Part shown: positions 1 to 64,000 of the stretch, piece by piece | Position numbering within the stretch: position 1 is the stretch's first letter | How the letters are laid out: every line of letters starts with the position of its first letter | Assembly: GCA_040754455.1 (NCBI GenBank) | Contig: JBFMCP010000002.1 | Location: 64,001 to 128,000 of the forward strand | Direction of reading: 5' to 3' | Origin: Nitrospirota bacterium | Lineage (GTDB): Bacteria; Nitrospirota; Thermodesulfovibrionia; Thermodesulfovibrionales; Dissulfurispiraceae | DNA: 64,000 nucleotides | Position numbers and translations under genes: made by a program | Notes under the pieces: generated by a model | Database searches by the model: none | The model's input: the letters and a program-made list of their open reading frames with translations, nothing else | Told to the model about the DNA's origin: nothing

Positions 1-2
1 AA

Positions 3-620
3 CACCAGGCCAAAGATCCGGCAAGTATTGCCCTTTATCCGGTCTGTGCAGCTTGCGAGGACGGCGCCAGGCGCGCAGCTGAGACGCCGGCGTCATTGCC
101 CCTGAGTCCCCGGAAGACTGCGAAAGCAATGATCGAGAGACCTCGCATTGTCGTTTCAGAGAAGCTCTCAGAGGTTATCAAAAAAACAAAAGATCGAGCA
201 ATCCAAGAAATAGAGGCATCCGTATCGGCGCAGCCTGAGCCAGGCGCGCCGGAGGCAAAGGAGGAAACCCGTATGGCCACAAAGAAAGATAAGAGGTGTC
301 GTATCCCGGGATGTAAAAGCAACAAGGTCAAAGACGACCTTTGCACAAAGCATTTCCGGAAAGAGCATGGAGCGGCTCCCTTCGGCAAAGGGGCAGCGCC
401 GAAAGAAAAAAAGAATAAGAAACGCGATGTGAACGTCACGCCCCCCCCCGAAAATTTCCAGGACATCAATCGACAAGCCGGTCATCGAGAAGCTGCTGCA
501 GGAGCTCCTGACAAGGGCGGAAGAGGTTCGCAGACTCTACACAACGCTGTATGTCATGAAGGAGTACGGCGCGGACATCGAGCTGCCCGACATCAAAACA
601 TTGGTGGGGGCATAGCGTGA
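3..620 (+). CDS. Hypothetical phage protein, 5'-truncated, possible frameshift at C9 tract (441-449)
   Basis: Frame is open from position 3; Cys/His motif CRIPGC..LCTKH; a more protein-like C-terminus lies in another frame after the C9 run. Confidence 0.55.
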   Translation, partial: HQAKDPASIALYPVCAACEDGARRAAETPASLPLSPRKTAKAMIERPRIVVSEKLSEVIKKTKDRAIQEIEASVSAQPEPGAPEAKEETRMATKKDKRCRIPGCKSNKVKDDLCTKHFRKEHGAAPFGKGAAPKEKKNKKRDVNVTPPPENFQDINRQAGHREAAAGAPDKGGRGSQTLHNAVCHEGVRRGHRAARHQNIGGGIA

Positions 621-724
621 AGGAGAAAACTCTGGCGCAGCTATTCAAACCACTGATCGAGAAATACGGTTCCCGGCGGGTGGCCGAGGCAATAGATGAA
701 TTTCTCAAGAAAGGCAGGAAGTAG
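617..724 (+). CDS. Small hypothetical protein (35 aa)
   Basis: GTG start, VKEKTLAQLFKPLIEKYGSRRVAEAIDEFLKKGRK; fills the gap between flanking ORFs. Confidence 0.5.
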   Translation: MKEKTLAQLFKPLIEKYGSRRVAEAIDEFLKKGRK

Positions 725-725
725 G

Positions 726-977
726 ATGTTGTCCACACAGGAATTACCAAAGGAGTTTATAGGGCACACTGCTATCAACAATGCATACGTCATCTGCATA
801 GCGTGCAGCAACCACATCATTATCATCGATGGGAGCTCTCGCACATGCCCATTCTGCAACAAGGGGCATTATGACTACCGGGCCGATGAACGTGCAGTCT
901 TCTTCACTGATTACAGGCAGCTCCCTATAACAAAGTTTTCAGCACAGTCAAATTTTTCACTGGAGGTAACAATATGA
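726..977 (+). CDS. Zinc-ribbon hypothetical protein
   Basis: CIAC...CPFC; stop overlaps next start (ATGA). Confidence 0.6.
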   Translation: MLSTQELPKEFIGHTAINNAYVICIACSNHIIIIDGSSRTCPFCNKGHYDYRADERAVFFTDYRQLPITKFSAQSNFSLEVTI

Positions 978-1597
978 GCAAAAAAGAATTGAAGGATCTG
1001 AATTCAGGCACACTCTGGGGCCGTATCGCCTCAGCTATTAGAAAGAAGTCGGACGGGGGCAAGCCTTATATTTTTATCACTCTTGAATGCGGCAATGAGT
1101 TCCTGGGCAATGTGCAGACATATGTCCGACTCTGGGGCGAGGAGCGCGTGGAGAAGTTCCTGGATTATTACAAGCAGCATCCTCATGACGCTTATCGTTT
1201 CTTCTGTTTCTTCAACCAGTACGAGGACGACGGGAGAATCCTCAGCAATTATACGGCTTACAAATGGGTCCCCTACCAGGGCTCGGAACTGAAAGCTACA
1301 TTTATTTTGAGGGGTAAGATCACCGGCGGGGACCTATCGGCAGATGAACCATATTTGAACCTTTACCTGAAGCGTGAAGGCGGCGAGGGATACGAACCTG
1401 CTGAGGAAAAGTTCTTGGTCTATCTCCATCCCAAGATGGTTTTTGTCAAAGGGGCGTCCCGTGAGGATCTCAAGGAGGATGCTCATGTCGAAATAGCGGG
1501 CTACCTGCGAGCCAAGGAGCCTGAGGACAGCTTTGGCCGGCAATCGAGCGATATCCGGCCGTACGTGATGGAAATGATCGTTTATCCGCCATTTTAA
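974..1597 (+). CDS. Putative tandem OB-fold ssDNA-binding protein
   Basis: Two SSB-like halves (NSGTLWGRI...LWGE; TFILRGKI...VEIAGYLR); GGAGG RBS. Confidence 0.5.
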   Translation: MSKKELKDLNSGTLWGRIASAIRKKSDGGKPYIFITLECGNEFLGNVQTYVRLWGEERVEKFLDYYKQHPHDAYRFFCFFNQYEDDGRILSNYTAYKWVPYQGSELKATFILRGKITGGDLSADEPYLNLYLKREGGEGYEPAEEKFLVYLHPKMVFVKGASREDLKEDAHVEIAGYLRAKEPEDSFGRQSSDIRPYVMEMIVYPPF

Positions 1598-1608
1598 GGA
1601 GGGGAAGG

Positions 1609-2037
1609 ATGGCTTATTCACAGCATCAGGAACTGTTCAGCAATGCCGGTCTCGAGACCGCCACATTTGCCGGCAATGTCTGTCTCGAGACCGGCTACAG
1701 CTGCGTAGAGTGGCTCTCCTGGTTCAGGGCTCACCATTCGCAGCTTGCTGCGAAATACCAGGCGGCTGAGGAGAAGATCAACACGCTCTGGGGCAAAAGC
1801 GACAGCAAGAGCATGGGAGAGTTTCAACGGGCCATAAAGAACTGGACCGATGCTATCAAGCTTGCCGTCGAAAAATACGTTGCCTGGAGGAAGGAGCAGG
1901 GGCATCCGCTGGACTATGTTTCGGAGCTGCCGGCGGAGGAATACAAGGGGCCTAAGACGCTGGCCGAGGCGATTGTGCAGGGGTGTGTGACTATGGAAAT
2001 AACAGTTAAAGAAAAACAATTTGCGGGGTGCGTGTAA
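1609..2037 (+). CDS. Hypothetical phage protein
   Basis: Strong AGGAGG RBS; operon packing. Confidence 0.65.
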   Translation: MAYSQHQELFSNAGLETATFAGNVCLETGYSCVEWLSWFRAHHSQLAAKYQAAEEKINTLWGKSDSKSMGEFQRAIKNWTDAIKLAVEKYVAWRKEQGHPLDYVSELPAEEYKGPKTLAEAIVQGCVTMEITVKEKQFAGCV

Positions 2038-2333
2038 TGGCAATAGTTACGCTCAATTTTAAGGTCAACACCGAGAATTTCCCTCTCACGTTCAGCAAAC
2101 AGCGGAGAGATTTTTTCAAGCGCCTGGCTGAAGAGGCTAAAGGCGATGATGCGAAGAAAGCTGCCCTGGAGAAGGCAGAGTTCTTCGGCGCTATTGTCGA
2201 AGGCCTCGAACGGGCGCAGATGGCTGGTGACAACCTCATGCTGATCATGCGCAACCTGATCCAGCCCTATATCGACAAATACGGCCGAGAGACGGTCCTC
2301 GACATGATCATGTCGAGCCTGGGCGGGAAATGA
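2037..2333 (+). CDS. Hypothetical phage protein
   Basis: TAATG coupling with upstream gene. Confidence 0.65.
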   Translation: MAIVTLNFKVNTENFPLTFSKQRRDFFKRLAEEAKGDDAKKAALEKAEFFGAIVEGLERAQMAGDNLMLIMRNLIQPYIDKYGRETVLDMIMSSLGGK

Positions 2334-2701
2334 AGATCATCCAGGAATATCCCCTTAGGATCGAGGAAGAGCAGCGGTTGATGCTGCCTCCAGATTCGGA
2401 GGTCCTGGCGATCGTCATTAAGTTGTGCAAATCAGTTCAATATTCCCTTGAGGGGATGTCATGGACACCAGAATGGTCCCTGATCCTCTGCGCGAAGATA
2501 TACAAAGACAGCGAGCCGACTGAAGAATGGATCATCAAGATGATCAAGAGCAGGGAAGAGTTGGGGTGCCCTAACGGAGACTATAAGACAACGGTTCAAT
2601 GGGGTGATGATCTGTACCACATTTACTGTGCTCCGAAGCCGGAGCCGTATGCCTGGTATGACAAAAAGCCAAAGGACGATGGAGAGATCGTCTCGCCCTG
2701 A
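2330..2701 (+). CDS. Hypothetical phage protein
   Basis: ATGA overlap; 123 aa. Confidence 0.6.
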   Translation: MKIIQEYPLRIEEEQRLMLPPDSEVLAIVIKLCKSVQYSLEGMSWTPEWSLILCAKIYKDSEPTEEWIIKMIKSREELGCPNGDYKTTVQWGDDLYHIYCAPKPEPYAWYDKKPKDDGEIVSP

Positions 2702-2909
2702 GAAAGTCGATCCTAGGGCCTCTCAGGAGGTCGACCGGAGCAGGTTCGACCCCGATGTGCAGAAATGTCTCATGTTGCTGGATAGAGTTTTTAGAAAGGA
2801 AATTACAGCGGAGCAGATGGAGAGGATGCTGAAAATACATTATTACAAGCCTCATCAAACAAACTGCCGTCACAGGCGGGAGAAAAAGAACCAGCCGAGG
2901 TTAATGTGA
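2679..2909 (+). CDS. Hypothetical phage protein
   Basis: AAGGA RBS before ATG 2679; stop overlaps next GTG. Confidence 0.5.
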   Translation: MERSSRPEKVDPRASQEVDRSRFDPDVQKCLMLLDRVFRKEITAEQMERMLKIHYYKPHQTNCRHRREKKNQPRLM

Positions 2910-3070
2910 ACTGCACTATTTGCAAAGAGACTTATGAGGGTAATCCTCCTTGTGATGAATGTCTAGCTCTGCTCATAGGCCCTAAGGCTGCACCGACTCC
3001 CCTCCTGGATGAGCTTGAGACAGGGCCTTGGCCGTCTTTTGTGACAGAGGACGGGGGACCCGGAGAATGA
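2906..3070 (+). CDS. 54-aa CxxC/CxxC microprotein with DsrA N-terminal-like motif (not in ORF track)
   Basis: MNCTICKETYEGNPPCDECLALLIGPKAAPTPLLDELETGPWPSFVTEDGGPGE; GAGG RBS; 4-nt overlaps with genes on both sides. Confidence 0.7.
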   Translation: MNCTICKETYEGNPPCDECLALLIGPKAAPTPLLDELETGPWPSFVTEDGGPGE

Positions 3071-3306
3071 AAACCTCAAACATTATTGATGTCAGAGGAG
3101 ACTGTATGTACAAGCAACCGACGACGTTTGACTGGCTCGTTAATTCTTCATCCGAGGAAACGAGGAATACTGCTCGGCGGACCGATGATATCGCCGTCCT
3201 CGAGAGCGCCCTCGAGGCGGTGAAGAAAAAGGGAGAAAAGACAAAAGAGAAGATCATCCAGGCGCGCATTAACCGGCTCAGAAAAACAGGGAGCAATAAC
3301 CAGTGA
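3067..3306 (+). CDS. Hypothetical phage protein
   Basis: GGAG RBS, ATGA overlap. Confidence 0.6.
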   Translation: MKTSNIIDVRGDCMYKQPTTFDWLVNSSSEETRNTARRTDDIAVLESALEAVKKKGEKTKEKIIQARINRLRKTGSNNQ

Positions 3307-3629
3307 GTAGCCTAGCCCATTTAAAGCCTGCTACGAAAGCTCTCTTTATCCCTCTCAAGAAAGAGCACTTCGATGCCTTCGAGCGTGGAGATAAGACGTT
3401 CGAGTTCCGGCAGTTCGGCAAAAGGTGGAATGAGAGGACCTGCAAGGTCGGAAGACCTGTAGTGCTGTCCTGTGGATACGGGAAGGCTCGGAGGCTCTCT
3501 GGGACTATTAAGTCTTTTGCGAAGAGTCCTGTCTGGAAGTCAAAGGGCTACGCTGAATATTTACTCTGCTATGGAGGTCTGGCTATCGGGCCAGTTGCTG
3601 AGATAGAAATTGAAGTTAAAAGGAGGTGA
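3303..3629 (+). CDS. ASCH domain protein
   Basis: LFIPLKKEHFDAFERGDKTFEFR matches the ASCH GxKxxExR motif. Confidence 0.8.
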   Translation: MSSLAHLKPATKALFIPLKKEHFDAFERGDKTFEFRQFGKRWNERTCKVGRPVVLSCGYGKARRLSGTIKSFAKSPVWKSKGYAEYLLCYGGLAIGPVAEIEIEVKRR

Positions 3630-3635
3630 TGAACA

Positions 3636-3851
3636 ATGTCCTATTCAGTGAATCAGAAGTGTTACGACTGCAAGAAGCAGCCTAAATGTTCCGACGGAAA
3701 CATTATCCAGGCTGCAGTATCACTCATTCATACACTTGGAACCGACAAGGGGCACTTGGGAGGCGGCAGTATTACCCATGAGTGTACCTATGGGTTCGAG
3801 GATAAGAATGCACCGGAAGCAGCACCGGCCGGCGAACAGCAGCCGACATAA
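3636..3851 (+). CDS. Small Cys-rich hypothetical protein
   Basis: AGGAGG RBS; CYDC..C motif. Confidence 0.6.
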   Translation: MSYSVNQKCYDCKKQPKCSDGNIIQAAVSLIHTLGTDKGHLGGGSITHECTYGFEDKNAPEAAPAGEQQPT

Positions 3852-3861
3852 GGCTGAGACG

Positions 3862-3889
3862 AAAGGGGAGGGGCAACTCTCCCCTTTTT
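3862..3889 (+). terminator. Intrinsic terminator
   Basis: AAAGGGGAGGG-GCAA-CTCTCCCCTTT stem followed by T run. Confidence 0.7.
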
Positions 3890-3921
3890 AATTAACTCTT
3901 AACTTTTATGAAAGGGAAACA

Positions 3922-4164
3922 ATGATCACACTGGGACAGAAGTATAAAGACAAGATCACCGGCTTTGAAGGAGTGGCTACAGGCTACGTGCAATACATCA
4001 GCGGCTGTAATCAGGCGCTTCTTGTTCCAAAGGTTTCAGCAGATGGAACACTGCGCGAATCACTATGGTTTGATGTTCAGCGTTTGGAGGTTGTGGGGAC
4101 AGAAGTAATCAAGCTCGATAACGGCGAGAAGCCCGGATGTGATTGTCCGGCACCTAAACGGTAA
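3922..4164 (+). CDS. Small phage hypothetical protein
   Basis: LGQKYKDKITGFEGVATG...GCNQ...WFD pattern resembles common small phage proteins. Confidence 0.7.
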   Translation: MITLGQKYKDKITGFEGVATGYVQYISGCNQALLVPKVSADGTLRESLWFDVQRLEVVGTEVIKLDNGEKPGCDCPAPKR

Positions 4165-4628
4165 TGATCCTGGCATTTCTTCAAAACCTCTGGGTGAAAG
4201 AGCCTGAAAGAGCTCGAGCGATACTCGAAAGAGAGTCCGAAGAGTTCCGTGTTCAGTTTATTAGGAGACTGTTGTTTCACGGAGGGTTGACCGGCAAGCG
4301 TATTCAGCAATGTTTCGGTGATCTTACCTCGATCATCATTTTTGAGGAGGCCACGCGGGAGATATCCGGGGACTCGAAGACGATCTGTCCTCCGGATCCT
4401 CGGCATATAGCTGGATGCCTGGACCGATATCGGCCGGTGGTAGTACTGACATTCGGGAAGGTGGCATCAGATGCTGTTGCGCCTCTATGGAAAGGGCGTT
4501 TATTGGTTTGCCCTCATCCTGCAGCGAGACAGCGCGACACAGTAACAAAGCTGCAAGCTGCAGCGGAAGAACTCACGGAATGGTGGGTGGAGAACTATGG
4601 CATGCCCGCACAGAGAGCAGATCGGTAA
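4164..4628 (+). CDS. Uracil-DNA glycosylase superfamily-like protein
   Basis: RPVVVLTFGKVA and PHPAAR motifs. Confidence 0.6.
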   Translation: MILAFLQNLWVKEPERARAILERESEEFRVQFIRRLLFHGGLTGKRIQQCFGDLTSIIIFEEATREISGDSKTICPPDPRHIAGCLDRYRPVVVLTFGKVASDAVAPLWKGRLLVCPHPAARQRDTVTKLQAAAEELTEWWVENYGMPAQRADR

Positions 4629-4790
4629 GGGCCTCTACTTCTGCTTACAGCAGGGGGCATGCTGCACTCGCTGCAGAGCGGTGCCGGTGGAGATTCGGCT
4701 CAATGTGAAAAAGGGAGCCAGCAATAAAACTACGAGCGCACTGAAGAAAGCGCTCGTGCACGCCGCGAGGCATTTTATGGAGGGGAAGTA

Positions 4791-4988
4791 ATGTACGGGT
4801 ATCTCTATGATCGAGCTTTGACGTTGGAAATGCGTGAATGGCTGCGGGCGAGTTGGGAGATTTTCCAATTTAACTTTAGACCGGACATCACGGTCATCCC
4901 CCGCATAAGGATGTTTCATCGGAAGATGATGATTTGTTTAAGCGGCTGGCTTGGAAGAGTCGGCAAAAAGAAAAAGAGAGGCAAATAG
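4791..4988 (+). CDS. Hypothetical phage protein
   Basis: GGAGG RBS; coupled to neighbours. Confidence 0.5.
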   Translation: MYGYLYDRALTLEMREWLRASWEIFQFNFRPDITVIPRIRMFHRKMMICLSGWLGRVGKKKKRGK

Positions 4989-5488
4989 TGGATATTTACG
5001 TTCCCGATCGGCAGGAACTTAATTCCATAAAGAAGCCCGCAAAAGTGAAGGGCAACAGATGGGGCTTCTGCGGCATCGCAGCCATGAGCGCGGCGATCGG
5101 GATTGCCCCATTAAAGATATGCGACTCAATTCCGGACTGGCCCGGATATACGCCCTCGAGGATGCTTATCGAAACGCTGGCGAAGTTCGGTTATGACTGC
5201 AGGAGGATCCTGATCCCGAAACTGGAGCAGCAAATGTGGCCGTTATATCAAGCAGGGCATCCCTCCAAGATAGCGATCGGCCGTATTTACTGGAGCGAAG
5301 GGAAATACGCCGATTCTCACTGGATTTGTTTTAACTGGAGCATGGAGAGTCTGGACGATCCTTATCCGGGACTATATGACAACACCTTCTACGATGGCTG
5401 GTGGGATACCAGGCATTTGAAATTCTATATCGAGAACAGGACGGCGAAGCTCAAGAGTTTGTATTTCGTCATAAAGGGGGAGAAATAA
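4988..5488 (+). CDS. Papain-like (C39-like) cysteine peptidase domain protein
   Basis: CGIAAMS, SHW and YDN in Cys-His-Asp order. Confidence 0.5.
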   Translation: MDIYVPDRQELNSIKKPAKVKGNRWGFCGIAAMSAAIGIAPLKICDSIPDWPGYTPSRMLIETLAKFGYDCRRILIPKLEQQMWPLYQAGHPSKIAIGRIYWSEGKYADSHWICFNWSMESLDDPYPGLYDNTFYDGWWDTRHLKFYIENRTAKLKSLYFVIKGEK

Positions 5489-5490
5489 TT

Positions 5491-6450
5491 ATGGGAACCA
5501 AATCGGTTCAGAAAAAAGGTTTGCTGTATCTATCTAAGGATGATCTTCTCACTCATCCGAAGAACCTGCGGCGTTTCTATCCGGAGTACCAGGTGCGCGA
5601 GATGGCTGAATCGATCCGCGCGGTCGGCGGAGTGCTGCAGGCGCTGCTAATCGTCCATAGCGGCCAGGCCGGGAAATACTTTGTCGTAGACGGCAATATG
5701 CGGCTTGCCGGCGCGAGGGCATTAGGGGATGAATGTCCTCCGCTCAAATGCGAAATAGTAGACAAGGGCAAGGCCGAGCAGCTGCTGGCCATGGTGGTGA
5801 CTGCGAAGTTTCGTTACGAACCCGATCCCATAAGCGAGGCGCTCCATTATAAACGCTTGATCGAAGAGGAGGGCTATAGCGCCCCCCGAATTTCCAGAGC
5901 AACGGGCACACATACCGCCACTATCTATACAAGACTTAAATTGCTCGAGCTCGATCCGGAGATACAGGAGCTGATAGGTAATCGCAAACTGCCTTCAGCC
6001 CAAGAGGCGATTAATGCCCTTCTCTCAATCTCTGATCCACGGGTGAGAGTGAAGCTTGCTCAGCGCCTGGCAAAGGATGAGCCGACTATAAAGGCTGTTG
6101 TCGCTGCCTGCGATCGGCTTCTTTCTCAGCTTGGAAAAGTCTCGGCTTCCAAAACGAAAGGATCTCCGGCCCTTGCACATCAAGAAACATCAGGTGCTGG
6201 CATCAACCGGAATTCGACGGTGGACATGGAGCACGTGCGCGATGCGGCCAAGGCAACCTGTAAAGAATGCGACATTCGACTCGGGCAGCTTTCGTCAGCC
6301 CCGGAGCCTGCATGGGCGCTGATCACGCACGCCGCTGAACAGACATGTGATGCCTGTAACATCCGGGAAGTAATCGGTGCCTGCAAAAACTGCCCGGCCG
6401 TCGACATTATGCGCAACCTTATTAATGCAATGACGGTAGGGCGCGCATGA
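5491..6450 (+). CDS. ParB/Srx N-terminal domain protein with C-terminal Cys cluster
   Basis: HPKNLRR...SIRAVGGVLQAL...VVDGNMRL; HTH; three CxxC pairs. Confidence 0.8.
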   Translation: MGTKSVQKKGLLYLSKDDLLTHPKNLRRFYPEYQVREMAESIRAVGGVLQALLIVHSGQAGKYFVVDGNMRLAGARALGDECPPLKCEIVDKGKAEQLLAMVVTAKFRYEPDPISEALHYKRLIEEEGYSAPRISRATGTHTATIYTRLKLLELDPEIQELIGNRKLPSAQEAINALLSISDPRVRVKLAQRLAKDEPTIKAVVAACDRLLSQLGKVSASKTKGSPALAHQETSGAGINRNSTVDMEHVRDAAKATCKECDIRLGQLSSAPEPAWALITHAAEQTCDACNIREVIGACKNCPAVDIMRNLINAMTVGRA

Positions 6451-7613
6451 TGGATAATCTGGATCTGCTCATCGAGACCTCAACGGTCCAGGGACAGCTC
6501 GATGCGGGGATATCGCCATCGGTCGTTGCTGCGCGCTCATCACTCGGTACGCGCGGGGTTGCAGTGCTTTCGGGCAAAAAGGGTGAAACCAGGAAGGCAA
6601 AGATGCCGAGCTGGACCCCGGAAGAAGATAAGTTCCTGGAGACGTATCTCGGCATCCTTTCCGAGGAGGAGATCGCCGAGGCCCTGGGGAGGACATATTA
6701 TGCTGTGCACGTCCGATGGAAACGGGATCTGGCATTAAGAGCGCCCTCAAAGCGGCCTGATGTTTTGACGGGCAACCAGGTGGCTTATGGTTTGGGAATA
6801 GACATTCATTCCGCTATGCATCTTATCGACCGGGGCATTCTACCGGGATGGGAGCTGCCTTCTGTGCGCCGGATGCGAATCGTCAGGAGGATTGTGCTCC
6901 TTCAATTCATAACCAATCCTCTGAACTGGTGTTACTTCAAGCCGGAGAGGGTTGGACGAGCTCAATTTTCACCGAAGACGATGCTTCGAAAAGGGAAGGC
7001 ATACGATGTTGAGTTTTGGGAATATGCTCGCCGCCTGGTGCTGAAGCGGAAAAGCCTCTGGAAAGATGAGTGGTGGCGAATCGGCGAGGTTGCCCGGTAT
7101 CACGGGGTAGATCACTCCCTTGTAAATAAATATATCCACGACGGCGTCCTGAAAGCAACAGACTGGGGCAACTGGTGGATTCTGAAATCGCACGCGATGG
7201 ATCCTTCATTGCATTTCGTTACCGGGAAAGGGCGTAAGGGAGTTGACGTTATCAATGTGAGCCAGCGTGCAGAGGCATTCATCGTGCTTGCTGAAGCGGT
7301 CGGGCTGATGGAATCGGAGATCGCTGCATTGATGACATGGAAAGAGAAACGTATCACATATCTGAAGCGCCGGCTGCGCGAACAGGGACGCATTCCGCAG
7401 ATCATCAAAGAGAACAATCTGAAGGTCTATTACAACAAGAAAACGGAAGAGGTTTATGCGGACTGGAAGAAACACCGTGATCGGTTCCCGCGGCTTTCAA
7501 AGCTGATGGGACGGCGCGGGCGCCCAGGGCGGCGGAGCCGCGTAGAGGCGAAATATATCAACCGTGTGAAACGAAAGGCTGAGGTATATAGAGAGTGGAA
7601 AAGCAGAAGATAA
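6447..7613 (+). CDS. Multi-HTH DNA-binding protein
   Basis: WTPEEDKFL...EIAEALGRT plus MerR/Xis-like HTH segments. Confidence 0.6.
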   Translation: MMDNLDLLIETSTVQGQLDAGISPSVVAARSSLGTRGVAVLSGKKGETRKAKMPSWTPEEDKFLETYLGILSEEEIAEALGRTYYAVHVRWKRDLALRAPSKRPDVLTGNQVAYGLGIDIHSAMHLIDRGILPGWELPSVRRMRIVRRIVLLQFITNPLNWCYFKPERVGRAQFSPKTMLRKGKAYDVEFWEYARRLVLKRKSLWKDEWWRIGEVARYHGVDHSLVNKYIHDGVLKATDWGNWWILKSHAMDPSLHFVTGKGRKGVDVINVSQRAEAFIVLAEAVGLMESEIAALMTWKEKRITYLKRRLREQGRIPQIIKENNLKVYYNKKTEEVYADWKKHRDRFPRLSKLMGRRGRPGRRSRVEAKYINRVKRKAEVYREWKSRR

Positions 7614-8164
7614 GAGAGCATCAATTCATAACTCCTGCCGAATGTGACTGCGGCGGTACCGGGCATTGCAATATCTGCGATGGAGGATTGGCCATATGTA
7701 AGATCTGCGGAGGAGCTGAAGGATCTCTTCCGACCGAGTGCCCTGGCGAAAAGATGATCGCTCATCAGGATGAGGCTGTCTACGCCGGCAAGCTCGATTT
7801 CTTTAATGGTCAATGGACCGTGATTCTATCCTCACACCGAATTGATGCTTACAGCGATAATCACCGGCACGAGGATATCCCCCAAGCTTATCGTGTTTGT
7901 GAAAATGCCGATTCAGTTACCGGGCTTATGATCTACGGGCTCTATAACGGCGAGTGGATAGCGAATCCTAATGGACGTGCCTTGATCAGGCATCTCCTGG
8001 ATGAACTGCAGAAAGCACAGGAAGAAATTAAGATTTCTGATAAGCTCCTCGCCGAACGCAATCGAGTTTTAGAGGCAATCCCGGAATGTCCAATACATGG
8101 CAAGCAGTGTATTCCACACGCGATGGATTGGATCCAGCGGAAGAGGGGGAAGGTGTCAGCATGA
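7595..8164 (+). CDS. Cys-rich hypothetical phage protein
   Basis: CNICDGGLAICKICGGAEGSLPTECPG motif. Confidence 0.6.
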   Translation: MEKQKIREHQFITPAECDCGGTGHCNICDGGLAICKICGGAEGSLPTECPGEKMIAHQDEAVYAGKLDFFNGQWTVILSSHRIDAYSDNHRHEDIPQAYRVCENADSVTGLMIYGLYNGEWIANPNGRALIRHLLDELQKAQEEIKISDKLLAERNRVLEAIPECPIHGKQCIPHAMDWIQRKRGKVSA

Positions 8165-8324
8165 AAGGTACTGAAGAAAATACTCAGAAAGGGAATCATG
8201 ACCCAAAGATGGTTTCCTTTGAATTAAGGGAAGTGGGAGATGTAGAAATAATCCTTCTTCCTGCAAAGGAATGGAAGCTGGTATCTAGTGATCAGGATTT
8301 AATTGTGCTGAGCAGAGGGAGGGG

Positions 8325-8555
8325 ATGATGGCTGAATATCAGGTTTTGAAGAGACCCGAAAACGATCCTATTTGTTACGACGAGGAGACGATCATCGAGG
8401 CCTGCAAGCGATCGGGCTGTGATGAGGGCCAGAGGGAAGACTGTCACCTCAGGATGAGAGAGACGAACGACCTTAGTTGCCTCGACTGCTTTTGTCGTTG
8501 TGTAGATATCGAGAGGGGAAAGGGGAAGAGTGATGGCAAAGATATTCAGAGCTGA
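8325..8555 (+). CDS. Small Cys-rich hypothetical protein
   Basis: RBS and operon packing. Confidence 0.5.
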   Translation: MMAEYQVLKRPENDPICYDEETIIEACKRSGCDEGQREDCHLRMRETNDLSCLDCFCRCVDIERGKGKSDGKDIQS

Positions 8556-8733
8556 ACTTATTATCCAGACTGAAGATGAAGTGACGGAAAGCGAATTGAA
8601 TGATGCTATCTTGGCTCAAATCGATGGAGAAGATACGATCGAGACCGGTAGCCGGATGATTTTGAATGAATCAACCGTAACGTTTTTGGAAGATGTACGG
8701 GATGAAGCAATTGAAATGGGAGGCCCTAAATAG
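8530..8733 (+). CDS. Small acidic hypothetical protein
   Basis: RBS; abuts primase start. Confidence 0.55.
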   Translation: MMAKIFRAELIIQTEDEVTESELNDAILAQIDGEDTIETGSRMILNESTVTFLEDVRDEAIEMGGPK

Positions 8734-8736
8734 CCT

Positions 8737-11700
8737 GTGTCTACTAACGACTTCGAAACAGTAAAATCATACCTCAACCTACTCAACGTCATCACCGGCG
8801 AGACCGGGCTCCAGATGAAGGGCGCTCATCTCGAGGAGTGCCCGTTTTGTCATCATCATGACTGTTTCAAGATTTACGATAACACGCAGACGTTCAAGTG
8901 TTTCTCTTGTGAGGGGCAGGGAGACGTTTTTGTATTCCTGCAGAAGTATCACAACATGGATGAGTTTGAATCGCTGAAGTATGCGGCCGGACTCGCTGGC
9001 GTGGATATAAAATCTCCTGAGCGCAAGGAGAAAAAGGAGAAGCCCGAGAGCGATCAGGAGAAGATGTATCGGCTCGCCTGGGAGCACTACCGGGCATCCA
9101 TCGAGGATCCGGCCAGCCCGGTGCGCAAATGGTTCATAGAGACGCGCGGCCACTCGGTCGACACGCTCAATAAGCTGAAGGTGGGAGCCTCCACCGGCAA
9201 GCTGCTGCCCTTCCTGAAGGAGCAGGGATTTGACGAGGAGGATGTCCTTAAATACGGCCTAGCGAAGAACAAAGACCACGAGGGAAAGGCGACTAAGCCC
9301 AGGGACTACTGGAAGCCGGGACTCGCTATCTTTCCGGTCTTCGATCACTCCGGGCGGATACTCTCTTTTACGGCCAAGGACCCTGAGAAGAAGATCCGGG
9401 CCACGCAGCTGGCCGGCAGCAAGAAGAAATGGCTACTCAACTATGCTGCACTCGGTAAAGGGTTTGAGCAGCTTCTCGTTGAAGGTGAGAATGATGAAGC
9501 AAGTCTGATAGATATTGGGTATGAGAACGTCTGCGGGACGGCCGGCGCGCCCGGGCAAGAGCAGATTACTCTCCTGAAGAACTTCCTCGCCGGCAAGACG
9601 GTATTTCTCTGGTATGACCAGGACAAGCAGGTCTTCCGGAAAGATCAGATCAAAGGCTCCGGAGGAGCCCACCATATTCGCTTCCTCTACGAGGGGCTGG
9701 CCGACACCGATGTGAAGGTGAAGATCATCGTGCATCCGCCGCTGCCGTCGGGCGAGGAGGCGAAGGATCCTGATGCCTACATCCAGGGACTCCTCCGGGC
9801 AGGCAAGTCACCGGCAGAGGTCCGCTCGATCGTCAAGGAGCTCAAGAATGAGGCCCTGGAGCCGCTGGAATGGGAAATACACCAGCTATCTCTCATTAAG
9901 GACGTGAAGGACCGTCTGGAGGCCTTCAAGCTGCGGAAACTGCCGCAGGCGATCAATGCGATTACCTCGGGAGCGGATCAGGAGGTATACATCCAGGAAG
10001 CGGCAAAAGCGATCGGCATCAAGATCGATAACGTAGAGGATCTGGTTAATAATGCCGTTGACCTCTATGAAAGCCTTACGGAGAGGTTCCGCGGTGAGCT
10101 GAAGAAGGCGGACCCTTACGACCTGGCGATGTTCATATTCAAGTGGCTGGGAAACGGTTCGGGAGCGAAGTTCTACAAGACCGACGAGGGGAAGGTGTAT
10201 CTCTTCTATCAGCGCACGAGCTACGAGATCGGGAACAATCTGGAGTTCAACACGCTGATGTTCCAACTGACGCATCTGGCGGCCGTGGAGAAGCCGGGAA
10301 GCACGGTGTGGTACTACCTGCAGGTGCTCGCCAACTCTCACGGAGAGCGCGTTGAGATGATGACGTGGCTGCATACGGACCGGGAGCGCGATGTTGTCTA
10401 CCTGCATCTGAATGCCTCTCATAATAAGATCATCCGATTAGCGCCCGGAGAAGAGCCTCAGCTAATCGATAACGGGACGAATGAGCACGGCATCTTGCTC
10501 ACCAAGAGTCCCCAAATGCGCCATTTCGAATACACACCAAACTCAAGCGAAGCCGAAGGCTTCGCGGCGCTCAGGACGCTTCTCATGGATACCACTCCGG
10601 CGGAAACGCCCATGAGGTTCTTTCTCGTGGCCTGGGTGACGTCTATCTTCATGATGAACTTCCAGAGTGACCGTGGCCTGCTGCAGATCATTGCAAACAG
10701 CGCGTGCGGAAAATCGAAAGTGGCCGAGAGGATCTCGCAGCTCATCTACAATGAAAATTATGTCGGCCGGGGAACGAATGCTGCAGAGACACGAGTGGCC
10801 ACAGTGAACCCGATCGTCTTCCAGGATAACCTTGAAAACCGGAACCTGAATCAGGGGACGGTCGACCTGCTCCTTCTCATGGCGAACAATACGCATAAGC
10901 CCAAGGCGAAAGGAGGCTCAGACACCGAGGTCCTCATGCAGCGGCTGTCTTCCCTGGGAGTGATCACTTCAATTGAAGCATTCCCCGGCAGGTACCCGGA
11001 GCTCGTGAACCGGACGTTCCCGCTGCTGCTGGATCCGGCGCGGAAGCAGAACGGCTACATGCACGATGAGGTGATGCGATCGATCAGCAAGCACCGGAAC
11101 CAGATACTCTCTTGTCTGCTCCGTATGATCAGTAAAGAAGTGTTGCCGAATCTCGAGGAGCGGAAGTACTGGAGCAAGCACCTGCAGACGAAGTATCCGG
11201 GGCACGCGAAAGAGAGAAACAACGAGCACCTCTGCACGATGATGGTTATCCTCGAGGCGATGCTGAAGAGGATCCCATACGCAAAGGGCAACGTCCCGAC
11301 GAAGACCCAGGCGATGGAGCTGCTCGATCACTGGATAAGGACCATGGAGGAACAGGAGCACGCGACGGCCATCACCTCGAACACTCTATTGAATCTGATG
11401 GACGGCCTGGCCAGGGAGGTACTCATTGCTATCAAGCATAAGGGGAATACTCTTCTTTATTCAGACAGCACGGAATTCGATCCTCCGTATCCGGACTTCA
11501 TAGGAGGGAAGGGGCGAGGTACTCGAGTAAAGATCCATGAGGATCCTATTTATCTGGAAACCTTCTATTTGACGGATGTTATGCAAGAGGAGGCGGGACC
11601 TGAGGACGAGGATGTAATGGAATCCTTTCAAAGGCTGGAGTTCATCATTACGGCTGCGGATCTCTATACGCTCTTCAACCGTTACTGCAAGAACCAGGGC

Positions 11701-11877
11701 ATCCGTAACCCCTTCGAGAACCCGACGTCCCTTGGCGCCCGGATCTCGAACGACAGGGCGATCCTTGAGAAAGGCGGCTGGACCTATATCCAGCGAAAGA
11801 AGGACGTGGCCCAGTACAAGAAGATCGCCGGTAACTGGCATTGGCGGTTCTCGAAGAAGGTAAAGGTGATAAACTAA
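8737..11877 (+). CDS. Phage DNA primase (CHC2 zinc finger + Toprim) with C-terminal P-loop/helicase-like domain
   Basis: CPFC..HDC...FKCFSC zinc finger; VEGENDE and YDQD Toprim motifs; KDPD; ANSACGKS Walker A-like. Confidence 0.88.
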   Translation: MSTNDFETVKSYLNLLNVITGETGLQMKGAHLEECPFCHHHDCFKIYDNTQTFKCFSCEGQGDVFVFLQKYHNMDEFESLKYAAGLAGVDIKSPERKEKKEKPESDQEKMYRLAWEHYRASIEDPASPVRKWFIETRGHSVDTLNKLKVGASTGKLLPFLKEQGFDEEDVLKYGLAKNKDHEGKATKPRDYWKPGLAIFPVFDHSGRILSFTAKDPEKKIRATQLAGSKKKWLLNYAALGKGFEQLLVEGENDEASLIDIGYENVCGTAGAPGQEQITLLKNFLAGKTVFLWYDQDKQVFRKDQIKGSGGAHHIRFLYEGLADTDVKVKIIVHPPLPSGEEAKDPDAYIQGLLRAGKSPAEVRSIVKELKNEALEPLEWEIHQLSLIKDVKDRLEAFKLRKLPQAINAITSGADQEVYIQEAAKAIGIKIDNVEDLVNNAVDLYESLTERFRGELKKADPYDLAMFIFKWLGNGSGAKFYKTDEGKVYLFYQRTSYEIGNNLEFNTLMFQLTHLAAVEKPGSTVWYYLQVLANSHGERVEMMTWLHTDRERDVVYLHLNASHNKIIRLAPGEEPQLIDNGTNEHGILLTKSPQMRHFEYTPNSSEAEGFAALRTLLMDTTPAETPMRFFLVAWVTSIFMMNFQSDRGLLQIIANSACGKSKVAERISQLIYNENYVGRGTNAAETRVATVNPIVFQDNLENRNLNQGTVDLLLLMANNTHKPKAKGGSDTEVLMQRLSSLGVITSIEAFPGRYPELVNRTFPLLLDPARKQNGYMHDEVMRSISKHRNQILSCLLRMISKEVLPNLEERKYWSKHLQTKYPGHAKERNNEHLCTMMVILEAMLKRIPYAKGNVPTKTQAMELLDHWIRTMEEQEHATAITSNTLLNLMDGLAREVLIAIKHKGNTLLYSDSTEFDPPYPDFIGGKGRGTRVKIHEDPIYLETFYLTDVMQEEAGPEDEDVMESFQRLEFIITAADLYTLFNRYCKNQGIRNPFENPTSLGARISNDRAILEKGGWTYIQRKKDVAQYKKIAGNWHWRFSKKVKVIN

Positions 11878-11978
11878 TGACCTCTCTGACTATTCCTAAT
11901 ACATTCAAAGAGATATACGCAAAAAGCTCTTTTTTTTGCCTGACGAAAAAAATTAGATCGAGCATATTTTTTAATTTA

Positions 11979-12188
11979 AACTTCCCAACTTCCCCTAAAT
12001 CTAGTAACTATATGAATTTTAATTTTAATTTAATAGTGAAGTTTGGGGAAGTTGTTGGGGAAGGGTTGGGGAAGTTGGGGGAAGTTAGGGGGAAGTTGGA
12101 CGACCCTGCTTGCAAACTTCCCCTAATCGTAAGTCTCTCAATCATAAGGGAAACTTTCAGGCTAGGGGAAGTGGGAAGTTGGGGGAGG
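11979..12188. repeat. Iteron-like GGGAAGTT/AACTTCCC repeats, putative replication origin
   Basis: Multiple direct and inverted copies of GGG(G)AAGTT flanking an AT-rich tract, directly after the primase gene. Confidence 0.65.
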
Positions 12189-12602
12189 CAGGTACATGCT
12201 CAGCTTGGCAGCGAGATCCTCGTTTCTTCTCTCCTTTTTCGGTCCTATTGCTATCAAAAAAATAGATTGTTTTTAGTTATTTTTATAGCTCTTGTTATTA
12301 GTTTTTCTTTTAATGTTCTCAAGGATTTAGATACTCTCTGTGCTGCCTGTCTATTGGTTGGTTTTTCCCGTGGGGGCTGGAACAGTCGGAAATCAACGAA
12401 ATCGTCAGAGATCATGACAGTCTCAATTGGTGGACATATAGGAACAATTGTTTACAATGTTGTTGAGGGTATTAAAAATATTTTATATAGTATAAACAAA
12501 TACTTACTCTGTCAGTTCTTTGTCGGTGGTAGCTGCTTTTCTTCTGTGATATTTTTTCTACTGAGTAACTTATTGAATTGTATAGGTTGGCACGAGAATA
12601 AT

Positions 12603-12630
12603 ATTTTACATAATGGCTCTTCTAGGACAT
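12603..12630 (-). other. dif-like tyrosine recombinase site
   Basis: Minus strand ATGTCCTAGAA-GAGCCA-TTATGTAAAAT: 11-6-11 layout; right arm matches E. coli XerD arm TTATGTTAAAT at 10 of 11. Confidence 0.5.
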
Positions 12631-12873
12631 TTAAGTATTATCATCAGATCGTCAATAGTTTGAATTTTCAGTGGTCAGACCTCCCCCCCTGGCAAAATAT
12701 TTCTAAGTTTAGGTGCCAGCCCTCCCCCATTACTCTTACTAAAATGGGGCATATTCCCAAGCGCTTTATAGCGGTCACTATACATTTGTTTAGTAGTGCT
12801 CTCCTTAGTGTCGAAAGTTTGTTTTTAGCTGATGTCTGTGGTTTTCGAAAAAGGGGGGCGCGGGGGGATAGAT

Positions 12874-13206
12874 ATGACTGCTGAGCAACACAAGCAGGTC
12901 GAGGCCCTGAGCAGCTGCAGGCTCGGATATTGGAACCAGTCGGGACGTTTTATCGGGCAGCTCCTGGAGAAGCCCGAGACGGAGCTCACGGATCAGCAGG
13001 AATGGTATCTCAAGTTCCTCTGCTATAAACATCGCCGGCAGCTCAAGAGGTTCGGTATTCAGGTCCCTCGTGAATTACCGATCCGCCCGGACAAAGAAAA
13101 GCAGCCCATGACGGTAAAAGTTACTCATCCCTCCGAGCTGCCGGGACGTAAGCGGAGGCCGGTGCAATATGATGTACGAGAATTCTGGACGGCAAAGGAG
13201 TTTTAA
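12874..13206 (+). CDS. Hypothetical phage protein
   Basis: Return to phage-like GC content after the AT-rich region. Confidence 0.6.
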   Translation: MTAEQHKQVEALSSCRLGYWNQSGRFIGQLLEKPETELTDQQEWYLKFLCYKHRRQLKRFGIQVPRELPIRPDKEKQPMTVKVTHPSELPGRKRRPVQYDVREFWTAKEF

Positions 13207-13471
13207 GATGAGGTGGACATACATCAGCGATCTGAGAATAAACATTATGAGGAATTTAATAATTGGCGGGTTAATGATGTTTGTTATGCTTCATGTTTTT
13301 ATCTGGCAGTTCCCCAATTACTTTGAAGATTATTCCACACTGAGTCTGGAGGATAGAGCATGGTTATCCATTCTTCAGTTCGGAATAATTTTTGAGGTGG
13401 CCTTCTGGGGATCAGGATTCTTAGAGGGAATGATAAAGAGGCATCGAGAGAAAAACAATGCTGGCAAATAA
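13169..13471 (+). CDS. Small membrane protein
   Basis: Two hydrophobic segments; start uncertain. Confidence 0.5.
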   Translation: MMYENSGRQRSFKMRWTYISDLRINIMRNLIIGGLMMFVMLHVFIWQFPNYFEDYSTLSLEDRAWLSILQFGIIFEVAFWGSGFLEGMIKRHREKNNAGK

Positions 13472-13509
13472 GGAAATAGTGCAAACGCATAATAGAGCCG
13501 AGGGGAATA

Positions 13510-14523
13510 ATGTTTGAGAACTATCTAACAGGCTTCGCCGAGCAGGAGCGTGTTCTTCACGGGCTTGATGAAGCCTCAGTGTCGGCCTATCTTAAAAAAT
13601 TAAAAGAGTTCTTAGAATGGCTCGAAGGCAACGGGCATCCGGAGGAAATAGACATCCTCAAACAACGTGAGCTCATTGAGCAATATCTGCAGTGGTGCTT
13701 CCGTAGGGGGAATAAGAATACCACGCGAAACACCAAGCTCACGGCCATCACCAAATTTTATCGTTATCTCGTCTATATCAAGGCCCTTGATACTGATATC
13801 ACCGCCGACATCCCGCGACCGAAGACTCCACGTCGGTTTATGCAGGCGTACACCCGGGAGGACGTGCTCCGCCTTTTCCGGGCGATTCCGCTCCTTGACC
13901 CTAAGAAGGCAGAGAAAGCCCTCCGTGATGTCGTGATCATCATCCTGGGCGCTTTCTGCGGCTTCCGTATCGATGAGGCGCTTACCACCACGTTGAGCTC
14001 GATTGAGGACGATGGGAAATATATAAATATCCACGTTGAGGCAAAGTTCGGCAAGCATCGCTCCGTATATCTCTGGGCAGCGCCTTCTAACTTTGTGCGT
14101 TCTTATGTTGCGGTCCGCCTCGGGCATGGCGCGAAGAAAGATTCTCCGTTGCTGGTGTCATATAACAAGGGCGGAAAGCCCAAGGGTAATGCTCTCACGC
14201 ACGGAGCCATTGACCAGCTGATCAAGGGCCTGGCTGCGAATGCAGCCCTCCGGAAGCCGGAGAATCATTACCACATGTTCAGGGCAGGTCATATCAATGA
14301 CCTGCAGCGGATTAAAGGTTATACGCTCCCGGCGATCGCCAAGCGCGTCGGGCACGAGAATATAGAGACAACGTTTATTTACATCAAAGACCGGGACCGG
14401 ATTCACCATGAATACCCGAGCCTGGCCGCTTTCTGGAAAGATTTTGGTCCCCAATTGTGGGAGAAAGGAGATACTGATGCTAACGGCAGTAGTCATGTTG
14501 GAGGAGGAGAGATTGTCGAATAA
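13510..14523 (+). CDS. XerC/D-like tyrosine recombinase
   Basis: N-terminal SAM-like domain; GFRIDE (R), HMFR (HxxR), VGHENIETTFIY (H, Y). Confidence 0.9.
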   Translation: MFENYLTGFAEQERVLHGLDEASVSAYLKKLKEFLEWLEGNGHPEEIDILKQRELIEQYLQWCFRRGNKNTTRNTKLTAITKFYRYLVYIKALDTDITADIPRPKTPRRFMQAYTREDVLRLFRAIPLLDPKKAEKALRDVVIIILGAFCGFRIDEALTTTLSSIEDDGKYINIHVEAKFGKHRSVYLWAAPSNFVRSYVAVRLGHGAKKDSPLLVSYNKGGKPKGNALTHGAIDQLIKGLAANAALRKPENHYHMFRAGHINDLQRIKGYTLPAIAKRVGHENIETTFIYIKDRDRIHHEYPSLAAFWKDFGPQLWEKGDTDANGSSHVGGGEIVE

Positions 14524-15007
14524 CAAAAGAACGGCCAACTGGGAACGTCTCATACCGCTTTTTCAGTCCTATGTCGATACGTTCGGGGCCGAGCTGGGGG
14601 GAATGGTCATTGATTACATCGCCCGAATGATCGGCGGGTACCGGATCTCTTTCCCGGAAAAGCTGACGCCGATCACCAGGCATTCGGAGAGCTGGGTTAT
14701 CCTCGCCCAGTTTTATGATGTCCTATGCTCGGACCTCAGCAAGATCGAGATGCCGAAGGCACCTGAAGAATTCCGTAACGGCTCCAGGCTGTCGGGGAAC
14801 CGGATAGGCCAGGTCGTTATGAAGGAGATGTTTCGTAGACTCAAGGGCCATCGGATTTCATTTGTCAGGCTTGAAGAGATGCATCGCATCGAGCGTGACG
14901 AGAAGATCCGCAAAGAGCGGAAGGAGCATGGCACCAGCGTCACCGTCCTCGCCGAGCGCAGCGGCCTGGATGAAGTGACGATATGGAGAATATTGAGGGA
15001 GGAATAA
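14477..15007 (+). CDS. Mor/C-family transcription activator
   Basis: C-terminal ERDEKIRKE...LAERSGLDEVTIWRIL; IGGYRISFP; start may be 14513. Confidence 0.75.
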   Translation: MLTAVVMLEEERLSNNKRTANWERLIPLFQSYVDTFGAELGGMVIDYIARMIGGYRISFPEKLTPITRHSESWVILAQFYDVLCSDLSKIEMPKAPEEFRNGSRLSGNRIGQVVMKEMFRRLKGHRISFVRLEEMHRIERDEKIRKERKEHGTSVTVLAERSGLDEVTIWRILREE

Positions 15008-15010
15008 ATA

Positions 15011-15238
15011 GTGAAGGATTTATCTCATTTGAAATCTATTTTCAAATTTCTGCCAGGCGATAAGGTCGAGACGATTGTGGGGGATCTGGGCTTTGTTGAA
15101 ACCTGCGCTATAGAGGCTGAAGGTCGTGTGAAATATTACGTTGTTTGGAAGGGCGGCAACGGTAGATGGTTTTATGAGGATACCTTAACTGCGGGATGGA
15201 ACACGTCGAAGTCCGTGAGCGGTTTTAAAACAAAATAG
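15011..15238 (+). CDS. Hypothetical phage protein
   Basis: GGAGG RBS; FKFLPGDKV...WFYE. Confidence 0.55.
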   Translation: MKDLSHLKSIFKFLPGDKVETIVGDLGFVETCAIEAEGRVKYYVVWKGGNGRWFYEDTLTAGWNTSKSVSGFKTK

Positions 15239-15592
15239 GAGACCGAATATGAAGAACGCGAACTGCATCTTCAATGATCGGGGTGCCTGGTGCAAGAACG
15301 AGAAGGTAAAGCGGCGCTTGTTTGGCCTGGGGGCGAGAGTTTGTGCTGTGTTTAATGGGATGTCAGCACCAGCAAGAATATCCTCGACCAAAATCCCTTC
15401 CCCCAGTCCCGTCGCCGAGGGTGGAGCACCTGGGGATATAAGAGCGTAGAATGTTGGAGTGTTGGGGTATAATAATTCCATGAATTACGGCCTGGTCTAT
15501 AAGTCTAAGAGGAAGCGAAACAGTGGAGTTCTTTGGGCTCTGGCGTTGGCTGTGATAGTTATAGGGATTATTTCTCTCTGGGGTCTATGGAG

Positions 15593-15808
15593 ATGATGGT
15601 TAAATTGTTGCCATGCCCTTTTTGTGGCAACGAAGCGAAGCTGTACGAAGACTCGGAATATGCTAGCGAAGACCTCAGAAAATATTCTGTCTCCTGTACA
15701 GGATGCTCCTGCTCCTTGGGGGCCCTCGGCGATGACCATGACGACAATCCTGAATATTTGTTCTCTTCTAAGGAAGAGGCAATTAAGGCTTGGAATACTC
15801 GTGTATAA
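15593..15808 (+). CDS. Lar-family restriction alleviation protein
   Basis: LLPCPFCG...CTGC...EEAIKAWNTR. Confidence 0.8.
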   Translation: MMVKLLPCPFCGNEAKLYEDSEYASEDLRKYSVSCTGCSCSLGALGDDHDDNPEYLFSSKEEAIKAWNTRV

Positions 15809-15817
15809 ATTTAACCG

Positions 15818-15850
15818 CTGGCAAATCATGAAATAGAGAATTTGTATAAT
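15818..15850 (+). promoter_or_regulatory. Putative late promoter, copy 1
   Basis: CTGGCAAATCATGAAATA + 9 nt + TATAAT. Confidence 0.65.
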
Positions 15851-15915
15851 TTGTGAAGAGGTATTTGCGGAATGTCTTGACGGCGACCGCCAAAATCATC
15901 GACAAGGCTTCCGTC

Positions 15916-16052
15916 TTCGGTCAGTAGCAATTCACTCTTTTCCGGTGGGAACTGCTTAACCCGAAACCTGAAAGCTTGTTAGGATAGTGGTCAACTCTCT
16001 TTGGAGAGACCCTGGCCAACCCCGACTGGGCACTGGTTTCGGGTATTTTTTT
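15916..16052 (+). ncRNA. Structured cis-regulatory RNA leader, copy 1
   Basis: 10-bp stem ACCCGAAACC (15959-68) / GGTTTCGGGT (16035-44) then T run; inner stems; shares sequence blocks with 48191-48340. Confidence 0.6.
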
Positions 16053-16069
16053 GCCCGGAAAGGAGAACA

Positions 16070-16270
16070 ATGCACACAGACTGGGATATCAAGGACTGGA
16101 AGCGCCGTCTCGCCAAGCTGCTCAAAGAACACCCTGACATTGACGACCAGACCACCGGGCGTATCGAAATCAATCTTAACAGGGGCTCTATAACCAAGGC
16201 TTATAAGGTCGAAACCGAATCCCGTAACGGAGGGGCGAAAAGGATTATCACCATGACGGAATTGAAGTAA
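16070..16270 (+). CDS. Small leader-associated protein, copy 1 (66 aa; possibly DUF2292/YezD-like)
   Basis: AAGGAG RBS; DIKDWKRRLAKLL...PD...TGRIEINLNRGSIT; paralog at 48360. Confidence 0.7.
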   Translation: MHTDWDIKDWKRRLAKLLKEHPDIDDQTTGRIEINLNRGSITKAYKVETESRNGGAKRIITMTELK

Positions 16271-16314
16271 TCGCGGTCAGTTAGTAACTGCCGTCCTGGT
16301 GCGGCAGATCTATT

Positions 16315-16350
16315 AAACCCGGCAATGCGCTATGCGTTGGCCGGGTTTTT
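16315..16350 (+). terminator. Hairpin/terminator directly before the modification gene RBS
   Basis: AAACCCGGC...GCCGGGTTTTT. Confidence 0.6.
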
Positions 16351-16362
16351 CATTTGGAGATC

Positions 16363-17661
16363 ATGTCATTCATCGGATCGATTAACGACAGGCTTCGACA
16401 GTTTTTCTGGACCCACGCCGGCAGGCTCGACGGCCGGCGCTGCTATATCGGCTGCTCGGGCAATTTCACCATTGAGCAGATCATATCGCGCCGCTGCAGC
16501 AACGTAGAGATCTACAGCAATGACGTGTCTCTTTATTCAAGCGCCCTCGGCCATATGCTGGCCGGCAAGTCCTTTGACATGGAAATAACGAACCCCGAGC
16601 TCTCCTGGGCGAATGAATACATCCGGAGGGGCGCTGCAGAGGGAGTCGGCACGCTCCTGCTCTTGCTCGAAATGCTGAAGTACGAGAAGCGCAAGAGCGC
16701 CTTTGCCGAGCGCATGTGGCAGTCGTATCTGATCAATTTCGAGGGGCTGCTCGACAAGACCCTGCAGCGGATCCAGAAGGCGTCTGAGCATATTCGTATC
16801 AAAGAATACACCATGGTCGACGTGTTCGATTACTACCCACGCCCTGACGGCGTGAGCATCGGCTTCCTGCCGACCTATGTGGGCGGGTACGAGAAGCTTT
16901 TCGCCCGCCTCGAGGAGTCGGTGCAGTGGCAGAGCCCACGCTACGAGCTGCTTACCACAGAGCGCCGTGAGGCCAGCGTCCAGAAAATGCTTGACGGTGA
17001 TTACATCCTCTATGATGACCGTGAGCGCGATCTCCCCTGCATCGCCCGCGTGGATCTCTTTGGCCGCAAGACGGTCTACATTTACAGCAACCTCGATGTC
17101 CGCCAGGGCGTGTTCCGGAAAAAGATAAACGAGAAGGTCCCGCGCTACGAAATCCTCATGCCGGATGAAGAGATCGCTCATGATGCCGAGGTCAAGCTCC
17201 TGCAGGTGGACCTTCCGACGATCAACCACTACCGCAATATGTTCCTGAGCAAGAAGATACAGCCCGGCTCCGGGGATCCCTGCTTCCTTGCTTTTGCCGG
17301 CGACAAGGTGTTCGGCTTCCTGATCTTTCAGACCTATTCGAAAAAGGGCGGTCCGTCCGATGAGATCTATCTGCTATCAGATTTCGTAGTGCCGAGTACT
17401 CGGTATCGCCGACTTGCGAAACTGCTGCTTCTGGCCGTCAAGTGCAGAGAGGTCAAGCAGCTCCTCGATGAAAAGCAGATACGGGAATTCGGGAGCATCC
17501 TGACTACCGCTTTTACCGATAAACCGGTGAGCATGAAATACCGCGGCGTCTTCGAGCTCGCAAAGCGCGGCGAGGGCTTTCTGAATTACCGGGCCGAATT
17601 CGACAACACATCCCTGAAGGAGGTCATACAGCTATGGATGAAAAAATACGAGAAACAGTAG
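16363..17661 (+). CDS. Putative DNA-modification (anti-restriction) enzyme: divergent adenine MTase-like N-terminus + GNAT-like C-terminus
   Basis: YIGCSGNFT and YSNDVS SAM-binding-like motifs, FLPTY in the DPPY-like position; C-terminal GFLIF...YLLSDF...RRLAKLLL; GGAG RBS. Confidence 0.6.
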   Translation: MSFIGSINDRLRQFFWTHAGRLDGRRCYIGCSGNFTIEQIISRRCSNVEIYSNDVSLYSSALGHMLAGKSFDMEITNPELSWANEYIRRGAAEGVGTLLLLLEMLKYEKRKSAFAERMWQSYLINFEGLLDKTLQRIQKASEHIRIKEYTMVDVFDYYPRPDGVSIGFLPTYVGGYEKLFARLEESVQWQSPRYELLTTERREASVQKMLDGDYILYDDRERDLPCIARVDLFGRKTVYIYSNLDVRQGVFRKKINEKVPRYEILMPDEEIAHDAEVKLLQVDLPTINHYRNMFLSKKIQPGSGDPCFLAFAGDKVFGFLIFQTYSKKGGPSDEIYLLSDFVVPSTRYRRLAKLLLLAVKCREVKQLLDEKQIREFGSILTTAFTDKPVSMKYRGVFELAKRGEGFLNYRAEFDNTSLKEVIQLWMKKYEKQ

Positions 17662-18428
17662 ACCAGCTTAATTCATTCCTGGGCGATATGCCGTACAAGG
17701 TCGATATTGTGGATCCACGTGAGCTAACACTGCTCGAAAAGAACGCCCGATACATGACGCATGAAATGTTCCAAAACCTCGTGACCAACATCAAGAGAGA
17801 TGGTGGGCTGTCCTCCCTGCCACTGGTCTATTATGAAAAGGACGGCCGGAAGATCGTCCTGAGCGGTAATCACCGTGTCCAGGCGGCCGTCGCTGCAGAG
17901 GTCCCGTGGATCCTTATCCTCAGGATCGACAGGGAGCTCTCCCGGCAAGAGCAGGTTGCCATTCAGCTGTCGCATAACGCTATCGAGGGGAAGGATGATC
18001 CTGTTGTCCTGAAGGGCCTGTGGGGGGAGATCCTCGATATCGACCTGAAGCTTTACGCAGGCCTCGACAGCGAAACACTGAAGGAGCTTGAAAAGATGCA
18101 GTTCGCTACCATCTCAGAGGCAGCGCCCGATTTTAAGCAGATGGTCATGATGTTCCTTCCCGAGGAGCTGGAGGAATTAAAGCAGTTGATCGAGGGTATT
18201 GATCACTTCTTTTCCGGTGATGTGAACTACGTTGCCGCACGGGAGCACTATGAGCATGTGTTTAAAATGCTCGTCGAGATAAAGGAAAAGTTCAATATCG
18301 TGAACAACCCGACTGCCTTTATGAAGATGGTCGAAATGGCAAAGCTGTACATGGAAGGGTTGCCGCCGGCAGAGGTCAAAAAAGATGCCAAAGCCGCAGA
18401 CGCTACTTCAACAAAATCAAAAGCTTAG
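17634..18428 (+). CDS. ParB/Srx-like N-terminal domain protein
   Basis: KNARYM...NIKRDG...VLSGNHRVQAA...QLSHN; overlaps the modification gene. Confidence 0.8.
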   Translation: MDEKIRETVDQLNSFLGDMPYKVDIVDPRELTLLEKNARYMTHEMFQNLVTNIKRDGGLSSLPLVYYEKDGRKIVLSGNHRVQAAVAAEVPWILILRIDRELSRQEQVAIQLSHNAIEGKDDPVVLKGLWGEILDIDLKLYAGLDSETLKELEKMQFATISEAAPDFKQMVMMFLPEELEELKQLIEGIDHFFSGDVNYVAAREHYEHVFKMLVEIKEKFNIVNNPTAFMKMVEMAKLYMEGLPPAEVKKDAKAADATSTKSKA

Positions 18429-18786
18429 TTCCCCGCGTGTAAAGCCGTAAAGCAAGGAAATATTTTTTTGCATACAGATATACCTATGCTTTTCCACGCC
18501 TCACAAAATCAAAAACTTAGGATGATGTTTTCTCTTGCTTCGACACGGTATCGAGCCTCTGAATGCGCTACATTTTGGGTGCAATCACAGGCACAATATT
18601 CCCCGAGATCACGAAGCTTTTTTTTATCGGTGCGTAATTTTACGTAATCAATCGAAATCGTCTTTCTTTATCAGCGTACCTCTGCGTATCGCCCCGCTTC
18701 CCTGTGTATCCACATTGCCCCAGGTAAGGTACAAAGTTAGGATTAAATCAACATAACACATTGCACAGCGAAGGAGGGGAAAGGAT

Positions 18787-19035
18787 ATGCGATATGTGAC
18801 GGTGGGATTGACGGCAGAGCAAGCGCATTTTGTATCAGACATGCAGAGGCATTATGAGCGGATGGCGGGAGAGGCGATTCCGCTGCACCGCGCAATAGAG
18901 CGCATTATTGAATGCGCCATGCTGGAAAGAAAGGAGGTTAATGGAGAGGAAGAAAATTGGAAGGGCACGGCGGCCACCGTGCCCCACGTAAGCACCCCTA
19001 ACCCAAACACGAGAAAGGAGCTAACACTATGGTAG
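18787..19035 (+). CDS. Small protein, possibly ribbon-helix-helix regulator
   Basis: N-terminal strand YVTVGL then two helices; AAGGA RBS; TTGCCC-17 nt-TAGGAT upstream (18715-18743). Confidence 0.45.
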   Translation: MRYVTVGLTAEQAHFVSDMQRHYERMAGEAIPLHRAIERIIECAMLERKEVNGEEENWKGTAATVPHVSTPNPNTRKELTLW

Positions 19036-21383
19036 CAACGGCAGCAGTCGAAGTCAACGCAAAGAGGATCGCATCATTGAGGAAAGTAGCAGACGGAATG
19101 ACAAAGCAGATCGAGGAGAAGTTGAACTCGGCCACCAGCAAGCAGCGCCCCACCCGGCGGCGCGCAAAGATAGCCGACAGTCTGGAGCAGGAAGGCCGGA
19201 CCCTGCAAAAGGTCCAGCACGCGCTCAATGCGATCGCTGACGGCCTTGAGAGCGGCACGCTCCCCGAGAGCCTTGCGAAGCTCTCTAACCGGGTGCAAGT
19301 GGACGACCTCATCAGATTGAGCCGTCCATCTGATCGCCTGGAGGCCCTCGGCATCGATTTCGAGCGGGCCAAGGCCGATATCATGGAGATCATTAAAGAC
19401 GCTGTCCCGGTCGTCAGCCTGCAGGAAGCGAAGATCCGGAAGATGGAGCGCGACCTGATCGGCACCAAGATCCCCGGTTATTTCCCTACTCCCCGTGAGA
19501 TAGTTGAAGAGATGCTCCAGTCGGCGGATATCGCGCCCGGCATGAAGGTCCTGGAGCCGAGCGCCGGCAAGGGCAACATCGCGGATGTCATCAGAGAGCT
19601 TTATCCTGAGGTGGAGCTGTCGGTTGTCGAGCGCAATTGGACACTTTGCGAGATACTGAAAGAAAAAGAGCACAATCTTGTCGGTTATGATTTCTTGCTG
19701 CACGAGGGCAGGTATGACCGCATCATCATGAACCCGCCGTTCGAGAACGGGCAGGATATGGACCACGTGCGCCATGCCTATTCGCACCTGAATCCGGGCG
19801 GCATTGTAGTATCCATCGTATGCGAGGGCGCCTTTTGTCGGACCGATAAGAAGGCCTGCGATTTTAAAGACTGGATGACCGAAATCGGCGGTACATCCTT
19901 CAGTCTGCCGAGCGGATCCTTCAGCATGGGAGAGCGGTCCACGGGAGTCAATACAAGAATCGTCGTCCTCTACAAGGAAGAGTCGGCAGCGGAAGAAGCT
20001 GCGACCGAGACGGAAGAAGACATGGTGGCTTTTGGAGAAGGGTCTGAACAGCCGGCGGCTGAGGTCGTTCAAACTCCCGATGCGGAGCCGGAGCTAGCTA
20101 TCTGCCGGACATGCAAAGGCAGGGGAGAGATCGAGAATATCAAATGCGCGGACTGCAAAGGCACCGGATGGGCTGTCGTAGAAAAGGTCATTCACGAGGA
20201 CTGCAATGGACATGGCTGTGATGCCTGCCATGACGGTTGGATCGCAAGACAGGTGAATGCCGAGCCCAACGGCGTTCTTTCGCCGGACCAGACGCAGAAA
20301 GACCTGAACCTGAAGCATCCAGCAGGAGACCGAAAGCGCGGCACGCTGACCCTTATTCGCAATGAGTTCGAGGAATGTCTAAAGGCCGCTCTCGACATCG
20401 CCGAGCGGAGAAACACCATGCCGATTCTCTCGCATATCCACATCAAGGCTGAGGAGGGCGCCTGCCGCATCGAGGCCACCGATATTGAAAACTCATGGAG
20501 CAAGGTGATTGTCGCCAATCCGGTCTACGGCGCCGTCGATATGTGCGTCCCGCTCCATCTTCTCGCCAAAGAGGTCAGCGCGCTCCACGCAGACATCAAG
20601 ACCGTAGAGCTGTCGTTCAAGGGCAATACGGTAAAAGTCAACGGCAGGTGCGATATCTTCACTCTTCGCGGTGATGAATTCCCGGCCCTCAAAATTATCG
20701 AGGGCACCGAAGTTGCGATGAAGGGACTTCCGGCGAAGATCAAAAGAGTACTCGTAGCAGCAGGCGAGAGTGATACCCGGTATGTGCTCAACGGTGTCTA
20801 TATTGATTTGCAGAAAGGGCGCATCGTGGCGACCGACGGCCACCGGCTGCACATTGATGATATCGAGAAATCAGAGATGCCGAGTGTCATTCTTTCACGC
20901 AAGACAGCCGGGCTGATCGCCAAGCATGGCGCTGATACGCTCGTTTTCGGTGATGGGCATGTATCCTGCGCACTTGCCGGAGGTGTTCTGGTATCGAGGC
21001 TCCACGAAGGCACCTATCCGAACTACGAGAATGTAATCCCCAAAGAGCTCCCGATCAAGGCGACCTTCAGCGGGGCGGAGATGCTCAAGGTCCTTGAGGG
21101 AGCGGTCCCTATAGCGGCATCGAAGAGCAACGCGGTCAAGCTCTCGTTCAACGGGCAGATCGACGTGCATTCCACGAATCCCGATATTGGGCAATATCAC
21201 TGGTACGTGCCCTGCGAAAAAACAGGGGACGATATCTCTATAGCGATCAATGCACAGTATCTTATCGACTCCATCCGGTCATACACGACCAAGGAGAATG
21301 ATACTGTTATAATGGAGATCAACGAGCAGCTGACCCCGGTGCTCATCAACAGCAGGGCTGTCGTAATGCCCATGAGGTTATAG
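19029..21383 (+). CDS. Amino-DNA methyltransferase fused to DnaJ-type Zn finger and DNA polymerase III beta clamp (DnaN-like)
   Basis: VLEPSAGKG and IIMNPPF; CRTCKGRG/CADCKGTG; RNTMPILSH..EATDIE, TRYVLNGVY..VATDGHRL, SRLHEGTYPNYENVIP, terminal VVMPMRL. Confidence 0.9.
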   Translation: MVATAAVEVNAKRIASLRKVADGMTKQIEEKLNSATSKQRPTRRRAKIADSLEQEGRTLQKVQHALNAIADGLESGTLPESLAKLSNRVQVDDLIRLSRPSDRLEALGIDFERAKADIMEIIKDAVPVVSLQEAKIRKMERDLIGTKIPGYFPTPREIVEEMLQSADIAPGMKVLEPSAGKGNIADVIRELYPEVELSVVERNWTLCEILKEKEHNLVGYDFLLHEGRYDRIIMNPPFENGQDMDHVRHAYSHLNPGGIVVSIVCEGAFCRTDKKACDFKDWMTEIGGTSFSLPSGSFSMGERSTGVNTRIVVLYKEESAAEEAATETEEDMVAFGEGSEQPAAEVVQTPDAEPELAICRTCKGRGEIENIKCADCKGTGWAVVEKVIHEDCNGHGCDACHDGWIARQVNAEPNGVLSPDQTQKDLNLKHPAGDRKRGTLTLIRNEFEECLKAALDIAERRNTMPILSHIHIKAEEGACRIEATDIENSWSKVIVANPVYGAVDMCVPLHLLAKEVSALHADIKTVELSFKGNTVKVNGRCDIFTLRGDEFPALKIIEGTEVAMKGLPAKIKRVLVAAGESDTRYVLNGVYIDLQKGRIVATDGHRLHIDDIEKSEMPSVILSRKTAGLIAKHGADTLVFGDGHVSCALAGGVLVSRLHEGTYPNYENVIPKELPIKATFSGAEMLKVLEGAVPIAASKSNAVKLSFNGQIDVHSTNPDIGQYHWYVPCEKTGDDISIAINAQYLIDSIRSYTTKENDTVIMEINEQLTPVLINSRAVVMPMRL

Positions 21384-21384
21384 G

Positions 21385-21816
21385 ATGATCTATTCAATCG
21401 GCTATCAGAAAAGGAAGCTCTCCGAGATAGTCAGTGTGATGGAGGAAAAGGACATCGACCTGCTGGTCGATGTCCGCTCCGTCCCCTACTCGCGGAAGCC
21501 GGAGTTTAACCGCAACCGCCTGCAGGAGGCCCTCGGCTCCCGTTATGAGTGGATGGGCGAGGTCCTGGGCGGCAAAAAGGGGCCTGCAAAGGAGATCGGC
21601 ATCAAAAAACTGCTCTTCCTTCACGGCCAGGGCAGGCGCCTGCTCCTGATGTGCATGGAGCATCACCCCTGCGACTGCCACCGGCTCTATGATATCTCCC
21701 GGCGACTCGCAAAGAGGGGCGTTGAGGTAGTGCACCTTTTCGACGGCCATGAGCAGACGACCGACGAACTATCAGAGGAGGCATGCAATGAACGCAAAAA
21801 AGATAGAAATAGATAG
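21385..21816 (+). CDS. DUF488 family protein
   Basis: IYSIGY...LVDVRSVPYSRKPEFN...LMCME....CHR. Confidence 0.85.
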   Translation: MIYSIGYQKRKLSEIVSVMEEKDIDLLVDVRSVPYSRKPEFNRNRLQEALGSRYEWMGEVLGGKKGPAKEIGIKKLLFLHGQGRRLLLMCMEHHPCDCHRLYDISRRLAKRGVEVVHLFDGHEQTTDELSEEACNERKKDRNR

Positions 21817-22696
21817 TGAGGGCAAAGCAGCGACACATCTGCTCTTCCCCAATCCGGACCAGCCGCGGAAGATCTTCAAGCAAGGTCCTCTCGAGGAGCT
21901 GGCCCTCTCCATCCGGGAGAAGGGGCTTATCGAACCGATTGTCATCACCCCGTACGGCAAGATCATTGCCGGCGAGCGGAGATGGCGGGCGAGCATGATG
22001 GAGGGCACCATCCAGACCGAGCGCGGTCCGATACAGATAACTCCTGTGGAACGGGTGCCGGTGATCACCAAAAACGCTAGCGAACGGGAGATCGCCGAGC
22101 TCGCACTTCTGGAGAACTGGCAGCGCGAAGACCTCACCATTATGGAAGAAGCGATGGAGTTTAAGAAGCGGCTTGCTGAGGGGTGGACCAAAGAGGACCT
22201 TGCAAGGATCCTCGGCCTTAAACAGACCTGGCGCATCGATGAGCGCTTGAGCCTCCTGAACCTCACCCCTGAATACCAGCAGATGGTAGCCGAAGGGAAG
22301 ATCGGCAACTCCGAGGCCTTCGAGATGAGTCGTGTTACCCCTGCCAAGCAGGGTGTGGTGCTGAAAAAGATCGTTTCCGGGGAGCTGAATACCTACAACA
22401 AGCTCAGGGCCTTTGTGGACGGAATGATCGCACTGGAGAGCCAGGGCAACATCTTCGATCTCAATTCCCTTTCGGAGGAAGAGCAGTCGTCGATCAGGAG
22501 CTTCGATGGCATGCTCGCCGGCATTGAGCGGTTCATCGGCAAGTTCAGAGATGAGGAGCGGATCGCGCTTCTCAAAAAAGCAGGCTTCCGCGCGGACATC
22601 AAGTCCGAGCGCCTCGACCTCATCATCAAGGAGCTGCAGGGGATACGGAAAATTATCCTTGCCGGCAAGGGGATCAAAGACGCCATGGCCGCTTAA
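21788..22696 (+). CDS. ParB/Spo0J-family protein
   Basis: PNPDQPRKIF..LEELALSIREKGLIEPI..IIAGERRWRA..ALLENWQREDL. Confidence 0.9.
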   Translation: MNAKKIEIDSEGKAATHLLFPNPDQPRKIFKQGPLEELALSIREKGLIEPIVITPYGKIIAGERRWRASMMEGTIQTERGPIQITPVERVPVITKNASEREIAELALLENWQREDLTIMEEAMEFKKRLAEGWTKEDLARILGLKQTWRIDERLSLLNLTPEYQQMVAEGKIGNSEAFEMSRVTPAKQGVVLKKIVSGELNTYNKLRAFVDGMIALESQGNIFDLNSLSEEEQSSIRSFDGMLAGIERFIGKFRDEERIALLKKAGFRADIKSERLDLIIKELQGIRKIILAGKGIKDAMAA

Positions 22697-22730
22697 CTGT
22701 CAAATCATGAAATAGTTTTCTGCTATTAAT
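22697..22730 (+). promoter_or_regulatory. Putative late promoter, copy 2
   Basis: CTGTCAAATCATGAAATA + 9 nt + TATTAAT, upstream of terminase operon. Confidence 0.65.
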
Positions 22731-22763
22731 AGCCCAAAGGTTAACACCGGAGGGCTATTTAAT

Positions 22764-23669
22764 TTGGCAGACAACAAAGACGAAATTCTGGCGCAACTGA
22801 AGAAGAAACTCACGCTTATCAGGGTGAGCATCAGCAACGCCGTCAGACATCTCAACGAAGGCAGAGTCGTTCCTGCGAGCACGATCGACGATCTATATAC
22901 CCAGGAGACACAAATCCTCAAACAGATCGAAAGGCTCGAAAAGGAAGAGGATACCCCTCCACCTCCATCGGAATCCTCGGGCGAAGCCGGCGCCGAAGAG
23001 GAAGAGTACGGCATCCCGAAAGAGCTCCGCATTATGCGCCGTCCCTACACCATGACCGAAGAGGCGCGCCAGCAGCGGCAGAATGCGGCGAAGAGTCCCG
23101 CGAAAGCCGATGCCATGAAGGGGAACCGCAACGCCTGGAAGCACGGGCAGTATGCCGAGGGATTGGTGCGGAGCGTATTTCCTCCCTGCAAAACTACCTG
23201 TCGTCATTTTAAAAAATGTGAGCACGTTGCGAACGGCGAGACAGAGCCCGGCGAGATATGTCTTGACAATGCGCAGCTCATAAAGAATCTCCAGGCTGTT
23301 GAGAAAGCCATGAGAGACGGACAGCTTGGGGATTTGAAAGACCTTGCGGCTGTACAGATCGCCGGCGGGATAGAGGTTATCCAGCGATTGATTGCCGATA
23401 TCCTGACGGACGGAACGCTGGTAAAGTCGCTGATCTTCGGCAAGGATGGACAGCAGCTCGGTTACAAGGTTATGAATCACCCGTCGCTTTTGCCGCTGTG
23501 GAAAGGCATGGAGGTCCTGGGGATCACGCCCACAAACTTCATGATCACGCCGCAGATCGTGAAGAAGTTTGATACCGAAGAAAAGGTGGCTAATACTCTT
23601 GGCGCGGCAATGGGCCGCGCGGCGGCTGCTGCCCAGCGTGCGCGCGAGAAGAAGCCACAGCAGCAGTGA
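22764..23669 (+). CDS. Terminase small subunit (putative)
   Basis: GNRNAWKHG motif; directly upstream of large terminase. Confidence 0.65.
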   Translation: MADNKDEILAQLKKKLTLIRVSISNAVRHLNEGRVVPASTIDDLYTQETQILKQIERLEKEEDTPPPPSESSGEAGAEEEEYGIPKELRIMRRPYTMTEEARQQRQNAAKSPAKADAMKGNRNAWKHGQYAEGLVRSVFPPCKTTCRHFKKCEHVANGETEPGEICLDNAQLIKNLQAVEKAMRDGQLGDLKDLAAVQIAGGIEVIQRLIADILTDGTLVKSLIFGKDGQQLGYKVMNHPSLLPLWKGMEVLGITPTNFMITPQIVKKFDTEEKVANTLGAAMGRAAAAAQRAREKKPQQQ

Positions 23670-25504
23670 AGCCCTTCATTGATACGGTTGAGCCTGTAAC
23701 GATGGATGACCTCCGCAAGGCGATCCTTGTTCCCCGTGAAGATTTCGAGAAGTGGCTGGAGCTGCATAATTGGACTTACCACCAACTGGCCCGAAAAGAA
23801 TACCCCGAGCCCTACGAAGACCTGCAGCAGTTCCAGCTTGCCTGCTATTGCTCATCACCGCTCCTATGGATACCTGCTTTTTTAAGGGAGCCTGAAGACC
23901 CCGATCACCAGGACTCTTATACGCTTTGGGACTATCAGGAGGACTCTATTGCATATCCCGGCCACACGATACACAAGTGCGGCGCCGAGGTGGGCAAGAC
24001 CCGCGAGATCGTCGCGTACGCGCTTTATAAAGCCTTTACCGTGCAGAACGGCTCCGGGCTGATAGGCGCGCCGCAGCAGACGCACCTGGACGAAATCATC
24101 GAGGCGATGCTCGAACAGCTCGACTTCAACGAGGACCTGAAGCCTTCGCTTGTGGAGCACAAGAAACATCCGCATCACCGGTTCAGGTTCGATACCAGGT
24201 TCAAACTCTATTTCAGGCCGGCCGGACATGACGGCGAGGCATACAGAGGAATACACGTGCGGACATTCGCCATCAAGGATGAAGCGGCGAAACTGGATCA
24301 TAAAAAACAGTGGTCGGAGTTTTTCCGTGCGGTCAAGCCCGGTTGTGTGGTGAAGCTCTACTCGGTGCCCGACGGCCGGCGCGATACGGAATTCTACCGG
24401 TTGAGCAAACTTGCCGAGGGCGAGAAAGACACGGAGATCGAAGCGTTCAAAGAGGCATCGAACCATATTAAGGAGATCAAATTCCAGCTCTTTAAATGGC
24501 CGAAGATGTTGATGCCTTCGCCGTACTGGTCGCCTGAGAGAAAGAAGTTCTATATAGATCTTTACGGCGGAGAGGATTCGCCGGAGTATAAGCACAATGT
24601 CTTGGGTGAGGACGGGGATCCTGCCAACTCTGTTTTCCCATGGCAACAGTTCAGGTACTGCATTAAAGAGATCCCTGAGTACCGCGCGTTGAAGATCATG
24701 GTCGATTCAGCCAATGGAGAAGTGAGCGCCTATGGGTACCGATGCGAGTATGTGGCCGGAGACAGCGGGCCGGTCCCCAAGGCTGTTACCATCCTCGACA
24801 CGACTTACCGCCTGGCCGGCTTTTTCGATTATGTGGAGGGCGAGGAGTCCGAGTTCAGGAAGCTCATCAAGAGCTTTTTCGATGAGACACGCGAGGGCGC
24901 CAAGGAGGGTGGCGGCGACTTCGGCTATACCGGGGATCCCACGGAGCTGATTGTGCATAAGAGGATCGGCAAGAAGGACAGGTGGGTGGCCCGGCTCCAG
25001 CTGCGGCAAGTCACCTACGACCAGCAGTGCCAAGCGCTCGATGCGATCGACGATATCTTCGAACCGAAAGAGTCCCTTGGATGGGGGACCGACTTCGGCA
25101 ACGCCGGCTCCGCGGTTGCTCACGATCTGCAGGGGCTCCCACAGTATCGGGACAAAGACTATGACGACCGGCTTCGGGGATTCATGTTCGAGTCGACAAC
25201 GGACAATGTAGATGAAGAGGGGACCCCTATCATTGACGCCAAGACAGGGAAGCCGGCGAAGATCACGCTCAAAGAACTGGCGACCGATATCCTTGTAAAG
25301 AAGATGCAGCGCATGGAGCTGGAGTATCCGCCCGACCCTGACATCGTTGTCTCTTACACCGGGCATACCTGCACCTACGGCAGCAAGCACAGGATCTACT
25401 CGAAGAGTAACGACCATCTTATTGACGCAGATAGAGCAAGAGTGCTTGCAAAACTTTTTATGAATGAAACCGGCCGCGACGACGTGTTTGCAAGCGGAAA
25501 TTGA
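23666..25504 (+). CDS. Terminase large subunit
   Basis: LWDYQ, GAEVGKT Walker A, IKDEAA Walker B, GGDFG and NDHLIDA nuclease motifs. Confidence 0.88.
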   Translation: MKPFIDTVEPVTMDDLRKAILVPREDFEKWLELHNWTYHQLARKEYPEPYEDLQQFQLACYCSSPLLWIPAFLREPEDPDHQDSYTLWDYQEDSIAYPGHTIHKCGAEVGKTREIVAYALYKAFTVQNGSGLIGAPQQTHLDEIIEAMLEQLDFNEDLKPSLVEHKKHPHHRFRFDTRFKLYFRPAGHDGEAYRGIHVRTFAIKDEAAKLDHKKQWSEFFRAVKPGCVVKLYSVPDGRRDTEFYRLSKLAEGEKDTEIEAFKEASNHIKEIKFQLFKWPKMLMPSPYWSPERKKFYIDLYGGEDSPEYKHNVLGEDGDPANSVFPWQQFRYCIKEIPEYRALKIMVDSANGEVSAYGYRCEYVAGDSGPVPKAVTILDTTYRLAGFFDYVEGEESEFRKLIKSFFDETREGAKEGGGDFGYTGDPTELIVHKRIGKKDRWVARLQLRQVTYDQQCQALDAIDDIFEPKESLGWGTDFGNAGSAVAHDLQGLPQYRDKDYDDRLRGFMFESTTDNVDEEGTPIIDAKTGKPAKITLKELATDILVKKMQRMELEYPPDPDIVVSYTGHTCTYGSKHRIYSKSNDHLIDADRARVLAKLFMNETGRDDVFASGN

Positions 25505-25517
25505 TAAGGAGCGAGCT

Positions 25518-27578
25518 ATGAGATGGAATATTTTTTCACGTCTGTTTTCAAAAGCCCCGTCGGGCTCTTTCGACATGCAGCTCAGGCCCCGGCAGGCGCA
25601 GGGACCCTATACGCAGAAGTTCGAGGAGTTTTTCACCCGCAAGGTTGAGGGCGCGTTTTACGAGTTCCTCCGGAAGACCATGCCGGTCATCGATGGAGCG
25701 ATCAACCGGCTCACTGCACTGGACGGGTATCCGGACATCGAGGGGGACAATGAAGCGTTGGTGGAGGAGATCAAGGACTGGTGGTACAACGTGCCGGTCA
25801 ACCAGTTGCAGAAGGGAGTGCATGCCTATCAGCAGGCACTGACGAGCGAAGCATGGGAGCAGGGGTTTGGCTTCGGCGAGCCGGTCTATGATAAGAAACG
25901 CTCCGACATCATCGGGCTGAACACCGCCGACTCGCTCACCTTCACGTTCAAACAGAAAGATGACGGCACATTCGAGGTCCTGCAAAAGGGCTACGGCGAC
26001 AGCACGCCGAGACCTCTCGACCTTTCACGGCTCGATTTCTTCAGCGTCAACTGCGAGAACGGGGACCCTCGCGGCGTTCCCCTGATGAGATCCTGCGAGA
26101 TAGTGAGCAGGACCCTCGCCACTATATTCAACTCGTTGCAGAATGTATGGGAGCGGTTCGGTGACCCTTCCTTTTCTCTGGTCTACAAATCCCTCACCAA
26201 AGATCAGATCGATCTCGAAGCCAGGCGTCAGAAGCTCTCTACAGACCTGTCCAATGCGGTCAGATCCAAGCGCGAGGGGAAGTCGGTCGATTTCGTCTCC
26301 GCTATTCATAAGGACGCCGAGATCAAACTGGAGATCATCGGCGCCGTCGGCCAGGTGCTCGATGTGGAAATGCCGATGAGGGCTCTCCTGGAGCAGATCG
26401 TCGCAAAAACAGGATTGCCCCCCTGGATGTTCGGGCTCCGCTGGTCCACGACCCAGGGGCTCAGTGATTCTGAAGCGGAGATGATCCTGGCCGATGTCAA
26501 GACACGCCAGGCTGCGAAGACGCCCCTCCTTTACCGGCTGGTGCGCGAGCTGCTCCTCCTGCGCGGCAGGACCTGGAAGCCCGGTGACTGGACGATCACA
26601 TGGAAAACGGTGAACCTCCATGACCTTGTGAAGCAGGCGCAGGCCCGGTTCCTGAACGGCCAGGCAGATATGTACTACATGCAGAATGCCGAGCGCGCCG
26701 GCATCGAGATCAGCCGCGAGGACCTCGCCCTCGGAAAAGAAGTAAGAGCAAAGGGCGTTATCATCCTCACCGGCAAAAAAGAGACAGGCAGCTGCAGCTG
26801 CGGTGCACATCACGGCCTTAAAGAGCTCCAGCGCACGCAGCCGTGGCCCGAGCTGGACAAAGTAGAGAGCGATTACGAAGGCGCCCTCAAGGCGCGGTGG
26901 GCTGAGCTCCGCGACGTTGTATTTACCATCCTGAAGCTGCCGTACGAGGGCAAATCAGTAAAAGGCCCCGAGGACGTTCCCCCGATCGAAGCATTCTCAT
27001 TCTCCGATGAACAGCGTACGGCGGTGATGAGGGCCTATAAGGACTGGTACGGCTCCTTTGATATCGATGATCCGTCTTCCCCTGTCCGCTGGTACTACGG
27101 GCAGAGCTATTCCCTGGGGCTCATACAGGCGGCGAAGATGATCGGCAAAGAGCGCCCTATCCTCGACATCATCAAAAACAGAGAGATTTATGATGAGCTG
27201 TGCAGGAGCGGTTTCTCTTTGTTGAAGGACAATGCGACCAAAGCGATTGTCGAGAGGATCCTGCCTGAGATGGAAGCCCAGATGCTCGCCGGCACCAACC
27301 CACGCCATGTGGCTACGCGCCTCGAGAAACTCTTCGGCAATGCGAACAGCGACTGGGAGCGTCTGGCGCGGTCCGAGATGAGCATGGCGGCCGAGGAAGC
27401 GAAGGTCGATGAATGGAAAGAGTGGGATGTTGATGTGAAGAACGCTGTGATCCCGGTGAAGGATACGCACCCGCGCTGCAGGTGTTCGAATACCATCAAA
27501 GAGAAAGACGGCAAATTCTTCATTGCTTTTACCCCTGCTCCTGATGCATGTGCAATCTGTGTAGCCTTGGCCCAGTAA
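25518..27578 (+). CDS. Portal protein fused to MuF/gp7-like minor head domain
   Basis: Position after TerL; NGDPRGVPLMR..WERFGDP portal-like; RLARSE and HPRCRC at C-terminus. Confidence 0.75.
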   Translation: MRWNIFSRLFSKAPSGSFDMQLRPRQAQGPYTQKFEEFFTRKVEGAFYEFLRKTMPVIDGAINRLTALDGYPDIEGDNEALVEEIKDWWYNVPVNQLQKGVHAYQQALTSEAWEQGFGFGEPVYDKKRSDIIGLNTADSLTFTFKQKDDGTFEVLQKGYGDSTPRPLDLSRLDFFSVNCENGDPRGVPLMRSCEIVSRTLATIFNSLQNVWERFGDPSFSLVYKSLTKDQIDLEARRQKLSTDLSNAVRSKREGKSVDFVSAIHKDAEIKLEIIGAVGQVLDVEMPMRALLEQIVAKTGLPPWMFGLRWSTTQGLSDSEAEMILADVKTRQAAKTPLLYRLVRELLLLRGRTWKPGDWTITWKTVNLHDLVKQAQARFLNGQADMYYMQNAERAGIEISREDLALGKEVRAKGVIILTGKKETGSCSCGAHHGLKELQRTQPWPELDKVESDYEGALKARWAELRDVVFTILKLPYEGKSVKGPEDVPPIEAFSFSDEQRTAVMRAYKDWYGSFDIDDPSSPVRWYYGQSYSLGLIQAAKMIGKERPILDIIKNREIYDELCRSGFSLLKDNATKAIVERILPEMEAQMLAGTNPRHVATRLEKLFGNANSDWERLARSEMSMAAEEAKVDEWKEWDVDVKNAVIPVKDTHPRCRCSNTIKEKDGKFFIAFTPAPDACAICVALAQ

Positions 27579-27598
27579 CATTTATTCTGTTCATCCAG

Positions 27599-27631
27599 AG
27601 GCCGTGAGTAAAAAAACTTACGGCCTTTTTT
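27599..27631 (+). terminator. Intrinsic terminator after portal gene
   Basis: AGGCCGTGAGT-AAAAAA-ACTTACGGCCT followed by T run. Confidence 0.75.
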
Positions 27632-27635
27632 CTTG

Positions 27636-27669
27636 CTGTCAAATCATGAAATAAATTTTTGCTATCAAT
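27636..27669 (+). promoter_or_regulatory. Putative late promoter, copy 3
   Basis: CTGTCAAATCATGAAATA + 9 nt + TATCAAT, upstream of head operon. Confidence 0.65.
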
Positions 27670-27702
27670 AGGAGCAACAAATTTTCCAAAGAGGTGCGCA
27701 CA

Positions 27703-27990
27703 ATGGCTACAGGAAAGTCGAAGGAGATGAAGGGAGAGGAGGCCCTGGCGGAAATCAAAAACATGAAGAACCCCGATTTCATACGGGCATTCATAGAAGG
27801 TGATACGAGGAAGACCGTCACCGACGCTGCAGAGGCCGCTATAAAAAGACTGACGCAGCCCAAAGACGGCGAGGTCGACAAGATCACCGAAGAGACCGCT
27901 GATTTCAAGGACGGGATACAGGCCACCAAGAGCTATGTTACCTGCGAGGACGTGATCAAGAAAATGCGCGAAGAGGGCGTAGCGATATGA
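27703..27990 (+). CDS. Hypothetical head-module protein
   Basis: GAGGTG RBS; ATGA overlap with protease gene. Confidence 0.65.
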   Translation: MATGKSKEMKGEEALAEIKNMKNPDFIRAFIEGDTRKTVTDAAEAAIKRLTQPKDGEVDKITEETADFKDGIQATKSYVTCEDVIKKMREEGVAI

Positions 27991-29210
27991 GACTGACGCG
28001 CAAGCAGCTCCTTGCCAGGATCACCCAGGAGAAGGAGCAGGGCAAGTTCAAGGGCCTGGAGCATTCGAAGATCCTTGCAATCAAGGCGATCGTCGGGGTC
28101 GAGATCACTCCGGAGATCGTGGCTCAGGTCAATGCCTACACTCTTGAGCCGCATACTGCGGATCAGCTCTATGTCCGCAAGTTTTTATTTGCGCATAACT
28201 GTGTCGACAGGGACAGAGAGCGCTTTCCCGAGCCGCTTCTTGATGACTTTGCTCGCACTATGCCGGGCAAGTCATTTCTCATCGGCCACTCCCGGTCCGG
28301 CCCCGGCAAGGGGCTTTTCTTTGCTGCTACATGCGAGCAGCTGACCCCGGAGCGATTCGAGGAGCTTACCGGCGAGAAGCCTAAGCTACCTGCGGGGGTC
28401 ACTATGGTCAAAGTGTTATGGGCATGGATGTACATGCTCAACAACGACTTTAACAAAGAGACCATCCTAAACATCAATGCGGGAATTTACCGGCACGTCA
28501 GTATAGGCTTCGGAGCTGCGGATCTGATTGCGGTCAAAGGTGAGTTCAATCAGGTCCTGTATTGGGAATATGTCCCCCCTGGAGAAGCGACTGAGGGCAG
28601 CTTGGTATGGCTGGGCGCCCAACCGGGCGCTACGGCACAGAAGGGCGCTGAGAGCAATGAAAACGGCTTTGACCGTTCAGACCACGAAGAAGGAGAAGAA
28701 GAGATGAAAGAGTTTCTGAAAATGTTGTCGTTGCTCTTCGGCGGCAAGGCCTTCACCGAAGAGAACTGGCTGGAGCAGGTGAAAGCGGCGATGACCGAAT
28801 CCGTCAAGACCGCGACGTCCGTACTCGAAACCAAGGTCAAGGAGCTGACCGCCAAGGTCGACGAGCTCACCGGCAAGAACGCCGAGCTCGAGCGCGACGC
28901 CAAGGACGGCAAGGCATACCGGACGCACCTGTGCGACGAGTACGCCCGCATGAAGGCAGCGCTCGGCGACATCGAGACCACGCCCGAAGCCGCCGCAGGC
29001 GTAAAAACCGTGGCGACCGGCTGGCCCATCGAATTCCTGCAGGGCGAGATCAAGGTGCTCACCGCCCGGATGGAAAAGGCTTTCCCTGACGGGCAGCTTA
29101 AGCCCGGCGAGAAAAAGCCCACGGGCGAGGCAGGCGACGGTAACACAGGCCCCGAAGGGAAGAAGTCGGGCCAAAACCCCCTCATCCCTGAAGACGAAAA
29201 GGAGGAATAA
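27987..29210 (+). CDS. Prohead protease/scaffold protein
   Basis: VDRDRERF..IGH..VSIGF..EGSLVWLGAQPGA followed by coiled coil; possible internal start MKEFL. Confidence 0.75.
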   Translation: MRLTRKQLLARITQEKEQGKFKGLEHSKILAIKAIVGVEITPEIVAQVNAYTLEPHTADQLYVRKFLFAHNCVDRDRERFPEPLLDDFARTMPGKSFLIGHSRSGPGKGLFFAATCEQLTPERFEELTGEKPKLPAGVTMVKVLWAWMYMLNNDFNKETILNINAGIYRHVSIGFGAADLIAVKGEFNQVLYWEYVPPGEATEGSLVWLGAQPGATAQKGAESNENGFDRSDHEEGEEEMKEFLKMLSLLFGGKAFTEENWLEQVKAAMTESVKTATSVLETKVKELTAKVDELTGKNAELERDAKDGKAYRTHLCDEYARMKAALGDIETTPEAAAGVKTVATGWPIEFLQGEIKVLTARMEKAFPDGQLKPGEKKPTGEAGDGNTGPEGKKSGQNPLIPEDEKEE

Positions 29211-29213
29211 TCG

Positions 29214-29558
29214 ATGGCAACGGCGACGATACTTTCAGGCGTCAACAAGTCAAGGACGCTGCGGTACAAGCACAACGCCGCAGTAGCGGTCAACGATGTG
29301 ATCGTGGGCAACGGGCATGTCCTCGTAGCCCTCGGTGATTATGCTGCGAATGCCGAGGGAGTCTATGCGTTCCGAAGCAGGGCGAGCTTCCCCAAAGAGG
29401 CGGCTCTCGCCGTCACCGCGGGAGACAAGATGTATTGGGTAGCGGCAGCCGGCAATGCGAACAAGACGGCTGCTGGCAACACGCTGATGGGCATAGCCGT
29501 CGAGGATGCGGCCGCAGCGGATACCACCGTGACCGTAGAGCTCATGGAGAACAAATAA
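29214..29558 (+). CDS. Capsid decoration/cement protein (DUF2190-like)
   Basis: Ala/Gly/Val-rich 114 aa; GDKMYW..GNTLMGIAVEDAAAAD. Confidence 0.75.
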   Translation: MATATILSGVNKSRTLRYKHNAAVAVNDVIVGNGHVLVALGDYAANAEGVYAFRSRASFPKEAALAVTAGDKMYWVAAAGNANKTAAGNTLMGIAVEDAAAADTTVTVELMENK

Positions 29559-29572
29559 GGAGGATATGACCA

Positions 29573-30679
29573 GTGAGAAATAAACAGATAGTTATGTTCC
29601 TTGCTTTACTTTTACTCATGGTGAGCCTTGCCGGCTTTGCCTTTGCCTGTAGCGGCCATGCCGCAGAGACAGCGGCATCGTTCACCTTCTTCCCGATCAT
29701 GGGGAGCGTTGCCGGAGGCGGCATGAAGATCATCAACTGGAAGGGAATGAAAGACGTTAAAAAAGGCGATGAGAAGAAGCAGCTTCTGAATGCGTTTTCC
29801 CATTTCGCCCGGAAGCAGGCATCGATGCCCGTCAGGGGGCAGAAGATGAGGGTGTCCGACCCGAACCTGCAGGCAATGATCCCCATTATCGAGGTCGTCT
29901 CGGACCCCGGCGTGGTCACCGATGTAGATCGGGGTTACGAGCTCATCTTCAAGGAAGTGGATATGCGGCAGGCCCGCTCGAACAAATTCCCGGTCCTCGA
30001 CGTTACCGGCGGCGTCACCTTCTACCAGATGACGGCCGGCGAAGAGGCCAAGCTGAGCAGGCTGCCCTCCACTGCGAAGACCGATGTGGGCATGCTCCGT
30101 TTCATCGGAGGTCTCCCCATCCTCGACGACTGGATCAATTACAATGAGTACTATCTCATCGATCAGCTCTTCGAGGATGCCTATCTTGGTTATTACGACA
30201 AAAAGGCGCAGCTCTTCTACGGCCTCTTGATCGCGCTGGACAGCAGCATCAACGTCGCATTCGACACCGATATCTCCACCACGATCAACAAGGCCTGTGC
30301 CGGCATACTCGCCTCTCTGAAGACCAAGAAGGCGAAGAACACCGGGCAGAAGCGGTTCGTCATCACCTGCCGCGAGAGCGACCGCTTCAAGATCGCCAAG
30401 GCGCTCGCCGCCTCGTTCGCCAATGCGAATTCGAACATCAACGAGATCGTCTACAACATCCAGGCGGTGATTCCGACCACCTACATCTCCGAGAGCCACA
30501 ACTATTTTTACGTCTCGCTACCGGGCTTCAAGAATATGCGGGGCGAATGGGAGGACTTCAATGCACGGGATGCCCAGAGGAATGAGCTGATCCTCGGTGC
30601 CGACCAGGTATGGACCGGCGCCTACAACGGCATCATAGGCCTGGCAGAGCAGCACAGGAGATGCGCTCTCAGCGCGTAG
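29573..30679 (+). CDS. Major capsid protein (putative; second in-frame start at 29723)
   Basis: Size and position after protease and cement genes; GC hairpin follows. Confidence 0.65.
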   Translation: MRNKQIVMFLALLLLMVSLAGFAFACSGHAAETAASFTFFPIMGSVAGGGMKIINWKGMKDVKKGDEKKQLLNAFSHFARKQASMPVRGQKMRVSDPNLQAMIPIIEVVSDPGVVTDVDRGYELIFKEVDMRQARSNKFPVLDVTGGVTFYQMTAGEEAKLSRLPSTAKTDVGMLRFIGGLPILDDWINYNEYYLIDQLFEDAYLGYYDKKAQLFYGLLIALDSSINVAFDTDISTTINKACAGILASLKTKKAKNTGQKRFVITCRESDRFKIAKALAASFANANSNINEIVYNIQAVIPTTYISESHNYFYVSLPGFKNMRGEWEDFNARDAQRNELILGADQVWTGAYNGIIGLAEQHRRCALSA

Positions 30680-30744
30680 AGCGGTGATTGATAACTAATG
30701 AACCCCTCCCCCTTGGTAGGGGGAGGGGGGAGGGATGAGGTGTT

Positions 30745-31838
30745 ATGGAAGTAGTCCAGGCTATAAAGCAATCTTTCAGAGATGATTTTAACGGAAGTGA
30801 TATCGATACAAATATCTGGGACTTAACACTTGGTCCGGGTATGTTGTGTACTGTGAGCGGCGGCAAACTGAACATAGACACTGGGGTTACTGGGAACAGT
30901 GAAACTATTCTGCTATCTAAAAATGCTTATCATTTCCCTTCATTACTGTATGCTCTGGTTTCCTTATCGCAGAGGATTGCGAACCAGGAATTTTATATAG
31001 AGTTGATCGATAAAGACAATCAAAACCGATGCGGTTGGCTGCTTGACGGCACGACGGCCACAAATGGGAAATATTTCAACCAGAATTCGGGGCTTACTAC
31101 TACATCGGCTGCATCCACGATTGTGACTACCGCATCAAACACGATTCTTGAGATCGAGGCGTTTCGTGATGATGTTAATTTCCATTCACGCACGCTTAAT
31201 GGCAATAGATCGAATTCTTATGTTTTACAGGAGAATGTTCCGGATCCGGCTGTCCAATATTATATCCGCATCCGGGTGAAAAACACGGGGACACCTGCCT
31301 CATCGACCACTTTCGCTATTGACGCAGTTTCCATTATGGATATAACGGACTTATTTATGGAGATCACGGGGGGAAGGGGGGGACTTCAGCAACTCAATCT
31401 CTCCCAGTTGCTGTGATCTCAGGAGTAGCTACACCAGCCGGGACAAACAGAATAGGAGTGGTGGCTACTATGCAACGGCTGCTGGCAGCGGCATATGTGG
31501 ATACGTCTACACCGCTTGGGGCAAATGGCAGCTTTCAGGGGACATCGAGAGATTGTCAGCAATCTACAAGCGCTCCATATGATCACTATGGCAAGTATCG
31601 CGTGATAAGTATATCAGATCAGCCAGGCTCGTTGATTATACAGGAAAGCTCTGATAATTCCACTTTCTACGGGGTCAGACGCGAAGACGCCGTTGCAGTT
31701 ACTGATTATGACGGCACGGTACGTTATATAGCAAGTATTACACATGAGAGCACATCACGTTATGTGAAATCTGCGTACAAAAATGGAGGGACTGCACAGG
31801 GGCTCTTCAGAATACATTCCAGAGTTATTGGACAATAG
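30745..31838 (+). pseudogene. Virion accessory protein split at a G7 tract (ORFs 30745-31416 and 31413-31838)
   Basis: One extra G at 31376-31382 joins the ORFs as EITGGRGGTSATQSLPVAVISG; AT-richer than neighbours. Confidence 0.55.
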
Positions 31839-31847
31839 GAGGGATAC

Positions 31848-32003
31848 ATGCCAGAAGAAATAAATCCAGCGATCGCGCATATAGTTTGTCCCTGCGGAAG
31901 TAAATTCCAGGTCCTTAATCATGATGGTACAGATTGGGATGAGGACGCAACGGCTGCAGCATATCAAGCTCATTTGGCGCTAAATAATCCTGAATGTCAA
32001 TAG
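31848..32003 (+). CDS. Small hypothetical protein (51 aa)
   Basis: AGGAGG RBS; MPEEINPAIAHIVCPCG...ECQ. Confidence 0.55.
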   Translation: MPEEINPAIAHIVCPCGSKFQVLNHDGTDWDEDATAAAYQAHLALNNPECQ

Positions 32004-32004
32004 A

Positions 32005-32433
32005 ATGGCAAAGGTAACGAATCAGGAAATCATAGATTTCGGCTTCACGAAAGATATGTTTCGTCAGAGCGACGAGAATGCTTTCAAGTCATATGTCGAT
32101 AGTATTATCGCCGAGATAGCGGCAATCCTCTCAGGGAGAATAGGCGAAGCACTCTATTCCTCTGCGATATCGCCCACGGCCGAGTATGTCAAGCGCGCTG
32201 AGAAGTGCCTTGTCGCCGCCGAGATGCTTCAGCGGAGGATCAATTTTTACCTGGGGAGCGTCGACGGCACCGAGGGTCTGGATCTCTTTAAGGTCAGACG
32301 GCAGAGGGAGGAGTATGTCACCGAAGCTGAAACCCTCATCGCGAAGATCGTCGCCGGGGTGACTACCGACAGCAGCAGCTTTTCATTCGGCACGGTTACC
32401 ACGAGCCATTTTGTGGAGGACTCCGATGCTTAG
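32005..32433 (+). CDS. Head-tail adaptor (putative)
   Basis: Position, size, helical pattern. Confidence 0.55.
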   Translation: MAKVTNQEIIDFGFTKDMFRQSDENAFKSYVDSIIAEIAAILSGRIGEALYSSAISPTAEYVKRAEKCLVAAEMLQRRINFYLGSVDGTEGLDLFKVRRQREEYVTEAETLIAKIVAGVTTDSSSFSFGTVTTSHFVEDSDA

Positions 32434-32995
32434 TCTGCAGGCAAACGTACAGGGCGATAAGCTGGTCATCACCGGATTCCGGCAGCTGGCCGCTGAGACG
32501 CCCAAGGCGATCGACAGAGGTCTTGTACGCATTGCGATTGGAGTGCACCGCAATGCTTTTGAATGGCTATCAGGTCCTGGCCGCACAGCGGTCAGGTTGA
32601 ACAATAAACGGACTGTCAAGATGCAGGACGGCAATTTCGATGTTAAGGTGCAGCACAAGACGCAAAAGAGAGGCCAGTTCGATATGCTCGGCGGTCGTCC
32701 GGGCAGCTACCCGGTGCCTGTTTTAATGGGCAATCTGCGGAACAAGCTCAACTGGCTCAGGCCCGGCGCGTCAAAGACCGCTGACGGAGTCACCTTCCGT
32801 GCGGGCCAGCACGAGGTTATCAATTACAACTCAGCCGAGTACGCGGATACCATCCATGAGGGTAAGGGATCATCAGAGAAATACGGCAAACGTCAGTACC
32901 TGACCGATGCCCTGGCAAAGTTCAACAGCAGCGATGGCGTCGAAAAGACCATGGACAATGAGGTGCAGAATGAGATCAAAAAATCTGGGCTCTAG
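32426..32995 (+). CDS. Neck/tail completion protein (HK97 gp10-like)
   Basis: PVLMGNLR..NSAEYADTIHEG..RQYLTDA. Confidence 0.6.
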   Translation: MLSLQANVQGDKLVITGFRQLAAETPKAIDRGLVRIAIGVHRNAFEWLSGPGRTAVRLNNKRTVKMQDGNFDVKVQHKTQKRGQFDMLGGRPGSYPVPVLMGNLRNKLNWLRPGASKTADGVTFRAGQHEVINYNSAEYADTIHEGKGSSEKYGKRQYLTDALAKFNSSDGVEKTMDNEVQNEIKKSGL

Positions 32996-33024
32996 GCACT
33001 GGGCAATAGGAAAGGCAGAGGATA

Positions 33025-33261
33025 ATGTCTCCTGAATGTGAATTCTATCCGAAGTGTCAAGAGGAACGCACTGAGAATAGCGAATTCAAGGGGTATGTGA
33101 AAGCTACCCTTGAGGATATTGATACAGGAGTAAAAAACATTTGGACGGCTATTGATGTGAGCCGGAACGATATTAAGAGCCTCTATTTTAAAGTGGGGTT
33201 GATCAGCGGAGGGACATCCTTGATCGTAAGTCTAGTTGTTTCTTTCATTTTTAAAAAGTGA
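33025..33261 (+). CDS. Small coiled-coil membrane protein (holin/antiholin-like)
   Basis: C-terminal TM segment; upstream of lysin. Confidence 0.45.
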   Translation: MSPECEFYPKCQEERTENSEFKGYVKATLEDIDTGVKNIWTAIDVSRNDIKSLYFKVGLISGGTSLIVSLVVSFIFKK

Positions 33262-33272
33262 GGGAGGAATAG

Positions 33273-33692
33273 ATGAAAACAGTCATCTTAAAACGTATCT
33301 CTATGTTGCGCAATGCAACCTTCGGCGTATTGCTCGACTGCGGAGTTACGCCGCATATGGGCGGCATTCCTTTTGCCGTCACCGTCGAGCGGCCCTGGCT
33401 GAATAATCAAAAGAGCGTATCCTGCATCCCCGCAGGCAAGTACATCTGCAAGCGCGTGAACTCGCCGAAGTTCGGCAACACTTTCGAAGTAACGGCAGTG
33501 CCGGGGCGTGATCATATCCTGTTTCATAAGGGCAACCTCTCTGACGACTCACACGGCTGTATCATTGTCGCTGAGATGTTCGACGCTGTAGGCGGTCAGG
33601 ATGGCATAGCACAGAGTGCGAAAGGTTTCGGGGAATTTCTCTTCAGGCTCAACGGTGAAAATGCTTTTGAGTTAGAGATCATTGAGGTATAG
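33273..33692 (+). CDS. DUF5675-family putative endolysin
   Basis: TVERPW..SCIPAGKY..VPGRDHILFHKGN..DSHGCI. Confidence 0.75.
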   Translation: MKTVILKRISMLRNATFGVLLDCGVTPHMGGIPFAVTVERPWLNNQKSVSCIPAGKYICKRVNSPKFGNTFEVTAVPGRDHILFHKGNLSDDSHGCIIVAEMFDAVGGQDGIAQSAKGFGEFLFRLNGENAFELEIIEV

Positions 33693-33868
33693 GTGACGAC
33701 AGATCCCGTGAGAATTCTGACCTTCAAAGAGTGGCTCCAGCAGGCCCCTGAGAAGGGAAAGAAATGTCATCACGATGGACAGCACTGTATCAGGCGCAAC
33801 GAACCGGCCTGTTTTCAGTGCTATGAGCACTATCGTATCGGCTGTATGCCGGGAAGGAAAGGAAAACA

Positions 33869-34270
33869 GTGTTAAGCAAGAAATGGAATCCCTGCTGGTG
33901 GTTTGGGAACGAAAACGACCCTGTGGATGGAAGGGATGAGAGTGGGGCTTTAAGACACCCTGAGTTCCCTGTTCTTGTTCTTAAGGTGCGGGGATGGACG
34001 TTGCTGAATCTCTACGTCAAGGAAAGCTCACCGAACTGGTGGCGCCGACTCGGCTGGGCAATACGCAACCCTCTGCACAACTTCACCTTCTTTGTTGTGG
34101 GCATGGCCGACCGACTCGACAATAGACACCCTGACAGGGTGTTCAATCCGCAATCGGGATGGAATATCATTCTGCCCTTTGTCTCCTATAAGGGCAAAAG
34201 ATGGGAGTGGTATTTCGGATGGAGAAACAGGGGCAACTTTGGCATCACGCTAAGGAGAGTGAAATCATGA
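33869..34270 (+). CDS. Trp-rich hypothetical protein
   Basis: WWFGN..WAIRNPLHNF..YFGWR. Confidence 0.6.
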   Translation: MLSKKWNPCWWFGNENDPVDGRDESGALRHPEFPVLVLKVRGWTLLNLYVKESSPNWWRRLGWAIRNPLHNFTFFVVGMADRLDNRHPDRVFNPQSGWNIILPFVSYKGKRWEWYFGWRNRGNFGITLRRVKS

Positions 34271-34491
34271 AGCGATGTCTTGAGCTCATTACTGATGATT
34301 CAGGGAAGCTGTCATTCAGCAGGGTGATGATTATTGTTGTCGTCGTAGTCTATCTCGTCTACGCCGGCGTGGTCGTCATCAAAAAAGGGGAATTGCCTGA
34401 TATCCCTATGGGTGTTGTAGGACTCTTGACGGCCTTGTACGGCTTCAATAAGTTCAGCCCTACCATTCCGTTTACAGGGGGAGGGCAGTAA
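34267..34491 (+). CDS. Holin (putative, 2 TM)
   Basis: DDSGKLSFSR then two TM helices; in lysis module. Confidence 0.6.
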   Translation: MKRCLELITDDSGKLSFSRVMIIVVVVVYLVYAGVVVIKKGELPDIPMGVVGLLTALYGFNKFSPTIPFTGGGQ

Positions 34492-35069
34492 TGCCATACC
34501 TTCAGATATTTCGCTTTCTCCTGCCCTACCTTATCGGGGCGATGATTGCAGGCGCAGCGGTGTGGAAAATCCAGGGAGCGCGGATCGACACTCGGGATGC
34601 CGATATCAAGGTTCTCAAGGTGAACAATGAGGCTCTGACGAAAGCAAACCAGAAAAGTCAGGAGAGCATCACAGCGCTCCGGGATGACATTAAAAAGGCA
34701 AAAAGCACCTGTGTCCGGCAGATTGCCATAGAGCAAGAGAAGTGTGACCGCATTGCACACATTGACGCTTTGAAAGGTGGAGGATATGAGAACGATAGCA
34801 TTGTTTTTGGTATTGATGCTGTTCATGCTGAGCTCTTCGGGCTGTTCTACGGTACAGCCGCAGGCAGTGGAAACGCAGTACATAAAGCAGGAGATTCCGC
34901 CGACTCCTTCGGAGCCGCAGCACTATCCTGTGAAGTGGAAGGTGATCGATATAAAGCCGAAAGACTCTACTGTCTCGACGAAGTGAATGCAAAGAACCTG
35001 CTCAAGAACCAGACGCTCGATGCAGCATATCGGGCGCAGCTAATAACCGTCATTGAGGGCATGAGATAA
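34491..35069 (+). CDS. i-spanin (Rz-like)
   Basis: N-terminal TM + coiled coil; contains nested lipoprotein ORF. Confidence 0.65.
   Translation: MPYLQIFRFLLPYLIGAMIAGAAVWKIQGARIDTRDADIKVLKVNNEALTKANQKSQESITALRDDIKKAKSTCVRQIAIEQEKCDRIAHIDALKGGGYENDSIVFGIDAVHAELFGLFYGTAAGSGNAVHKAGDSADSFGAAALSCEVEGDRYKAERLYCLDEVNAKNLLKNQTLDAAYRAQLITVIEGMR
34786..34986 (+). CDS. o-spanin lipoprotein (Rz1-like), nested
   Basis: GGAGG RBS; signal peptide with SSGC lipobox; Pro-rich. Confidence 0.7.
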   Translation: MRTIALFLVLMLFMLSSSGCSTVQPQAVETQYIKQEIPPTPSEPQHYPVKWKVIDIKPKDSTVSTK

Positions 35070-35525
35070 ATGGGCTTTCTTCCCGTATTCGACGGCTTCA
35101 AAACGCTCCTCGAAACTGATGCGGATATTATCGCCTTTGTATCCGGCAAGTGGAACGCGACGCTGACGGTCAAGCAGGTGTTTAAAAAGAAGCCGGAAAT
35201 CGGAAATGAGGAAATGCCGATTGTCCTGATAACTGCGCCGAGGACAAAGAAGGAGCAGGAAACCGGGATATCCCACGAGCGGAAGCGGATAGTACGGCTC
35301 TATTGCGGATTTAAACAACACAATAAAGAGCTGGGGGCTCGCGAGATCATAGAGTTTGAGGAGGTGCTCGATAAGGCCATCCTTAAGTCGGACAGTCTGT
35401 TAAGAAGTATTCCTGGCGTCGATAGCATTGAGGCTGGTGACGAGGAGAATGACGAAGGCGCTAACCATCCGGATTACTTTTTGGTCATGGAATATTCGGT
35501 TTTGATGGAAGAAGTTTACGGATAA
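35070..35525 (+). CDS. Tail terminator (putative)
   Basis: Size and position before tail tube. Confidence 0.5.
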   Translation: MGFLPVFDGFKTLLETDADIIAFVSGKWNATLTVKQVFKKKPEIGNEEMPIVLITAPRTKKEQETGISHERKRIVRLYCGFKQHNKELGAREIIEFEEVLDKAILKSDSLLRSIPGVDSIEAGDEENDEGANHPDYFLVMEYSVLMEEVYG

Positions 35526-35546
35526 CTTTAAAGGAGGATCACAGCA

Positions 35547-35810
35547 ATGGCAACAACTCTTAAGGTAACGGCTAAGATCGGGGACACCACGCACCCGAAA
35601 TACGGGTCTCTCAAAAAAGGAGAGTCTTATGAGATCGAACCCGCAGATTTCGGCAGCGAAATATTCGAACCCGTGGAGCTCAAGGTGGGGAACGAACGGT
35701 TCAAAGTCAGCAAGTCAGAGCCGGTCGGCATCATGCTTGCCGGGGCTTTTTTCCGGCTCGATAAGGTTGTGGATCCTCCGGCCTCAAAGAAAACGGAAAA
35801 GGAGGGCTAA
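35547..35810 (+). CDS. Hypothetical tail-module protein
   Basis: AGGAGG RBS. Confidence 0.6.
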   Translation: MATTLKVTAKIGDTTHPKYGSLKKGESYEIEPADFGSEIFEPVELKVGNERFKVSKSEPVGIMLAGAFFRLDKVVDPPASKKTEKEG

Positions 35811-35813
35811 GCC

Positions 35814-36851
35814 ATGGGAGGCGTAGCGGGCATAGAAGTCAAAGCGGCAATCAAGAAGGCGGCAACATGGGGAACGGCCGTGGCCTGCGGGGCGAACAAC
35901 GGCATTTTGATCCTACCTGATTCGATACGCAAAGACAGGCCGAACAATATAGACGATTCACTGGGACTGTATTTCCCTCAGGACTCTGATCCCGGCGAGA
36001 TTGCGGTAGCGGGCGATCTGCCGGCGTATCTCAGGTATGACGGGCATGACTTGCTCATAGCCCTAGGTGCAGGCAGCACCGGCGGCGCTCCGGTGCAGCA
36101 GGGAGCTACTACAGCGTATCAGCAGACCTTTCCCTTGGCCGACAACAACGACGGCAAGTTTGCGACGCTTGTCCTTAACAAGAAGATCAACATCGAGGAA
36201 TGCACTTCTTCGAAGATCATCGGGTTCACTATAAAAGGTGAAGTAGGTAAGCCGGTCCAGATCATCTATCACACGATCATCGACAACAAGATCACCGATT
36301 CTGTGGTGAACACCCTGGTCACGTTCGCAAACGTCACCTACTTCGAGACGAAGAACCGTGTAATGTTCAACCATGGCATCTTCCGGATGAACGCCCAGGA
36401 CGGCGGCGCGCTCGGTGCCGGAGACAAGATATGGCCGAACAGCTTCGAGCTGAAGTTCATGCGCAAGATGTCCGGCGTGTACGGTGCGGGCGGTACCTTC
36501 AACACGATCGACGAGCCGATGAACGACGGACTGCCGGAAGTGTCGCTCAAGCTCCAGTTCCCGCGGTACACCTCGGCAGCCTACTTCACCGATTGGGAAG
36601 CGGGCAACGCCAAGAAACTGGACATAACGTTTACGGGGGCGATGATTGCCAATCCCTACTACCGCACAGTCAAGATCGAGTTGCCGAACCTGAAGTTCGC
36701 CAATGTCGATGCCCCTACAGAGACAGGGACGATCAAGCACCCGGTGGAGTTCAACTGCCTGGGCTGCGCTGCAGCGCCCACGGGCATGACCACCACAAAG
36801 CCGTTCTTGATAACGGCTATCAACAGACAGTCGGCCGACGTGCTGGCATAA
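35814..36851 (+). CDS. Major tail tube protein
   Basis: Position before chaperones and tape measure; beta-rich 345 aa. Confidence 0.7.
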   Translation: MGGVAGIEVKAAIKKAATWGTAVACGANNGILILPDSIRKDRPNNIDDSLGLYFPQDSDPGEIAVAGDLPAYLRYDGHDLLIALGAGSTGGAPVQQGATTAYQQTFPLADNNDGKFATLVLNKKINIEECTSSKIIGFTIKGEVGKPVQIIYHTIIDNKITDSVVNTLVTFANVTYFETKNRVMFNHGIFRMNAQDGGALGAGDKIWPNSFELKFMRKMSGVYGAGGTFNTIDEPMNDGLPEVSLKLQFPRYTSAAYFTDWEAGNAKKLDITFTGAMIANPYYRTVKIELPNLKFANVDAPTETGTIKHPVEFNCLGCAAAPTGMTTTKPFLITAINRQSADVLA

Positions 36852-36864
36852 AACGGAGGAATAG

Positions 36865-37694
36865 ATGGGAGAGATAGCAGTCTTTGAAAAGGACAAGAAG
36901 CCGAACAAATGGATTCAGTACGATGTGGATACAGAGGTCCTCATCTTTTACCAGGACAGGGAAGACCTGAATGCGATCAGGATAAAGGCTGAGAAAAATG
37001 CACGGCTCACCGGCGCGAACTCAAGCAAGCTTATGGATATCTATCTCGGCAGAAAGGCCGTGGGCGGATGGAGGAAGATCGAGGACCATAAACATCCGGG
37101 CTTGACTATCGGTGGCAAACCGATCGAGTTTAACGAGAGGAACCTCGATATGTTCATGACCAAGAGTAACGAGTTCGCCCGTTTCGTCAATGAAAAGTGT
37201 GTTGACTCCCTGGAGTTTCTGGAGGAGGGCGTGCTCCCAAACGGACAATAGCTTATCCCTTTGATGGGGTAAGCTGCGAGGTCTGTAAGGAGAGGTTGCA
37301 GGAGGAAGGCTCTGAGCCGGCTTGTTTCGAAGGGCAGTGCGCCCAGGAGACCAGGAACCTTATCAGGGCCTTTATCCTTGCGAAGGAGGATTTCCCTGGC
37401 GTCTCTTGTGACGCCTGCCGGGATGCTCTGGAAAAGGACGGCTACGATCCGGAGTGCATCGAGGGAGAGTGCAAGCTTCCTCCTCTCGATCCCCTCGGCG
37501 CAAGGATTCTGGAAATCAGGCAGAGATTGCTCTCGCTTAATGAGCTTGTCGATGCGGGAACAATTTTAAGGCTTTACGATGTTGATCTCGTAGATCTGGA
37601 GTTGCTGGCTGCAGTAGAGGAAGAGTTAAAGGAGCTTCGAGATGAGGAGAACAAGGACAAGAATAATGATCCCGGAAGCAGGCGCGGCAAGTAA
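36865..37694 (+). CDS. Tail assembly chaperone G (36865-37251) / GT via programmed -1 frameshift
   Basis: Slippery C CCA AAC at 37236-37242; -1 frame open to 37694, just before tape measure. Confidence 0.8.
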
Positions 37695-37786
37695 CGCAAA
37701 GAACCCGACGATTCCGCCATATACGACGGCAGCGGATCCGCAGAGCCAGAGTAATGTTTTAAGAAGTCCCATAAAGGAATTATATC

Positions 37787-40423
37787 ATGGCTGAAATTGC
37801 AATTCATATCCGTGCCAATGACGATGCAACACGAATTTTCAAGAACGTTGCCGACAGTGTGGGTGCTTTCGGTGAAGCCTGCAAGCGTGCCGAGAGCAAG
37901 GTCTGGGATTTCGTCAAGGGACTCGGGGCTTTCGAAATCATCAAGAGTGCCGCCGGCAGGCTGCGGGAGCTCGCTGCCGGCACCCTGGGCGTCGCCTCGT
38001 CGAACGAGCTGTATATAACCACCCTTACTACGCTGCTCGGCTCTCAGGAAGCGGCCAATCAGAAATTTAAGGAGCTTAATGATTTCGCCCGTGCTACGCC
38101 TTTCCAGATTGACGGCTTGATCAAGTCGTTTATCAATATGAAATCCATGGGCCTCGACCCTACCATTGAGACTATGCGCATTCTCGGAGATACCACCGCG
38201 GCCCTCGGAGGGGGCGAGGAAAAGTTTATGGGTATCTCCCGCGCCCTGGGACAGATCCAGACGAAAGGGAAGGTTAGCGCCGAGGAGCTGATGCAGCTTG
38301 CCGAGCAGGGCGTGCCTGCCTACGAGATCCTGAAGCAAAAGCTGGGACTCACGGCGCAAGAGGTGGCCAACATCGGCAACGCGGGGCTTTCCTCTGAAAA
38401 GGCGATACAAGCTCTCCTGTCGGGTATGGGCGATCGATTCGGCGGGCAGATGAGCAGTATGCAAACGACGTGGAAAGGTTTGATAGAGGAAATAAAGAGC
38501 TTCTGGCGTGACTTTGTTTCTTTAGTGGCTGATGCAGGGGCCTTCGACAAACTGAAAGGCTATATCTCAGATCTCCGCGATGCGGTGAACGAGGCCTTTG
38601 ACAGCGGCAAAGCACAGGAGTGGGCGCGGTCAATCTCGTCGGCGGTTGAAACGGCCGTAGGGACCGTGAGAGCCGTAGGCAGTGCAATAGATACGCTTAC
38701 GAGCCAGTTCGATGAGCTCTTTATCATGCTTTCAGCTGGCACGTTGACAGCCATTGCAGTCAATTTCGATGCGATAGTAGCAGCACTCGGACGTTTAACA
38801 GCCGCGTCGTCGATAGCCGGCGCAACCATAGCGCAAGTGATGCTGCCGGCATTGGCCGCGCTCATAGGCTACAAGATCGGGGAGATCGTTGATTATGTTA
38901 CTGACCTGTCCGGAGCCGGCACGCAGCAGATTGATCAAATAATGAGCGATGTTGCTGAAGAACAGAAGTTCCTTGATGAGCGGGCATCGAAGTATAACGA
39001 TACGATCAAAGAGCTGGGGATGAAGTCATATAAGGAGCTGAACGCCGCCATTAAATCGGGTTCTGTTGTAATGGATGAGGCGAGTGGAAAGTGGAAGCGT
39101 TATGTCGAAGAAACGAAAAGCTCAGCGACGGAAAGCGAGGCAGTGAAAAAAGTTATTTCCGGTGCGTCTGAGTCCGTCGAGAGCTTTAAGGTGAAGATCG
39201 ATAACCTCAACCCCTCGGTTGATAAGCTTGCAAAAGAGGAGGCTGAGCTCTACAGGACCGCGGAAAAGCTGTTTAAGGAAATGGATAAACAAAAAGGGTT
39301 GCCGTTCGAAGAGCGCCTGAGAATGCAGCAGCAGATCAATGAGGAGCTGAGGCGCGGCCTTGAATATCTGCGCGAATCGGATGCACGGGAGAAATATATT
39401 CAGCTCGCTGAAAAGGCGAGGGGAGTTATTGAAGAGGAGATCAAGGGGTATGATCGGCTGCGCGACAGCATGGTGAAAGCCTATGACGATGCCATGCAGA
39501 AAGCCCAGGGGTATTACGAGCTGGCGGACAAGCTCAAACAGGCGGCTGATGATTCCCGGTCGAGACGGGCGGCGAGAGAGGCGAGGCCGCTAACACCGGA
39601 TGAGGAATTCGATGCGAACTACAAAAAAATTAAAGACATCTTCAGCAAGGAGAGTCTCAATTTTATTGATCCTGAACGCACGCAGGAGGCTCTGGGCGTC
39701 CTGAATGATTTTGCGGATAAGTATCAGAACTTCCACAACAGCTTCGGTTCCAGCATGGCCTTTGAAATGGGCAGGGCGAATAACATGATCAAAGAGCTGG
39801 AGTCAAAGCTTGATAACATGGCAGTGGACGCAGAGACTTCAGGCCAGGCATGGGAGCGGTTTGCCAATAAACAGATACAGGCGATCCAGTCGGTGGACCA
39901 GTGGGTTGTTTATCTGCACGAGGGAGTGAGCAACCTTAATGCCGATATCACCGCAGTGAAGGAATTCAAGCTCGATGTTTCCTCTGCTCAGGCGAAGCTT
40001 GAGGCGCTTGCTATGCAGATATCTTCGGTGTATCAGATGATGAACAGCGTTTCGCAGCCGCGCGGCTCTGGCGCTGTGGTGACTTCTACCACCTACAGCC
40101 TTGCCGATACCTACAGCCAGCTCCAGGTAAATTCCAACTCGCAGGCATGGGCCGATTACGCCAGTTCGCTGGATTGGAATACTCCTTACCACGGCGGCAC
40201 GCGGTATGTCTCCGAAACAGGGCCTCGCTGGCTGCTTCGCGGTGAAGAGGTCCGCAATCCTCGGGAGGCCAGCAGAGGCAACCAGAACACGACGCAGGTC
40301 GTGTTTTCAGAAGGGAGCATCCAGATCATCTCCCAGGGCAATGGCATATCGGAGCAGGATCTGGATAAAGCGGCCAGGCAGCTGGTGGCAAAAGTCGAAG
40401 AGTATTCCAATAGGAGGTTATAG
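37787..40423 (+). CDS. Tape measure protein
   Basis: FARATPF..ALGQIQTKGKVSAEELMQLAEQGVP; long helical protein. Confidence 0.92.
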   Translation: MAEIAIHIRANDDATRIFKNVADSVGAFGEACKRAESKVWDFVKGLGAFEIIKSAAGRLRELAAGTLGVASSNELYITTLTTLLGSQEAANQKFKELNDFARATPFQIDGLIKSFINMKSMGLDPTIETMRILGDTTAALGGGEEKFMGISRALGQIQTKGKVSAEELMQLAEQGVPAYEILKQKLGLTAQEVANIGNAGLSSEKAIQALLSGMGDRFGGQMSSMQTTWKGLIEEIKSFWRDFVSLVADAGAFDKLKGYISDLRDAVNEAFDSGKAQEWARSISSAVETAVGTVRAVGSAIDTLTSQFDELFIMLSAGTLTAIAVNFDAIVAALGRLTAASSIAGATIAQVMLPALAALIGYKIGEIVDYVTDLSGAGTQQIDQIMSDVAEEQKFLDERASKYNDTIKELGMKSYKELNAAIKSGSVVMDEASGKWKRYVEETKSSATESEAVKKVISGASESVESFKVKIDNLNPSVDKLAKEEAELYRTAEKLFKEMDKQKGLPFEERLRMQQQINEELRRGLEYLRESDAREKYIQLAEKARGVIEEEIKGYDRLRDSMVKAYDDAMQKAQGYYELADKLKQAADDSRSRRAAREARPLTPDEEFDANYKKIKDIFSKESLNFIDPERTQEALGVLNDFADKYQNFHNSFGSSMAFEMGRANNMIKELESKLDNMAVDAETSGQAWERFANKQIQAIQSVDQWVVYLHEGVSNLNADITAVKEFKLDVSSAQAKLEALAMQISSVYQMMNSVSQPRGSGAVVTSTTYSLADTYSQLQVNSNSQAWADYASSLDWNTPYHGGTRYVSETGPRWLLRGEEVRNPREASRGNQNTTQVVFSEGSIQIISQGNGISEQDLDKAARQLVAKVEEYSNRRL

Positions 40424-40425
40424 AT

Positions 40426-40608
40426 ATGGCAAAGAAATCGATGTGGACCATCAGCATGACCCGGTGTACTACCTGTCCGCTCAAAGATGATTGTCCGGAC
40501 AGAGCAGAGATACTCAGAACGCTCTCAGTGCTTACCAATAAGATGCATCTGGACCGTACCACCGAGGGCGGCGCTGCGGGTACGATCATTGTCAACTGCG
40601 GGGCGTAA
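40426..40608 (+). CDS. Small Cys-containing protein
   Basis: AGGAGG RBS; CTTCP...C. Confidence 0.55.
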   Translation: MAKKSMWTISMTRCTTCPLKDDCPDRAEILRTLSVLTNKMHLDRTTEGGAAGTIIVNCGA

Positions 40609-40971
40609 GTGAACGTCCGGTTCGATCATGCAAACGGCTCCCTGGTGTTTACCAGGAACCCGGAGCTGCCCCATCCTCAGAGCCTCGAGCTGCTGCAGGC
40701 CGACGAGCGGAGCACCGGAGGAGAGCCGCTTCCGTGTGACTACCTTGCCGAGGAGGGCATTATCGAACGCTACTGGCCGGGCATGCCGAAGATCGATTTC
40801 GACGGCCTGCTTAACTTTTTCAGCAACGTCGTCGACGGCATCAGCAAGATCTTTATTTTTACCGATGCCGACAGCAGCGCGAAGAGCGTAAGATTTGCTT
40901 TTCCTAGGATTGAATGGCAAGAGGTGGCATTTGAAATGTACGCAGTAAAAATACAGCTCAGGGAGGCTTAG
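40609..40971 (+). CDS. Distal tail protein (putative)
   Basis: Position after tape measure; C-terminal KIQLRE; resembles C-terminus of 42294 ORF. Confidence 0.5.
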   Translation: MNVRFDHANGSLVFTRNPELPHPQSLELLQADERSTGGEPLPCDYLAEEGIIERYWPGMPKIDFDGLLNFFSNVVDGISKIFIFTDADSSAKSVRFAFPRIEWQEVAFEMYAVKIQLREA

Positions 40972-40974
40972 ACA

Positions 40975-41727
40975 ATGGCGATACAGGCGAGTGATATCAA
41001 GGTATACGGTTCGGCGAGCATGCCGGATGACGATGCGGCAACGAATATAGGCGGGGCGATCAACACAGGCATCAAGGTGGAGTTCACCGATATCGCCCCT
41101 GCGGGCCAGGTCGAGATGTTCTCGAGCAGCGCTGCGGATACTACGCAGCAGGTGACGATCACCGGGCGCAATGCCGCCGGTGAGATTGTGACCGAGACCA
41201 AGAATCTGAACGGCACCACAGTGGTGGCTTTTACCACTACCTTCGAACGAATACTGAAGATCGTCATGTCAGCCGTGGCCGTAGGGACCATCACCGTGCG
41301 CGAGAGCGTGGGCGCCGAGGTGCTCATTACCATTGAGCCCGGTATCACCCAGGTGCGAAAAGTGTTCTACAACGCCGTTGCCCCTTCAGAAGGATCGATC
41401 GACTTCTATGAGAAGATCTTCTTCAAAAACACCCATGCCTCACTGACGCTCACCGAGGCAAAGATATCGGAATACGCGGACCCCTCCGGCAAGATCACCT
41501 TTGCCCTGGAGAACGCACTCGACGGCACTGATACGAACGGTGTCGGCAATAACCGTTACGTCGCTCCTGCGGGATACACGTTCAACAATACAGAGAAGAA
41601 CGTTGCCAACAGCGGCAATCATACCGCTGAGAAGGCCCAGGGTGTCTGGCTCAAGCTCACGCTTACGAGCACGGATGAGCCGACGAAGACCACGTACACC
41701 CTCAGAGAGTCGGGAGTGACCATTTAA
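40975..41727 (+). CDS. Tail structural protein
   Basis: Thr/Gly-rich; AQGVWLK. Confidence 0.6.
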   Translation: MAIQASDIKVYGSASMPDDDAATNIGGAINTGIKVEFTDIAPAGQVEMFSSSAADTTQQVTITGRNAAGEIVTETKNLNGTTVVAFTTTFERILKIVMSAVAVGTITVRESVGAEVLITIEPGITQVRKVFYNAVAPSEGSIDFYEKIFFKNTHASLTLTEAKISEYADPSGKITFALENALDGTDTNGVGNNRYVAPAGYTFNNTEKNVANSGNHTAEKAQGVWLKLTLTSTDEPTKTTYTLRESGVTI

Positions 41728-41728
41728 T

Positions 41729-42292
41729 ATGCCGAATGCAAAGAAGATCACCCTGGACTATAACGAGACCGGCAAGACCGTCTATGCGATCGTACGGCGT
41801 GAGACTGACAGCTATCGCCTGAATGATGCTGACGGTTCTTTCGCTGAAGCGCCTGCGGACCCTTACCTTGCGCTGGCAGAAGACTCGGTGATCAAAGGCC
41901 GCTACGAGGTGAGCGAGTCGCGGGCGGCATGGAACGACGGCAAGTACACCGTGGCGATCTATAAGCAGACGGGAGGAAGCCCTGCCCCTGCAAGCGATAC
42001 CCTGATCGGCTCCGGAGAGATATATATCATCTCTGACACCGAGATCGATCTCCAATATCTGCATGACAAGGTCCTGGAGCTGAGGACCGGCAACATGCGC
42101 ATCCTCTTCACTGTTGCAACCGTCCCTGTCCCTGCGCGTAACGTCGAGGTCGGCAGGATCAACTATCAGACCATCCAGATCAAGCGCGATGCCGATGTCG
42201 ATTGGGCCAGCCCGGTAAGCTCGAAGACGCTCTATTTCTGGTACGACGCGATGGGCGATATCAACCCCTCCAAGGTGGGAGAATCGGGGTAA
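41729..42292 (+). CDS. Tail-module hypothetical protein
   Basis: Operon packing. Confidence 0.6.
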   Translation: MPNAKKITLDYNETGKTVYAIVRRETDSYRLNDADGSFAEAPADPYLALAEDSVIKGRYEVSESRAAWNDGKYTVAIYKQTGGSPAPASDTLIGSGEIYIISDTEIDLQYLHDKVLELRTGNMRILFTVATVPVPARNVEVGRINYQTIQIKRDADVDWASPVSSKTLYFWYDAMGDINPSKVGESG

Positions 42293-42293
42293 G

Positions 42294-43271
42294 ATGCTTG
42301 CGCTGTCAATTGCGACAAAGGGATACTGGGCTGACAACAATACGCTCAGTATCGCTACGGGTGGCTATCGTCGACGGCTGAGCCAGGTCTCCAGTGACCG
42401 CACCGTTTCCACTGCCTGGACACGGTGCGTATGCATTGATCGGACATTCTCCGGAGACCGGCGCAAGGCTGTAGTCGGATACGGATCGCTCCATGTCGAT
42501 TTCCTGCAGAACAACAATCTGATACTGAGAAATGTGGTGCTCTCCTATGATTTCGTCAAGGCTTTTTACGATGCTGCCGTGATGCCTGTCGAATACCGTC
42601 TCGGGGTGCAGCGTGATGCATCACTCCAGCTCGATCGCTACGCTCCGCTGCATGCCGATGCGATGATGCGGACGGACTTCCTGAAAGCCGTCCGGCCCGA
42701 GAGGACATTTCCTGCGGCGTATGAAAAAGCGCGCCTGATGAGCGTCGTAATCCCCTGCGATGCCCGTGCGTCTCGTTCTGCAACAGTGATTTTACCTTTT
42801 GATGGACTCAAGCGTCCGGTTATAGACCATCTATTACTCTTTGACATAATTACAAAGCTGGACAAGGATGTGCAACTGCCGATCGGTATTACCGGCAGTT
42901 GGGGAAAGGTTGTCTTCCTGCATCCTGCCGGCGCCGTGCATTTTTATAGACGGCCGTTGAAGCAGCAGCCGCAGGGATTTCAGATGTTCCAGCCCTCGGG
43001 CAGAGACAGCAATGGAGATTTCTACAGCACTACAAAAAGCACGCTCAGGATCAGGGATGAACAGCTTGCATTCCGCAATATCAGCGACTATACCATAGAA
43101 TCTCTGCGCTATTTTATTCTGAATGCGGCCCGGGGGACCAAGAATAAGTTCACCTATTTTGATGTCTACAATGTACCGCATACGGCGAAGTTTACTGAAC
43201 GTAAATTCTCCTGGCGGCGGACCGGCTACAACAAAAACGACCTGGTGATCTATCTGGAGGTCTATTTATGA
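42294..43271 (+). CDS. Tail-module protein with Dit-like C-terminus
   Basis: Operon packing. Confidence 0.55.
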   Translation: MLALSIATKGYWADNNTLSIATGGYRRRLSQVSSDRTVSTAWTRCVCIDRTFSGDRRKAVVGYGSLHVDFLQNNNLILRNVVLSYDFVKAFYDAAVMPVEYRLGVQRDASLQLDRYAPLHADAMMRTDFLKAVRPERTFPAAYEKARLMSVVIPCDARASRSATVILPFDGLKRPVIDHLLLFDIITKLDKDVQLPIGITGSWGKVVFLHPAGAVHFYRRPLKQQPQGFQMFQPSGRDSNGDFYSTTKSTLRIRDEQLAFRNISDYTIESLRYFILNAARGTKNKFTYFDVYNVPHTAKFTERKFSWRRTGYNKNDLVIYLEVYL

Positions 43272-45760
43272 GTAGGACCCTCACCCCGGGATTTGCCGCC
43301 GAGCTCGCCAAGAAAACCGGTACAAAGCCGGTATGGTTTTTAGGTGCACAACTCGGCACCACAACGCTCTATATCGGCGACAATGAGCTTACTATTCCCT
43401 CCTGGCAAGGCGGCATCACCGTAAAACCGTGGGTCAAGGACTGGGGAGAGGTCCGTGAAGGAATCGATAACAGCCTTGGAGAATTCAAGGTTTCGGAGTA
43501 CTCCATCTCGTGCCTGAACGATACGAGTATCACGGAGAATCTTGTCTATTACCTGACCAATTTCCGTCCGGAAAAGAACACGGTCAGCCTGTATCTATGG
43601 TTCCTCGACCTTGACCCGGTTACAGACCCGCCGCTGGAGATCTCCAGGGGCTATATCAAGAACTATCCCTGTCCTGATGACTACAACGTTACCCTGCAGA
43701 TCCAGGATGAGACGCTGAAGCTCGAGCGCCACTATGTGGGTGCCAAAGTGAGCCTGGCCGATTACCCCGGCGCGGACCCCGACGACGTGGGGCGCGTGAT
43801 CCCGATCCCCTTCGGCACGGTGAAGAAGCTCAGAGCCCTCGCGCTCGATGCCGGGTACAAGACGAGTCTGCCTGCGATCCTGCAGCCGGGCGTGACGAAT
43901 TTCAACGTGAGCGACGGAGAACGTTTGAGCGCGGGCAAGGTTATCACCATTGATGAAGAGGACATCTATATCATCAATATCTCGGAAGACAACATCACCA
44001 ACTGCACCAGGGGCTACAACGGCACCCTCGAGGCCAAGCACCTGCGAGGCGCCGTCGTATGGGAAAAGAAGGACATCTTTGTCTATGTCGTTTCCGATAA
44101 GCCCCTCGACAGCATGGGCAAGGTGTATGGCAGGGTCGGCGATGCCGAGGTAGATATCACCAGCATTGTCACCAGGTACACCGGCCAGCCGGGCAGTGTG
44201 CTCACCGGTTATGAAGGGAAAGCGGTTGTTACCGTTCCCGGGTATATCACCGTGCAGCAGGCGGTGGACCTGCTCGTTAGCGACGGCATAGGCGTGAATG
44301 ATGCGATCGCCATAGTGGACGGCATTGCGGTCAATGACACCATCTCGGTCTACGACACGATAGCGGTGAGCGATACGATCGGCGTCTCGCAGGGATACCA
44401 TGGCCATGCAGTGAGTTCGCCTTCGGCAGCTTATTACGGTAATGGGGCAAGCCATAGTGGCTCTAATGCTTCGTTTTCCGGATCGGATGCAAATTTGCGC
44501 GATCAGAATACAGGAACAGGGTTGACTGCAAATTTCAATGGTTCGCAGACAATCCAAAGCTTCTCTGCCACTATGACAGTTACCTTTCCTGCTTATAGCG
44601 GGCCGACGCCGCAGTCGGTCTATCTCTGTGTCAATTATCGAGGCGGCTTTAACTCAGGCGGGTATATTAGGCTGAATGGAGTCGATATCGGTGCCGAAGG
44701 AAGTAATGTAACCAAAAAAATCAATGTCGGCACGTCAGTGCCGAGCTCAATCGCTTTGTCATGTTATTCGCCGGGAGCCCAGTATGTGCAAGGCGGTTAT
44801 TTAGTGGGCACTGAAATCTGGTATGAGGTGCAATCGAATGCCACATCCTCAGATCCCGCTGCGGGCGTGGCGAAGACCGGCTCGGCGAGCAAGAGCGGCT
44901 CGGCAAGCAAGAGCGGCTCGGCATCGAAATCAGGCACCACATCCCGCTCCGGAGCTGCGACCAAGACCGGCACTGTAGCGCTCTACGGCAACTCCGTGGC
45001 CAATACGCTGGTAGGCGACGCTATCCTGGTCGACGTGACGCGCAGCTTTGCGGACTGTGATGCGGCCATGCAGAGCATTGCGAGCGACGCCGGTGTTGCG
45101 AGCTTCCAGGGTATCGGCAGCCTGCCGGGATACTACGCATTCAACGGCGCGATCACCGAATACAAGCCCGCGCTCTATTGGCTGAATTATCTCGCCTTCC
45201 AGTGCCGGAGCCGCTTCCGTATGCACCTGGGTACCGCGCAGCGCATCTACCGCCCTGACACGATCACGCCGGTGGAGACGTTACCTACGGTCGTCTTGAG
45301 GCAAGACGGCAAGAGGGCGCTCTACAGAGACCAGACGCCCTACAGCGATATTATTAACAAAATGAATCTCCTCTATGACAGGGATTACTCTCAGCAGACA
45401 CGGGACGAGGGCTCGTATAGGGGCAACTCCAAGGACAGTTCAGTGAACGGAACACTGAGGCAGCTGCTGGATGCCTCGATCGCCGACTACGGCCTTTGCG
45501 AGCGCCCTGAACTTTTCAGGTTCGACTTCGTGAGCGATCCGACAATGGCGGACCATTTGCGGGACTTTTACCTTTCGTATTATCACTACCGGCATTGGAC
45601 AGATGTCTTCGAGGAGTACTGGATATATGCCGATCTCGAGTTCGCCGATGGGGTGACGCTCGGATTTTTGGGCAACCGGGCTGCCGAGATCCTTGAGACG
45701 AGGTACCGCCCCGGTAATAGGGACAACCTGGATATAATCGGCTTCGTGGCCGTGGAATAA
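43268..45760 (+). CDS. Tail tip/hub protein with inserted repeat-flanked domain
   Basis: GRVIPIPFG; RGYNGT..H..GA; internal 6-aa repeats. Confidence 0.7.
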   Translation: MSRTLTPGFAAELAKKTGTKPVWFLGAQLGTTTLYIGDNELTIPSWQGGITVKPWVKDWGEVREGIDNSLGEFKVSEYSISCLNDTSITENLVYYLTNFRPEKNTVSLYLWFLDLDPVTDPPLEISRGYIKNYPCPDDYNVTLQIQDETLKLERHYVGAKVSLADYPGADPDDVGRVIPIPFGTVKKLRALALDAGYKTSLPAILQPGVTNFNVSDGERLSAGKVITIDEEDIYIINISEDNITNCTRGYNGTLEAKHLRGAVVWEKKDIFVYVVSDKPLDSMGKVYGRVGDAEVDITSIVTRYTGQPGSVLTGYEGKAVVTVPGYITVQQAVDLLVSDGIGVNDAIAIVDGIAVNDTISVYDTIAVSDTIGVSQGYHGHAVSSPSAAYYGNGASHSGSNASFSGSDANLRDQNTGTGLTANFNGSQTIQSFSATMTVTFPAYSGPTPQSVYLCVNYRGGFNSGGYIRLNGVDIGAEGSNVTKKINVGTSVPSSIALSCYSPGAQYVQGGYLVGTEIWYEVQSNATSSDPAAGVAKTGSASKSGSASKSGSASKSGTTSRSGAATKTGTVALYGNSVANTLVGDAILVDVTRSFADCDAAMQSIASDAGVASFQGIGSLPGYYAFNGAITEYKPALYWLNYLAFQCRSRFRMHLGTAQRIYRPDTITPVETLPTVVLRQDGKRALYRDQTPYSDIINKMNLLYDRDYSQQTRDEGSYRGNSKDSSVNGTLRQLLDASIADYGLCERPELFRFDFVSDPTMADHLRDFYLSYYHYRHWTDVFEEYWIYADLEFADGVTLGFLGNRAAEILETRYRPGNRDNLDIIGFVAVE

Positions 45761-45771
45761 AGGAGGTTACC

Positions 45772-46074
45772 ATGTTAGCCAGGACAGTAGCAGCAGGAGG
45801 ATCGGTCTCGTATGGGCACACCCAGGCCGTAGCCGCGCAGGTCTGGACGATTGCCCACAATCTCAACAAAGATTTGATTGCTTCTGTTTGGGCGTATAGT
45901 GAGTACCCCAAGTTTTGTGGGGACGGGGCCTATTGCGGAGACGGCTCTTACTGCGGTCAACCGGGAAACACTTATGCGGATATCCCGTACTCATGGATTA
46001 CGAAAGTGGATGCAAACACGATCAGGATCGGCTTTGCCTCACCCGTCTCTGGCAAGGCGACCATTCTATTTTAA
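45772..46074 (+). CDS. Tail fibre-associated protein
   Basis: WTIAHNLN..DANTIRIGF..SGKA. Confidence 0.6.
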   Translation: MLARTVAAGGSVSYGHTQAVAAQVWTIAHNLNKDLIASVWAYSEYPKFCGDGAYCGDGSYCGQPGNTYADIPYSWITKVDANTIRIGFASPVSGKATILF

Positions 46075-46086
46075 AAGGAGGACACA

Positions 46087-46401
46087 ATGAGAGGAATACC
46101 GGCACACCTCAATACCCGGCATGATGTAGAGCAATGCGTTGAGCTTGCATTGGCCGGGGAGCTGGACAGGGCAGAGCTAAAGAAGAGGATTGAAAGGCTG
46201 CTCAGCGACGACATGGTATGGAACTTCAAGACCGAAGTCGACGACACCTATCAGCCCGCGCAGAATGAAAAGGTTATCACCGAAGATGTAGGTGGTATTA
46301 CAAAGCACTTTTGCTTTGAATTGGTAAGCAACCCGGCTGCCGTCTATCTGCGCATGGGATTCGCGAAGGCAGAGCTGCAGGCATTCATCAATCAGCTATA
46401 G
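46087..46401 (+). CDS. Hypothetical protein upstream of DGR target
   Basis: AGGAGG RBS; MRGIPAHLNTRHD. Confidence 0.65.
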   Translation: MRGIPAHLNTRHDVEQCVELALAGELDRAELKKRIERLLSDDMVWNFKTEVDDTYQPAQNEKVITEDVGGITKHFCFELVSNPAAVYLRMGFAKAELQAFINQL

Positions 46402-46410
46402 GAGGACTAC

Positions 46411-47496
46411 ATGGGACAGAGCATTATATGGAAAGATGATCCGGCATATTCGACGAATGCCGCTAACTTTCACAAGAGCATGGACATCAGGCCGGGCCTG
46501 TTCAACAATTACCTGCAGGTTAATGCTACAAAGACCGGCATCATCGTCAAGGCCGATACCATCATCCCCCTGAAAAGCGGGTCCACGTGGAAGGCGTACC
46601 TGTTCACCTCTGACAGCGAGGTGACGACGCTCGACACCGGCGCGCTTACCCTGGGGACGCATTACTACGTCTATCTCTGCGATAACGGTACGGACAACGG
46701 GCTGCTGCTCCTCTCTGCGAACTCCACCGCGCCGCAGGGCTACACCGCATCGGACTCCAGGAAGATCGGCGGCTTCCACTACGGCAGAGTGCGCAATAGC
46801 ATCACCGTGGCCGACGTCACCAGCGGCGCCGTGGTCCCCAACTCGGTGTGGGACCTCTACAACCGTCCCAAGTGCTCTCCGGAGGGCATGGTGAAGATCC
46901 ACGAGAACCTCTGGTGCGATATCTACCTCGCCTCGGTCAACGAGGCGATCACCTTTGCTGCGGGCAATGGCTCCCCCACTAAGGCAGGCTCCTGCAAGAG
47001 CGCCTACAATGCAGCGCCTCTGACGGGCACAGAGGGCCTCAGCGGCTACAACTTCCTCGAGCTGGCCAGAAGGTCCGGCAAGAGACTTTTGACCCTTGCA
47101 GAATGGCTGCAGGCAGCGCACGGGAGTCCACAAGGAAATAACGGGGATAATAACAACGCCTGGTCAGCTACCACCAATTCAGCAAGGACAAATACGGGCT
47201 CTGTGGCCAATGCAATCAGCCTTTTAAATGTGGTAGACTGTGTGGGAAATGTCTTGGAATGGCTTGATGAATTTTCGAATCGACAGGATACCACGAGCTG
47301 GAACTGGTACGACGTTATGACAGGCATGAGTGTGGGTCAGCTTTATCTGGCGAACAACACGGGATTGATACAGTATTTAGCCGGTGGCCATTGGAGCCCT
47401 GGCGTCTACGCTGGCTCGCGGTGCGTTAATGCCAATAGCTCTCCGTGGAGTGTCTCTCCGGATATCGGCTCCCGGCTGGCCTGTGACGCTCTGTAA
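46411..47496 (+). CDS. DGR target: Mtd-like receptor-binding protein with C-terminal CLec (FGE-type) fold
   Basis: IGGFHYG, SVWDL, WCDIYL, GKRLLTLAEW, DCVGNVLEW, GSRLACD; VR at the 3' end. Confidence 0.92.
   Translation: MGQSIIWKDDPAYSTNAANFHKSMDIRPGLFNNYLQVNATKTGIIVKADTIIPLKSGSTWKAYLFTSDSEVTTLDTGALTLGTHYYVYLCDNGTDNGLLLLSANSTAPQGYTASDSRKIGGFHYGRVRNSITVADVTSGAVVPNSVWDLYNRPKCSPEGMVKIHENLWCDIYLASVNEAITFAAGNGSPTKAGSCKSAYNAAPLTGTEGLSGYNFLELARRSGKRLLTLAEWLQAAHGSPQGNNGDNNNAWSATTNSARTNTGSVANAISLLNVVDCVGNVLEWLDEFSNRQDTTSWNWYDVMTGMSVGQLYLANNTGLIQYLAGGHWSPGVYAGSRCVNANSSPWSVSPDIGSRLACDAL
47380..47486 (+). repeat. DGR variable repeat (VR)
   Basis: 107 nt aligned ungapped with TR; 13 differences, all at TR adenines. 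Confidence 0.97.
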
Positions 47497-47537
47497 TCTG
47501 AAATCTGATAATCTGTTTTGTTTTTTGTCGTTGTATC

Positions 47538-47557
47538 AGGCGGGCGAAAGCCCGCCT
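47538..47557 (+). promoter_or_regulatory. DGR target-recognition hairpin
   Basis: AGGCGGGC-GAAA-GCCCGCCT: perfect 8-bp GC-rich stem with GAAA loop downstream of VR. Confidence 0.85.
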
Positions 47558-47590
47558 CTGTCGAAAAAATTTTTTAGGGGTTAGGTACAG

Positions 47591-47923
47591 ATGAACGATC
47601 TCGTGATTTACCAGAAGGTGTACGATTTCACGCTGTACCTTTTCCCGATTGTAGAGAAGTTTCCGAAGCATGAGAAGTTTGTCCTCTGTACGCACGTCAA
47701 ATCATGCGTGCTCGATATTGCCCGGCTGATCATCAGGGCCAATAAGAGCCGGACGAAAAAGGCGATCCTCTACGACATCGATGTGAGGATCGAGGAGCTG
47801 AAGTTTCTGCTCCGGCTTGCTCATGACAGGAAATACCTCTCCAACAAAAGCTACGAGCACAGCAGCAAACTGCTGCTCGAAATAGGAAGGCTGTTAGGAG
47901 GATGGATCAAAAGTGTGGGTTAA
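47591..47923 (+). CDS. avd: DGR accessory variability determinant (four-helix bundle)
   Basis: LVIYQKVYD..FPKHEKF..LRLAHD..EIGRLLGGWIK; between VR and TR. Confidence 0.93.
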   Translation: MNDLVIYQKVYDFTLYLFPIVEKFPKHEKFVLCTHVKSCVLDIARLIIRANKSRTKKAILYDIDVRIEELKFLLRLAHDRKYLSNKSYEHSSKLLLEIGRLLGGWIKSVG

Positions 47924-47930
47924 GGGCGAT

Positions 47931-48037
47931 ACCGGTGGCAATTGGAGCAATGGCGTAAACGCTGGCTCGCGGTGCGTTAATGCCAATAACTATCCGTGGA
48001 ATGTCAATACGAATATCGGCTCCCGGCTGGCCTGTGA
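47931..48037 (+). repeat. DGR template repeat (TR)
   Basis: Adenine-retaining copy of VR with nine AAY codons in the VR frame. Confidence 0.97.
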
Positions 48038-48190
48038 GTGTATAGGGCTTACAGAGATGATGTCTCTCTACGGAGCATCACCAGTGACATATACAGTCAG
48101 GCCCTTGATCCCTGCCGCAAGGCAAAAATTGGAGAGGCTCTGTGCAGTGAGTACGGACAGCAGTCCTTAAAATTGTGCAGGCCGCATAAT

Positions 48191-48340
48191 TTCGGTCGGT
48201 TAATAGCTCCGCTTCAGCCGGAGAACTGTTAAACCCGAAATCTCAGAATCGTAAAAACGGTCGGTTAGTTGGCAACTCCTCCGGGAGAGCTGCCAAGCCC
48301 ATCAAAAACCGTTTTACGGTTTTCAGATTTCGGGTTTTTT
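48191..48340 (+). ncRNA. Structured cis-regulatory RNA leader, copy 2 (inside DGR spacer)
   Basis: 13-bp stem AAACCCGAAATCT (48231-43) / AGATTTCGGGTTT (48325-37) + T run; inner stems; shares blocks with 15916-16052. Confidence 0.65.
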
Positions 48341-48359
48341 GGTTTCAGGAGGCTGACCG

Positions 48360-48545
48360 ATGGGCGGGAAGAAAGACGACAAGGAATGGAAGCGAGTATT
48401 GGTGAAGTGCCTGGAGGATCTGGGCAAGGAGGGGATTGTCCCTCCGGATGTGAAGAATCTGACCGGCAGGCTTGTCCTCGATCTTAATATGAGCCAGGGC
48501 GGGGTAACGGATCTGGATGTCTCGGTGAAGAGGAAATTTAAATAA
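48360..48545 (+). CDS. Small leader-associated protein, copy 2 (61 aa)
   Basis: AGGAGG RBS; DDKEWKRVLVKCL..PPD..TGRLVLDLN..GGVT; stop 1 nt before RT start. Confidence 0.75.
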   Translation: MGGKKDDKEWKRVLVKCLEDLGKEGIVPPDVKNLTGRLVLDLNMSQGGVTDLDVSVKRKFK

Positions 48546-48546
48546 G

Positions 48547-49581
48547 ATGCCTAAGACCTATAACGGCCTGTTTGAGAAGATCTGCGATTTCGAGAACATC
48601 TATGGCGCATACCTCAAGGCGAGAAAATGCAGGCGGTACCGGGAGGAAATACTCAGGTTCAGCCGCAATGTGGAAGAGGAACTGTTGACGCTCCAGGATG
48701 AGCTGGTGCTGGGCACCTACAGGACCGGCCAGTACAAGCGGTTCTTTGTGTTCGAGCCAAAGAAACGAGAGATATTCGCGCTTCCCTTCAGGGACAGAGT
48801 GGTGCACCATGCAATCTGTACGATTATCGAGCCGCTCTTTGAGCGGAAGTTTATCTTCGACTCCTACGGGTGCAGGACCGGCAAAGGGCAGCATGCCGGG
48901 TCGTCCCGGCTGGTCTCCTTCCTGAGACGGGCGCAGAGAGTATGGGATGAGGTCTATTGCCTGAAGGCCGACGTGTCGAAATTCTTCCCCTCGGTGGACC
49001 ATGAGGCATTGAAGGGCATCATACGGCGGACCATACGCTGCAAAAGGACCCTGCAGCTTATCGATTGCATCATCGACAGCGCGCCTGAAGAGAAGGGGAT
49101 ACCGATCGGGAATCTTACCAGCCAGCTCTTTGCGAATATCTACCTGAATGAGCTTGATTACTTCGTAAAGAACGAGCTGCAGGCGAAGTTCTATCTGCGC
49201 TATATGGATGATTTTGTGATCCTCCATAACGATAAGAAAGTGCTGCATCAGTGGATGGCGCAGGTCGGCGAATTCCTGAGAGAAAGGCTTAAGCTTGAGC
49301 TCCATGCAAAGACCTCTGTCTTCCCCATCTCCAGGGGCGTCGACTTCCTCGGCTATCGCACCTGGCCGACGCACAAGCTCCTCAGGAAGCGCAATATCAT
49401 CGGCATGAAACGGAAGCTCAAAAAGCTTTCTGCATTATACAGGGACGGCAGGATTACCCTTCAGGTCGTGAGGCCGGTCATAGCCTCATGGCTCGGCCAC
49501 GCGAAGCACGCGAGCAGCTATAACGTCGTGAGGAGGATGCTCGGGAACGCTGTGTTTAGTAGGAGTTCATTATCGGGATGA
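48547..49581 (+). CDS. DGR reverse transcriptase
   Basis: PFRDRVVHHA, GIPIGNLTSQLFANIYL, YLRYMDDF, VDFLGY; 344 aa, no maturase/endonuclease tail. Confidence 0.96.
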   Translation: MPKTYNGLFEKICDFENIYGAYLKARKCRRYREEILRFSRNVEEELLTLQDELVLGTYRTGQYKRFFVFEPKKREIFALPFRDRVVHHAICTIIEPLFERKFIFDSYGCRTGKGQHAGSSRLVSFLRRAQRVWDEVYCLKADVSKFFPSVDHEALKGIIRRTIRCKRTLQLIDCIIDSAPEEKGIPIGNLTSQLFANIYLNELDYFVKNELQAKFYLRYMDDFVILHNDKKVLHQWMAQVGEFLRERLKLELHAKTSVFPISRGVDFLGYRTWPTHKLLRKRNIIGMKRKLKKLSALYRDGRITLQVVRPVIASWLGHAKHASSYNVVRRMLGNAVFSRSSLSG

Positions 49582-49635
49582 TGTTATAATCATTATTGAT
49601 AAATTTCAAAACTATAAGCCTAAGCAGTGCAGTAA

Positions 49636-50142
49636 ATGAAAAAGCCGCCGATAATAAGAAAAGGGACAATCAATAACTCCGCCTGTCGGAGAGCTATTAG
49701 AGACCCTATGAGAAGAAAGAGAAAAATACTTATCGTTGATGATGAAGAGTTTGTACGTGCCGCTGTTCGCAGAATCCTTGAATTTAATAATTATTCGATT
49801 ATCGAGGCGCTCTCCGGGCCTGAGGCTTTAAAAAAATTGTCTGAAAAACCCGACTTGATCATTGCTGATTACCATTTAGGCGGCATGTCTGGGTTATGCC
49901 TCTTGATTGAGATCCGAAAGGCCAGTGATATCCCTATTATCATGTTGACCGCGGACTCCTCACAGAAAATAGCGGTGCAGTGGTTTCGTGAGGGAGGAAA
50001 TGATTTTATCCATAAACCTTTTGACAGCGATTTTCTTTTAGTCGTCGTTGAGCGCACACTGCGTTATGCTGCTGCCATGAGGGCAATGATGTCACAGCCC
50101 ACGAAAACCCGTAAGCCTCGCTCGAAGAGATCCTCGAAATAG
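49636..50142 (+). CDS. Stand-alone response regulator receiver protein (start may be 49708)
   Basis: ILIVDDE, DLIIADY, IPIIMLTA, FIHKPF. Confidence 0.85.
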   Translation: MKKPPIIRKGTINNSACRRAIRDPMRRKRKILIVDDEEFVRAAVRRILEFNNYSIIEALSGPEALKKLSEKPDLIIADYHLGGMSGLCLLIEIRKASDIPIIMLTADSSQKIAVQWFREGGNDFIHKPFDSDFLLVVVERTLRYAAAMRAMMSQPTKTRKPRSKRSSK

Positions 50143-50592
50143 GGGCATGATCGCTTTAAGTACGTCCGCTTTTGACGATGACGGGGCTATGGATGAGGTG
50201 CAAGTTTCTTTTATTGGTTCAGTTGTTTGCAAATAGGGATCGACCTGTGAATAAACATTCAGGGCAATGATGATATGAGCAAGCAAGGGGATGCCTACCA
50301 ACTCACCCACCTCGATCAGCCTCTTTGTTATCTCTATATCTTTCTTGCTTGGCGAGGGGTCTCCGCTTGGATGGTTATGAACTAAGATGACAGCATAGGC
50401 GCTATTTCTGATTGCCTTCCGGAAGACCTCTCGGGGATGGATCAATGAATTGGTGAGCGTCCCCCTCGATATGAGTTCTTTCTCAATAAGATCCTTTTTT
50501 GCATTCAGATGCAGCAGATACACATTCTCCCGATCCTCCAGTTCGAGAAATTGCATTGTTTGATAGACATCGGCAGCGTTCCTGATCTTCAT
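50092..50592 (-). CDS. RadC-like JAB domain protein
   Basis: HPREVF..ILVHNHPSGDPSPSKKD. Confidence 0.88.
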   Translation of the reverse strand: MKIRNAADVYQTMQFLELEDRENVYLLHLNAKKDLIEKELISRGTLTNSLIHPREVFRKAIRNSAYAVILVHNHPSGDPSPSKKDIEITKRLIEVGELVGIPLLAHIIIALNVYSQVDPYLQTTEPIKETCTSSIAPSSSKADVLKAIMPLFRGSLRARLTGFRGL

Positions 50593-50806
50593 GACATACT
50601 CCTTATTTTTTTTGTAAAGATTCTACCGAGCAATGATTGTGCCAAAACAAAATAAGAGTTATGAAACTGTTTTTCAATGATTTGGGGGAAGCTTCGGCGT
50701 GATGGTTATACAGAAAATGGATAACACTATTCATTTTTTGTATAACTACAGGGAAGCGGAGGTCGAGAGATATCCCCCCTCTCCTTTTGCACAATCTGGG
50801 TTTGCA

Positions 50807-50828
50807 AAAAGTACCCTAAAAGTACCCT
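50807..50828. repeat. Tandem 11-bp repeat, candidate integrase arm-binding sites
   Basis: AAAAGTACCCT twice, about 110 bp from the tRNA 3' end. Confidence 0.5.
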
Positions 50829-50937
50829 TTGAAGAGCAGAAAAGATACCGAAAATAGCGGGTAGTTACCGATTGAAGCTGTTATGTCTGGACGGTGAAAA
50901 AGGTTATAAATCAGAGGATCTTGCTGATAAAAAAGAG

Positions 50938-51013
50938 TGGTGGTCCCAACGGGAGTCGAACCCGTGTTTTAGCCTTGAGAGGGCCACGTCCTAGGCCACT
51001 AGACGATGGGACC
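50938..51013 (-). tRNA. tRNA-Glu (CTC), probable prophage attachment site
   Basis: GGTCCCA...TGGCC-CT-CTC-AA-GGCTA...GGTTCGACTCC...TGGGACCACCA. Confidence 0.95.
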
Positions 51014-51108
51014 AATTAAGATAGTGTTTAGCTATCAGCATTCAGCAATCAACAACAAACTTAAAACAATCCGGATAAAGCGGATTGCTAAAAGCTCACA
51101 GCCGAAAA

Positions 51109-51182
51109 TGGCTGGGGAGAGAGGATTCGAACCCCTATAAGCAGATCCAGAGTCTGCCGTCCTGCCATTGGACGACTCCCCA
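51109..51182 (-). tRNA. tRNA-Gln (CTG)
   Basis: TGGGGAG...GCAGA-CT-CTG-GA-TCTGC...GGTTCGAATCC...CTCCCCAGCCA. Confidence 0.95.
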
Positions 51183-51305
51183 AAAGTCTCGGTAAAGTGT
51201 AACTTATTACAATATATAAAATTCAGCAATTAAGTCAATACACACCCGGCACTTCCGCCCCGTTCACGGGGTCCGTACGAGCGCTCCTCTGTGCTATAAT
51301 CACCT

Positions 51306-53441
51306 ATGCCTACACCGCGCGGGGATACAAAGAACATCATCCTTCTTGCCGTTCTGTCCTTCGGCATCTCTCTTCTCGTCTTTTTATCCGATGTGCTCGG
51401 CACTCTTGAACTCAAGGCATACGATCTCTACTCACAGCTCCTGAACCCTTCCCGTACTTCCGAAGACATCGTCGTCGTGCAGGTCGACCAGCGCAGCATC
51501 GATGCCCTGGCCTGGGGGGGCGTTAATTGGCCCTGGCCCCGGCAGATCTATGCACAGGTCATTGAGTATCTTTCTGAAGCGGAAGCGGTCTTCATTGATA
51601 TTCCCTTTACCGAGCCTTCCCCCTATGGTGCTGAGGACGACAGGATGCTGGCGGAAGCATGCAAAAAATCGCTCAATGTCTTTCTCCCGGTGGTCCTTTT
51701 GAAGCAGCAGAGGGCGCTGTCTGCAGCAGATGAGGAGTTCCTAAGAAATATTGCATTCCGGGAAAAGGTTGCCACAGGCGCAGCTTTCAGCGCCGCCATT
51801 ACTCCTATCGATGTATTGAAGGATGCTGTCGTCGGTGCGGGAAATATCACGATTACCGCTGATAGGGATGGCGTGTACCGCAGGATTCCCCTCGTCGCCA
51901 GAATAAAGCAGCAGACTGTCCCTCACTTTGCGCTCGGCAGTTTCCTCCGCAAGGGGACACTGGCGGTGCGGCAGAATGCACTGTATGCACGGAATACGAG
52001 GATACCGCTTACGGAAGGGAAGTTCATGCTGCAGTACCCTGGAAAAGGTAGTGCCTTCACCACGCTTTCGGCGATTGATATATTGAAATCGGCGATTTCG
52101 GGCACCGCCTCGGGCGAATCCGTCGTTACAAGAGACTTCTTCAAAGGGAAGACGGTGCTGATCGGCGTGACGGCAGCAGGTTTGTACGATGCCAAACCGA
52201 CCCCGGTTGTCCCGGCAGCAAGCGATGTGTTTATCCATGCCGCGCTTCTCGATAATATTGCTGGTGGGAACTTCATGCGGCAGGCCGACAGCGTGTTTGT
52301 AGTCGCCTTCATACTGCTCATTGTCGCCGCCGTCTGTCTTCTGGCACTGCAGCGTTACTCCTGTGGGGTAACCTTGGCGTTTTTTCCGGCGTGTCTGCTC
52401 ATCGTCCTCGGCGTCACTGTCCTCTCTTTTATGAATGCATGGTATCTGAATATCGTCGCTCCGGTGGCGGCGCTGCTGCTGAGCTTTTCCATTACTGCCG
52501 CCTACCGCTCTGCTGCGGAAGGGAGAGAGCGGCTTTTCATGAGGAAGACGCTTTCCCCGTATATGGATAAGCAGCTGGTGGAGTATGTGCTGCAGCATCC
52601 CTCACTCCTCAACCCTGGAGGCAGGCGGAAGAGGATCACTGTTCTTTTTACCGATGTCACCGGATTTGCCTCGTACACCGAAAACGTCTCTGCCGAACGG
52701 GCCGCAATGGTGCTCCATACACTCCTGAACGCCTTTACCGAGGTGATCATACGGAACAGCGGCGTTATCGGTAAATACATCAGCGACAGCATCATGGCCT
52801 TTTGGGGTGCCCCGCTCCGGGCAGAGAGCGATGAAAGCAACGCCTGCCGCGCTGCCCTCGAATGTATGGATGCGCTGAAGGAGGTAAATGTAAAGCTTAA
52901 ACAGCAGGGACTTCCCGAGATCGCTGTCAGGATCGGTGTCCACACAGGAGATGCGATCGTCGGAAACATCGGGAGAGACGGCCTCTTCGAGTATACGGCG
53001 ATCGGCGATGCGGTGAACCTCGCCTCACGGCTCGAATCGATCAACAAGGTGTTCAAGACAGGGATCATCGTCAGCGAGGAGACGCTGCAGAGGACGGGAG
53101 ATGACTTCTTCGTCAGGGAGCTTGGTATGATCGAAGTGAAGGGCAAGACCCTTCCGGTCAAGCTTTTCGAGCTGGTCGGGGAATCGGGCGCGGTGCGTTT
53201 CGAAAAGAGGGAGCTGGTCAGGGAGTATCTCTATGGATTGACACTCTACAAGGAGCAGAAGTGGTATGCGGCGATCCAGACGTTTCAGAAACTACTCGAT
53301 GCCACTCCACAGGACGGGCCTTCCGAGTTTTATAAACGGCGATGCGAGTATCTGATCGAGCATCCCAAGCTCGCCGGCGACTGGGACATCGTCAATATCG
53401 TCGAGAAGGAACGCAAGAATTTCTTCACCGGCCCTGCCTAG
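51306..53441 (+). CDS. CHASE2-domain class III adenylate/guanylate cyclase
   Basis: WPWPR CHASE2, three TMs, LFTDVTGF, RIGVHTG, GDAVNLASRLE. Confidence 0.92.
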   Translation: MPTPRGDTKNIILLAVLSFGISLLVFLSDVLGTLELKAYDLYSQLLNPSRTSEDIVVVQVDQRSIDALAWGGVNWPWPRQIYAQVIEYLSEAEAVFIDIPFTEPSPYGAEDDRMLAEACKKSLNVFLPVVLLKQQRALSAADEEFLRNIAFREKVATGAAFSAAITPIDVLKDAVVGAGNITITADRDGVYRRIPLVARIKQQTVPHFALGSFLRKGTLAVRQNALYARNTRIPLTEGKFMLQYPGKGSAFTTLSAIDILKSAISGTASGESVVTRDFFKGKTVLIGVTAAGLYDAKPTPVVPAASDVFIHAALLDNIAGGNFMRQADSVFVVAFILLIVAAVCLLALQRYSCGVTLAFFPACLLIVLGVTVLSFMNAWYLNIVAPVAALLLSFSITAAYRSAAEGRERLFMRKTLSPYMDKQLVEYVLQHPSLLNPGGRRKRITVLFTDVTGFASYTENVSAERAAMVLHTLLNAFTEVIIRNSGVIGKYISDSIMAFWGAPLRAESDESNACRAALECMDALKEVNVKLKQQGLPEIAVRIGVHTGDAIVGNIGRDGLFEYTAIGDAVNLASRLESINKVFKTGIIVSEETLQRTGDDFFVRELGMIEVKGKTLPVKLFELVGESGAVRFEKRELVREYLYGLTLYKEQKWYAAIQTFQKLLDATPQDGPSEFYKRRCEYLIEHPKLAGDWDIVNIVEKERKNFFTGPA

Positions 53442-54211
53442 AACAGCAGATTGTAATCGTTCAGAATTTCTTTGGCCAAAGCAATATAGCCCTGGGCACC
53501 CGTCGAGTTCGGCGAATAGAGCACGGCGGGCTTGCCGTGGCTGGGAGATTCCGCGAGGATGATATTCCGCGGGATGACGGTATCGTAGACCTTTGATTTG
53601 AACACCCTCCGCACCTCATCGGCCACCTGCCGTGAGAGCGCGATATGACGATTGTACATGGTGAGCAATATTCCTTCGAGATCGAGCGTTTCATTGAAGC
53701 TACCGCGCACTCTCCAGAGGAGCTTTATGAGGAGGCTGAGCCCCTCCACTGCAAAGTACTCGCACTGCACCGGGACAATCACCGACTCTGCTGCCACGAG
53801 GGCATTCAGGGTCAGGAGGCCAAAGGAGGGGGGGCAGTCGATGAAGATAAAGCGGTATTTCGGTTTCAGCGGTTTTAGGAGGTCACACAAGGTCGTCTCG
53901 CGGCGGGGTTTTTCGAGGAGCTCTATCTCGGCGGCAAAGAGGTCCATTGATGTGGGCAGCACGTGGAGATTGGGAATGAGCGTCTGCATGATGGCATCAT
54001 CTACCGTGGCCTTGCCGCAGTAGATATCGTAGAGGTCCGCTTTTATCTGCTCTTTCTTGATACCGAATCCGCTGGTCAGATTGCCCTGGGGATCAGAGTC
54101 GATGATGAGGATATTTTCGTTTGCGAGGGCGAGGGATGCGGAGAGATTGAGGGCGGTGGTGGTCTTGCCGACCCCGCCTTTCTGGTTCGTTATTGCAATG
54201 ATCCTGCTCAA
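53438..54211 (-). CDS. parA: ParA/Soj family ATPase
   Basis: NQKGGVGKTT, DPQGN, IDCPPS, ESPSHG. Confidence 0.93.
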   Translation of the reverse strand: MSRIIAITNQKGGVGKTTTALNLSASLALANENILIIDSDPQGNLTSGFGIKKEQIKADLYDIYCGKATVDDAIMQTLIPNLHVLPTSMDLFAAEIELLEKPRRETTLCDLLKPLKPKYRFIFIDCPPSFGLLTLNALVAAESVIVPVQCEYFAVEGLSLLIKLLWRVRGSFNETLDLEGILLTMYNRHIALSRQVADEVRRVFKSKVYDTVIPRNIILAESPSHGKPAVLYSPNSTGAQGYIALAKEILNDYNLLF

Positions 54212-54254
54212 ATCGACTCTTTAAGCACAAAAAGTATTCTGCAGGGAACAACGA

Positions 54255-55811
54255 TCAGTCCCACCTATGCACTCCCGATGCGGGGCTCATCTCCTGGATG
54301 TTGTACTTCTTCATCTTATAACCGATCTGCCGTGGGGTAAGGCCGAGCAGACGGGCTGCCCTTGCCTGAACCCAGCCGGACCGTTTCAGAGCTTCGATGA
54401 TTTTTGTTTTCTCGATGTCCTCTATGGTGGAGGGCAGCGCATCTTTGAGCTGTGTCGCATACCGAGCCTTGATCAGCTGATCCTTGATATTGAGCGGCAG
54501 GTCGGATTGGGTAATCGTATTTCCCCCGGCCATGACGACCAGCCGTTCGATGGTGTTTTCGAGCTCCCGCACATTGCCGGGCCAGTCATAATTGAGAAAA
54601 GTATTCATAACGTCGGGGGTGATGGTAACGGATTTATGATTGTCATGGTTGAACCTCTTGAGGAAATGTTCGACGAGAGGAGGAATGTCCTCCTTCCTCT
54701 CCCGCAGCGCAGGCAGAAAGAGAGGGACGACATTGAGGCGATAATAGAGATCTTCCCTGAATCTGCCGCCAGCAACGAGCTCTTCGAGATTCCTGCTCGT
54801 TGCGGCAATGAGCCGAACATCGACCTTGATGGTCTTTTCGCCGCCGACCCGCTCGAATTCTTTCTCTTGCAGCACCCGCAGTATCTTGGGCTGGAGGGCA
54901 ATCGGCAGGTCGCCGATCTCATCGAGAAAGATAGTGCCGCCGTTCGCCAGCTCGAAGCGGCCCTTTCGCATGGTCATCGCTCCGGTAAAGGCGCCCTTCT
55001 CGTGACCGAAGAGCTCCGACTCGAGCAGTCCTTCGGGAATGGAGGCGCAATTGAATTTGACAAAGGGTCCCTTTGCCCTTGGGCTCATATAGTGAATCGC
55101 TTTTGCGACCAGTTCCTTGCCGGTTCCGCTCTCGCCGCGAAGCAGCACATTGGCCTTTGACGGCGCCACCCTATGGATCGATTCGAAGACCTCCTGCATC
55201 CTCTCGGAGTAGCCGATGATGTTTTCGACTTTGTACTTTCCCCTCAACTGCTGCTTGAGCTGCTCCCTCTCCGCGAGAAAGGCCTCGCGCTCCTTTTCGA
55301 GCTCTCGGTGCAGCTTTACCGACTGTGCGATCAGGGATGCCATGATCTTCAGTAGCCGCAGGTCCTCCTCGAAAGACACCCTCTTGGAGCCGAAAAGCCG
55401 GTCGACGCTCAGGACGCCCACTATCTCGTTTTTGAACTTTATGGGGACGCAGAGAAAGGCGATGTTCTCTTTTTTGATCATCTGCCGGGCGCCGGTCTTG
55501 TTGAGGAAGAGCGGCTCTTCACCGATATTCGGAATGACGATGGGAGAGCCGTGTTTCGCCACCTGGCCGATAATGCCCTCTCCCAGCTTGTATCTGCCCC
55601 TTTTGATCTCTTCTTCGGACATGCCGTGTGCGGCGATGATGGAGACTTCATTGTTGTTCCTGAGCGCGACGGTCCCCCGCTTCATGTCGAGGTATTCGGA
55701 GAGCACTCGCATGACGCCCCGGAGGTTTGCCCTGAGGTTCAGCGATGAGCCGAGGAGCTTGCTGATCTCGTAGAGCGCGGTGATTTCGAAGGTCTTATCG
55801 TTATTACGCAT
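54255..55811 (-). CDS. nifA: NifA-like sigma-54 activator (GAF-AAA+-HTH)
   Basis: GAF domain, [43 protein letters not shown]. Confidence 0.8.
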
Positions 55812-55964
55812 AGGTATACAGTTTAATAAAATGCTACAAAAATGTAAAGTTTTAATACTTTATTGTATGACCTCGGATCAACCGTCGATTGCGGGGAGGG
55901 ACGGGAAATCGAGTATAATAAGCCCATCAAACGGTCTGTTCCGTCTGACAAGGAGGAGTTCGGA

Positions 55965-56495
55965 ATGAAACGACAGAAAGCCCTTCCCTCAATGATTGTG
56001 GTGTTCGCCGTAGTGGGGACCCTCTGCATTGCCCCTGCTGCCGAAGGCACTGGCTGGAAGCCCTATGCCGAAACAGCCTTCTTTACATTCCATTACGATG
56101 CCGATGATATCAGCTATCCCTCGAAGCGTCTTGATCTCAACCGCGTGAAAGTGGTCAAAGGCTACATTCTCGGCGTCTGGACAAAGCGGGTTCCCAGAGG
56201 GGAGGAAGGAAGGGAGCGGCAGATCGAGGAATACAAGAAATCAGGGCTCTCCACGAAAGGGTATGAGCGCTATGCGCATACTGTTGCCATGGAGGAGATA
56301 AACTGCAGGGAAAAGACCTTCCGCGTCATCTCTGAGACCGATTTCGATAAAGAGGGCAACAAGCTGGGCGCTTTCGTCCAGGAGCCGTCCCGTGTGCGCT
56401 GGAAGCCCATCCTGCCGGAATCGGACCACGATGCGCTCTTCACGGTGCTTTGTAAGGAGCTGCCGTCGAAGATGGTTGAGGTGCAGGAGAAGTAG
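55965..56495 (+). CDS. Exported protein (surface-adhesin E-like)
   Basis: AGGAGG RBS; signal peptide; VWTK..EINCREK..WKPILPES. Confidence 0.65.
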   Translation: MKRQKALPSMIVVFAVVGTLCIAPAAEGTGWKPYAETAFFTFHYDADDISYPSKRLDLNRVKVVKGYILGVWTKRVPRGEEGRERQIEEYKKSGLSTKGYERYAHTVAMEEINCREKTFRVISETDFDKEGNKLGAFVQEPSRVRWKPILPESDHDALFTVLCKELPSKMVEVQEK

Positions 56496-56503
56496 AGAGT
56501 AGC

Positions 56504-56764
56504 ATGGATAACGGTTATATCACTCTTATCGGCTTGCTCGCCGCCACTCTTACGACAGCATCCTTCATCCCCCAGGTCGTGAAGACCTGGAAGCTCAAGG
56601 AGACAAAAGATCTCTCCTTCTGGATGCTGCTGCTCTTCAGTGTCGGTATTTTCCTGTGGCTGCTCTATGGCGTGTTCATTAAGGACTTGCCGGTCATCCT
56701 TGCCAACCTCGTCACCTTTGTCCTCGTCATGATTATTCTATTTTTCAAGCTCAAATATAGATAG
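56504..56764 (+). CDS. SemiSWEET/PQ-loop transporter
   Basis: TTASFIPQVVKTW..TKDLS..LWLLYG..PVILAN. Confidence 0.92.
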   Translation: MDNGYITLIGLLAATLTTASFIPQVVKTWKLKETKDLSFWMLLLFSVGIFLWLLYGVFIKDLPVILANLVTFVLVMIILFFKLKYR

Positions 56765-56843
56765 TGACAAAGGCAGGGATAAACACTTCAAGGAGCCATA
56801 AAGCTCTTCACCGGCGGCGTAGCGGTTTGTCGTTGCGATGCTG

Positions 56844-57179
56844 CTATGAAGGCAGGATATACTTATTCAAAAACACGAACGAGATCAGGATGAAGAGCGA
56901 TACGCCGATCAGAAGCGAGAGGAAGAGGTTCAGCCTGGGGGTGAGGAGGATAACCGTAAGGATATAGGCGACCCAGGGCAAGAGCATGACGATGAGACCT
57001 CTGGCGTACGAGAGAACGGCATCCTGGCCTGTATTGAAATAGATAATCAGGAACGTGCACAGCGTTGAAATGGGCAAGGTGCCGACAAAGGCAGCCAGAG
57101 AGCCCCGGGAATTGCTGGCAAGATACGTAACGGTGCTGGTGACAGTGCCACCAAGGAGAAAATACATCAGATACTTCAT
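56844..57179 (-). CDS. Small membrane protein (DUF3147-like)
   Basis: Four hydrophobic segments; YFLLGG..LP. Confidence 0.65.
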   Translation of the reverse strand: MKYLMYFLLGGTVTSTVTYLASNSRGSLAAFVGTLPISTLCTFLIIYFNTGQDAVLSYARGLIVMLLPWVAYILTVILLTPRLNLFLSLLIGVSLFILISFVFLNKYILPS

Positions 57180-57345
57180 AGTCAACAACCTCAGAACTTA
57201 TAGTATACTACATTTGGCAACAACGCCGCAAAGAGCTCTCCTTAGTTATCGGTGCTTTGAGGGGGAAACTTGATCATCATGCCTTTTGAGAGCAGGGGAT
57301 AAGGCGCGCTCCTGCTTGCGTGATATGCGATACTGAAAGGGGCTG

Positions 57346-58089
57346 CTATATGAATTGAACGCCGAGACGGTAGGTGCCGCTGCTGTCGAGTCGTATACTC
57401 CACCGTACAATCCCCGCCTGATGCGCTATGCCGTTGAACCTGAGGACACGGCCGGGCTCGAGCGGGTAGCGGGCCTGGATCCCGACCCCTCCCTCGCTGA
57501 TATCGATGATATCGGCGGGCAAGGTGATCCTGCTCGGGTTCTCAAGATCAAGGATGGTTATCGAGCAATCCTTCAACTTTGTACAGGTGGTGCGTTCGAA
57601 CTGCCGCTTTTCACCGGCGTGCGGCTCTTTGTGAAAGCCCTCGGCGGTGGTCCTGTGGATGCCGTCCTCAAATGCCTGCTTTGCAATTGCCTTGATCTGC
57701 GAGAGATCGAAAGGTTTGGCGATAAAGCAATAGGCGTTTTTTTCGATCTCTCTTTTTGCAGTATCATCGAGCTGTCTTCCGGTCATTATGGCGATTTTGG
57801 TGCGAGGAGAGATCTCTTTGATCTGTCTCATGAGGTCGACACCGTTTGCGTCGGGGAGGTGGATGTCGAGAAAGCAGAGGTCATAAGGGTGGGAGCTGAC
57901 CTCGTGCAGGGCAGCCTCGCCGGAAGCTGCAGTGGCAACAGTAGTGAGGCCGTCGTGCAGCGATTTCGCCAGCCCGTATAAGATCAAAGACTCATCATCG
58001 ACGATCAAGATTGATTTCATTGCAGCCTGCTTGTGATTAATTTCCCTCTCAAGTGGAGTGCGAAACCGTTCACCGTGTAACAATGGCAA
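57346..58089 (-). CDS. Response regulator with C-terminal PilZ domain (start probably MKSIL)
   Basis: ILIVDDE..FLDIHLPD..AKPF; EKRQFER and DISEGG. Confidence 0.85.
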   Translation of the reverse strand: MPLLHGERFRTPLEREINHKQAAMKSILIVDDESLILYGLAKSLHDGLTTVATAASGEAALHEVSSHPYDLCFLDIHLPDANGVDLMRQIKEISPRTKIAIMTGRQLDDTAKREIEKNAYCFIAKPFDLSQIKAIAKQAFEDGIHRTTAEGFHKEPHAGEKRQFERTTCTKLKDCSITILDLENPSRITLPADIIDISEGGVGIQARYPLEPGRVLRFNGIAHQAGIVRWSIRLDSSGTYRLGVQFI

Positions 58090-58318
58090 AATAGTAGCAT
58101 TCCTGCAAAATTATAGCAACTCTTATACCACTATAGATGGTGGTTGTAATGTTATAACCGTAATGTCCGAGTTGCGGGTGCTCACGGTACTGCTAAGATG
58201 CCCCTCCAATAATGTGTCGATAGAATACCGGCAATGTTTACGTGTTGATTTTGTTGGCATATCGGTGGTAATCTCTTGCCGGCAGGAATACAGGCTGCCT
58301 TACATGGATGGTGGACGA

Positions 58319-58394
58319 TGGTGGACGGTAGGGGATTCGAACCCCCGGCCCCCACGTTGCGAACGTGATGCTCTCCCAGCTGAGCTAACCGCCC
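58319..58394 (-). tRNA. tRNA-Ala (CGC)
   Basis: GGGCGGTTAGCTCAG..TCACG-TT-CGC-AA-CGTGG..ACCGTCCACCA; G3:U70 pair. Confidence 0.93.
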
Positions 58395-58470
58395 AAAACC
58401 ATGTAGTGCGCCAAAAGTGCCAATAAGGTGGGTGTTATGACTATTCTTTTGCGTCATAACACGCTGTGCT

Positions 58471-59013
58471 CTACTGCTTCATGCCCTTTTTCATTTTAAC
58501 AAATCTGGTGAATAAATGGTGCCGTGCGGACTTTCTCTCAAACCCCGCAGCCTCGAAAAGACGCACGGTCTTTTCCATAGCCGCCTTCCCCACCTCTATG
58601 GTCGGTTCGTAAATGACAAGAATGCCCCCCGGTCTGACAGCGTTCCCTATAATTTTTGCGGCGTCTGCCTGGTTGCTTATTTCATGGAAGCTATAGTAGA
58701 GCAGCGCCACATCGGCGATCGCCATGCCGGGATCATACTGTGCAATATCGGCCTGGATGATCTCTATTTTGGGCCCGAAGTGTTGCACCCGACGCTTCAG
58801 CTTTCGCACCATGCCTTCCTGCAGCTCGACAGCGTAGACCTTTTTCGCCCTCCGGGCAAGCGCTTCGGTAAAGAACCCGTTGCCTGCGCCGATTTCGAGG
58901 ACAGCGGACTGTTCATTGATCCCTGACTCATCCATGACCTGTTCCCTGTCGGTCAGGATCTTGCGTATCGGGTTGTAGAGGATAAAAGAGAGAGAGGAGG
59001 GGCAGACATGCAT
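58471..59013 (-). CDS. Class I SAM-dependent methyltransferase
   Basis: VLEIGAGNG, YAVE, RPGG. Confidence 0.88.
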   Translation of the reverse strand: MHVCPSSLSFILYNPIRKILTDREQVMDESGINEQSAVLEIGAGNGFFTEALARRAKKVYAVELQEGMVRKLKRRVQHFGPKIEIIQADIAQYDPGMAIADVALLYYSFHEISNQADAAKIIGNAVRPGGILVIYEPTIEVGKAAMEKTVRLFEAAGFERKSARHHLFTRFVKMKKGMKQ

Positions 59014-59178
59014 GGTCGTACGTTCTCCTTGGGAACACAGGATTATGATGCTATTAAAGTATAACGTTTTCGGATTTCTCCCCGCAAATGACCGAAAGGG
59101 CGAGAGCAGATGGTGATTGTCAACAGGGAGAAAGAAAACATATAATATCTGGCAACTCTACTGAAAGGTCCCTCTGCT

Positions 59179-59880
59179 ATGGAACGATGCATCGGCACTC
59201 TCCCGCTCGGTACCATGCCCCTTATTGCGGGGGCATTGACGGACAGCGATGTGGTTAATCTGGATCGTGAGGCGGTGGATGCTGCGGATATCCTCGAACT
59301 CCGCGTCGATATGTTCGATACCCTCTCGCCTGACCATATCGAGGCCGTGTTCAAAGAAGCGAGAGATAAATTCCGGAAGCCTCTCCTCGCAACCATCAGA
59401 GCGGTGAGGGAAGGAGGGCAGAAGGATATCGAGGACAGGACAGCTCTCTACCAGGTGGCTCTTCCACTTTCAGATGCCGCAGATGTGGAGATATACTCGG
59501 ATGAGCCCTTTGCTGCAGTAAAGGCCCTTTGTGTTGCCTACAAGAAACCGCTCATCGGGTCATACCATAATTTCGAGCATACCCCTGACGACTGTTTTCT
59601 GGATGAGGTGGTGGCAAAAGGAAAAGAGGCGGATATCGTAAAAATTGCGGCAATGGCGAATGAACAGGAGGACATGGTGCGGCTTGCGCTTTTTACCTTC
59701 CGCCATCGCGAGAGGGGAATGATTACCATGTCCATGGGAGACAGGGGGCTGCCGTCGCGGGTATTCAATCCCCTCTTCGGGTCGCTCATGACCTACGGCT
59801 ATGTTACGCGGCCATCAGCACCGGGGCAACTTTCGATTGCAGAATTAGCGGATATTCTGAGGCGACTTAAGCTGCGGTAG
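59179..59880 (+). CDS. aroD: Type I 3-dehydroquinate dehydratase
   Basis: ELRVD, TIR..EGG, SYHNFEHTP, DIVKIA, SMG, APGQ. Confidence 0.93.
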   Translation: MERCIGTLPLGTMPLIAGALTDSDVVNLDREAVDAADILELRVDMFDTLSPDHIEAVFKEARDKFRKPLLATIRAVREGGQKDIEDRTALYQVALPLSDAADVEIYSDEPFAAVKALCVAYKKPLIGSYHNFEHTPDDCFLDEVVAKGKEADIVKIAAMANEQEDMVRLALFTFRHRERGMITMSMGDRGLPSRVFNPLFGSLMTYGYVTRPSAPGQLSIAELADILRRLKLR

Positions 59881-61230
59881 GTCGATTATCTTCTGGTTGC
59901 CCACCAGAACGAGCACATAGGCATCGGGACGGAGATACTTCTTGGCGACCCTCAGCACATCCTCTTTTGTAACACTATTGATATAATCAGGATACTTTTG
60001 GATATAGTCGTCCCCCAGGTTGTAGAACTGCGCGACAGGCATAAAATCGGCGATCTTTCTACTCGTTTCAAACCGTCTCGGGAAGCTTCCGGTAAGATAG
60101 GCCTTTGCATCACTGAGTTCCTGATCTGAAACCGGCTCGGTCCTCATCTTCTCCATCTGTTTCACGATTTCATCGATCACGGTCCGTGCCGATTCGTTTT
60201 TTGTCTGGACCTCCACCTCGAACTGCCCCCCCTCCTTATTGCCGATAAAGGCGCTGCTGATGCCGTAGGTGAGCCCCCTTTCATCCCTGATGACCTGCAT
60301 CAGCCGTGAGGCAAAACCGCCGCCGCCCAGTATGTAGTTCATGACCTGGACTGCATAATAGTCGGGGTTGCTCCGGGCAATGCCGATATGGCCGAGAATA
60401 ATATTCGCCTGGGTAATATCCCTGTCGATGGGAACCAGCTTTATCACTGAGGGAGTAAGGAGCGCGGGTGCCGGCCTTTCCCCTCTGCTGCCGGCAGGAG
60501 CTCTCTCGGACCGTTCGGCACCTTTCTCCCAGCCGGCGAGGTATTTTTTGACGAGCGCATCCAGTTCTCCGGGGGTAAGGTCGCCGACAACGGAGAGCAC
60601 AGCATTGTTCGGTGCATAGTAGGTGCGGTAAAAGTCCAGGACGTCATTTCGCTGTATACGCTCGACGCTCTCAATACTGCCCTCCACCAGCCTCCCGTAT
60701 GCGTGGTCGCCGAAAACCTCCCTTATGAAAGCCCTGTTGGCGATGAAGGCGGGATCCTCTTCGCGCTGGCGCAGGGCGCCTTTGATCAATTCCTTTTTTC
60801 TCTTGAGCTCATCTTCCTGGAACACGGGATGCAGAAGTACATCGGAGAATATCTCGAACCCTTTCTCTACATCCTTTTTCATTACCGAAAGGGAGACAGT
60901 GGTAAAATCGCTGGTAGTGGTCGCATCGATCGAGGCGCCCAGGAATTCGATATCCTCACTGATTTTTGACGCACTCCTCGTGGTGGTCCCCTCAGTCAGC
61001 ATCTTTGAGGTCAGATAGGCGACCCCGGCCCTATCAGGAGACTCATCAAGAGGAGATGCCTTTACCAGGAGCGTGACCATGACGATGGGGAGATTATGTC
61101 GTTCCACCTGCATGACGGGGAGACCGTTCGGCATTACACGCTTTTTGATATCAAGGGCGTAAGCGCCAAAATTAAGGAGTAAGAGTAGAAGATTGAAAAG
61201 AAGGAAGGGTAATACTATTTTTCTTCTCAT
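59845..61230 (-). CDS. M16 family peptidase, non-catalytic subunit
   Basis: Lacks HxxEH; ILGGGGFASRL..IRDERGLTY. Confidence 0.88.
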   Translation of the reverse strand: MRRKIVLPFLLFNLLLLLLNFGAYALDIKKRVMPNGLPVMQVERHNLPIVMVTLLVKASPLDESPDRAGVAYLTSKMLTEGTTTRSASKISEDIEFLGASIDATTTSDFTTVSLSVMKKDVEKGFEIFSDVLLHPVFQEDELKRKKELIKGALRQREEDPAFIANRAFIREVFGDHAYGRLVEGSIESVERIQRNDVLDFYRTYYAPNNAVLSVVGDLTPGELDALVKKYLAGWEKGAERSERAPAGSRGERPAPALLTPSVIKLVPIDRDITQANIILGHIGIARSNPDYYAVQVMNYILGGGGFASRLMQVIRDERGLTYGISSAFIGNKEGGQFEVEVQTKNESARTVIDEIVKQMEKMRTEPVSDQELSDAKAYLTGSFPRRFETSRKIADFMPVAQFYNLGDDYIQKYPDYINSVTKEDVLRVAKKYLRPDAYVLVLVGNQKIIDLPQLKSPQNIR

Positions 61231-62558
61231 TGCGCACCCTTTTTCGGGAGCAGGACGCCCACGGTCTTATTGGTGTTACTGAAATATTTCTTTGCCACTG
61301 CCTGCACATCTTCAGCCTTTACCTTTCTGATTCCTTCGAGATACGTGTCCATGAGCTTCCAGCCGCCGATCATTTCGAACATGCCAGTATGCATGGCTTT
61401 TGAATAGTTTGAGTCCTGGGCGAAGATGAAGGCTGCCTCAACCTGGTTCTTTGCCTTTTGCACCTCTTCTGGTGAAGGCGGTTCTTTGATGACCCTTTCC
61501 ATTTCCTCATAGAGCGCCTGCTCTATGTCCTCAATGCTCTTGCCTGGAGCGGCGTTGGCGCCGAGGACGAAGAGGAAGGGATCCCGGTAGAGATTGTTGT
61601 AGTCTGCAAAGGCGCTGATGGCAATCCTCTTTTCGTACACCAGGCTCCGGTAGAGACGCGAGCTCCTGCCGCCGGAAAGTATAGTGGATAATACATCAAG
61701 GGCATAGTTGTCCTCATGAGGAAACGTGGGGACATGATAGGCAATCAAAATATAGGGGAGCTCAGCGGTTTCCTTTCTGATGGTGATCCGTTTCTCGCCC
61801 TGCTGGGGCGGCTCGATGGTCGCAACTTCCTGCCTGCCGTTCTCAACAGGAGGGATGCTGCCGAACTCTTTTTCTATGTGGGGCACTATCTTGTCGGGAT
61901 AGACATCTCCCGCGATCACAATAAAGGCATTATTGGGAGCATAATATTTCCGGTAATAGTGATAAAGATCATCCCGCTCAATCGATGCGATATCGGACAT
62001 CCATCCGATGACCGGCCACCGATAGGGGTGCGCATTAAAGGCGGTGACGACCATCTCTTCGTAGAGGAGATTCTGTGGGTCGTCAACATAACGCATGCGC
62101 CGCTCCTCCATTACTACGTTTCTTTCGGCAATCACCTCTTGAGGGTCGAGCAGGAGATTGCGCATCCGGTCTGCCTCAAGTTCTATCGAAATGCCGATCC
62201 GGTCCGACGCGAGGGACTGGAAATAGGTGGTGTATTCCTTTGTGGTAAAAGCGTTGTCGGTGCCGCCGTTGCGCTGGATGATATTGGAGAACTGCTTTGA
62301 ACCGTACTTCGGCGTCCCCTTGAACATCATATGCTCAAGGAGATGGCTCATCCCTGTCTTGCCGAGCGGCTCATTCCGAGAGCCAACCCGGTACCACACC
62401 TCAAAGACCGCCAGCGGCGCCTTGTGATCCTCGACAATGATGACCTTCATACCGTTTTTGAGGGTATACGCCGTTGTCGATGCGGTGATTGAGGCGGCGT
62501 GAGCAAAGACAGGAACAAGGAGGAAAATAACAAATAAAATCGGGAATAAACGTCGCAT
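61227..62558 (-). CDS. M16 family zinc peptidase, catalytic subunit
   Basis: HLLEHMMFKGT, NAFT, VMEERR. Confidence 0.92.
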   Translation of the reverse strand: MRRLFPILFVIFLLVPVFAHAASITASTTAYTLKNGMKVIIVEDHKAPLAVFEVWYRVGSRNEPLGKTGMSHLLEHMMFKGTPKYGSKQFSNIIQRNGGTDNAFTTKEYTTYFQSLASDRIGISIELEADRMRNLLLDPQEVIAERNVVMEERRMRYVDDPQNLLYEEMVVTAFNAHPYRWPVIGWMSDIASIERDDLYHYYRKYYAPNNAFIVIAGDVYPDKIVPHIEKEFGSIPPVENGRQEVATIEPPQQGEKRITIRKETAELPYILIAYHVPTFPHEDNYALDVLSTILSGGRSSRLYRSLVYEKRIAISAFADYNNLYRDPFLFVLGANAAPGKSIEDIEQALYEEMERVIKEPPSPEEVQKAKNQVEAAFIFAQDSNYSKAMHTGMFEMIGGWKLMDTYLEGIRKVKAEDVQAVAKKYFSNTNKTVGVLLPKKGAQ

Positions 62559-62669
62559 ACCTCCTACTATATCAGAATCATCGGCGCTGGGGCAAATTGT
62601 ACGGAGGAGCGGGTGAGGACAGCTTCTGTTCCCGATGAAGGATTTCTCATTCCGGCCACCTGCCGGAGA

Positions 62670-62882
62670 TCAAACTCTTCAGGAACCTCCATAGCCGATG
62701 GTCACCTTGCCCTCTTCGACAATGACCGGCACCTGCCTGACACCGTTCGAATGCCTCAGCATTTCCTCCATGCTTGTGTTATCCGCCTTCACATCAACGT
62801 ACTGTGCCTTATCACCGTAAGCCGACAGGGCTTTTGCGGTGAAGGGTCAACCGGCCTTTCCATAGATGATGATCTTCACCAT
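62670..62882 (-). CDS. Glutaredoxin-like selenoprotein with two UGA codons (UXX-star type; not in ORF track)
   Basis: GGAGG RBS; MVKIIIYGKAG-U-PFT...RQVPVIVEEGKVTIGYGGS-U-RV-stop; hairpin after each UGA. Confidence 0.88.
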
Positions 62883-62969
62883 AACTACCCCCTCCTTCGA
62901 AATTCTAATTTTCAAAACACGTTTTGAGTTTTGATCATTTGGATTTGTTTGGGATGTATATATTCGAAT

Positions 62970-63248
62970 TTAGGATTTGTCTTCTCTCCAGACTTCTATC
63001 GCAACTTCAGGACACATCGTAGCGCACATGGCGCAGCCGGTGCATCGTTCGGGGTGCGCAAAATGAGCGGGAAAGCAGCCGATGCTATTGAATTCCCGTT
63101 CGATAGTGATGGAACCCTTAGGGCATGTACTGATGCAGTAGCCGCAGCCCTTGCAGAGTTCACGGTCGATTACAATAGTGCCTTTGATTTTTCTTGGTGC
63201 GCCTTTTTTCGCCTTTATCATCGTCTTCATTAAGGTGTAAGTAGTCAT
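62970..63248 (-). CDS. 2x[4Fe-4S] ferredoxin (2-oxoacid oxidoreductase delta-like)
   Basis: CKGCGYCISTCP and CTGCAMCATMCP. Confidence 0.9.
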   Translation of the reverse strand: MTTYTLMKTMIKAKKGAPRKIKGTIVIDRELCKGCGYCISTCPKGSITIEREFNSIGCFPAHFAHPERCTGCAMCATMCPEVAIEVWREDKS

Positions 63249-63298
63249 GAGTAGAGAAAACGCACTCAGAAACGTGATGATTTTAATTCCCGTTCTCC

Positions 63299-64000
63299 TT
63301 ACTTGTCAATACCGAGCAGCTCTCCGGCATGTTTCAGGGAGCCTTCGGTAATGCGGCCGCTGAGCATGCGGGCGATCTCGTTGCGCCGCTCCATACCGGT
63401 GATCGGGGTGACGCTGACCGTCGCCTTGTTACCCGTAAGGGCCTTCTCGATCTTCAGGTGGTAGTCGGCAAGTGCGGCGATCTGCGGGAGGTGGGTGATA
63501 CAGAGGACCTGGTACCGCTCTGCAATATCTTTCAGCCTCTTTCCCACATGCCGGGCAGTGACCCCGCCGATCCCCGCATCCACCTCATCAAAGATCAAAG
63601 TGATGGGCGATGGATGAGGGGTGACGCGTGGGGACTTTTTATTTCTTTTTTTCGACTCATCACTCATTACTCCTGACTCATTACTGATTTCAATGCACTT
63701 CAATGCAAGCATAATCCGCGACAGCTCTCCTCCCGACGCTACTTTTATCAGGGGTTTGGGGGGCTCTCCCGGATTGGCCGACAAGAGGAACTCGACATCA
63801 TCACTACCGGTCGACGTAACGGCATCCCTCTTTTTCATATCTACCCTGAATTCGGCCTTTTGGAACCCAAGCTCTTTAAGTTCGTTCATCACCAGTTTTT
63901 CGAGCTTTCCGGCAGCTATTCGTCTCTTTCCGGACAACTCTTCCGCCATTGCCCGGAGCTGTTCTTCCTTGATGTTCAGCTCATGTTCGGAAGTTTCGAG
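63299..64000 (-). CDS. recN: DNA repair protein RecN, C-terminal part (runs off window)
   Basis: SANPGE..ASGGELSRIMLALK..LIFDEVDAGIGG..CITHLPQIAA..EIARML. Confidence 0.93.
   Translation of the reverse strand, partial: LETSEHELNIKEEQLRAMAEELSGKRRIAAGKLEKLVMNELKELGFQKAEFRVDMKKRDAVTSTGSDDVEFLLSANPGEPPKPLIKVASGGELSRIMLALKCIEISNESGVMSDESKKRNKKSPRVTPHPSPITLIFDEVDAGIGGVTARHVGKRLKDIAERYQVLCITHLPQIAALADYHLKIEKALTGNKATVSVTPITGMERRNEIARMLSGRITEGSLKHAGELLGIDK

Follow-up and report, generated by a model that had tools for sequence, protein, structure and literature searches.

A DsrA N-terminal arm on a putative zinc-knuckle microprotein encoded by a prophage of a dsrAB-bearing Nitrospirota bacterium

Dissimilatory sulfite reductase drives the global sulfur cycle, and the N-terminus of its DsrA protein is among the most conserved stretches of that protein. 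Phages have been described, in the part of the Kieft et al. 2021 account drawn on here (PMC8190135), as carriers of dsrA and dsrC/tusE auxiliary genes for sulfur and thiosulfate oxidation. The locus reported in this study is likewise phage DNA with DsrA-derived sequence and in this respect resembles the rdsrA/dsrC genes of SUP05 phages (Lau218; PMC8190135; PMC4164917, Roux et al. 2014). Furthermore, the motif discussed below, which we call the arm, is also located at the N-terminus of those phage DsrAs. However, whereas the phage DsrAs comprise ~430-450 aa and are full-length, as judged by ORF length and by the sequence beyond the arm, the protein described here has 23 DsrA residues only.

The window, that is, the whole stretch of 64,000 nucleotides analysed, contains at 2906..3070, exactly as the preliminary description of this DNA had it, an ORF of 54 aa (plus strand) with a GTG start and a TGA stop, and direct reading of the sequence places a ribosome-binding site (GAGGT, 2897..2901, plus strand) 4 nt 5' of the GTG. 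Of the 4-nt overlaps claimed there on both sides, the 5' one stands, as the GTG start overlaps the TGA of the upstream ORF (2907-2909) in a GTGA. At the 3' end, an ATG at 3067-3069 does overlap the microprotein stop (ATGA), but its role as a real gene junction appears doubtful, because alignment with the sole relative of the downstream gene places the start at ATG 3106, where that gene more likely begins and which is preceded by AGAGGAG. The microprotein reading frame is open over 91 codons, and its codon score of 3.47 in the annotated frame is the highest among the six frames; only 0.3% of off-frame windows reach it, but when compared with genuine in-frame windows from the long genes of the phage it ranks in the bottom 4%. 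Five DNA runs from two studies (groundwater and biofilm metagenomes) carry the stretch, four of which may be its source, and across the contigs of these runs the ORF sequence is identical, with no population variation.

The best reading of the ORF product is that of a two-part microprotein, composed of a putative zinc-knuckle head and a presumably flexible tail formed by the DsrA arm. The head (CxxC-x9-CxxC, residues 3-19, with cysteines at residues 3, 6, 16, and 19; 2912..2962, plus strand) is indicated by the sequence, by a weak Pfam match to Zn_ribbon_11 (PF11682; 13.5 bits versus a gathering cut-off of 24), and by an AF2 single-sequence model, which predicts helices at residues 2-9 and 16-24 with a pLDDT of 73-78 and renders the arm as a low-confidence coil. 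Matches in the protein atlas gave weak zinc-ribbon and NinF leads, with scores of 0.86-0.87, all below 0.9. The arm copy (residues 26-48, PKAAPTPLLDELETGPWPSFVTE) extends over 2981..3049 (plus strand), as delimited by phmmer, tblastn, and hhalign, and includes TPLLDELETGPWPSFVTE, encoded at 2996-3049 behind the CxxC..CxxC as had been stated earlier. A short, acidic, and glycine-rich tail, DGGPGE (3050..3067, plus strand), completes the sequence.

When the PDB was searched with the microprotein (phmmer, E<=10), all five matches were DsrA chains (E 3.7e-5 to 1.7e-3; structures 2V4J, 3MM5, 3OR1, and 2XSJ among those matched), in which residues 3-23 pair with microprotein residues 29/30-48. These five matches, all to DsrA N-termini, bear out the motif TPxLD[EQ]LExGPWPSFV, which the preliminary description had given as the beginning of DsrA proteins and which is found at microprotein residues 31-46. 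Homology begins four residues further upstream (PK..P, residues 26-30), and microprotein residues 26-48 are equivalent to DsrA residues 2-24. A tblastn search of the contig with the host DsrA yielded the stretch at window 2981-3049 as its sole match (78% over 23 aa); the earlier statement that no other dsrA sequence is nearby thus holds for the window and for the whole contig, neither of which contains a further dsrA-like piece. The NCBIfam dsrA model TIGR02064 matched the microprotein with 17 bits at profile positions 1-15 of 402, short of the curated cut-off of 392.85 bits that applies to a whole DsrA of ~400 aa. Of the 12 arm positions that are invariant in 30 DsrAs of the host family, 11 are preserved, and the remaining K->T exchange introduces the state of other DsrA lineages. 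The siroheme/[4Fe-4S] binding domains and the ferredoxin insert are absent, the likeness of the microprotein ending at DsrA residue 24. In DsrA, the arm comprises helix 1 (PLLDELE), a turn formed by GPWP, and the opening turn of helix 2; in the literature searched, we found no account of the role or contacts of residues 2-24. Taken as sequence evidence, these comparisons establish homology between the arm of the microprotein and residues 2-24 of DsrA.

The microprotein gene is located in the packed early operon of a prophage of ~58 kb, whose part within the window (1..50982) is recognised by a 45-bp direct repeat and phage genes. The prophage begins upstream of the window, at C2:57056 of the same contig, and its direct att repeats of 45 bp lie at C2:57056-57100 and at window 50938-50982, the latter (attR) copy forming the 3' 45 bp of a tRNA-Glu(CTC) gene (50938..51013, minus strand). 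Integrase, cI-like, and CII-like genes are found directly upstream of the window, and terminase, portal, head, tape-measure, and tail genes within the prophage. The small early gene upstream of the microprotein (76 aa from ATG 2679; 2679..2909, plus strand) has no family match and is, to judge from its arrangement, translationally coupled to the microprotein gene. The small early gene downstream (3106..3306, plus strand; probable start 3106, alternative ATG 3067) has a 49% identical homologue (alignment A3) in genome G068, the only syntenic relative, in which a phosphatase gene occupies the microprotein slot. As expected in the preliminary description, the host encodes dsr genes: dsrA (540 bits) and dsrB are present on C13, and dsrC, aprA, and a DsrD-like ORF were found as well. 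The host respires with DsrAB and is a sulfate reducer of the reductive type (dsrAB, DsrD-like ORF, aprA).

The same microprotein in related phages, which had been envisaged earlier, was not found, and the syntenic relative G068 lacks it. The exact protein is a singleton among 5.8 billion clusters and 1.84 billion representatives; it was found neither in IMG/VR nor in 68 genomes of the host family, nor among the best 80 loci each of genome_contigs and metagenome_contigs (30/64 parts scanned). Among these best 80 loci each, a motif regex recognised a DsrA-type arm in 62/80 and 72/80, respectively, and those with long coverage that were inspected (L055, L117, L124, L136, L156, L195) proved to be dsrA read through from upstream. 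As to the neighbourhood, the upstream 123-aa and downstream 108-aa proteins have no relatives in IMG/VR, and the anchor alignment A3 had no match in genome_contigs and was encountered in G000 and G068 only among 390 genomes of the class. The DNA at 600-8200 gave no match to INPHARED phages, and short or partial matches only in 301 genomes of the order.

The arm, by contrast to the whole microprotein, is not confined to this prophage, as PLLDE[LMF]ExGxWP[ST]F[VI] recurs on small phage-associated proteins of at least four further architectures. Among these, the P0010 family, as defined here, consists of 11 sequences in 10 clusters, each of 40-50 aa and composed of the arm and an acidic tail (PP[ED][ED]HDQGExGxGD[TA]G[ED]); identity to the first sequence is 59-78%, with P, L, L, D, E, W, P, S, and F invariant. 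The P0010 profile (A5) aligns with residues 23-47 of the window ORF (hhalign probability 98.2, E 5.4e-14; 68% identity over 25 columns) and with residues 3-24 of the DsrA family (probability 97.7, E 1.4e-12). The window protein shares the arm core PLLDE[LMF]ExGxWPSF[VI] and departs from the P0010 layout in that its arm follows a zinc knuckle and is followed only by DGGPGE, a hexapeptide that is like the P0010 tails by eye only and was left unaligned by hhalign. Neither the P0010 family nor arm-only proteins were found to be described when the literature was searched for motif strings. One P0010 member (L226) resides on an IMG/VR contig between gpV-like and baseplate-wedge genes in the baseplate module of a myovirus. 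The baseplate protein encoded there matched 127 records, mostly from Flavobacterium (80) and Vibrio (34) phages, and was 31-33% identical to proteins of Vibrio, Shewanella, Acinetobacter, Aeromonas, and Oceanospirillum phages among the rows listed; as a pointer to the L226 host it was rejected, such an identity to phages of many genera being uninformative.

Further carriers include L302, a 77-aa arm ORF whose top five PDB matches are all DsrA and whose phage genome (63 kb) is complete and has terminal repeats, and an arm-DUF3850 fusion (L277); in both, the arm directly follows the start codon, as it does in DsrA. Two paralogs in L224 combine a zinc ribbon with a degenerate arm (BLASTP E 2e-6 to the window ORF). 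A scan of IMG/VR with a relaxed motif retrieved 49 distinct motif-bearing ORFs, of which 46 are full-length or contig-cut rdsrA; their arms read TP[NM]LDELE[NK]GPWPSF[VI][ST]G, unlike TPLLDELETGPWPSFVTE of the window, and a scan requiring PLL returned 0 matches because viral rdsrA have PNL or PML at this place. A full dsrA or dsrC was present in 0 of the 5 arm-bearing viral records. None of 401 genomes sampled from the host phylum had a P0010-type gene, and the arm-family profile matched DsrA N-termini in 204/401 genomes (model positions 1-24), always in frames of ~330-560 aa, a few of them incomplete. The phylum of a Desulforhopalus genome served as another lineage of dsr-bearing bacteria, and 401 genomes sampled from it likewise contained no P0010-type gene at E<=1e-12, an empty result that carries no weight.

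How the arm reached the prophage can be approached by comparing it with dsrA genes. With the host dsrA it shares 40/54 nt (74%) and 16/18 aa; nine of the 16 conserved codons differ synonymously, exact common runs do not exceed 9 nt, and the exchanges K15->T and F18->W set the microprotein apart from DsrA of the host family. No near-identical donor was present among 164 dsrA 5' ends, to any of which identity is at most 42/54 nt, and the peptide is identical at 18/18 positions to genuine DsrAs (L072, L144, L145, and L187). On these sequence grounds, the microprotein DNA is demonstrably no recent copy of any sampled dsrA. Of the captured host dsrA fragment considered in the preliminary description, the DsrA homology stands, whereas descent as a copy of the present host's gene does not (40/54 nt), and a recent nucleotide-identical insertion is excluded because of the divergence from the host gene (9/16 codons synonymously different) together with the lack of a near-identical donor among the 164 dsrA. 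A recent capture from an unsampled dsrA may have occurred, and the synonymous divergence may then have arisen inside real dsrA genes. An antisense or sRNA idea was ruled out, the longest exact run with the host dsrA being 9 nt. No other short host-gene fragments were detected in the prophage.

We tentatively propose that the microprotein is a decoy or adaptor that targets DsrAB by means of its DsrA arm, an explanation that we regard as quite possible, albeit somewhat short of probable. The microprotein would probably be produced from the prophage early operon following induction, and its arm would act as a selected short docking motif. It could fill the site in which the N-terminal arm of DsrA itself is normally accommodated, either on DsrB or on assembled DsrAB, or alternatively bind whatever partner reads this arm of DsrA. 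The outcome might be a dissimilatory sulfite reductase disturbed in its assembly or activity, or else a zinc-knuckle head tethered to the enzyme during phage growth; the effect on DsrAB could be either inhibition or recruitment. Because the arm motif recurs on other small phage proteins of different architecture, it is likelier that the isolated arm has a selected function than that it is a one-off fossil. A complex prediction for host DsrA 25-394, DsrB, and the microprotein, run without controls, gave ipSAE values of 0.23 and 0.00 (mark 0.32), which speak on neither side of the question of binding. Against the decoy reading count the lack of an obvious benefit to a phage from inhibiting the main respiratory enzyme of its host, the singleton status, the different gene in the G068 slot, and the low codon score, and also the 0/5 viral records with full dsrA or dsrC and the lack of a P0010-type gene in 401 + 401 sampled genomes. 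More speculatively, and in our view rather doubtful as a whole, phages may repeatedly have mounted a ~16-residue DsrA arm, PLLDE[LM]ExGxWPSF[VI], on small carriers (zinc knuckle, acidic tail, DUF3850, coiled coil), forming an undescribed class of effectors that would attach themselves to dissimilatory sulfite reductase and, in infected cells, adjust or commandeer sulfur respiration; the window protein would then be the first of them with a known dsrAB-bearing host.

Among the alternatives, a by-product of illegitimate recombination deserves serious attention, although we consider it improbable. Here, ~70 nt of a dsrA 5' end would have been placed in frame behind a phage zinc-knuckle gene, leaving a chimeric tail that is neutral, or a knuckle that alone is functional, in a protein unconnected to Dsr. 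The singleton status in all protein and contig searches, the syntenic relative with another accessory gene in the slot, the low codon score, and the coil predicted for the arm with low confidence all agree with such an accident, and the large diversity of dsrA makes an unsampled recent donor possible. However, other small phage proteins have retained the motif, among them a diversified family whose arm core is invariant, and 0 'DsrA-illegal' residues occur in 18 positions despite at most 78% nucleotide identity to every dsrA compared. Moreover, the homology runs from DsrA residue 2 to a structural boundary, and the prophage is devoid of other host-gene fragments. If the arm were nevertheless a neutral fossil, the locus would be a well-documented case of a captured host-gene fragment and nothing beyond. 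Unlikely to a somewhat greater degree is a general docking peptide of phage small proteins with a target other than DsrAB, be it a chaperone, a protease, another reader of the DsrA N-terminus, or a target outside sulfur metabolism, with the dsrAB of the host being incidental. The very diverse payloads joined to the arm point in this direction, as do the P0010 member in a myovirus baseplate module with a protein akin to those of phages of many genera, the 0/5 arm-bearing viral records with a full dsrA or dsrC, and the absence of P0010-type genes from 401 + 401 sampled genomes of the phyla of two dsr-bearing lineages. Conversely, the arm-family profile is specific to DsrA N-termini among cellular proteins (204/401 genomes), every PDB match of the arm is DsrA, and the only arm carrier of known host comes from a dsrAB organism.

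Very little speaks for the three remaining possibilities. A decayed full-length phage dsrA auxiliary gene, reduced by deletions to its first codons and fused to a neighbouring ORF, would fit the commonness of rdsrA in viral contigs (46/49 motif-bearing IMG/VR ORFs; Lau218) and the DsrA-like arms of L277 and L302 directly after the start codon. Such a relic is nonetheless very unlikely, for the window arm stands behind a zinc knuckle and away from the N-terminus, no more dsrA remnant follows downstream or elsewhere in the prophage, and the viral rdsrA arms differ from that of the window. Still more improbable is an untranslated ORF with a nucleic-acid role, either as a decoy for a regulator or sRNA of the 5' region of dsrA or by providing homology for recombination. 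The atypical codon score would suit it, but identity to the host dsrA is 74% and no exact run exceeds 9 nt, conservation is at the protein and not the nucleotide level, the ORF has an RBS and a start codon and is coupled to the gene upstream, and the motif recurs as protein in other phages. Finally, a chance or convergent resemblance to DsrA is scarcely credible despite the shortness of the matched stretch (19-23 residues): the resemblance exceeds chance because the DsrA fragment still attains an E of 4.3e-4 among 1.84 billion representatives, the five PDB matches (E from 3.7e-5) fall at the same place of DsrA, the peptide is 18/18 identical to real DsrAs, and the profile-profile probability is 97.7%.

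If the proposed docking onto DsrAB were true, it would point to a function for the DsrA N-terminus and provide a 16-residue sequence tag for spotting more such effectors in viromes. In comparison with known proteins, the head of the microprotein is reminiscent of phage zinc-ribbon proteins (Zn_ribbon_11; NinF-like proteins of lambdoid nin regions), which have the same CxxC...CxxC in ~50 aa and are early genes of temperate phages. These families, however, are free of a DsrA-like arm, and the window protein scores below all of their thresholds. The P0010 family is like the window protein in its arm core, small size, acidic glycine-rich C-terminus, and phage context (one member), but differs in that it has no zinc knuckle, an N-terminal arm, and a long conserved acidic tail, the member of known context being located in a baseplate module instead of an early operon. 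Inhibitory fragments and microProteins (Savinov et al. 2025, PMC11831152) consist of one interaction element of a larger protein, and like them the arm, which derives from DsrA residues 2-24, could compete for a native interface. Known examples are engineered fragments or eukaryotic microProteins, whereas the microprotein is a phage gene related by likeness to a respiratory enzyme of the host, at which it would be aimed. As for the phage-borne rdsrA, which according to the abstract of PMC8190135 serves sulfur and thiosulfate oxidation and presumably boosts it, the present case differs in its host of the reductive type, in its prophage, and in its fusion to a zinc knuckle. Having no catalytic or cofactor-binding part of DsrA, the microprotein falls outside the full-length phage dsrA auxiliary genes. 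Thus, if our reading is true, the phage would rely on peptide mimicry of a respiratory enzyme, a strategy distinct from that of whole dsrA/dsrC auxiliary genes.

The ORF at window positions 2906-3070 (+) encodes a 54-aa protein, MNCTICKETYEGNPPCDECLALLIGPKAAPTPLLDELETGPWPSFVTEDGGPGE, whose start is the first start codon in a frame open for 91 codons. An RBS read from the sequence (GAGGT, + strand) lies 4 nt 5' of this start, and the stop of an upstream small ORF (2679-2909, +) overlaps the microprotein GTG as GTGA. These features, together with the DsrA matches described below, confirm the preliminary description of a 54-aa ORF with a DsrA motif; of the overlap also claimed for the 3' end, the ATGA is indeed present, but alignment with the only relative of the downstream gene suggests that this gene begins at ATG 3106 instead. 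The annotated frame had the highest codon-usage score among the six frames (3.47), a value reached by just 0.3% of off-frame windows in the phage's long genes yet falling in the lowest 4% of in-frame windows, so that the ORF resembles coding sequence, though not a typical one. In one biofilm run, the contigs differed from the window by two bases in the upstream gene 2330-2701 (2539, G>C; 2570, C>G) and by none in the microprotein ORF; depth at this place was 8.

Across all PDB chains (E<=10), the microprotein yielded five matches in total, to the five distinct DsrA sequences, aligning query residues 29/30-48 with chain residues 3-23 (E 3.7e-5 to 1.7e-3), and positions 1-15 of the NCBIfam dsrA profile (TIGR02064) matched it with a score of 17 bits, where the cut-off is 392.85. 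Host DsrA, compared with the whole genome by tblastn, matched the prophage-bearing contig C2 at window 2981-3049 alone, with 78% identity to DsrA residues 2-24. This stretch, hereafter the arm, is homologous to the DsrA N-terminus, whose motif is the single DsrA membership feature found in the microprotein. In the AF2 model of host DsrA a helix (8-14) is followed by a turn (15-18) and the next helix (19-31), so that the copied piece covers helix 1 and the GP(F/W)P turn and ends after one turn of helix 2. Pfam gave zinc-ribbon matches, all sub-threshold, at microprotein residues 3-19, and a single-sequence model predicted two short helices for the Cys-rich head, at pLDDT 73-78, and a low-confidence coil for the arm.

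The surrounding element is bounded by a 45-bp direct repeat, with its left copy at C2:57056-57100 and its right copy, window 50938-50982, constituting the 3' end of tRNA-Glu(CTC), after which follows tRNA-Gln (51109-51182). Directly inside the left repeat lie genes for an integrase, a cI-like HTH protein and a CII-like protein, and the window, at C2:64001-128000, contains small early genes and genes for ParB-like proteins, primase, a Mor-like activator, terminase, portal, head, tape-measure and tail proteins as well as a diversity-generating retroelement. Together these make the element a temperate, siphovirus-like prophage of ~58 kb, apparently intact, in which the microprotein gene is flanked by co-directional small early genes without assigned function. 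Three ParB-like proteins are encoded (5401, 17634, 21749), and a second, XerC/D-like tyrosine recombinase (13510-14523) and the Mor-family activator (14408-15007) sit mid-prophage, between the replication and late modules. The retroelement (46411-49581) is of textbook type: a tail protein gene (46411-47496) carries the variable repeat (47381-47486) at its 3' end, the template repeat (47932-48037) is 89% identical to it with 12/12 mismatches on template A, and a reverse transcriptase (48547-49581; phrog_1423, 2.8e-147) follows. A stand-alone response-regulator receiver gene (49636-50142), 3' of the retroelement and within the att boundaries, may be prophage cargo, since dozens of paralogs exist in the host genome. 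This genome (Nitrospirota, Dissulfurispiraceae; 3.27 Mb, 92 contigs) carries dsrA (540 bits) and dsrB on contig C13, with a DsrD-like ORF directly 3' of dsrB (23.1 bits, slightly below cut-off), dsrC, and aprA at C2:136529-138433 (933 bits), ~21.5 kb past the right end of the prophage, which is the gene set of a sulfate or sulfite reducer of the reductive type.

With respect to its origin, the 18-residue core of the arm is identical to host DsrA in 16/18 residues but in only 40/54 nucleotides, with synonymous differences in 9/16 conserved codons. With 30 dsrA genes from the host family the core shared 34-42/54 nt (mean 37.5), as compared to an average of 42/54 (range 34-53) among these genes themselves, and the maximum was again 42/54 when 62 5' ends of dsrA in genome_contigs and 72 in metagenome_contigs were compared, among the matches listed. 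The window peptide PK[AA]PTPLLDELETGPWPSFVTE is, bar two alanines, protein-identical to a DsrA clade beginning MPE..PKPTPLL (loci L072, L144 and L145), whose core DNA nonetheless matches in 39-42/54 nt only. Of 12 arm positions that never vary in the host family, the microprotein retains 11, and the twelfth (K15) is T, the common state in other DsrA lineages. The suggestion of a captured host fragment therefore needs correction: the arm is dsrA-derived, but it is neither the present host's allele (40/54 nt) nor a recent acquisition from any sampled gene (at most 42/54). The arm would have been either long kept by selection or recently acquired from an unsampled dsrA, readings that are inseparable because much of the divergence could predate capture, inside real dsrA genes.

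The full microprotein was found only as itself, both in a collection of 5.8 billion clusters (29-95 aa) and among 1.84 billion representatives of any length. The former gave 10 matches from 11 candidates, the nine besides the microprotein sharing just the DsrA-type arm, and the latter five, of which two are repeat proteins, two are fragments of DsrA and one is the microprotein. Matches occurred in 65 of the 68 host-family genomes, with the full ORF in the host genome only and, as best match in nearly all others, a frame of ~400 aa that has a dsrA N-terminus; in INPHARED phages the motif was present solely in the full rdsrA of Lau218. The only syntenic relative, genome G068, has homologues of both genes downstream, at 49% and 64% identity, and its microprotein slot (G068:C22 9545-9976) is occupied by a gene for a 143-aa dual-specificity/tyrosine phosphatase (Tc-R-P / DSPc matches), which points to a variable accessory-gene position before the downstream gene. 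The anchor gene is present in 2/390 genomes of the class; this phage lineage is barely sampled, and missing orthologues are consequently weak evidence. Three separate clusters (P0003, P0005 and P0007; 68-74 aa, on contigs up to 2.49 Mb) have rDsrA-like N-termini with a Cys/Gly-rich extension and all exit the DsrA frame at one place (...LKRLRD.EG... then DDERPAR...); they look like a +1-frame reading of dsrA, which could reflect recurrent frameshift, a pseudogene or a sequencing artefact.

The arm recurs, in contrast to the full microprotein, on other small proteins. Among the short matches, P0010 proved to be something other than a DsrA fragment, as P0014 from its cluster has the same non-DsrA acidic tail, and a profile search extended this family to 10 clusters with 11 sequences of 40-50 aa. 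Their layout is a start codon, a few residues, [TAV]PLLDE[LMF]ExGxWPSF[VI], a short linker, the tail PP[ED][ED]HDQGExGxGD[TA]G[ED] and a stop; members are 59-78% identical to the first sequence, with P, L, L, D, E, W, P, S and F invariant. The family profile matched both the window ORF (probability 98.2, E 5.4e-14, residues 23-47) and the host-family DsrA alignment (probability 97.7, E 1.4e-12, DsrA residues 3-24). Over 401 host-phylum genomes it matched 204, the window's own ORF included, and detected no P0010-type gene; among the matches listed, all end at model position 22-24 and nearly all frames are ~330-560 aa, a few being truncated, as expected of dsrA starts. One member, P0024 (L226:8001-8141, on a 27.4-kb IMG/VR contig), is ATGA-coupled to a gpV-like gene, with baseplate wedge genes after it and sheath and tape-measure genes close by, and the acidic tail without the arm also closes a zinc-ribbon protein of 53 aa that is encoded in the head module of viral contig L223.

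An IMG/VR motif scan gave 63 stretches and 49 distinct ORFs, 46 of which are rdsrA, a known auxiliary metabolic gene, full-length or contig-cut; one was spurious and two are new arm-bearing proteins. The L302 protein (77 aa, MSLLDELESGPWPTFIRDLKT... with a Cys-containing C-terminus) is encoded in a cluster of small early genes, in a 63-kb genome that is complete and has terminal repeats, and its top five PDB matches are all DsrA N-termini (E 0.009-0.014); the L277 protein (105 aa) is an arm-DUF3850 fusion (1.2e-22) adjoining integrase and S24 peptidase genes. IMG/VR contig L224 encodes tandem paralogs of 156 and 235 aa (1373-1843 and 2273-2980), directly 5' of the large terminase gene, that combine a zinc ribbon, a degenerate arm (TPLLDEMETGKAWPCFV) and a coiled coil, resemble the window ORF (BLASTP E 2e-6) and share the zinc-ribbon/arm-like N-terminus but not the C-terminus. 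Full dsrA or dsrC is absent from all five of these viral records. In another IMG/VR contig, L273, the rdsrA ORF stops after 314 aa, before the end of the stretch, and may be a truncated auxiliary gene.

In phage-associated DNA the arm is carried by at least five distinct kinds of small protein, one of them a family that has retained the core of the arm through its divergence, and it is therefore likely that the arm by itself has a selected role. That the microprotein is a neutral one-off chimera is hard to square with this recurrence, and we consider it rather unlikely. The mimic reading of the preliminary description becomes more plausible because the arm recurs on other phage microproteins. 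As the most economical mechanism, which we favour tentatively, the arm would dock either where the N-terminal arm of DsrA itself is received or on a factor that reads this arm, acting as a decoy or tethering its carrier there. A motif directed at a non-Dsr target strikes us as doubtful, a little more so than the chimera. Descent from a decayed phage dsrA is improbable; tblastn of the whole genome recovered no further DsrA- or DsrB-like pieces in the prophage. Action of the segment at the nucleic-acid level, set against an arm core conserved in protein over diverged DNA, seems more improbable still, and chance likeness, beside PDB matches to DsrA only, has a next to negligible probability.

Phage auxiliary genes for dsrA and dsrC are among those listed in Kieft 2021 (PMC8190135) and also treated in Roux 2014 (PMC4164917). 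Among the open-access papers searched, none relevant to the subject was found to contain the motifs GPWPSF, HDQGE or PLLDEL. Whereas viral dsrA auxiliary genes are ORFs of ~430-450 aa in the IMG/VR scan, the microprotein has 54 aa and the DsrA N-terminal motif only. It bears a conceptual likeness to inhibitory protein fragments and microProteins (PMC11831152).

Follow-up and report, generated by a model that had tools for sequence, protein, structure and literature searches.

In the C4-icd-ant (immI) system of phages P1 and P7, loops a' and b' of the C4 RNA are complementary to the ribosome-binding site (RBS) region of a downstream small ORF and covary between relatives, and the C4 precursor is processed (RNase P) to a ~77-nt RNA that acts on the same operon. 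In RAT antitermination, the antiterminator hairpin overlaps the 5' arm of a terminator, and the protein involved is a CAT RNA-binding protein with PRDs. Mu com-mom combines a zinc-finger translational activator, Com, with a translation-inhibiting stem.

In this report, we analysed a stretch of 64,000 nucleotides from a Nitrospirota bacterium (the window, to which all positions refer, on the plus strand unless stated otherwise), in which two leader RNAs each precede a small ORF (sORF): copy 1, upstream of a gene with DAM-like and GNAT-like domains, and copy 2, inside a DGR. The likeness to P1/P7 C4-icd-ant (immI; background in parts of PMC8198154) is that a structured RNA lies upstream in the same transcription unit and is complementary to the RBS of the small ORF, which in copy 2 stands directly before a larger gene. 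However, the complementarity is not conserved here, the RNA is separated from the RBS by an intrinsic terminator, the repeated hairpin is also found downstream of the ORF, and there is no antirepressor. As a claim of family membership, the C4 analogy drawn in a preliminary description of this DNA is not supported: there is no covariance-model match, Rfam C4 giving nothing at gathering score over the whole window and nothing at E<=10 over 15800-16360, 48080-48560 and 47900-48360, and we do not place the leader RNA in that family.

Other likenesses lie closer to what we propose below. As in the BglG/SacY/LicT-RAT and ANTAR systems, a hairpin with conserved internal loops, less stable than the terminator, has bases in common with the terminator's 5' arm, an overlap that is found in 12/13 leaders, and the hairpins are in tandem as in the two-hairpin substrates of ANTAR. 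However, the sequence and shape of the hairpin differ and the system is phage-borne, while CAT, PRD and ANTAR domains are absent from the sORFs (Pfam, E<=10) and no such gene is found among the annotated neighbours. As in Mu, where the phage also carries a Mor-type activator, a gene of ~60 aa stands just before one for adenine-directed DNA modification, with an RNA structure between the two, but the sORF lacks the zinc-finger cysteines of Com (sORF1 has no cysteine, sORF2 has one) and has no zf-Com match, and control would lie in the terminator overlap. The position between template repeat (TR) and reverse transcriptase (RT) is that of the DGR spacer RNAs (RT-10, RT-14), but the DGR here has a spacer of its own, 146 nt long, with the cassette on its 3' side, and cassettes are found outside DGRs as well. 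For BPP-1, the Rfam RT-10 motif is placed between TR and RT (PMC5737381), and the spacer of the Bordetella phage DGR carries stem-loops that bind Avd and RT (10.1101/2023.10.23.563531). The parts of the 2017 DGR survey on which we drew (PMC5758913) give Avd, HRDC, MSL and CH1 as accessory genes, consider terminators only after target genes and mention no ORF of ~60 aa; in a literature search worded on DGRs and intrinsic terminators, the corresponding parts of PMC5758913 and PMC5737381 describe no such cassette. Among working systems, the closest analogues are RAT/CAT, ANTAR and Mu com-mom, whose defining proteins are absent here, and both the RNA motif and the protein family are undescribed, being found in neither Rfam nor Pfam.

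The repeated hairpin motif and the small ORF family

Alignment of the leaders reveals that each holds two copies (A and B) of one ~48-nt hairpin motif, 5' (U)UCGG-YYAG-[6-bp stem]-A-CUCC-loop-GGAG-AN-[stem']-AN-CCCGAA, with a third copy (C) after the ORF in copy 1 and in the loci L037 and L038. Three comparisons show that these hairpins are real RNA-level structures. First, the 15-pair structure is paired in 88.6% of cells across 23 aligned copies, with changes on both sides in 11 of the 15 pairs and 0/500 shuffles as good, while slid controls reach at most 50%. Second, G-U pairs are seen only in the gene-strand sense, which favours RNA over DNA. Third, the whole-leader core, which consists of hairpin A, a long helix ending in a U-run and hairpin B, has 38 pairs that are 90.8% paired, 15 of them with double changes, and here too 0/500 shuffles were as good. 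The base helix of the hairpin (CGG/CCG plus U-A pairs) is invariant, and covariation therefore neither backs nor refutes it. The internal loops CGGUUAG and CCCGAA are strongly conserved while synonymous sites are saturated.

Neither leader matches any Rfam family, whether at gathering score or at E<=10. R1, a covariance model built from the hairpin, finds five copies in the window and a partial sixth at 49660-49710, and it recovers three hairpins in each of three cassettes outside its training set (36-44 bits in G370, 22-33 in G144 and 21.5-24 in G000:C1) as well as weak matches directly behind distant sORF homologues in L032 and L043. A search of contigs with the hairpin pattern matched the L026 contig only, and three related phage records (59-73% complete) contain only the two DGR hairpins. 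A separate motif, GAACTGNTNAACCCGAAA, gave 22 loci in viral contigs, all of which proved on inspection to be chance matches in unrelated sequence.

The small ORFs behind the two leaders, sORF1 (66 aa, 16070-16270) and sORF2 (61 aa, 48360-48545), are paralogues with 37% identity over 46 aa (BLASTP, E 9e-6). Against relatives, dN/dS is 0.04-0.10 with synonymous sites saturated, which marks the sORF as a real gene under purifying selection. Family members have 57-66 aa, a helix followed by a beta-hairpin, and an invariant TG...LN.(N/S)QGGIT signature; in the AF2 model (pLDDT 78.8), the helix spans residues 9-23 and the strands 36-45 and 48-58. The family is rare. A word-indexed search returned two proteins, one of them the window's own sORF1, there are two true relatives among 1.84 billion representatives, and the only close relative of sORF1 is P0002 (82%). 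Profile-guided scans added eight viral and 11 metagenome loci. The non-redundant set with a close sORF2 relative and a homologous leader consists of eight loci (L026, L027, L028, L034, L035, L036, L037 and L038), L039-42 being duplicates of L028, one with a single base change.

No family was found for the sORF in Pfam (even at E<=10), PHROG, PADLOC or NCBIfam, and PADLOC gave no relevant match for 19 family members. The sORF model has no solved look-alike (best Foldseek E 0.37, to GnsA with TM 0.39; best VIA-align Z 2.2), a PDB profile search gave only low-complexity PPR matches, and an Atlas search gave only unnamed viral clusters with scores of 0.81-0.83. A resemblance to YezD/DUF2292, which we had presumed, was dropped, as there is no such Pfam match at E<=10. 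Two large proteins, P0005 (2432 aa) and P0006 (1825 aa), have three and seven stretches, respectively, that are like the TG...LN..QGG beta-hairpin signature (E ~2e-4) and that may be a repeat built from an sORF-like beta-hairpin unit.

Genomic settings of the two cassettes

Copy 1 lies between a Lar-like zinc-ribbon gene and, on its other side, a DAM-like + GNAT-like gene and a ParB-like gene. An extended -10-like TGTATAAT at 15843-15850, read by eye, is a possible promoter of the cassette, and a two-hexamer scan finds no promoter there; in the related cassettes of G144 and G000:C1, TGATGTATAAT stands just before hairpin A. In copy 1, hairpin A (15915-15967; R1 36.3 bits, E 1e-6; also in the fold) has an enlarged apical loop with a stretch, 15935-15945, complementary to the Shine-Dalgarno (SD) region, and hairpin B (15981-16028; R1 30.4 bits, E 3e-5; also in folds) is enclosed by the helix of the leader terminator (15960-16052), in which CCCGAAACC (15960-15968) pairs with GGTTTCGGG (16035-16043) ahead of a T-run at 16046-16052. 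The 5' arm of this terminator is the 3' base strand of hairpin A, the base of which costs 3.7 kcal/mol to enforce when compared with the terminator fold. Behind sORF1, a segment at 16271-16350 comprises hairpin C (16271-16325; R1 42.7 bits; fold) and an overlapping terminator (CCCGGC...GCCGGG, 16318-16345, then a T-run), and is followed at 16354-17661 by the gene with DAM-like-phage1 and GNAT-phage-like domains (Pfam, E 2.8e-56 and 3.5e-41). The region upstream of copy 1 (13510-15808) carries a tyrosine integrase, a Mor-family activator (14408-15007) and a Lar-like/Ogr-Delta-like zinc-ribbon protein (15533-15808).

Searches of related genomes yielded three further cassettes of the copy 1 type. 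In G144, from the same genus, the cassette stands at the end of an unrelated ORF block, in a place equivalent to that of the window's partial hairpin copy, upstream of a response regulator and a RadC-like gene; by tblastx, the sORF is the only match between the 19 kb upstream of this cassette and the window, and the seven ORFs upstream of it have no Pfam family. On another contig of the window's genome (G000:C1:115190-116400, or L064 1330-2540), hairpins A, B and C and an sORF with a 49-aa core precede a gene for a D12 N6-adenine DNA methyltransferase that is interrupted by an in-frame TAG at codon 28. In G370, from another family of the same class, the cassette precedes a homologue of the DAM-like/GNAT gene. 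In this locus (L062 1456-1359, minus strand), the terminator overlapping hairpin C carries the SD of the DAM-like/GNAT gene (GAGGAGG) in its loop; with the SD in the loop and the ATG directly after the U-run, formation of the terminator would also occlude the RBS of that gene. Among the distant sORF homologues (27-36% identity), the next genes in L030 and L031 are ParB_N-DNA methylase genes (by Pfam for L031, by sequence homology for L030); with these, a DNA methylase-type gene follows a cassette in the window, G370, G000:C1, L030 and L031. The cassette is not tied to the DAM-like/GNAT gene, because L025, which has a 69% homologue of that gene, has no cassette upstream of it, and cassettes are found at varied places in prophages.

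Copy 2 belongs to a DGR (46411-49581) that, judged by its sequence, is complete and active-looking and of the Mtd-Avd-TR-RT type. It consists of a target gene (46411-47496; Mtd-like with a C-type-lectin fold, by Pfam and the repeat; VR at 47381-47486), a bAvd accessory gene (47591-47923; Pfam bAvd, E 6e-34), the TR (47932-48037, from the repeat search) and the RT (48547-49581; Pfam RVT_1). TR and VR form a 106-nt repeat of 89% identity in which 12/12 differences fall at TR adenines; an RVT_1 RT, a bAvd gene and a TR/VR pair differing only at TR adenines are thus all present. The 146 nt at 48038-48183, aligned and conserved in all copy-2-like loci, are probably the DGR spacer RNA (Sp): Rfam RT-14 matches them weakly (22.8 bits against a gathering score of 48.1, E 0.64) but over its full length (1-144), and this match exactly fills the gap between TR and hairpin A. 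Then come hairpin A (48190-48241; R1 54.8 bits), with TCGGTCGGTT (48192-48201) as its 5' flank and TCAGCC (48214-48219) as its loop, and hairpin B (48259-48305; R1 55.8 bits), which is enclosed by the leader terminator (48234-48340) formed by CCCGAAATCT (48234-48243) and AGATTTCGGG (48325-48334) and ending in a T-run at 48335-48340. Enforcing the base of hairpin A here costs 9.5 kcal/mol. The RT ATG lies 1 nt behind the sORF2 stop, and the order Mtd-Avd-TR-Sp-leader-sORF-RT is common to 8/8 relatives of copy 2. The partial hairpin copy (49660-49710; R1 18.9 bits, E 0.024) has the upper two stems only, without the CGGUUAG base, and stands after the RT, 10 nt before a response-regulator gene. 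A search for att-type repeats between 11-14 kb and 49.3-51.5 kb gave only 11-13-nt chance words. To the right of the phage region there are three tRNA genes (50941-51013, 51112-51182, 58322-58394 (minus strand)).

Pairing between leader and ribosome-binding site

The preliminary description had proposed that in both leaders the loop of the first hairpin is complementary to the RBS region of the small ORF, and the pairings themselves are where it had placed them. In copy 1, CTCTTTTCCGG (15935-15945) and CCGGAAAGGAG (16055-16065) form 11 contiguous pairs, one of them G-U. The start of sORF1 is the ATG at 16070, not 16071, so this helix covers the SD AAGGAG; the SD region of sORF1 is at 16055-16065. 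In copy 2, TCAGCC (48214-48219) matches GGCTGA (48351-48356), and TCGGTCGGTT (48192-48201) matches GGCTGACCGA (48351-48360) over 10 bp including three G-U, ending on the A of the ATG at 48360; the SD AGGAGG and the spacer GCTGACCGA up to the sORF2 start occupy 48347-48360. The hairpin loop of copy 2 is thus used only in the weak 6-bp match, the stronger helix using the 5' flank of the hairpin. Exactly these pairings are contained in the RNAfold minimum-energy structures of both leaders with their RBS (copy 1, -63.3 kcal/mol, z -3.3; copy 2, -74.2 kcal/mol, z -6.3; 0/200 shuffles equally stable in either case). The two leaders are homologous structured RNAs, and RBS sequestration is predicted for both by folding.

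How unusual these helices are differs between the copies. In dinucleotide shuffles, the 11-bp helix of copy 1 was matched in 15/2000 shuffles of the RBS and 20/2000 of the hairpin, and is therefore uncommon (p ~0.01), while the 10-bp helix of copy 2 was matched in 121/2000 and 81/2000, respectively, which makes the copy 2 helices marginal (p 0.04-0.06). Moreover, the upper stem of the hairpin motif is CUCC/GGAG, so that some anti-SD complementarity is built into the motif.

One reading, which develops the preliminary description, is that the leader, or a small RNA cut from it, acts mainly as an anti-SD in the style of P1/P7 C4-icd-ant, the loop (copy 1) or the 5' flank (copy 2) blocking translation of the sORF and of the coupled downstream gene. 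The pairings exist and are used in the minimum-energy folds, with the shuffling values just given, and in copy 2 the 1-nt distance from sORF2 stop to RT ATG would suit coupling. We nevertheless regard this reading as rather doubtful, on the strength of a comparison of 13 leaders. The loop-to-RBS helix, searched with the loop plus 3 nt against the RBS and scored in 11 leaders, is longest in copy 1 (11 bp, one G-U) and L037 (10 bp, three G-U), reaches 8 bp in L036, 7 bp in L034 and 6 bp in copy 2, L027 and L026, and falls to 3-5 bp in L028, L035, L038 and G144. Tetraloops are found in L026, L035, L036 and L037; the best helices of L036 and L037 draw on stem bases and three G-U pairs, and loop/SD pairing is absent in L026 and L035, with their tetraloops, and in the copy-1-type cassettes of G144 and G370. 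Looked for across homologs, covariation of hairpin-1 loop and SD is therefore not what the preliminary description would have it: the pairing is not conserved, several relatives having tetraloops.

The helix between the 5' flank and the pre-start region fares somewhat differently. It has 10 bp in copy 2, L028 and L035 and 7 bp in L026, it is 77.6% paired on the alignment, and it shows one compensatory change, C-G to U-A, between the copy2/L026 and L028/L035 clades, which favours anti-SD action, as does the SD-to-ATG spacer CTRACCGA, kept in four loci despite saturated synonymous sites. Against this, the helix is present only in degraded form in L027 and L034, both close relatives, L036, L038, G144 and G370 lack it, and its covariation is not significant, 92-115/500 column shuffles of the 10-sequence alignment being as good.

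Comparison with control sites points the same way. The hairpin-A/RBS duplex beats 95% of shuffled RBS controls in 5/13 leaders, which supports anti-SD pairing, but in another 5/13 complementarity is no greater than in shuffles (0.19-0.97; for instance, G370 0.97, L038 0.59, L034 0.50 and G144 0.42). This control flatters the anti-SD claim, since shuffling destroys the SD with which any CUCC stem would pair, and the conserved CUCC strand amounts to generic anti-SD complementarity. When real non-cognate RBSs served as controls, the cognate mean was -17.1 kcal/mol vs -14.2 kcal/mol, and the cognate RBS was the best partner in only 3/10 leaders. The position of the terminator also counts against anti-SD action: because it precedes the SD, a terminated RNA has no pairing target, and in copy 1 there is no coupling because a terminator separates the sORF from the next gene. 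Nor does the leader match the C4 model at E<=10. In sum, C4-like loop/RBS complementarity is present in the window but lost in at least 5/13 leaders, with covariation no better than in shuffles, and copy-specific anti-SD pairing would be at most a lineage-specific addition rather than a conserved logic. What stands of the earlier reading is the homology of the leaders and the predicted RBS sequestration in both; the complementarity of loop and RBS is not kept in relatives.

Terminator overlap as a possible control point

The leader's intrinsic terminator precedes the SD, and the primary control point thus looks transcriptional. The 5' arm of this terminator is the CCCG... base strand of a motif hairpin in 12/13 leaders, the hairpin being A in 11 of them and B in L038, and in L036 the helix is kept with no U-run. 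The 3' base strand of the hairpin doubles as the terminator's 5' arm, so that an RNA with the hairpin closed down to its base cannot also form the terminator. In 9/10 leaders tested, a fold with the hairpin base held closed is 3.7-11 kcal/mol less stable than the terminator fold, a difference that binding of a protein could make up; in L038 the difference is 0, because the terminator there uses hairpin B. Behind the sORF, hairpin C overlaps a terminator in 4/4 copy-1-type cassettes, and 5/7 distant homologues have a hairpin there with an intrinsic terminator after it. Control by termination is not universal, however, since L036 has no U-run and no terminator accompanies hairpin C in L037 and L038.

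Our main reading of this comparative evidence, to which we give a probability of roughly one half, is that the cassette works as a transcription attenuator that depends on a factor, with closed hairpin and terminator as competing structures. Left to itself, the leader would form the terminator, the more stable of the two, and most transcripts would end before the sORF. A factor acting in trans and clamping the hairpin would block the terminator and so let transcription proceed into the sORF and the gene behind it, i.e., the RT of the DGR in copy 2 and, in copy 1, the DNA adenine-methylase-like/GNAT enzyme. For the DGR, the terminator would at the same time set the 3' end of the TR-Sp template RNA and limit RT expression to a low level. 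The most economical candidate for the factor would be the sORF protein itself, an obvious choice because it always travels with the motif. Three points tell against this scheme. First, since hairpin B is enclosed by the terminator helix, a factor bound to B would make the terminator more stable instead of opposing it. Second, with the sORF protein as factor there would be positive autoregulation, which is unusual and counts against the simplest version of the attenuator. Third, the sORF has no recognisable RNA-binding fold or family and a net charge of only ~+1. The three related phage records with no hairpins but the two of the DGR also count on this side. The fuller proposal, i.e., that small phage proteins of a new family bind a dedicated hairpin motif and that competition between hairpin and terminator gates adenine-acting enzymes, these being Dam/Mom-like DNA modification and, in one clade, the DGR RT, is possible but on the doubtful side.

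RBS sequestration could join attenuation as a plausible second layer confined to certain lineages, an addition that we put forward only tentatively. In the DGR clade, the 5' strand UCGGUYRG would pair with CCGAAAU in the ON state, closing hairpin A, and the same strand would pair with CURACCGA just before the start codon in the OFF state; it is this one strand with two partners that makes sequestration fit as a second, lineage-specific layer. In copy 1, the anti-SD would be supplied instead by the enlarged loop of hairpin A.

Two other readings are less probable. That hairpins A and B and the sORF are accessories of the DGR ribonucleoprotein, extending the spacer RNA, for example, with extra stem-loops that bind RT/Avd or the sORF, rather than an expression switch, would agree with their position directly 3' of the spacer in 8/8 DGR loci and with the Avd- and RT-binding stem-loops in the Bordetella phage spacer (10.1101/2023.10.23.563531, in the part consulted). 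It is improbable, however, given that copy 1, G144, G000:C1 and G370 have the cassette with no RT nearby and that an RT-14-like RNA, weak but of full length, already takes up the 146 nt from TR to hairpin A. We consider it slightly less probable still that the cassette is a module like the type III toxin-antitoxin ToxIN, in which hairpin repeats neutralise the small protein and the terminator sets the ratio of RNA to protein. The layout of promoter, repeated RNA units, terminator and small gene is the same as in ToxIN, and the cassettes occupy varied places in prophages, as morons do. However, ToxIN has near-identical tandem repeats of ~34-36 nt, whereas the units here are ~45-52 nt, diverged (58% mean column identity) and separated by spacers; the protein has only 57-66 aa and no PADLOC match to a ToxN/AbiQ/CptN-type endoribonuclease toxin or to anything else of relevance; and the fixed position in eight DGRs and upstream of methylases argues for regulation of the neighbouring gene. 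Least probable of all is that RBS complementarity is a product of chance or of the CUCC stem and that the hairpins serve transcript stability or termination alone, without switching, for which the 5/13 leaders no more complementary than shuffles (0.19-0.97) and the marginal helices of copy 2 could be cited, but which leaves aside that the terminator overlap recurs in 12/13 leaders and that the internal loops (CGGUUAG, CCCGAA) are conserved where synonymous sites are saturated, implying a specific ligand.

Control of the expression of DGR components is little described, and here a module of conserved RNA and small ORF lies exactly between the template/spacer RNA and the RT in nine DGRs (that of the window and eight relatives), which offers a testable way into the question of what sets the ratio between template RNA and enzyme. 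If the fuller proposal is true, the module would be, for DGRs, the first regulator devoted to ending the template RNA and metering the reverse transcriptase, and RBS pairing would be a translational back-up of the hairpin/terminator control. That the same module is also found before phage DNA adenine-modification genes suggests that it may be a portable, Com-like regulatory device.

Follow-up and report, generated by a model that had tools for sequence, protein, structure and literature searches.

The fusion gene lies within a lambda-like prophage of about 56 kb and was analysed in a 64,000-nucleotide stretch of DNA from a Nitrospirota bacterium (the window). It heads a tightly packed block of DNA-modification and packaging genes. 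The following genes were annotated around it, in window coordinates.

16354..17661, + strand: protein with a Dam-like and a GNAT-like domain, 435 aa (PF22555, 2.8e-56; PF22559, 3.5e-41; phrog_7858)
17634..18428, + strand: ParB-like protein, 264 aa (phrog_7405, 3.8e-66; weaker ParB-like phrogs)
19029..21383, + strand: whole fusion ORF (P0001), methyltransferase, tether and beta clamp, 784 aa, ATG start, TAG stop at 21381-21383
21385..21816, + strand: DUF488 protein (PF04343, 1.6e-14), starting 1 nt past the fusion stop
21749..22696, + strand: ParB N-terminal domain and HTH, 315 aa (PF02195, 1.9e-18; PF17762, 3e-12; TIGR00180 above cut-off)
23666..25504, + strand: terminase large subunit (phrog_2, 3.9e-14), where packaging and virion genes begin

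The product of the first of these genes is a possible second DNA-modification enzyme of the block. The replication module is located elsewhere, with a primase at 8737-11877, and a primase-helicase was the only replication function detected in 49, 13 and 24 prophage ORFs, among which neither a polymerase nor a clamp loader turned up. The host possesses a DnaN of 369 aa, encoded beside dnaA on contig C9, and a type I restriction-modification locus. Scans of positions 14400 to 24000 returned 4 promoter-like sites versus 6.1 expected (not above shuffled sequences) and 7 terminator-like sites versus 9.0 expected, with none of use on the + strand. The fusion ATG overlaps the stop codon of the preceding ORF and has an AAGGAG Shine-Dalgarno sequence 7 to 8 nt on its 5' side. 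Within the fusion ORF, the following features were delimited.

19029..19463, + strand: N-terminal all-helical domain, aa 1-145 (AF2 pLDDT 94.6, helices 2-143)
19464..19982, + strand: SAM-dependent amino-methyltransferase core, aa 146-318 (Pfam MTS, 26.1 bits, cut-off 23)
19482-19493, 19551-19574 and 19731-19742, + strand: core motifs FPTP (aa 152-155), LEPSAGKG (aa 175-182) and NPPF (aa 235-238); also E201
19983..20102, + strand: acidic low-complexity linker, aa 319-358 (pLDDT <50 from residue 326)
20103..20234, + strand: Cys-rich DnaJ-like zinc-finger insert, aa 359-402 (Cys 359, 362, 373, 376, 392, 397 and 400; pLDDT <50)
20235..20333, + strand: second linker, aa 403-435 (pLDDT <50; segment PNG[VI]LSPD..TQ..L..K.PAGD conserved in P0002)
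20334..21380, + strand: complete beta sliding clamp, aa 436-784 (pLDDT about 95; its C-terminal end is the pocket motif VVMPMRL)

The original prediction of a single 784-aa ORF encoding a methyltransferase and a full-length DnaN was borne out, and P0001 is a genuine in-frame fusion of an amino-methyltransferase to a full-length beta clamp. All of the motifs named in that prediction were located; those of the clamp start at residues 461 (RNTMPILS), 483 (ATDIE), 601 (ATDGHRL) and 660 (EGTYPNY), with VVMPMRL at 778-784. Pfam placed MTS and three DnaN domains on the protein, all above their gathering scores, and the resemblance greatly exceeds chance. Contigs from runs X1 and X2, either of which is possibly the source of the DNA, covered 18900-21500 without a single difference or gap. 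Pieces spanning the linker from runs X4 and X5, which were not flagged as source (19971-20209, 20197-21228 and 19973-20308), also contained 0 differences. No indel or stop was therefore present in the linker of any of these contigs (as distinct from raw reads), and the four runs were in agreement. An assembly or sequencing artefact joining two genes was considered extremely improbable: no supporting evidence was found, the contigs of four runs from two studies were identical through the linker, and the architecture is shared by the closest homologue, P0002 (64% identity), and by five further clusters from other sources.

The helical N-domain (aa 1-144/145) matched no Pfam family at E<0.009. 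It accompanied the methyltransferase core in every close relative and occupied the position of the HsdM N-domain in type I enzymes. Pfam methyltransferase matches to P0001 were limited to MTS (above the cut-off) and Methyltransf_23 (below it). These are general small-methyltransferase families, in which RNA and protein methylases are included. PF02384 (N6_Mtase) did not match P0001, while several relatives matched weakly, and nothing below an E value of 0.1 was returned when the sequence of the module was compared with the PDB. Structural comparison utilized an AF2 model of the module with a pLDDT of 94.6. The best Foldseek matches were the HsdM subunits 3lkd (1.9e-9), 2okc and 7eew, with TrmN and rRNA methylases at lower ranks, and M.TaqI (1aqj) superposed on the module with an rmsd of 3.3 to 3.8 A over 186 to 188 columns. 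Residues E176, G180, E201, N235, P236 and P237 were invariant in 63 sequences, as were the motifs FxTP, LEPxAGxG and NPPF, and FxTP, LEPxAGxG, E201, D221 and NPPF were invariant among the 7 fusions. P0001 has motifs X (FxTP), I (xxGxG) and IV (N/D-P-P-Y/F) in this order; the arrangement FxTP...xxGxG...NPPF is what we take to be that of the gamma class of N6-adenine DNA methyltransferases (M.TaqI/HsdM type). A target-recognition domain was absent, with the fold ending about 80 residues past NPPF and giving way to disordered linker, and no HsdS-like gene was detected within the gene block by Pfam and PHROG scans. The motifs and predicted fold are best explained by a putative gamma-class N6-adenine DNA methyltransferase that has no target-recognition domain of its own.

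Relatives of the core were found fused to ArdC (P0006), to ParB (P0039, P0072, P0075 and P0080) and to MutS domain I, and the module was also embedded in proteins of 1,400 to 5,194 aa. A substrate other than DNA, either RNA or a protein such as a clamp-bound host protein, would be in keeping with the restriction of Pfam matches to MTS and Methyltransf_23, with the labelling of relatives as 'predicted RNA methylase' or 'phospholipid N-methyltransferase' and with the presence of TrmN and rRNA methylases among the Foldseek matches. We regard such a substrate as very improbable, however, as the best fold matches were HsdM and M.TaqI, the FxTP...NPPF set fits gamma-class DNA adenine methylases and every fusion partner seen, including the clamp, acts on DNA.

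The tether between the two modules comprises about 110 to 115 residues of low confidence, with a pLDDT of <50 for residues 326-434 in the full-length model. The pTM of this model was 0.52, and no fixed geometry between methyltransferase and clamp was indicated. The start of the acidic linker (aa 319-348) has 9 D/E and 0 K/R in 30 residues. DnaJ-like CxxCxGxG repeats had been proposed for the Cys-rich insert, and repeats were indeed present, as two perfect copies (C359 and C373), followed by a variant Cys pair in third place (C392/C397/C400). The resemblance to a DnaJ-type zinc finger, in which four CxxCxGxG repeats are expected, was partial: the PF00684 score was sub-threshold (17.7 bits versus a cut-off of 32.7), with anti-TRAP at 16.5. 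This insert is missing from P0002. Fixed docking of the second linker was unsupported because of its pLDDT of <50. Docking of the conserved segment preceding the clamp into the pocket, as a CBM-like peptide (QKDLNL in P0001 and QEELQM in P0002), was also considered and was not supported, with a non-aliphatic residue at position 2 and a pLDDT of <50.

The clamp part contained all three DnaN domains (PF00712, PF02767 and PF02768), with domain I at 440-554 (4e-10), domain II at 564-665 (6e-15) and domain III at 668-776 (9e-13). Residues 441-784 aligned with positions 4 to 367 of the 367 positions of the TIGR00663 dnaN equivalog, with a score of 160.3 versus a cut-off of 137.65. P0001 also matched phrog_947, 'DNA polymerase processivity factor' (4e-48), and the clamp matched PDB entry 6deg by sequence (1.7e-28). 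Identity with the host DnaN was 33% in one comparison (E value, 4e-52) and 34% in another (116/340), and identity with E. coli beta was 26% (88/339). The partner-binding (CBM) pocket, subsites I and II, was more highly conserved: using the 18 pocket residues of E. coli beta listed in PMC11139829, 16/18 residues were the same as in E. coli beta and 17/18 the same as in the host DnaN. P0001 differs from a housekeeping dnaN, which is unfused and beside dnaA, in being fused and prophage-borne.

Ring formation was examined by dimer prediction. A symmetric head-to-tail dimer was obtained, in which residues 508-544 of domain I pack against residues 687-725 of domain III, with a score of 0.70 in comparison to 0.00 for the best of 3 controls. 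The three runs shared 100% of contacts, and the partner pLDDT was at least 89. Among proteins of solved structure, 20 of 30 pairs of one chain and 1 of 23 single chains attained this mark. The clade-specific conserved residues R540, Y723 and W725 are located at the predicted contact. The clamp part is thus predicted to close a canonical head-to-tail ring, with the proviso that this result may reflect the model's memory of solved beta-clamp dimers.

The joining of a methyltransferase to a clamp was detected in seven protein clusters (P0001, P0002, P0003, P0136, P0137, P0208 and P0241). The same architecture thus occurred in six clusters besides P0001, and the supposition that homologues might always be two genes was not upheld. 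P0003 joins a different methyltransferase (30% identity) to a 50%-identical clamp, and P0208 has a 42%-identical methyltransferase and a clamp of merely 22% identity. P0241 (626 aa, with a second cluster member equally long) stops inside clamp domain II and was counted as a fusion despite an incomplete or divergent clamp. The six fusions other than P0001 come from contigs measuring 4 to 16 kb. Alignment A6 was used in place of alignment A5 (70 rows), which was dropped after clamp-only rows at 17% to 28% identity suggested misalignment. The fusions were scattered over the clamp tree, with 5 changes of state needed and at least 3 forced by well-supported branches. The P0001 clamp fell in a separate phage clade (SH-aLRT, 97), in which 25 of 31 members are clamp-only and carry K/R-rich N-terminal tails of 12 to 125 residues (median, 74). 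Termination exactly at the pocket motif was seen in 24 of the 31 members, and the extra domain was N-terminal in all six full fusions aligned (6/6). N-terminal cargo and a C terminus formed by the pocket motif are what a need to keep the C-terminal face unobstructed would predict. The repeated and independent fusion of these clamps to methyltransferases argues for selection acting on the physical link as such.

Unfused neighbours were also observed, the methyltransferase and clamp adjoining as two genes in Tunturiibacter phage Tunturi_4. A separate methyltransferase of the same family lay within 6 kb in 3 of 80 IMG/VR clamp loci, and a clamp lay within 8 kb in 1 of 80 methyltransferase genome loci. 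Among 60 clamp relatives of 431 to 1372 aa, a methyltransferase was present in only 3. The association is rare from both sides, and most members of either family therefore do without the other. Metagenome contigs scanned with P0001 yielded 3 loci, all methyltransferase-only; a scan of genome contigs with the alignment of the fusions, by a pattern drawn from the NPPF motif alone (6/64 parts), detected no fusion in the 80 loci listed; and a search of longer proteins (1373 to 3920 aa) with the clamp part gave no match, which is weak evidence.

The explanation towards which we lean is that P0001 serves a temperate phage as a DNA adenine methyltransferase tethered to a clamp, which is loaded by the host and marks replicating phage DNA against restriction. 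Both parts look capable of function, with intact catalytic motifs in the one and a score above the dnaN equivalog cut-off for the other. Two copies would pair through their C-terminal DnaN parts to form a beta ring, each subunit bearing an N6-adenine methyltransferase that a flexible stretch of about 110 residues tethers to it. Loading of this ring at primer-template junctions of replicating phage DNA would fall to the clamp loader of the host, as the host-type partner pocket was kept and a phage loader or polymerase was not found. Once loaded, the ring would slide, and the tethered enzyme, at a high local concentration, would methylate adenines of the new duplex. Sequence specificity would be low because the enzyme is without its own target-recognition domain. 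Progeny genomes would thereby be guarded from restriction in the next host. We infer host loading, adenine methylation of DNA, low specificity, coupling to replication and an anti-restriction benefit, and the suggestion of a replication-coupled or processive role draws on domain content and on where the methyltransferase family occurs. This family is found in the leading region of the F plasmid, as a fusion partner of ArdC and ParB and inside giant polyvalent proteins; these are anti-restriction settings and, like the type I restriction-modification locus of the host, were counted in favour of a clamp-tethered methylase. Overall, the design is rare but recurring and probably lets the phage mark newly made DNA against host restriction enzymes.

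An extended form of this explanation seems possible but doubtful. The fusion would be a working replicative clamp, such that each loaded ring (one per Okazaki fragment) carries two methylases and methylation is built into replication. It would then represent a covalent counterpart of DNMT1-PCNA that was invented at least three times by mobile elements, and methylases devoid of a recognition domain would obtain their reach from a joined tracker, whether a DnaN ring, a ParB clamp or an SNF2 motor.

Other roles have to be weighed against this explanation. P0001 could be primarily the replicative clamp of the phage, recruiting or biasing the host Pol III, with the methyltransferase as a passenger that replaced the basic N-terminal tail. 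This role overlaps the clamp-tethered methylase, the difference being which part is under primary selection. Its nearest relatives are stand-alone phage clamps, the phrog_947 match and the conserved partner pocket would suit it, and the phage has a primase-helicase with no polymerase found. We consider it rather unlikely, as the gene is positioned outside the replication module, in a DNA-modification block near the terminase, the host already supplies a DnaN, and repeated independent fusions argue for selection of the link. The pocket, through which host partners could bind, is equally compatible with a hijacking role. In such a role, the clamp would be a decoy that sequesters the loader, Hda, MutS/MutL or translesion polymerases or that poisons host replication, and the methyltransferase would be an unrelated second weapon, following the logic of polyvalent proteins. 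The near identity of the pocket to that of the host DnaN and the frequency of the module in multi-weapon proteins are consistent with a decoy. We nevertheless give this proposal little credence: a decoy has no need of all three clamp domains or of a ring interface, and this interface was kept and carries the clade-specific R540, Y723 and W725.

The location of the gene, with those for the terminase and head directly downstream, raised the prospect of an early effector that arrives with the virion, as DarB does in phage P1, and which would act on the entering genome and not on replicating DNA; the module is also described in PMC5512222 as typical of injected polyvalent proteins. The chances of such an effector appear slim, as a closed ring depends on a primer-template junction and on a loader, Pfam detected neither a head-targeting nor a MuF-like domain, and the search of longer proteins, weak as that evidence is, revealed no giant protein with this clamp.

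DNA methylases of bacteria and phages are viewed as locating their sites unaided. To our knowledge, the one well-known case in which a methylase is coupled to a replication clamp is that of eukaryotic DNMT1 and PCNA, and no report of a methyltransferase-clamp fusion was found in the literature searched. A natural covalent methylase-clamp would make replication-coupled, and possibly sequence-blind, counter-defence methylation directly testable. Such a protein would further demonstrate that a large enzyme attached at the N terminus is tolerated by a beta clamp and can be delivered by it. A general rule is suggested in which mobile-element methylases without a recognition domain borrow a DNA-tracking partner. 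A clamp-delivered, nonspecific m6A writer is a possible tool with which to label DNA that has been replicated. P0001 belongs to a clade of phage clamps, with basic N-terminal tails, that is itself uncharacterised.

Comparison with known systems indicated both shared and distinct features. P0001 resembles bacterial DnaN (E. coli beta, PDB 1MMI/2POL) in its three domains, predicted head-to-tail dimer, 16/18 pocket residues and C-terminal MPMRL. It differs in being phage-encoded, in carrying an enzyme within an N-terminal extension of 439 residues, in falling in its own phage clade with interface residues Y723 and W725 and in not being beside dnaA. The maintenance methylase DNMT1, which is described in PMC4575159 as being brought to PCNA through a PCNA-binding region, is likewise a DNA methyltransferase coupled to a replication clamp, by which new DNA is methylated behind the fork. 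In P0001, unlike DNMT1-PCNA, the link is covalent, the clamp is of the bacterial beta type, the putative target is adenine N6 rather than C5 and the likely purpose is restriction escape rather than epigenetic inheritance.

Fusions of ParB to methyltransferases, including the Methyltransf_23 type, are reported from phages and prophages in PMC12704722. These also combine a phage methyltransferase with a module able to clamp and slide, but the ParB clamp is gated by CTP and is self-loading at specific sites (PMC12704722). DnaN needs the loader of the replisome and, unlike ParB, would therefore tie the enzyme to replication. The DarB-type 'dyad' of LPD36, adenine methylase and SNF2 helicase, described among polyvalent proteins by Iyer et al. 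(2017; PMC5512222), shares with P0001 a helical domain, an adenine methylase devoid of a recognition domain, a C-terminal DNA-moving module and a proposed role in anti-restriction. The moving module of P0001 is a passive ring and not an ATP-driven translocase as in the dyad. The original prediction had raised a polyvalent anti-defence protein as an alternative, and P0001, encoded upstream of the terminase, was seen to combine two functional modules and a Zn finger. This label suits the relatives of the methyltransferase module, but 'clamp' and 'DnaN' have 0 mentions in the main text of that defining paper (PMC5512222).

M.EcoGIX and M.BceJIII are replication-associated single-strand methylases of the beta class with a DPPY motif (Fomenkov et al., 2020; PMC7736820), whose authors suspected a sliding clamp as the intermediary and needed an artificial fusion of the enzyme to Pol I. 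They would resemble P0001 in being orphan enzymes that methylate adenine, in belonging to mobile elements, in their degenerate specificity, in a tie to a replication enzyme and in a proposed anti-restriction role (PMC7736820). Membership of P0001 in this family was ruled out because of its NPPF, which follows motif I in gamma-class order, in contrast to the beta-class DPPY of these enzymes (PMC7736820). The ydcA gene product encoded in the F plasmid's leading region is related to the core (36% identity over residues 152-314; E value, 3e-16) but is a bare core of ~187 aa without the helical N-domain or a clamp. At least 5000 plasmid records, including 3872 for conjugative plasmids, contained the ydcA core, which lies beside ssb, psiA and an antirestriction gene. 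Lastly, phages T4 (gp45) and Mu (MuC) employ a clamp to couple late transcription to replication, according to PMC12867686; a loaded clamp there signifies that DNA has been replicated, as it would with P0001. In T4 and Mu, the clamp is contacted by a transcription factor that uses short motifs (PMC12867686), whereas in P0001 the enzyme is within the clamp polypeptide.

A single ORF encoding a 784-aa protein, P0001, was found at window 19029..21383 (+), with a ribosome-binding site (AAGGAG) 7 to 8 nt before its ATG. Its start and the stop codon of the preceding ORF overlap (ATGGTAG), and 1 nt separates its TAG from the start of the next gene, which makes P0001 a single cistron within a compact gene block. 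The original prediction was of a DNA methyltransferase fused to a full-length beta sliding clamp, and all of its landmarks were located in the protein: FPTP, LEPSAGKG and NPPF (residues 152, 175 and 235) for the methyltransferase and RNTMPILS, ATDIE, ATDGHRL, EGTYPNY and VVMPMRL (461, 483, 601, 660 and 778-784) for DnaN. An acidic linker was likewise present, with nine D/E and no K/R in residues 319-348. The proposed DnaJ-like repeats held in part; two perfect CxxCxGxG motifs (C359 and C373) and a variant third Cys pair were detected, but the PF00684 match was below threshold (17.7 versus 32.7 bits). Pfam analysis identified the MTS methyltransferase family and the three DnaN domains of a full-length clamp (440-554, 564-665 and 668-776), all above gathering scores, and the NCBIfam dnaN equivalog TIGR00663 was matched along the whole model (160.3 bits versus a cut-off of 137.65). 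In PHROGs, the clamp part (residues 436-784) matched phrog_947, "DNA polymerase processivity factor" (4e-48), and the methyltransferase part matched phrogs whose profiles span 772 to 3,925 positions.

Support across the linker, a check proposed with the prediction, was obtained from contigs, not raw reads, of sequencing runs X1 and X2, which had 0 differences over 18900-21500; this DNA may itself come from either run. Pieces from runs X4 and X5, which were not flagged as a source, also covered the linker without a difference, again as contigs and not raw reads. Independent homologues are stronger evidence than contigs for the reality of the fusion, and a search for the same architecture detected six further clusters in which a DnaN clamp follows a methyltransferase. 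P0002 (715 aa), from another source, was 64% identical to P0001 over its full length and had the same architecture minus the Cys-rich insert; the other five were P0003, P0136, P0137, P0208 and P0241. Given these findings side by side, we attached a negligible probability to the fusion being an artefact.

A word-indexed search returned 3 fusions in 85 matches, and 3 among 60 clamp relatives. In an exhaustive search, 150 of 31,029 matches were listed, 12 of which, chosen by length and match position, were scanned with Pfam; the remaining listed matches were judged on length and match position only. None of 345 matching records in a phage collection spanned both parts in one gene, and 60 genomes from relatives of the host all lacked the fusion, having only their own DnaN. 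No match came from a search with the clamp part for longer proteins (1373-3920 aa), a weak negative. Clamp and methyltransferase also occurred as separate neighbouring genes, among 80 IMG/VR clamp loci in three (L031, L039, where they are 43 nt apart, and L061) and among 80 genome loci in one (L135). Tunturi_4, a cultured Tunturiibacter phage, has the methyltransferase gp78 96 nt after the clamp gp79, with 29% identity in the methyltransferase core. The association of clamp and methyltransferase is a minority state seen from either family. The methyltransferases beside the clamps at L039:5062-6606 and L031:5053-6588 carry DUF4942 at the N-terminus (2.5e-46 in L039), and in L031 a primase-like gene separates methylase and clamp.

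The methyltransferase of P0003 differs (30% identity, E 4e-14), yet the clamp is 50% identical to that of P0001, P0208 has a methyltransferase module with 42% identity and a clamp with only 22%, below the 33% of the host DnaN, and the helical N-domain is missing from P0136 and P0137. For a tree of the clamp part, built by a quick method with SH-aLRT as the sole support measure, 36 sequences were used: 6 fusions, 25 relatives with a clamp alone, 3 clamps encoded beside methyltransferases and 2 cellular DnaN. The fusion state needed 5 changes on this tree, at least 3 of which were forced by well-supported branches, and the fusions showed no clustering beyond that of randomised labels (an equally low score in 150 of 500 shuffles). 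The place of P0208 was unsure because of its long branch. From these sequence comparisons, the fusion originated more than once.

The P0001 gene lies within a lambda-like prophage of ∼56 kb, the features of which are as follows (window positions unless stated).
Directly upstream of the window: integrase, cI-like repressor and CII-like protein, at the prophage left end (early genes)
L004:13156-14373, -, tyrosine recombinase, next to the cI-like repressor at the prophage left end
5401-6450, +, ParB-family protein
Within the window, after a ParB-HTH protein: 1,046-aa primase-helicase
13510-14523, +, second tyrosine recombinase, mid-prophage, after the primase-helicase
16354-17661, +, 435-aa protein of the fusion's block, with PF22555 ("phage DNA adenine methylase-like domain 1," 2.8e-56) and PF22559 (phage GNAT-like domain, 3.5e-41)
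17634-18428, +, ParB-family protein
The fusion's block, in order: Dam-like plus GNAT-like fusion, ParB-like protein, 82-aa ORF, methyltransferase-clamp, DUF488, ParB-HTH, 301-aa protein, terminase large subunit
21385-21816, DUF488, between the methyltransferase-clamp and the third ParB-family protein
21749-22696, +, third ParB-family protein
3' of the block, in order: terminase, tail tube protein, tape measure protein, diversity-generating retroelement
46411-47496, +, Mtd-like target protein (PF21916 and FGE-sulfatase fold), at the prophage tail end
48547-49581, +, reverse transcriptase (PF00078), at the prophage tail end
From ∼49.6 kb: host genes, marking the prophage right end

The retroelement was called from the genes of the Mtd-like target protein and the reverse transcriptase. 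Three ParB-family proteins were encoded in one prophage, two of them flanking the methyltransferase-clamp. The second tyrosine recombinase might serve in dimer resolution; alternatively, two tandem elements might make up the region. The 435-aa protein may combine a base-flipping module with an acyltransferase, an arrangement that we take to recall Mom-type adenine hypermodification. The host genome (3.27 Mb, 92 contigs) has its own DnaN (369 aa), which adjoins dnaA on contig C9, and at least one type I restriction-modification locus. No DNA polymerase or clamp loader was detected among the prophage ORFs scanned (49 + 13 + 24).

Residues 1-335 were modelled with AF2 from 63 sequences, giving a pLDDT of 94.6. 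The model has a helical part (1-145) and a core of Rossmann type ending ∼80 residues past NPPF; no domain of the size of a target recognition domain followed the core. The top Foldseek matches were type I HsdM subunits (3lkd, 2okc, 7eew and 3ufb) and M.TaqI, which superposed on the model with an rmsd of 3.3-3.8 Å over 186-188 columns; RNA methylases appeared further down the list. A PDB sequence search with the methyltransferase part gave no significant match. E176, G180, E201 and N235-P237 were invariant across the 63 relatives, and the motif set was invariant in all 7 fusions. Membership of the M.EcoGIX family was rejected, M.EcoGIX being a beta-class enzyme with DPPY in the available excerpt of PMC7736820. 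The same module, at 36% identity, constitutes ydcA of the F-type plasmid leading region (at least 5000 records), whose neighbours are ssb, psiA and an antirestriction gene. Fusion partners of the module also include ArdC (P0006), ParB (P0039 and P0072), LPD29, PBECR1 and DUF4942, and it is embedded in proteins as long as 5,194 aa. Similar settings are described for the adenine methylase of polyvalent proteins in the main text of PMC5512222, as available in part, where a clamp is never named. In P0255 (575 aa), the only such case seen, the module is fused to the mismatch-binding MutS domain I (PF01624, 7.4e-37), a further tie of this methylase to replication or repair machinery.

The clamp part shared 33% identity with the DnaN of the host (E 4e-52) and matched solved beta clamps (best, 1.7e-28). 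Ring formation had been proposed as a check on the fusion, and a symmetric head-to-tail dimer was predicted with a score of 0.70, against 0.00 for the best of 3 controls, although this pass may reflect likeness to known structures because beta-clamp dimers have already been solved. Among proteins of solved structure, 20 of 30 one-chain pairs and 1 of 23 single chains attained the 0.70 mark. Contacts, which paired domain I (508-544) with domain III (687-725), agreed 100% between runs, with a partner pLDDT of at least 89, and the phage-clade marker residues R540, Y723, W725 and P694 fell within this predicted interface. An excerpt of the review PMC11139829 lists 18 residues for the partner-binding pocket of E. 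coli beta; 16 were identical between P0001 and E. coli beta and 17 between P0001 and the host DnaN, at overall identities in the same alignment of 26% and 34%, respectively.

In the full-length model (pTM 0.52), residues 326-434 had a pLDDT of <50, indicating that the connection between the parts is a flexible tether and that their geometry is not fixed. A segment directly before the clamp, PNG[VI]LSPD.TQ..L..K.PAGD (aa 418-435; window 20280-20333), was common to P0001 and P0002, unlike the rest of the linker, and bears a loose likeness to a clamp-binding motif (Q..L.L), at low model confidence. The extra domain was N-terminal in all six aligned fusions, and 24 of 31 clade sequences ended exactly at the pocket motif. 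The clade, made up of beta clamps from phages and metagenomes, is distinct (SH-aLRT 97) and comprises P0004, P0005, P0009, P0086-P0088 and P0138-P0232. Each of its 25 clamp-only members is extended at the N-terminus by 12-125 residues; most extensions are K/R-rich (Lys/Ala/Pro-rich) and histone-tail-like, with Cys clusters instead in a few (P0088 and P0109). P0114 (714 aa, with DUF2924) and P0121 (923 aa) are DnaN proteins with large C-terminal additions, a polarity opposite to that of the fusions.

Most likely, P0001 acts as ring-loaded, tethered methylases that protect phage DNA. The clamp parts would dimerise into a ring, which the host clamp loader, binding the conserved pocket, would put on primer-template junctions of replicating phage DNA; as the ring slides, the two tethered methylases, having no recognition domain, would modify adenines along the new duplex, and the packaged genomes would be protected against restriction. 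We considered P0001 unlikely to be primarily a replicative clamp with the enzyme as passenger. A decoy for host clamp-binding proteins, a role in which the pocket would again matter, seemed quite improbable. The probability that P0001 is an injected early effector was judged to be smaller still, and action of the methylase on a non-DNA substrate was rated highly improbable.

A full-text literature search did not turn up any methyltransferase that is fused to, or binds, a beta clamp of the bacterial type. Phages T4 and Mu are described, in the available part of PMC12867686, as using a loaded clamp to recognise DNA that has been replicated. Under the ring-loaded reading, P0001 would fall among the putative counter-restriction methylases of mobile elements, a known kind. 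Methylases of like kind are joined to other DNA-tracking modules in the ParB-methylase fusions (PMC12704722, excerpt) and in the methylase-SNF2 dyad. By analogy, the proposed mode of P0001 would follow the same logic as DNMT1-PCNA, but by covalent fusion.
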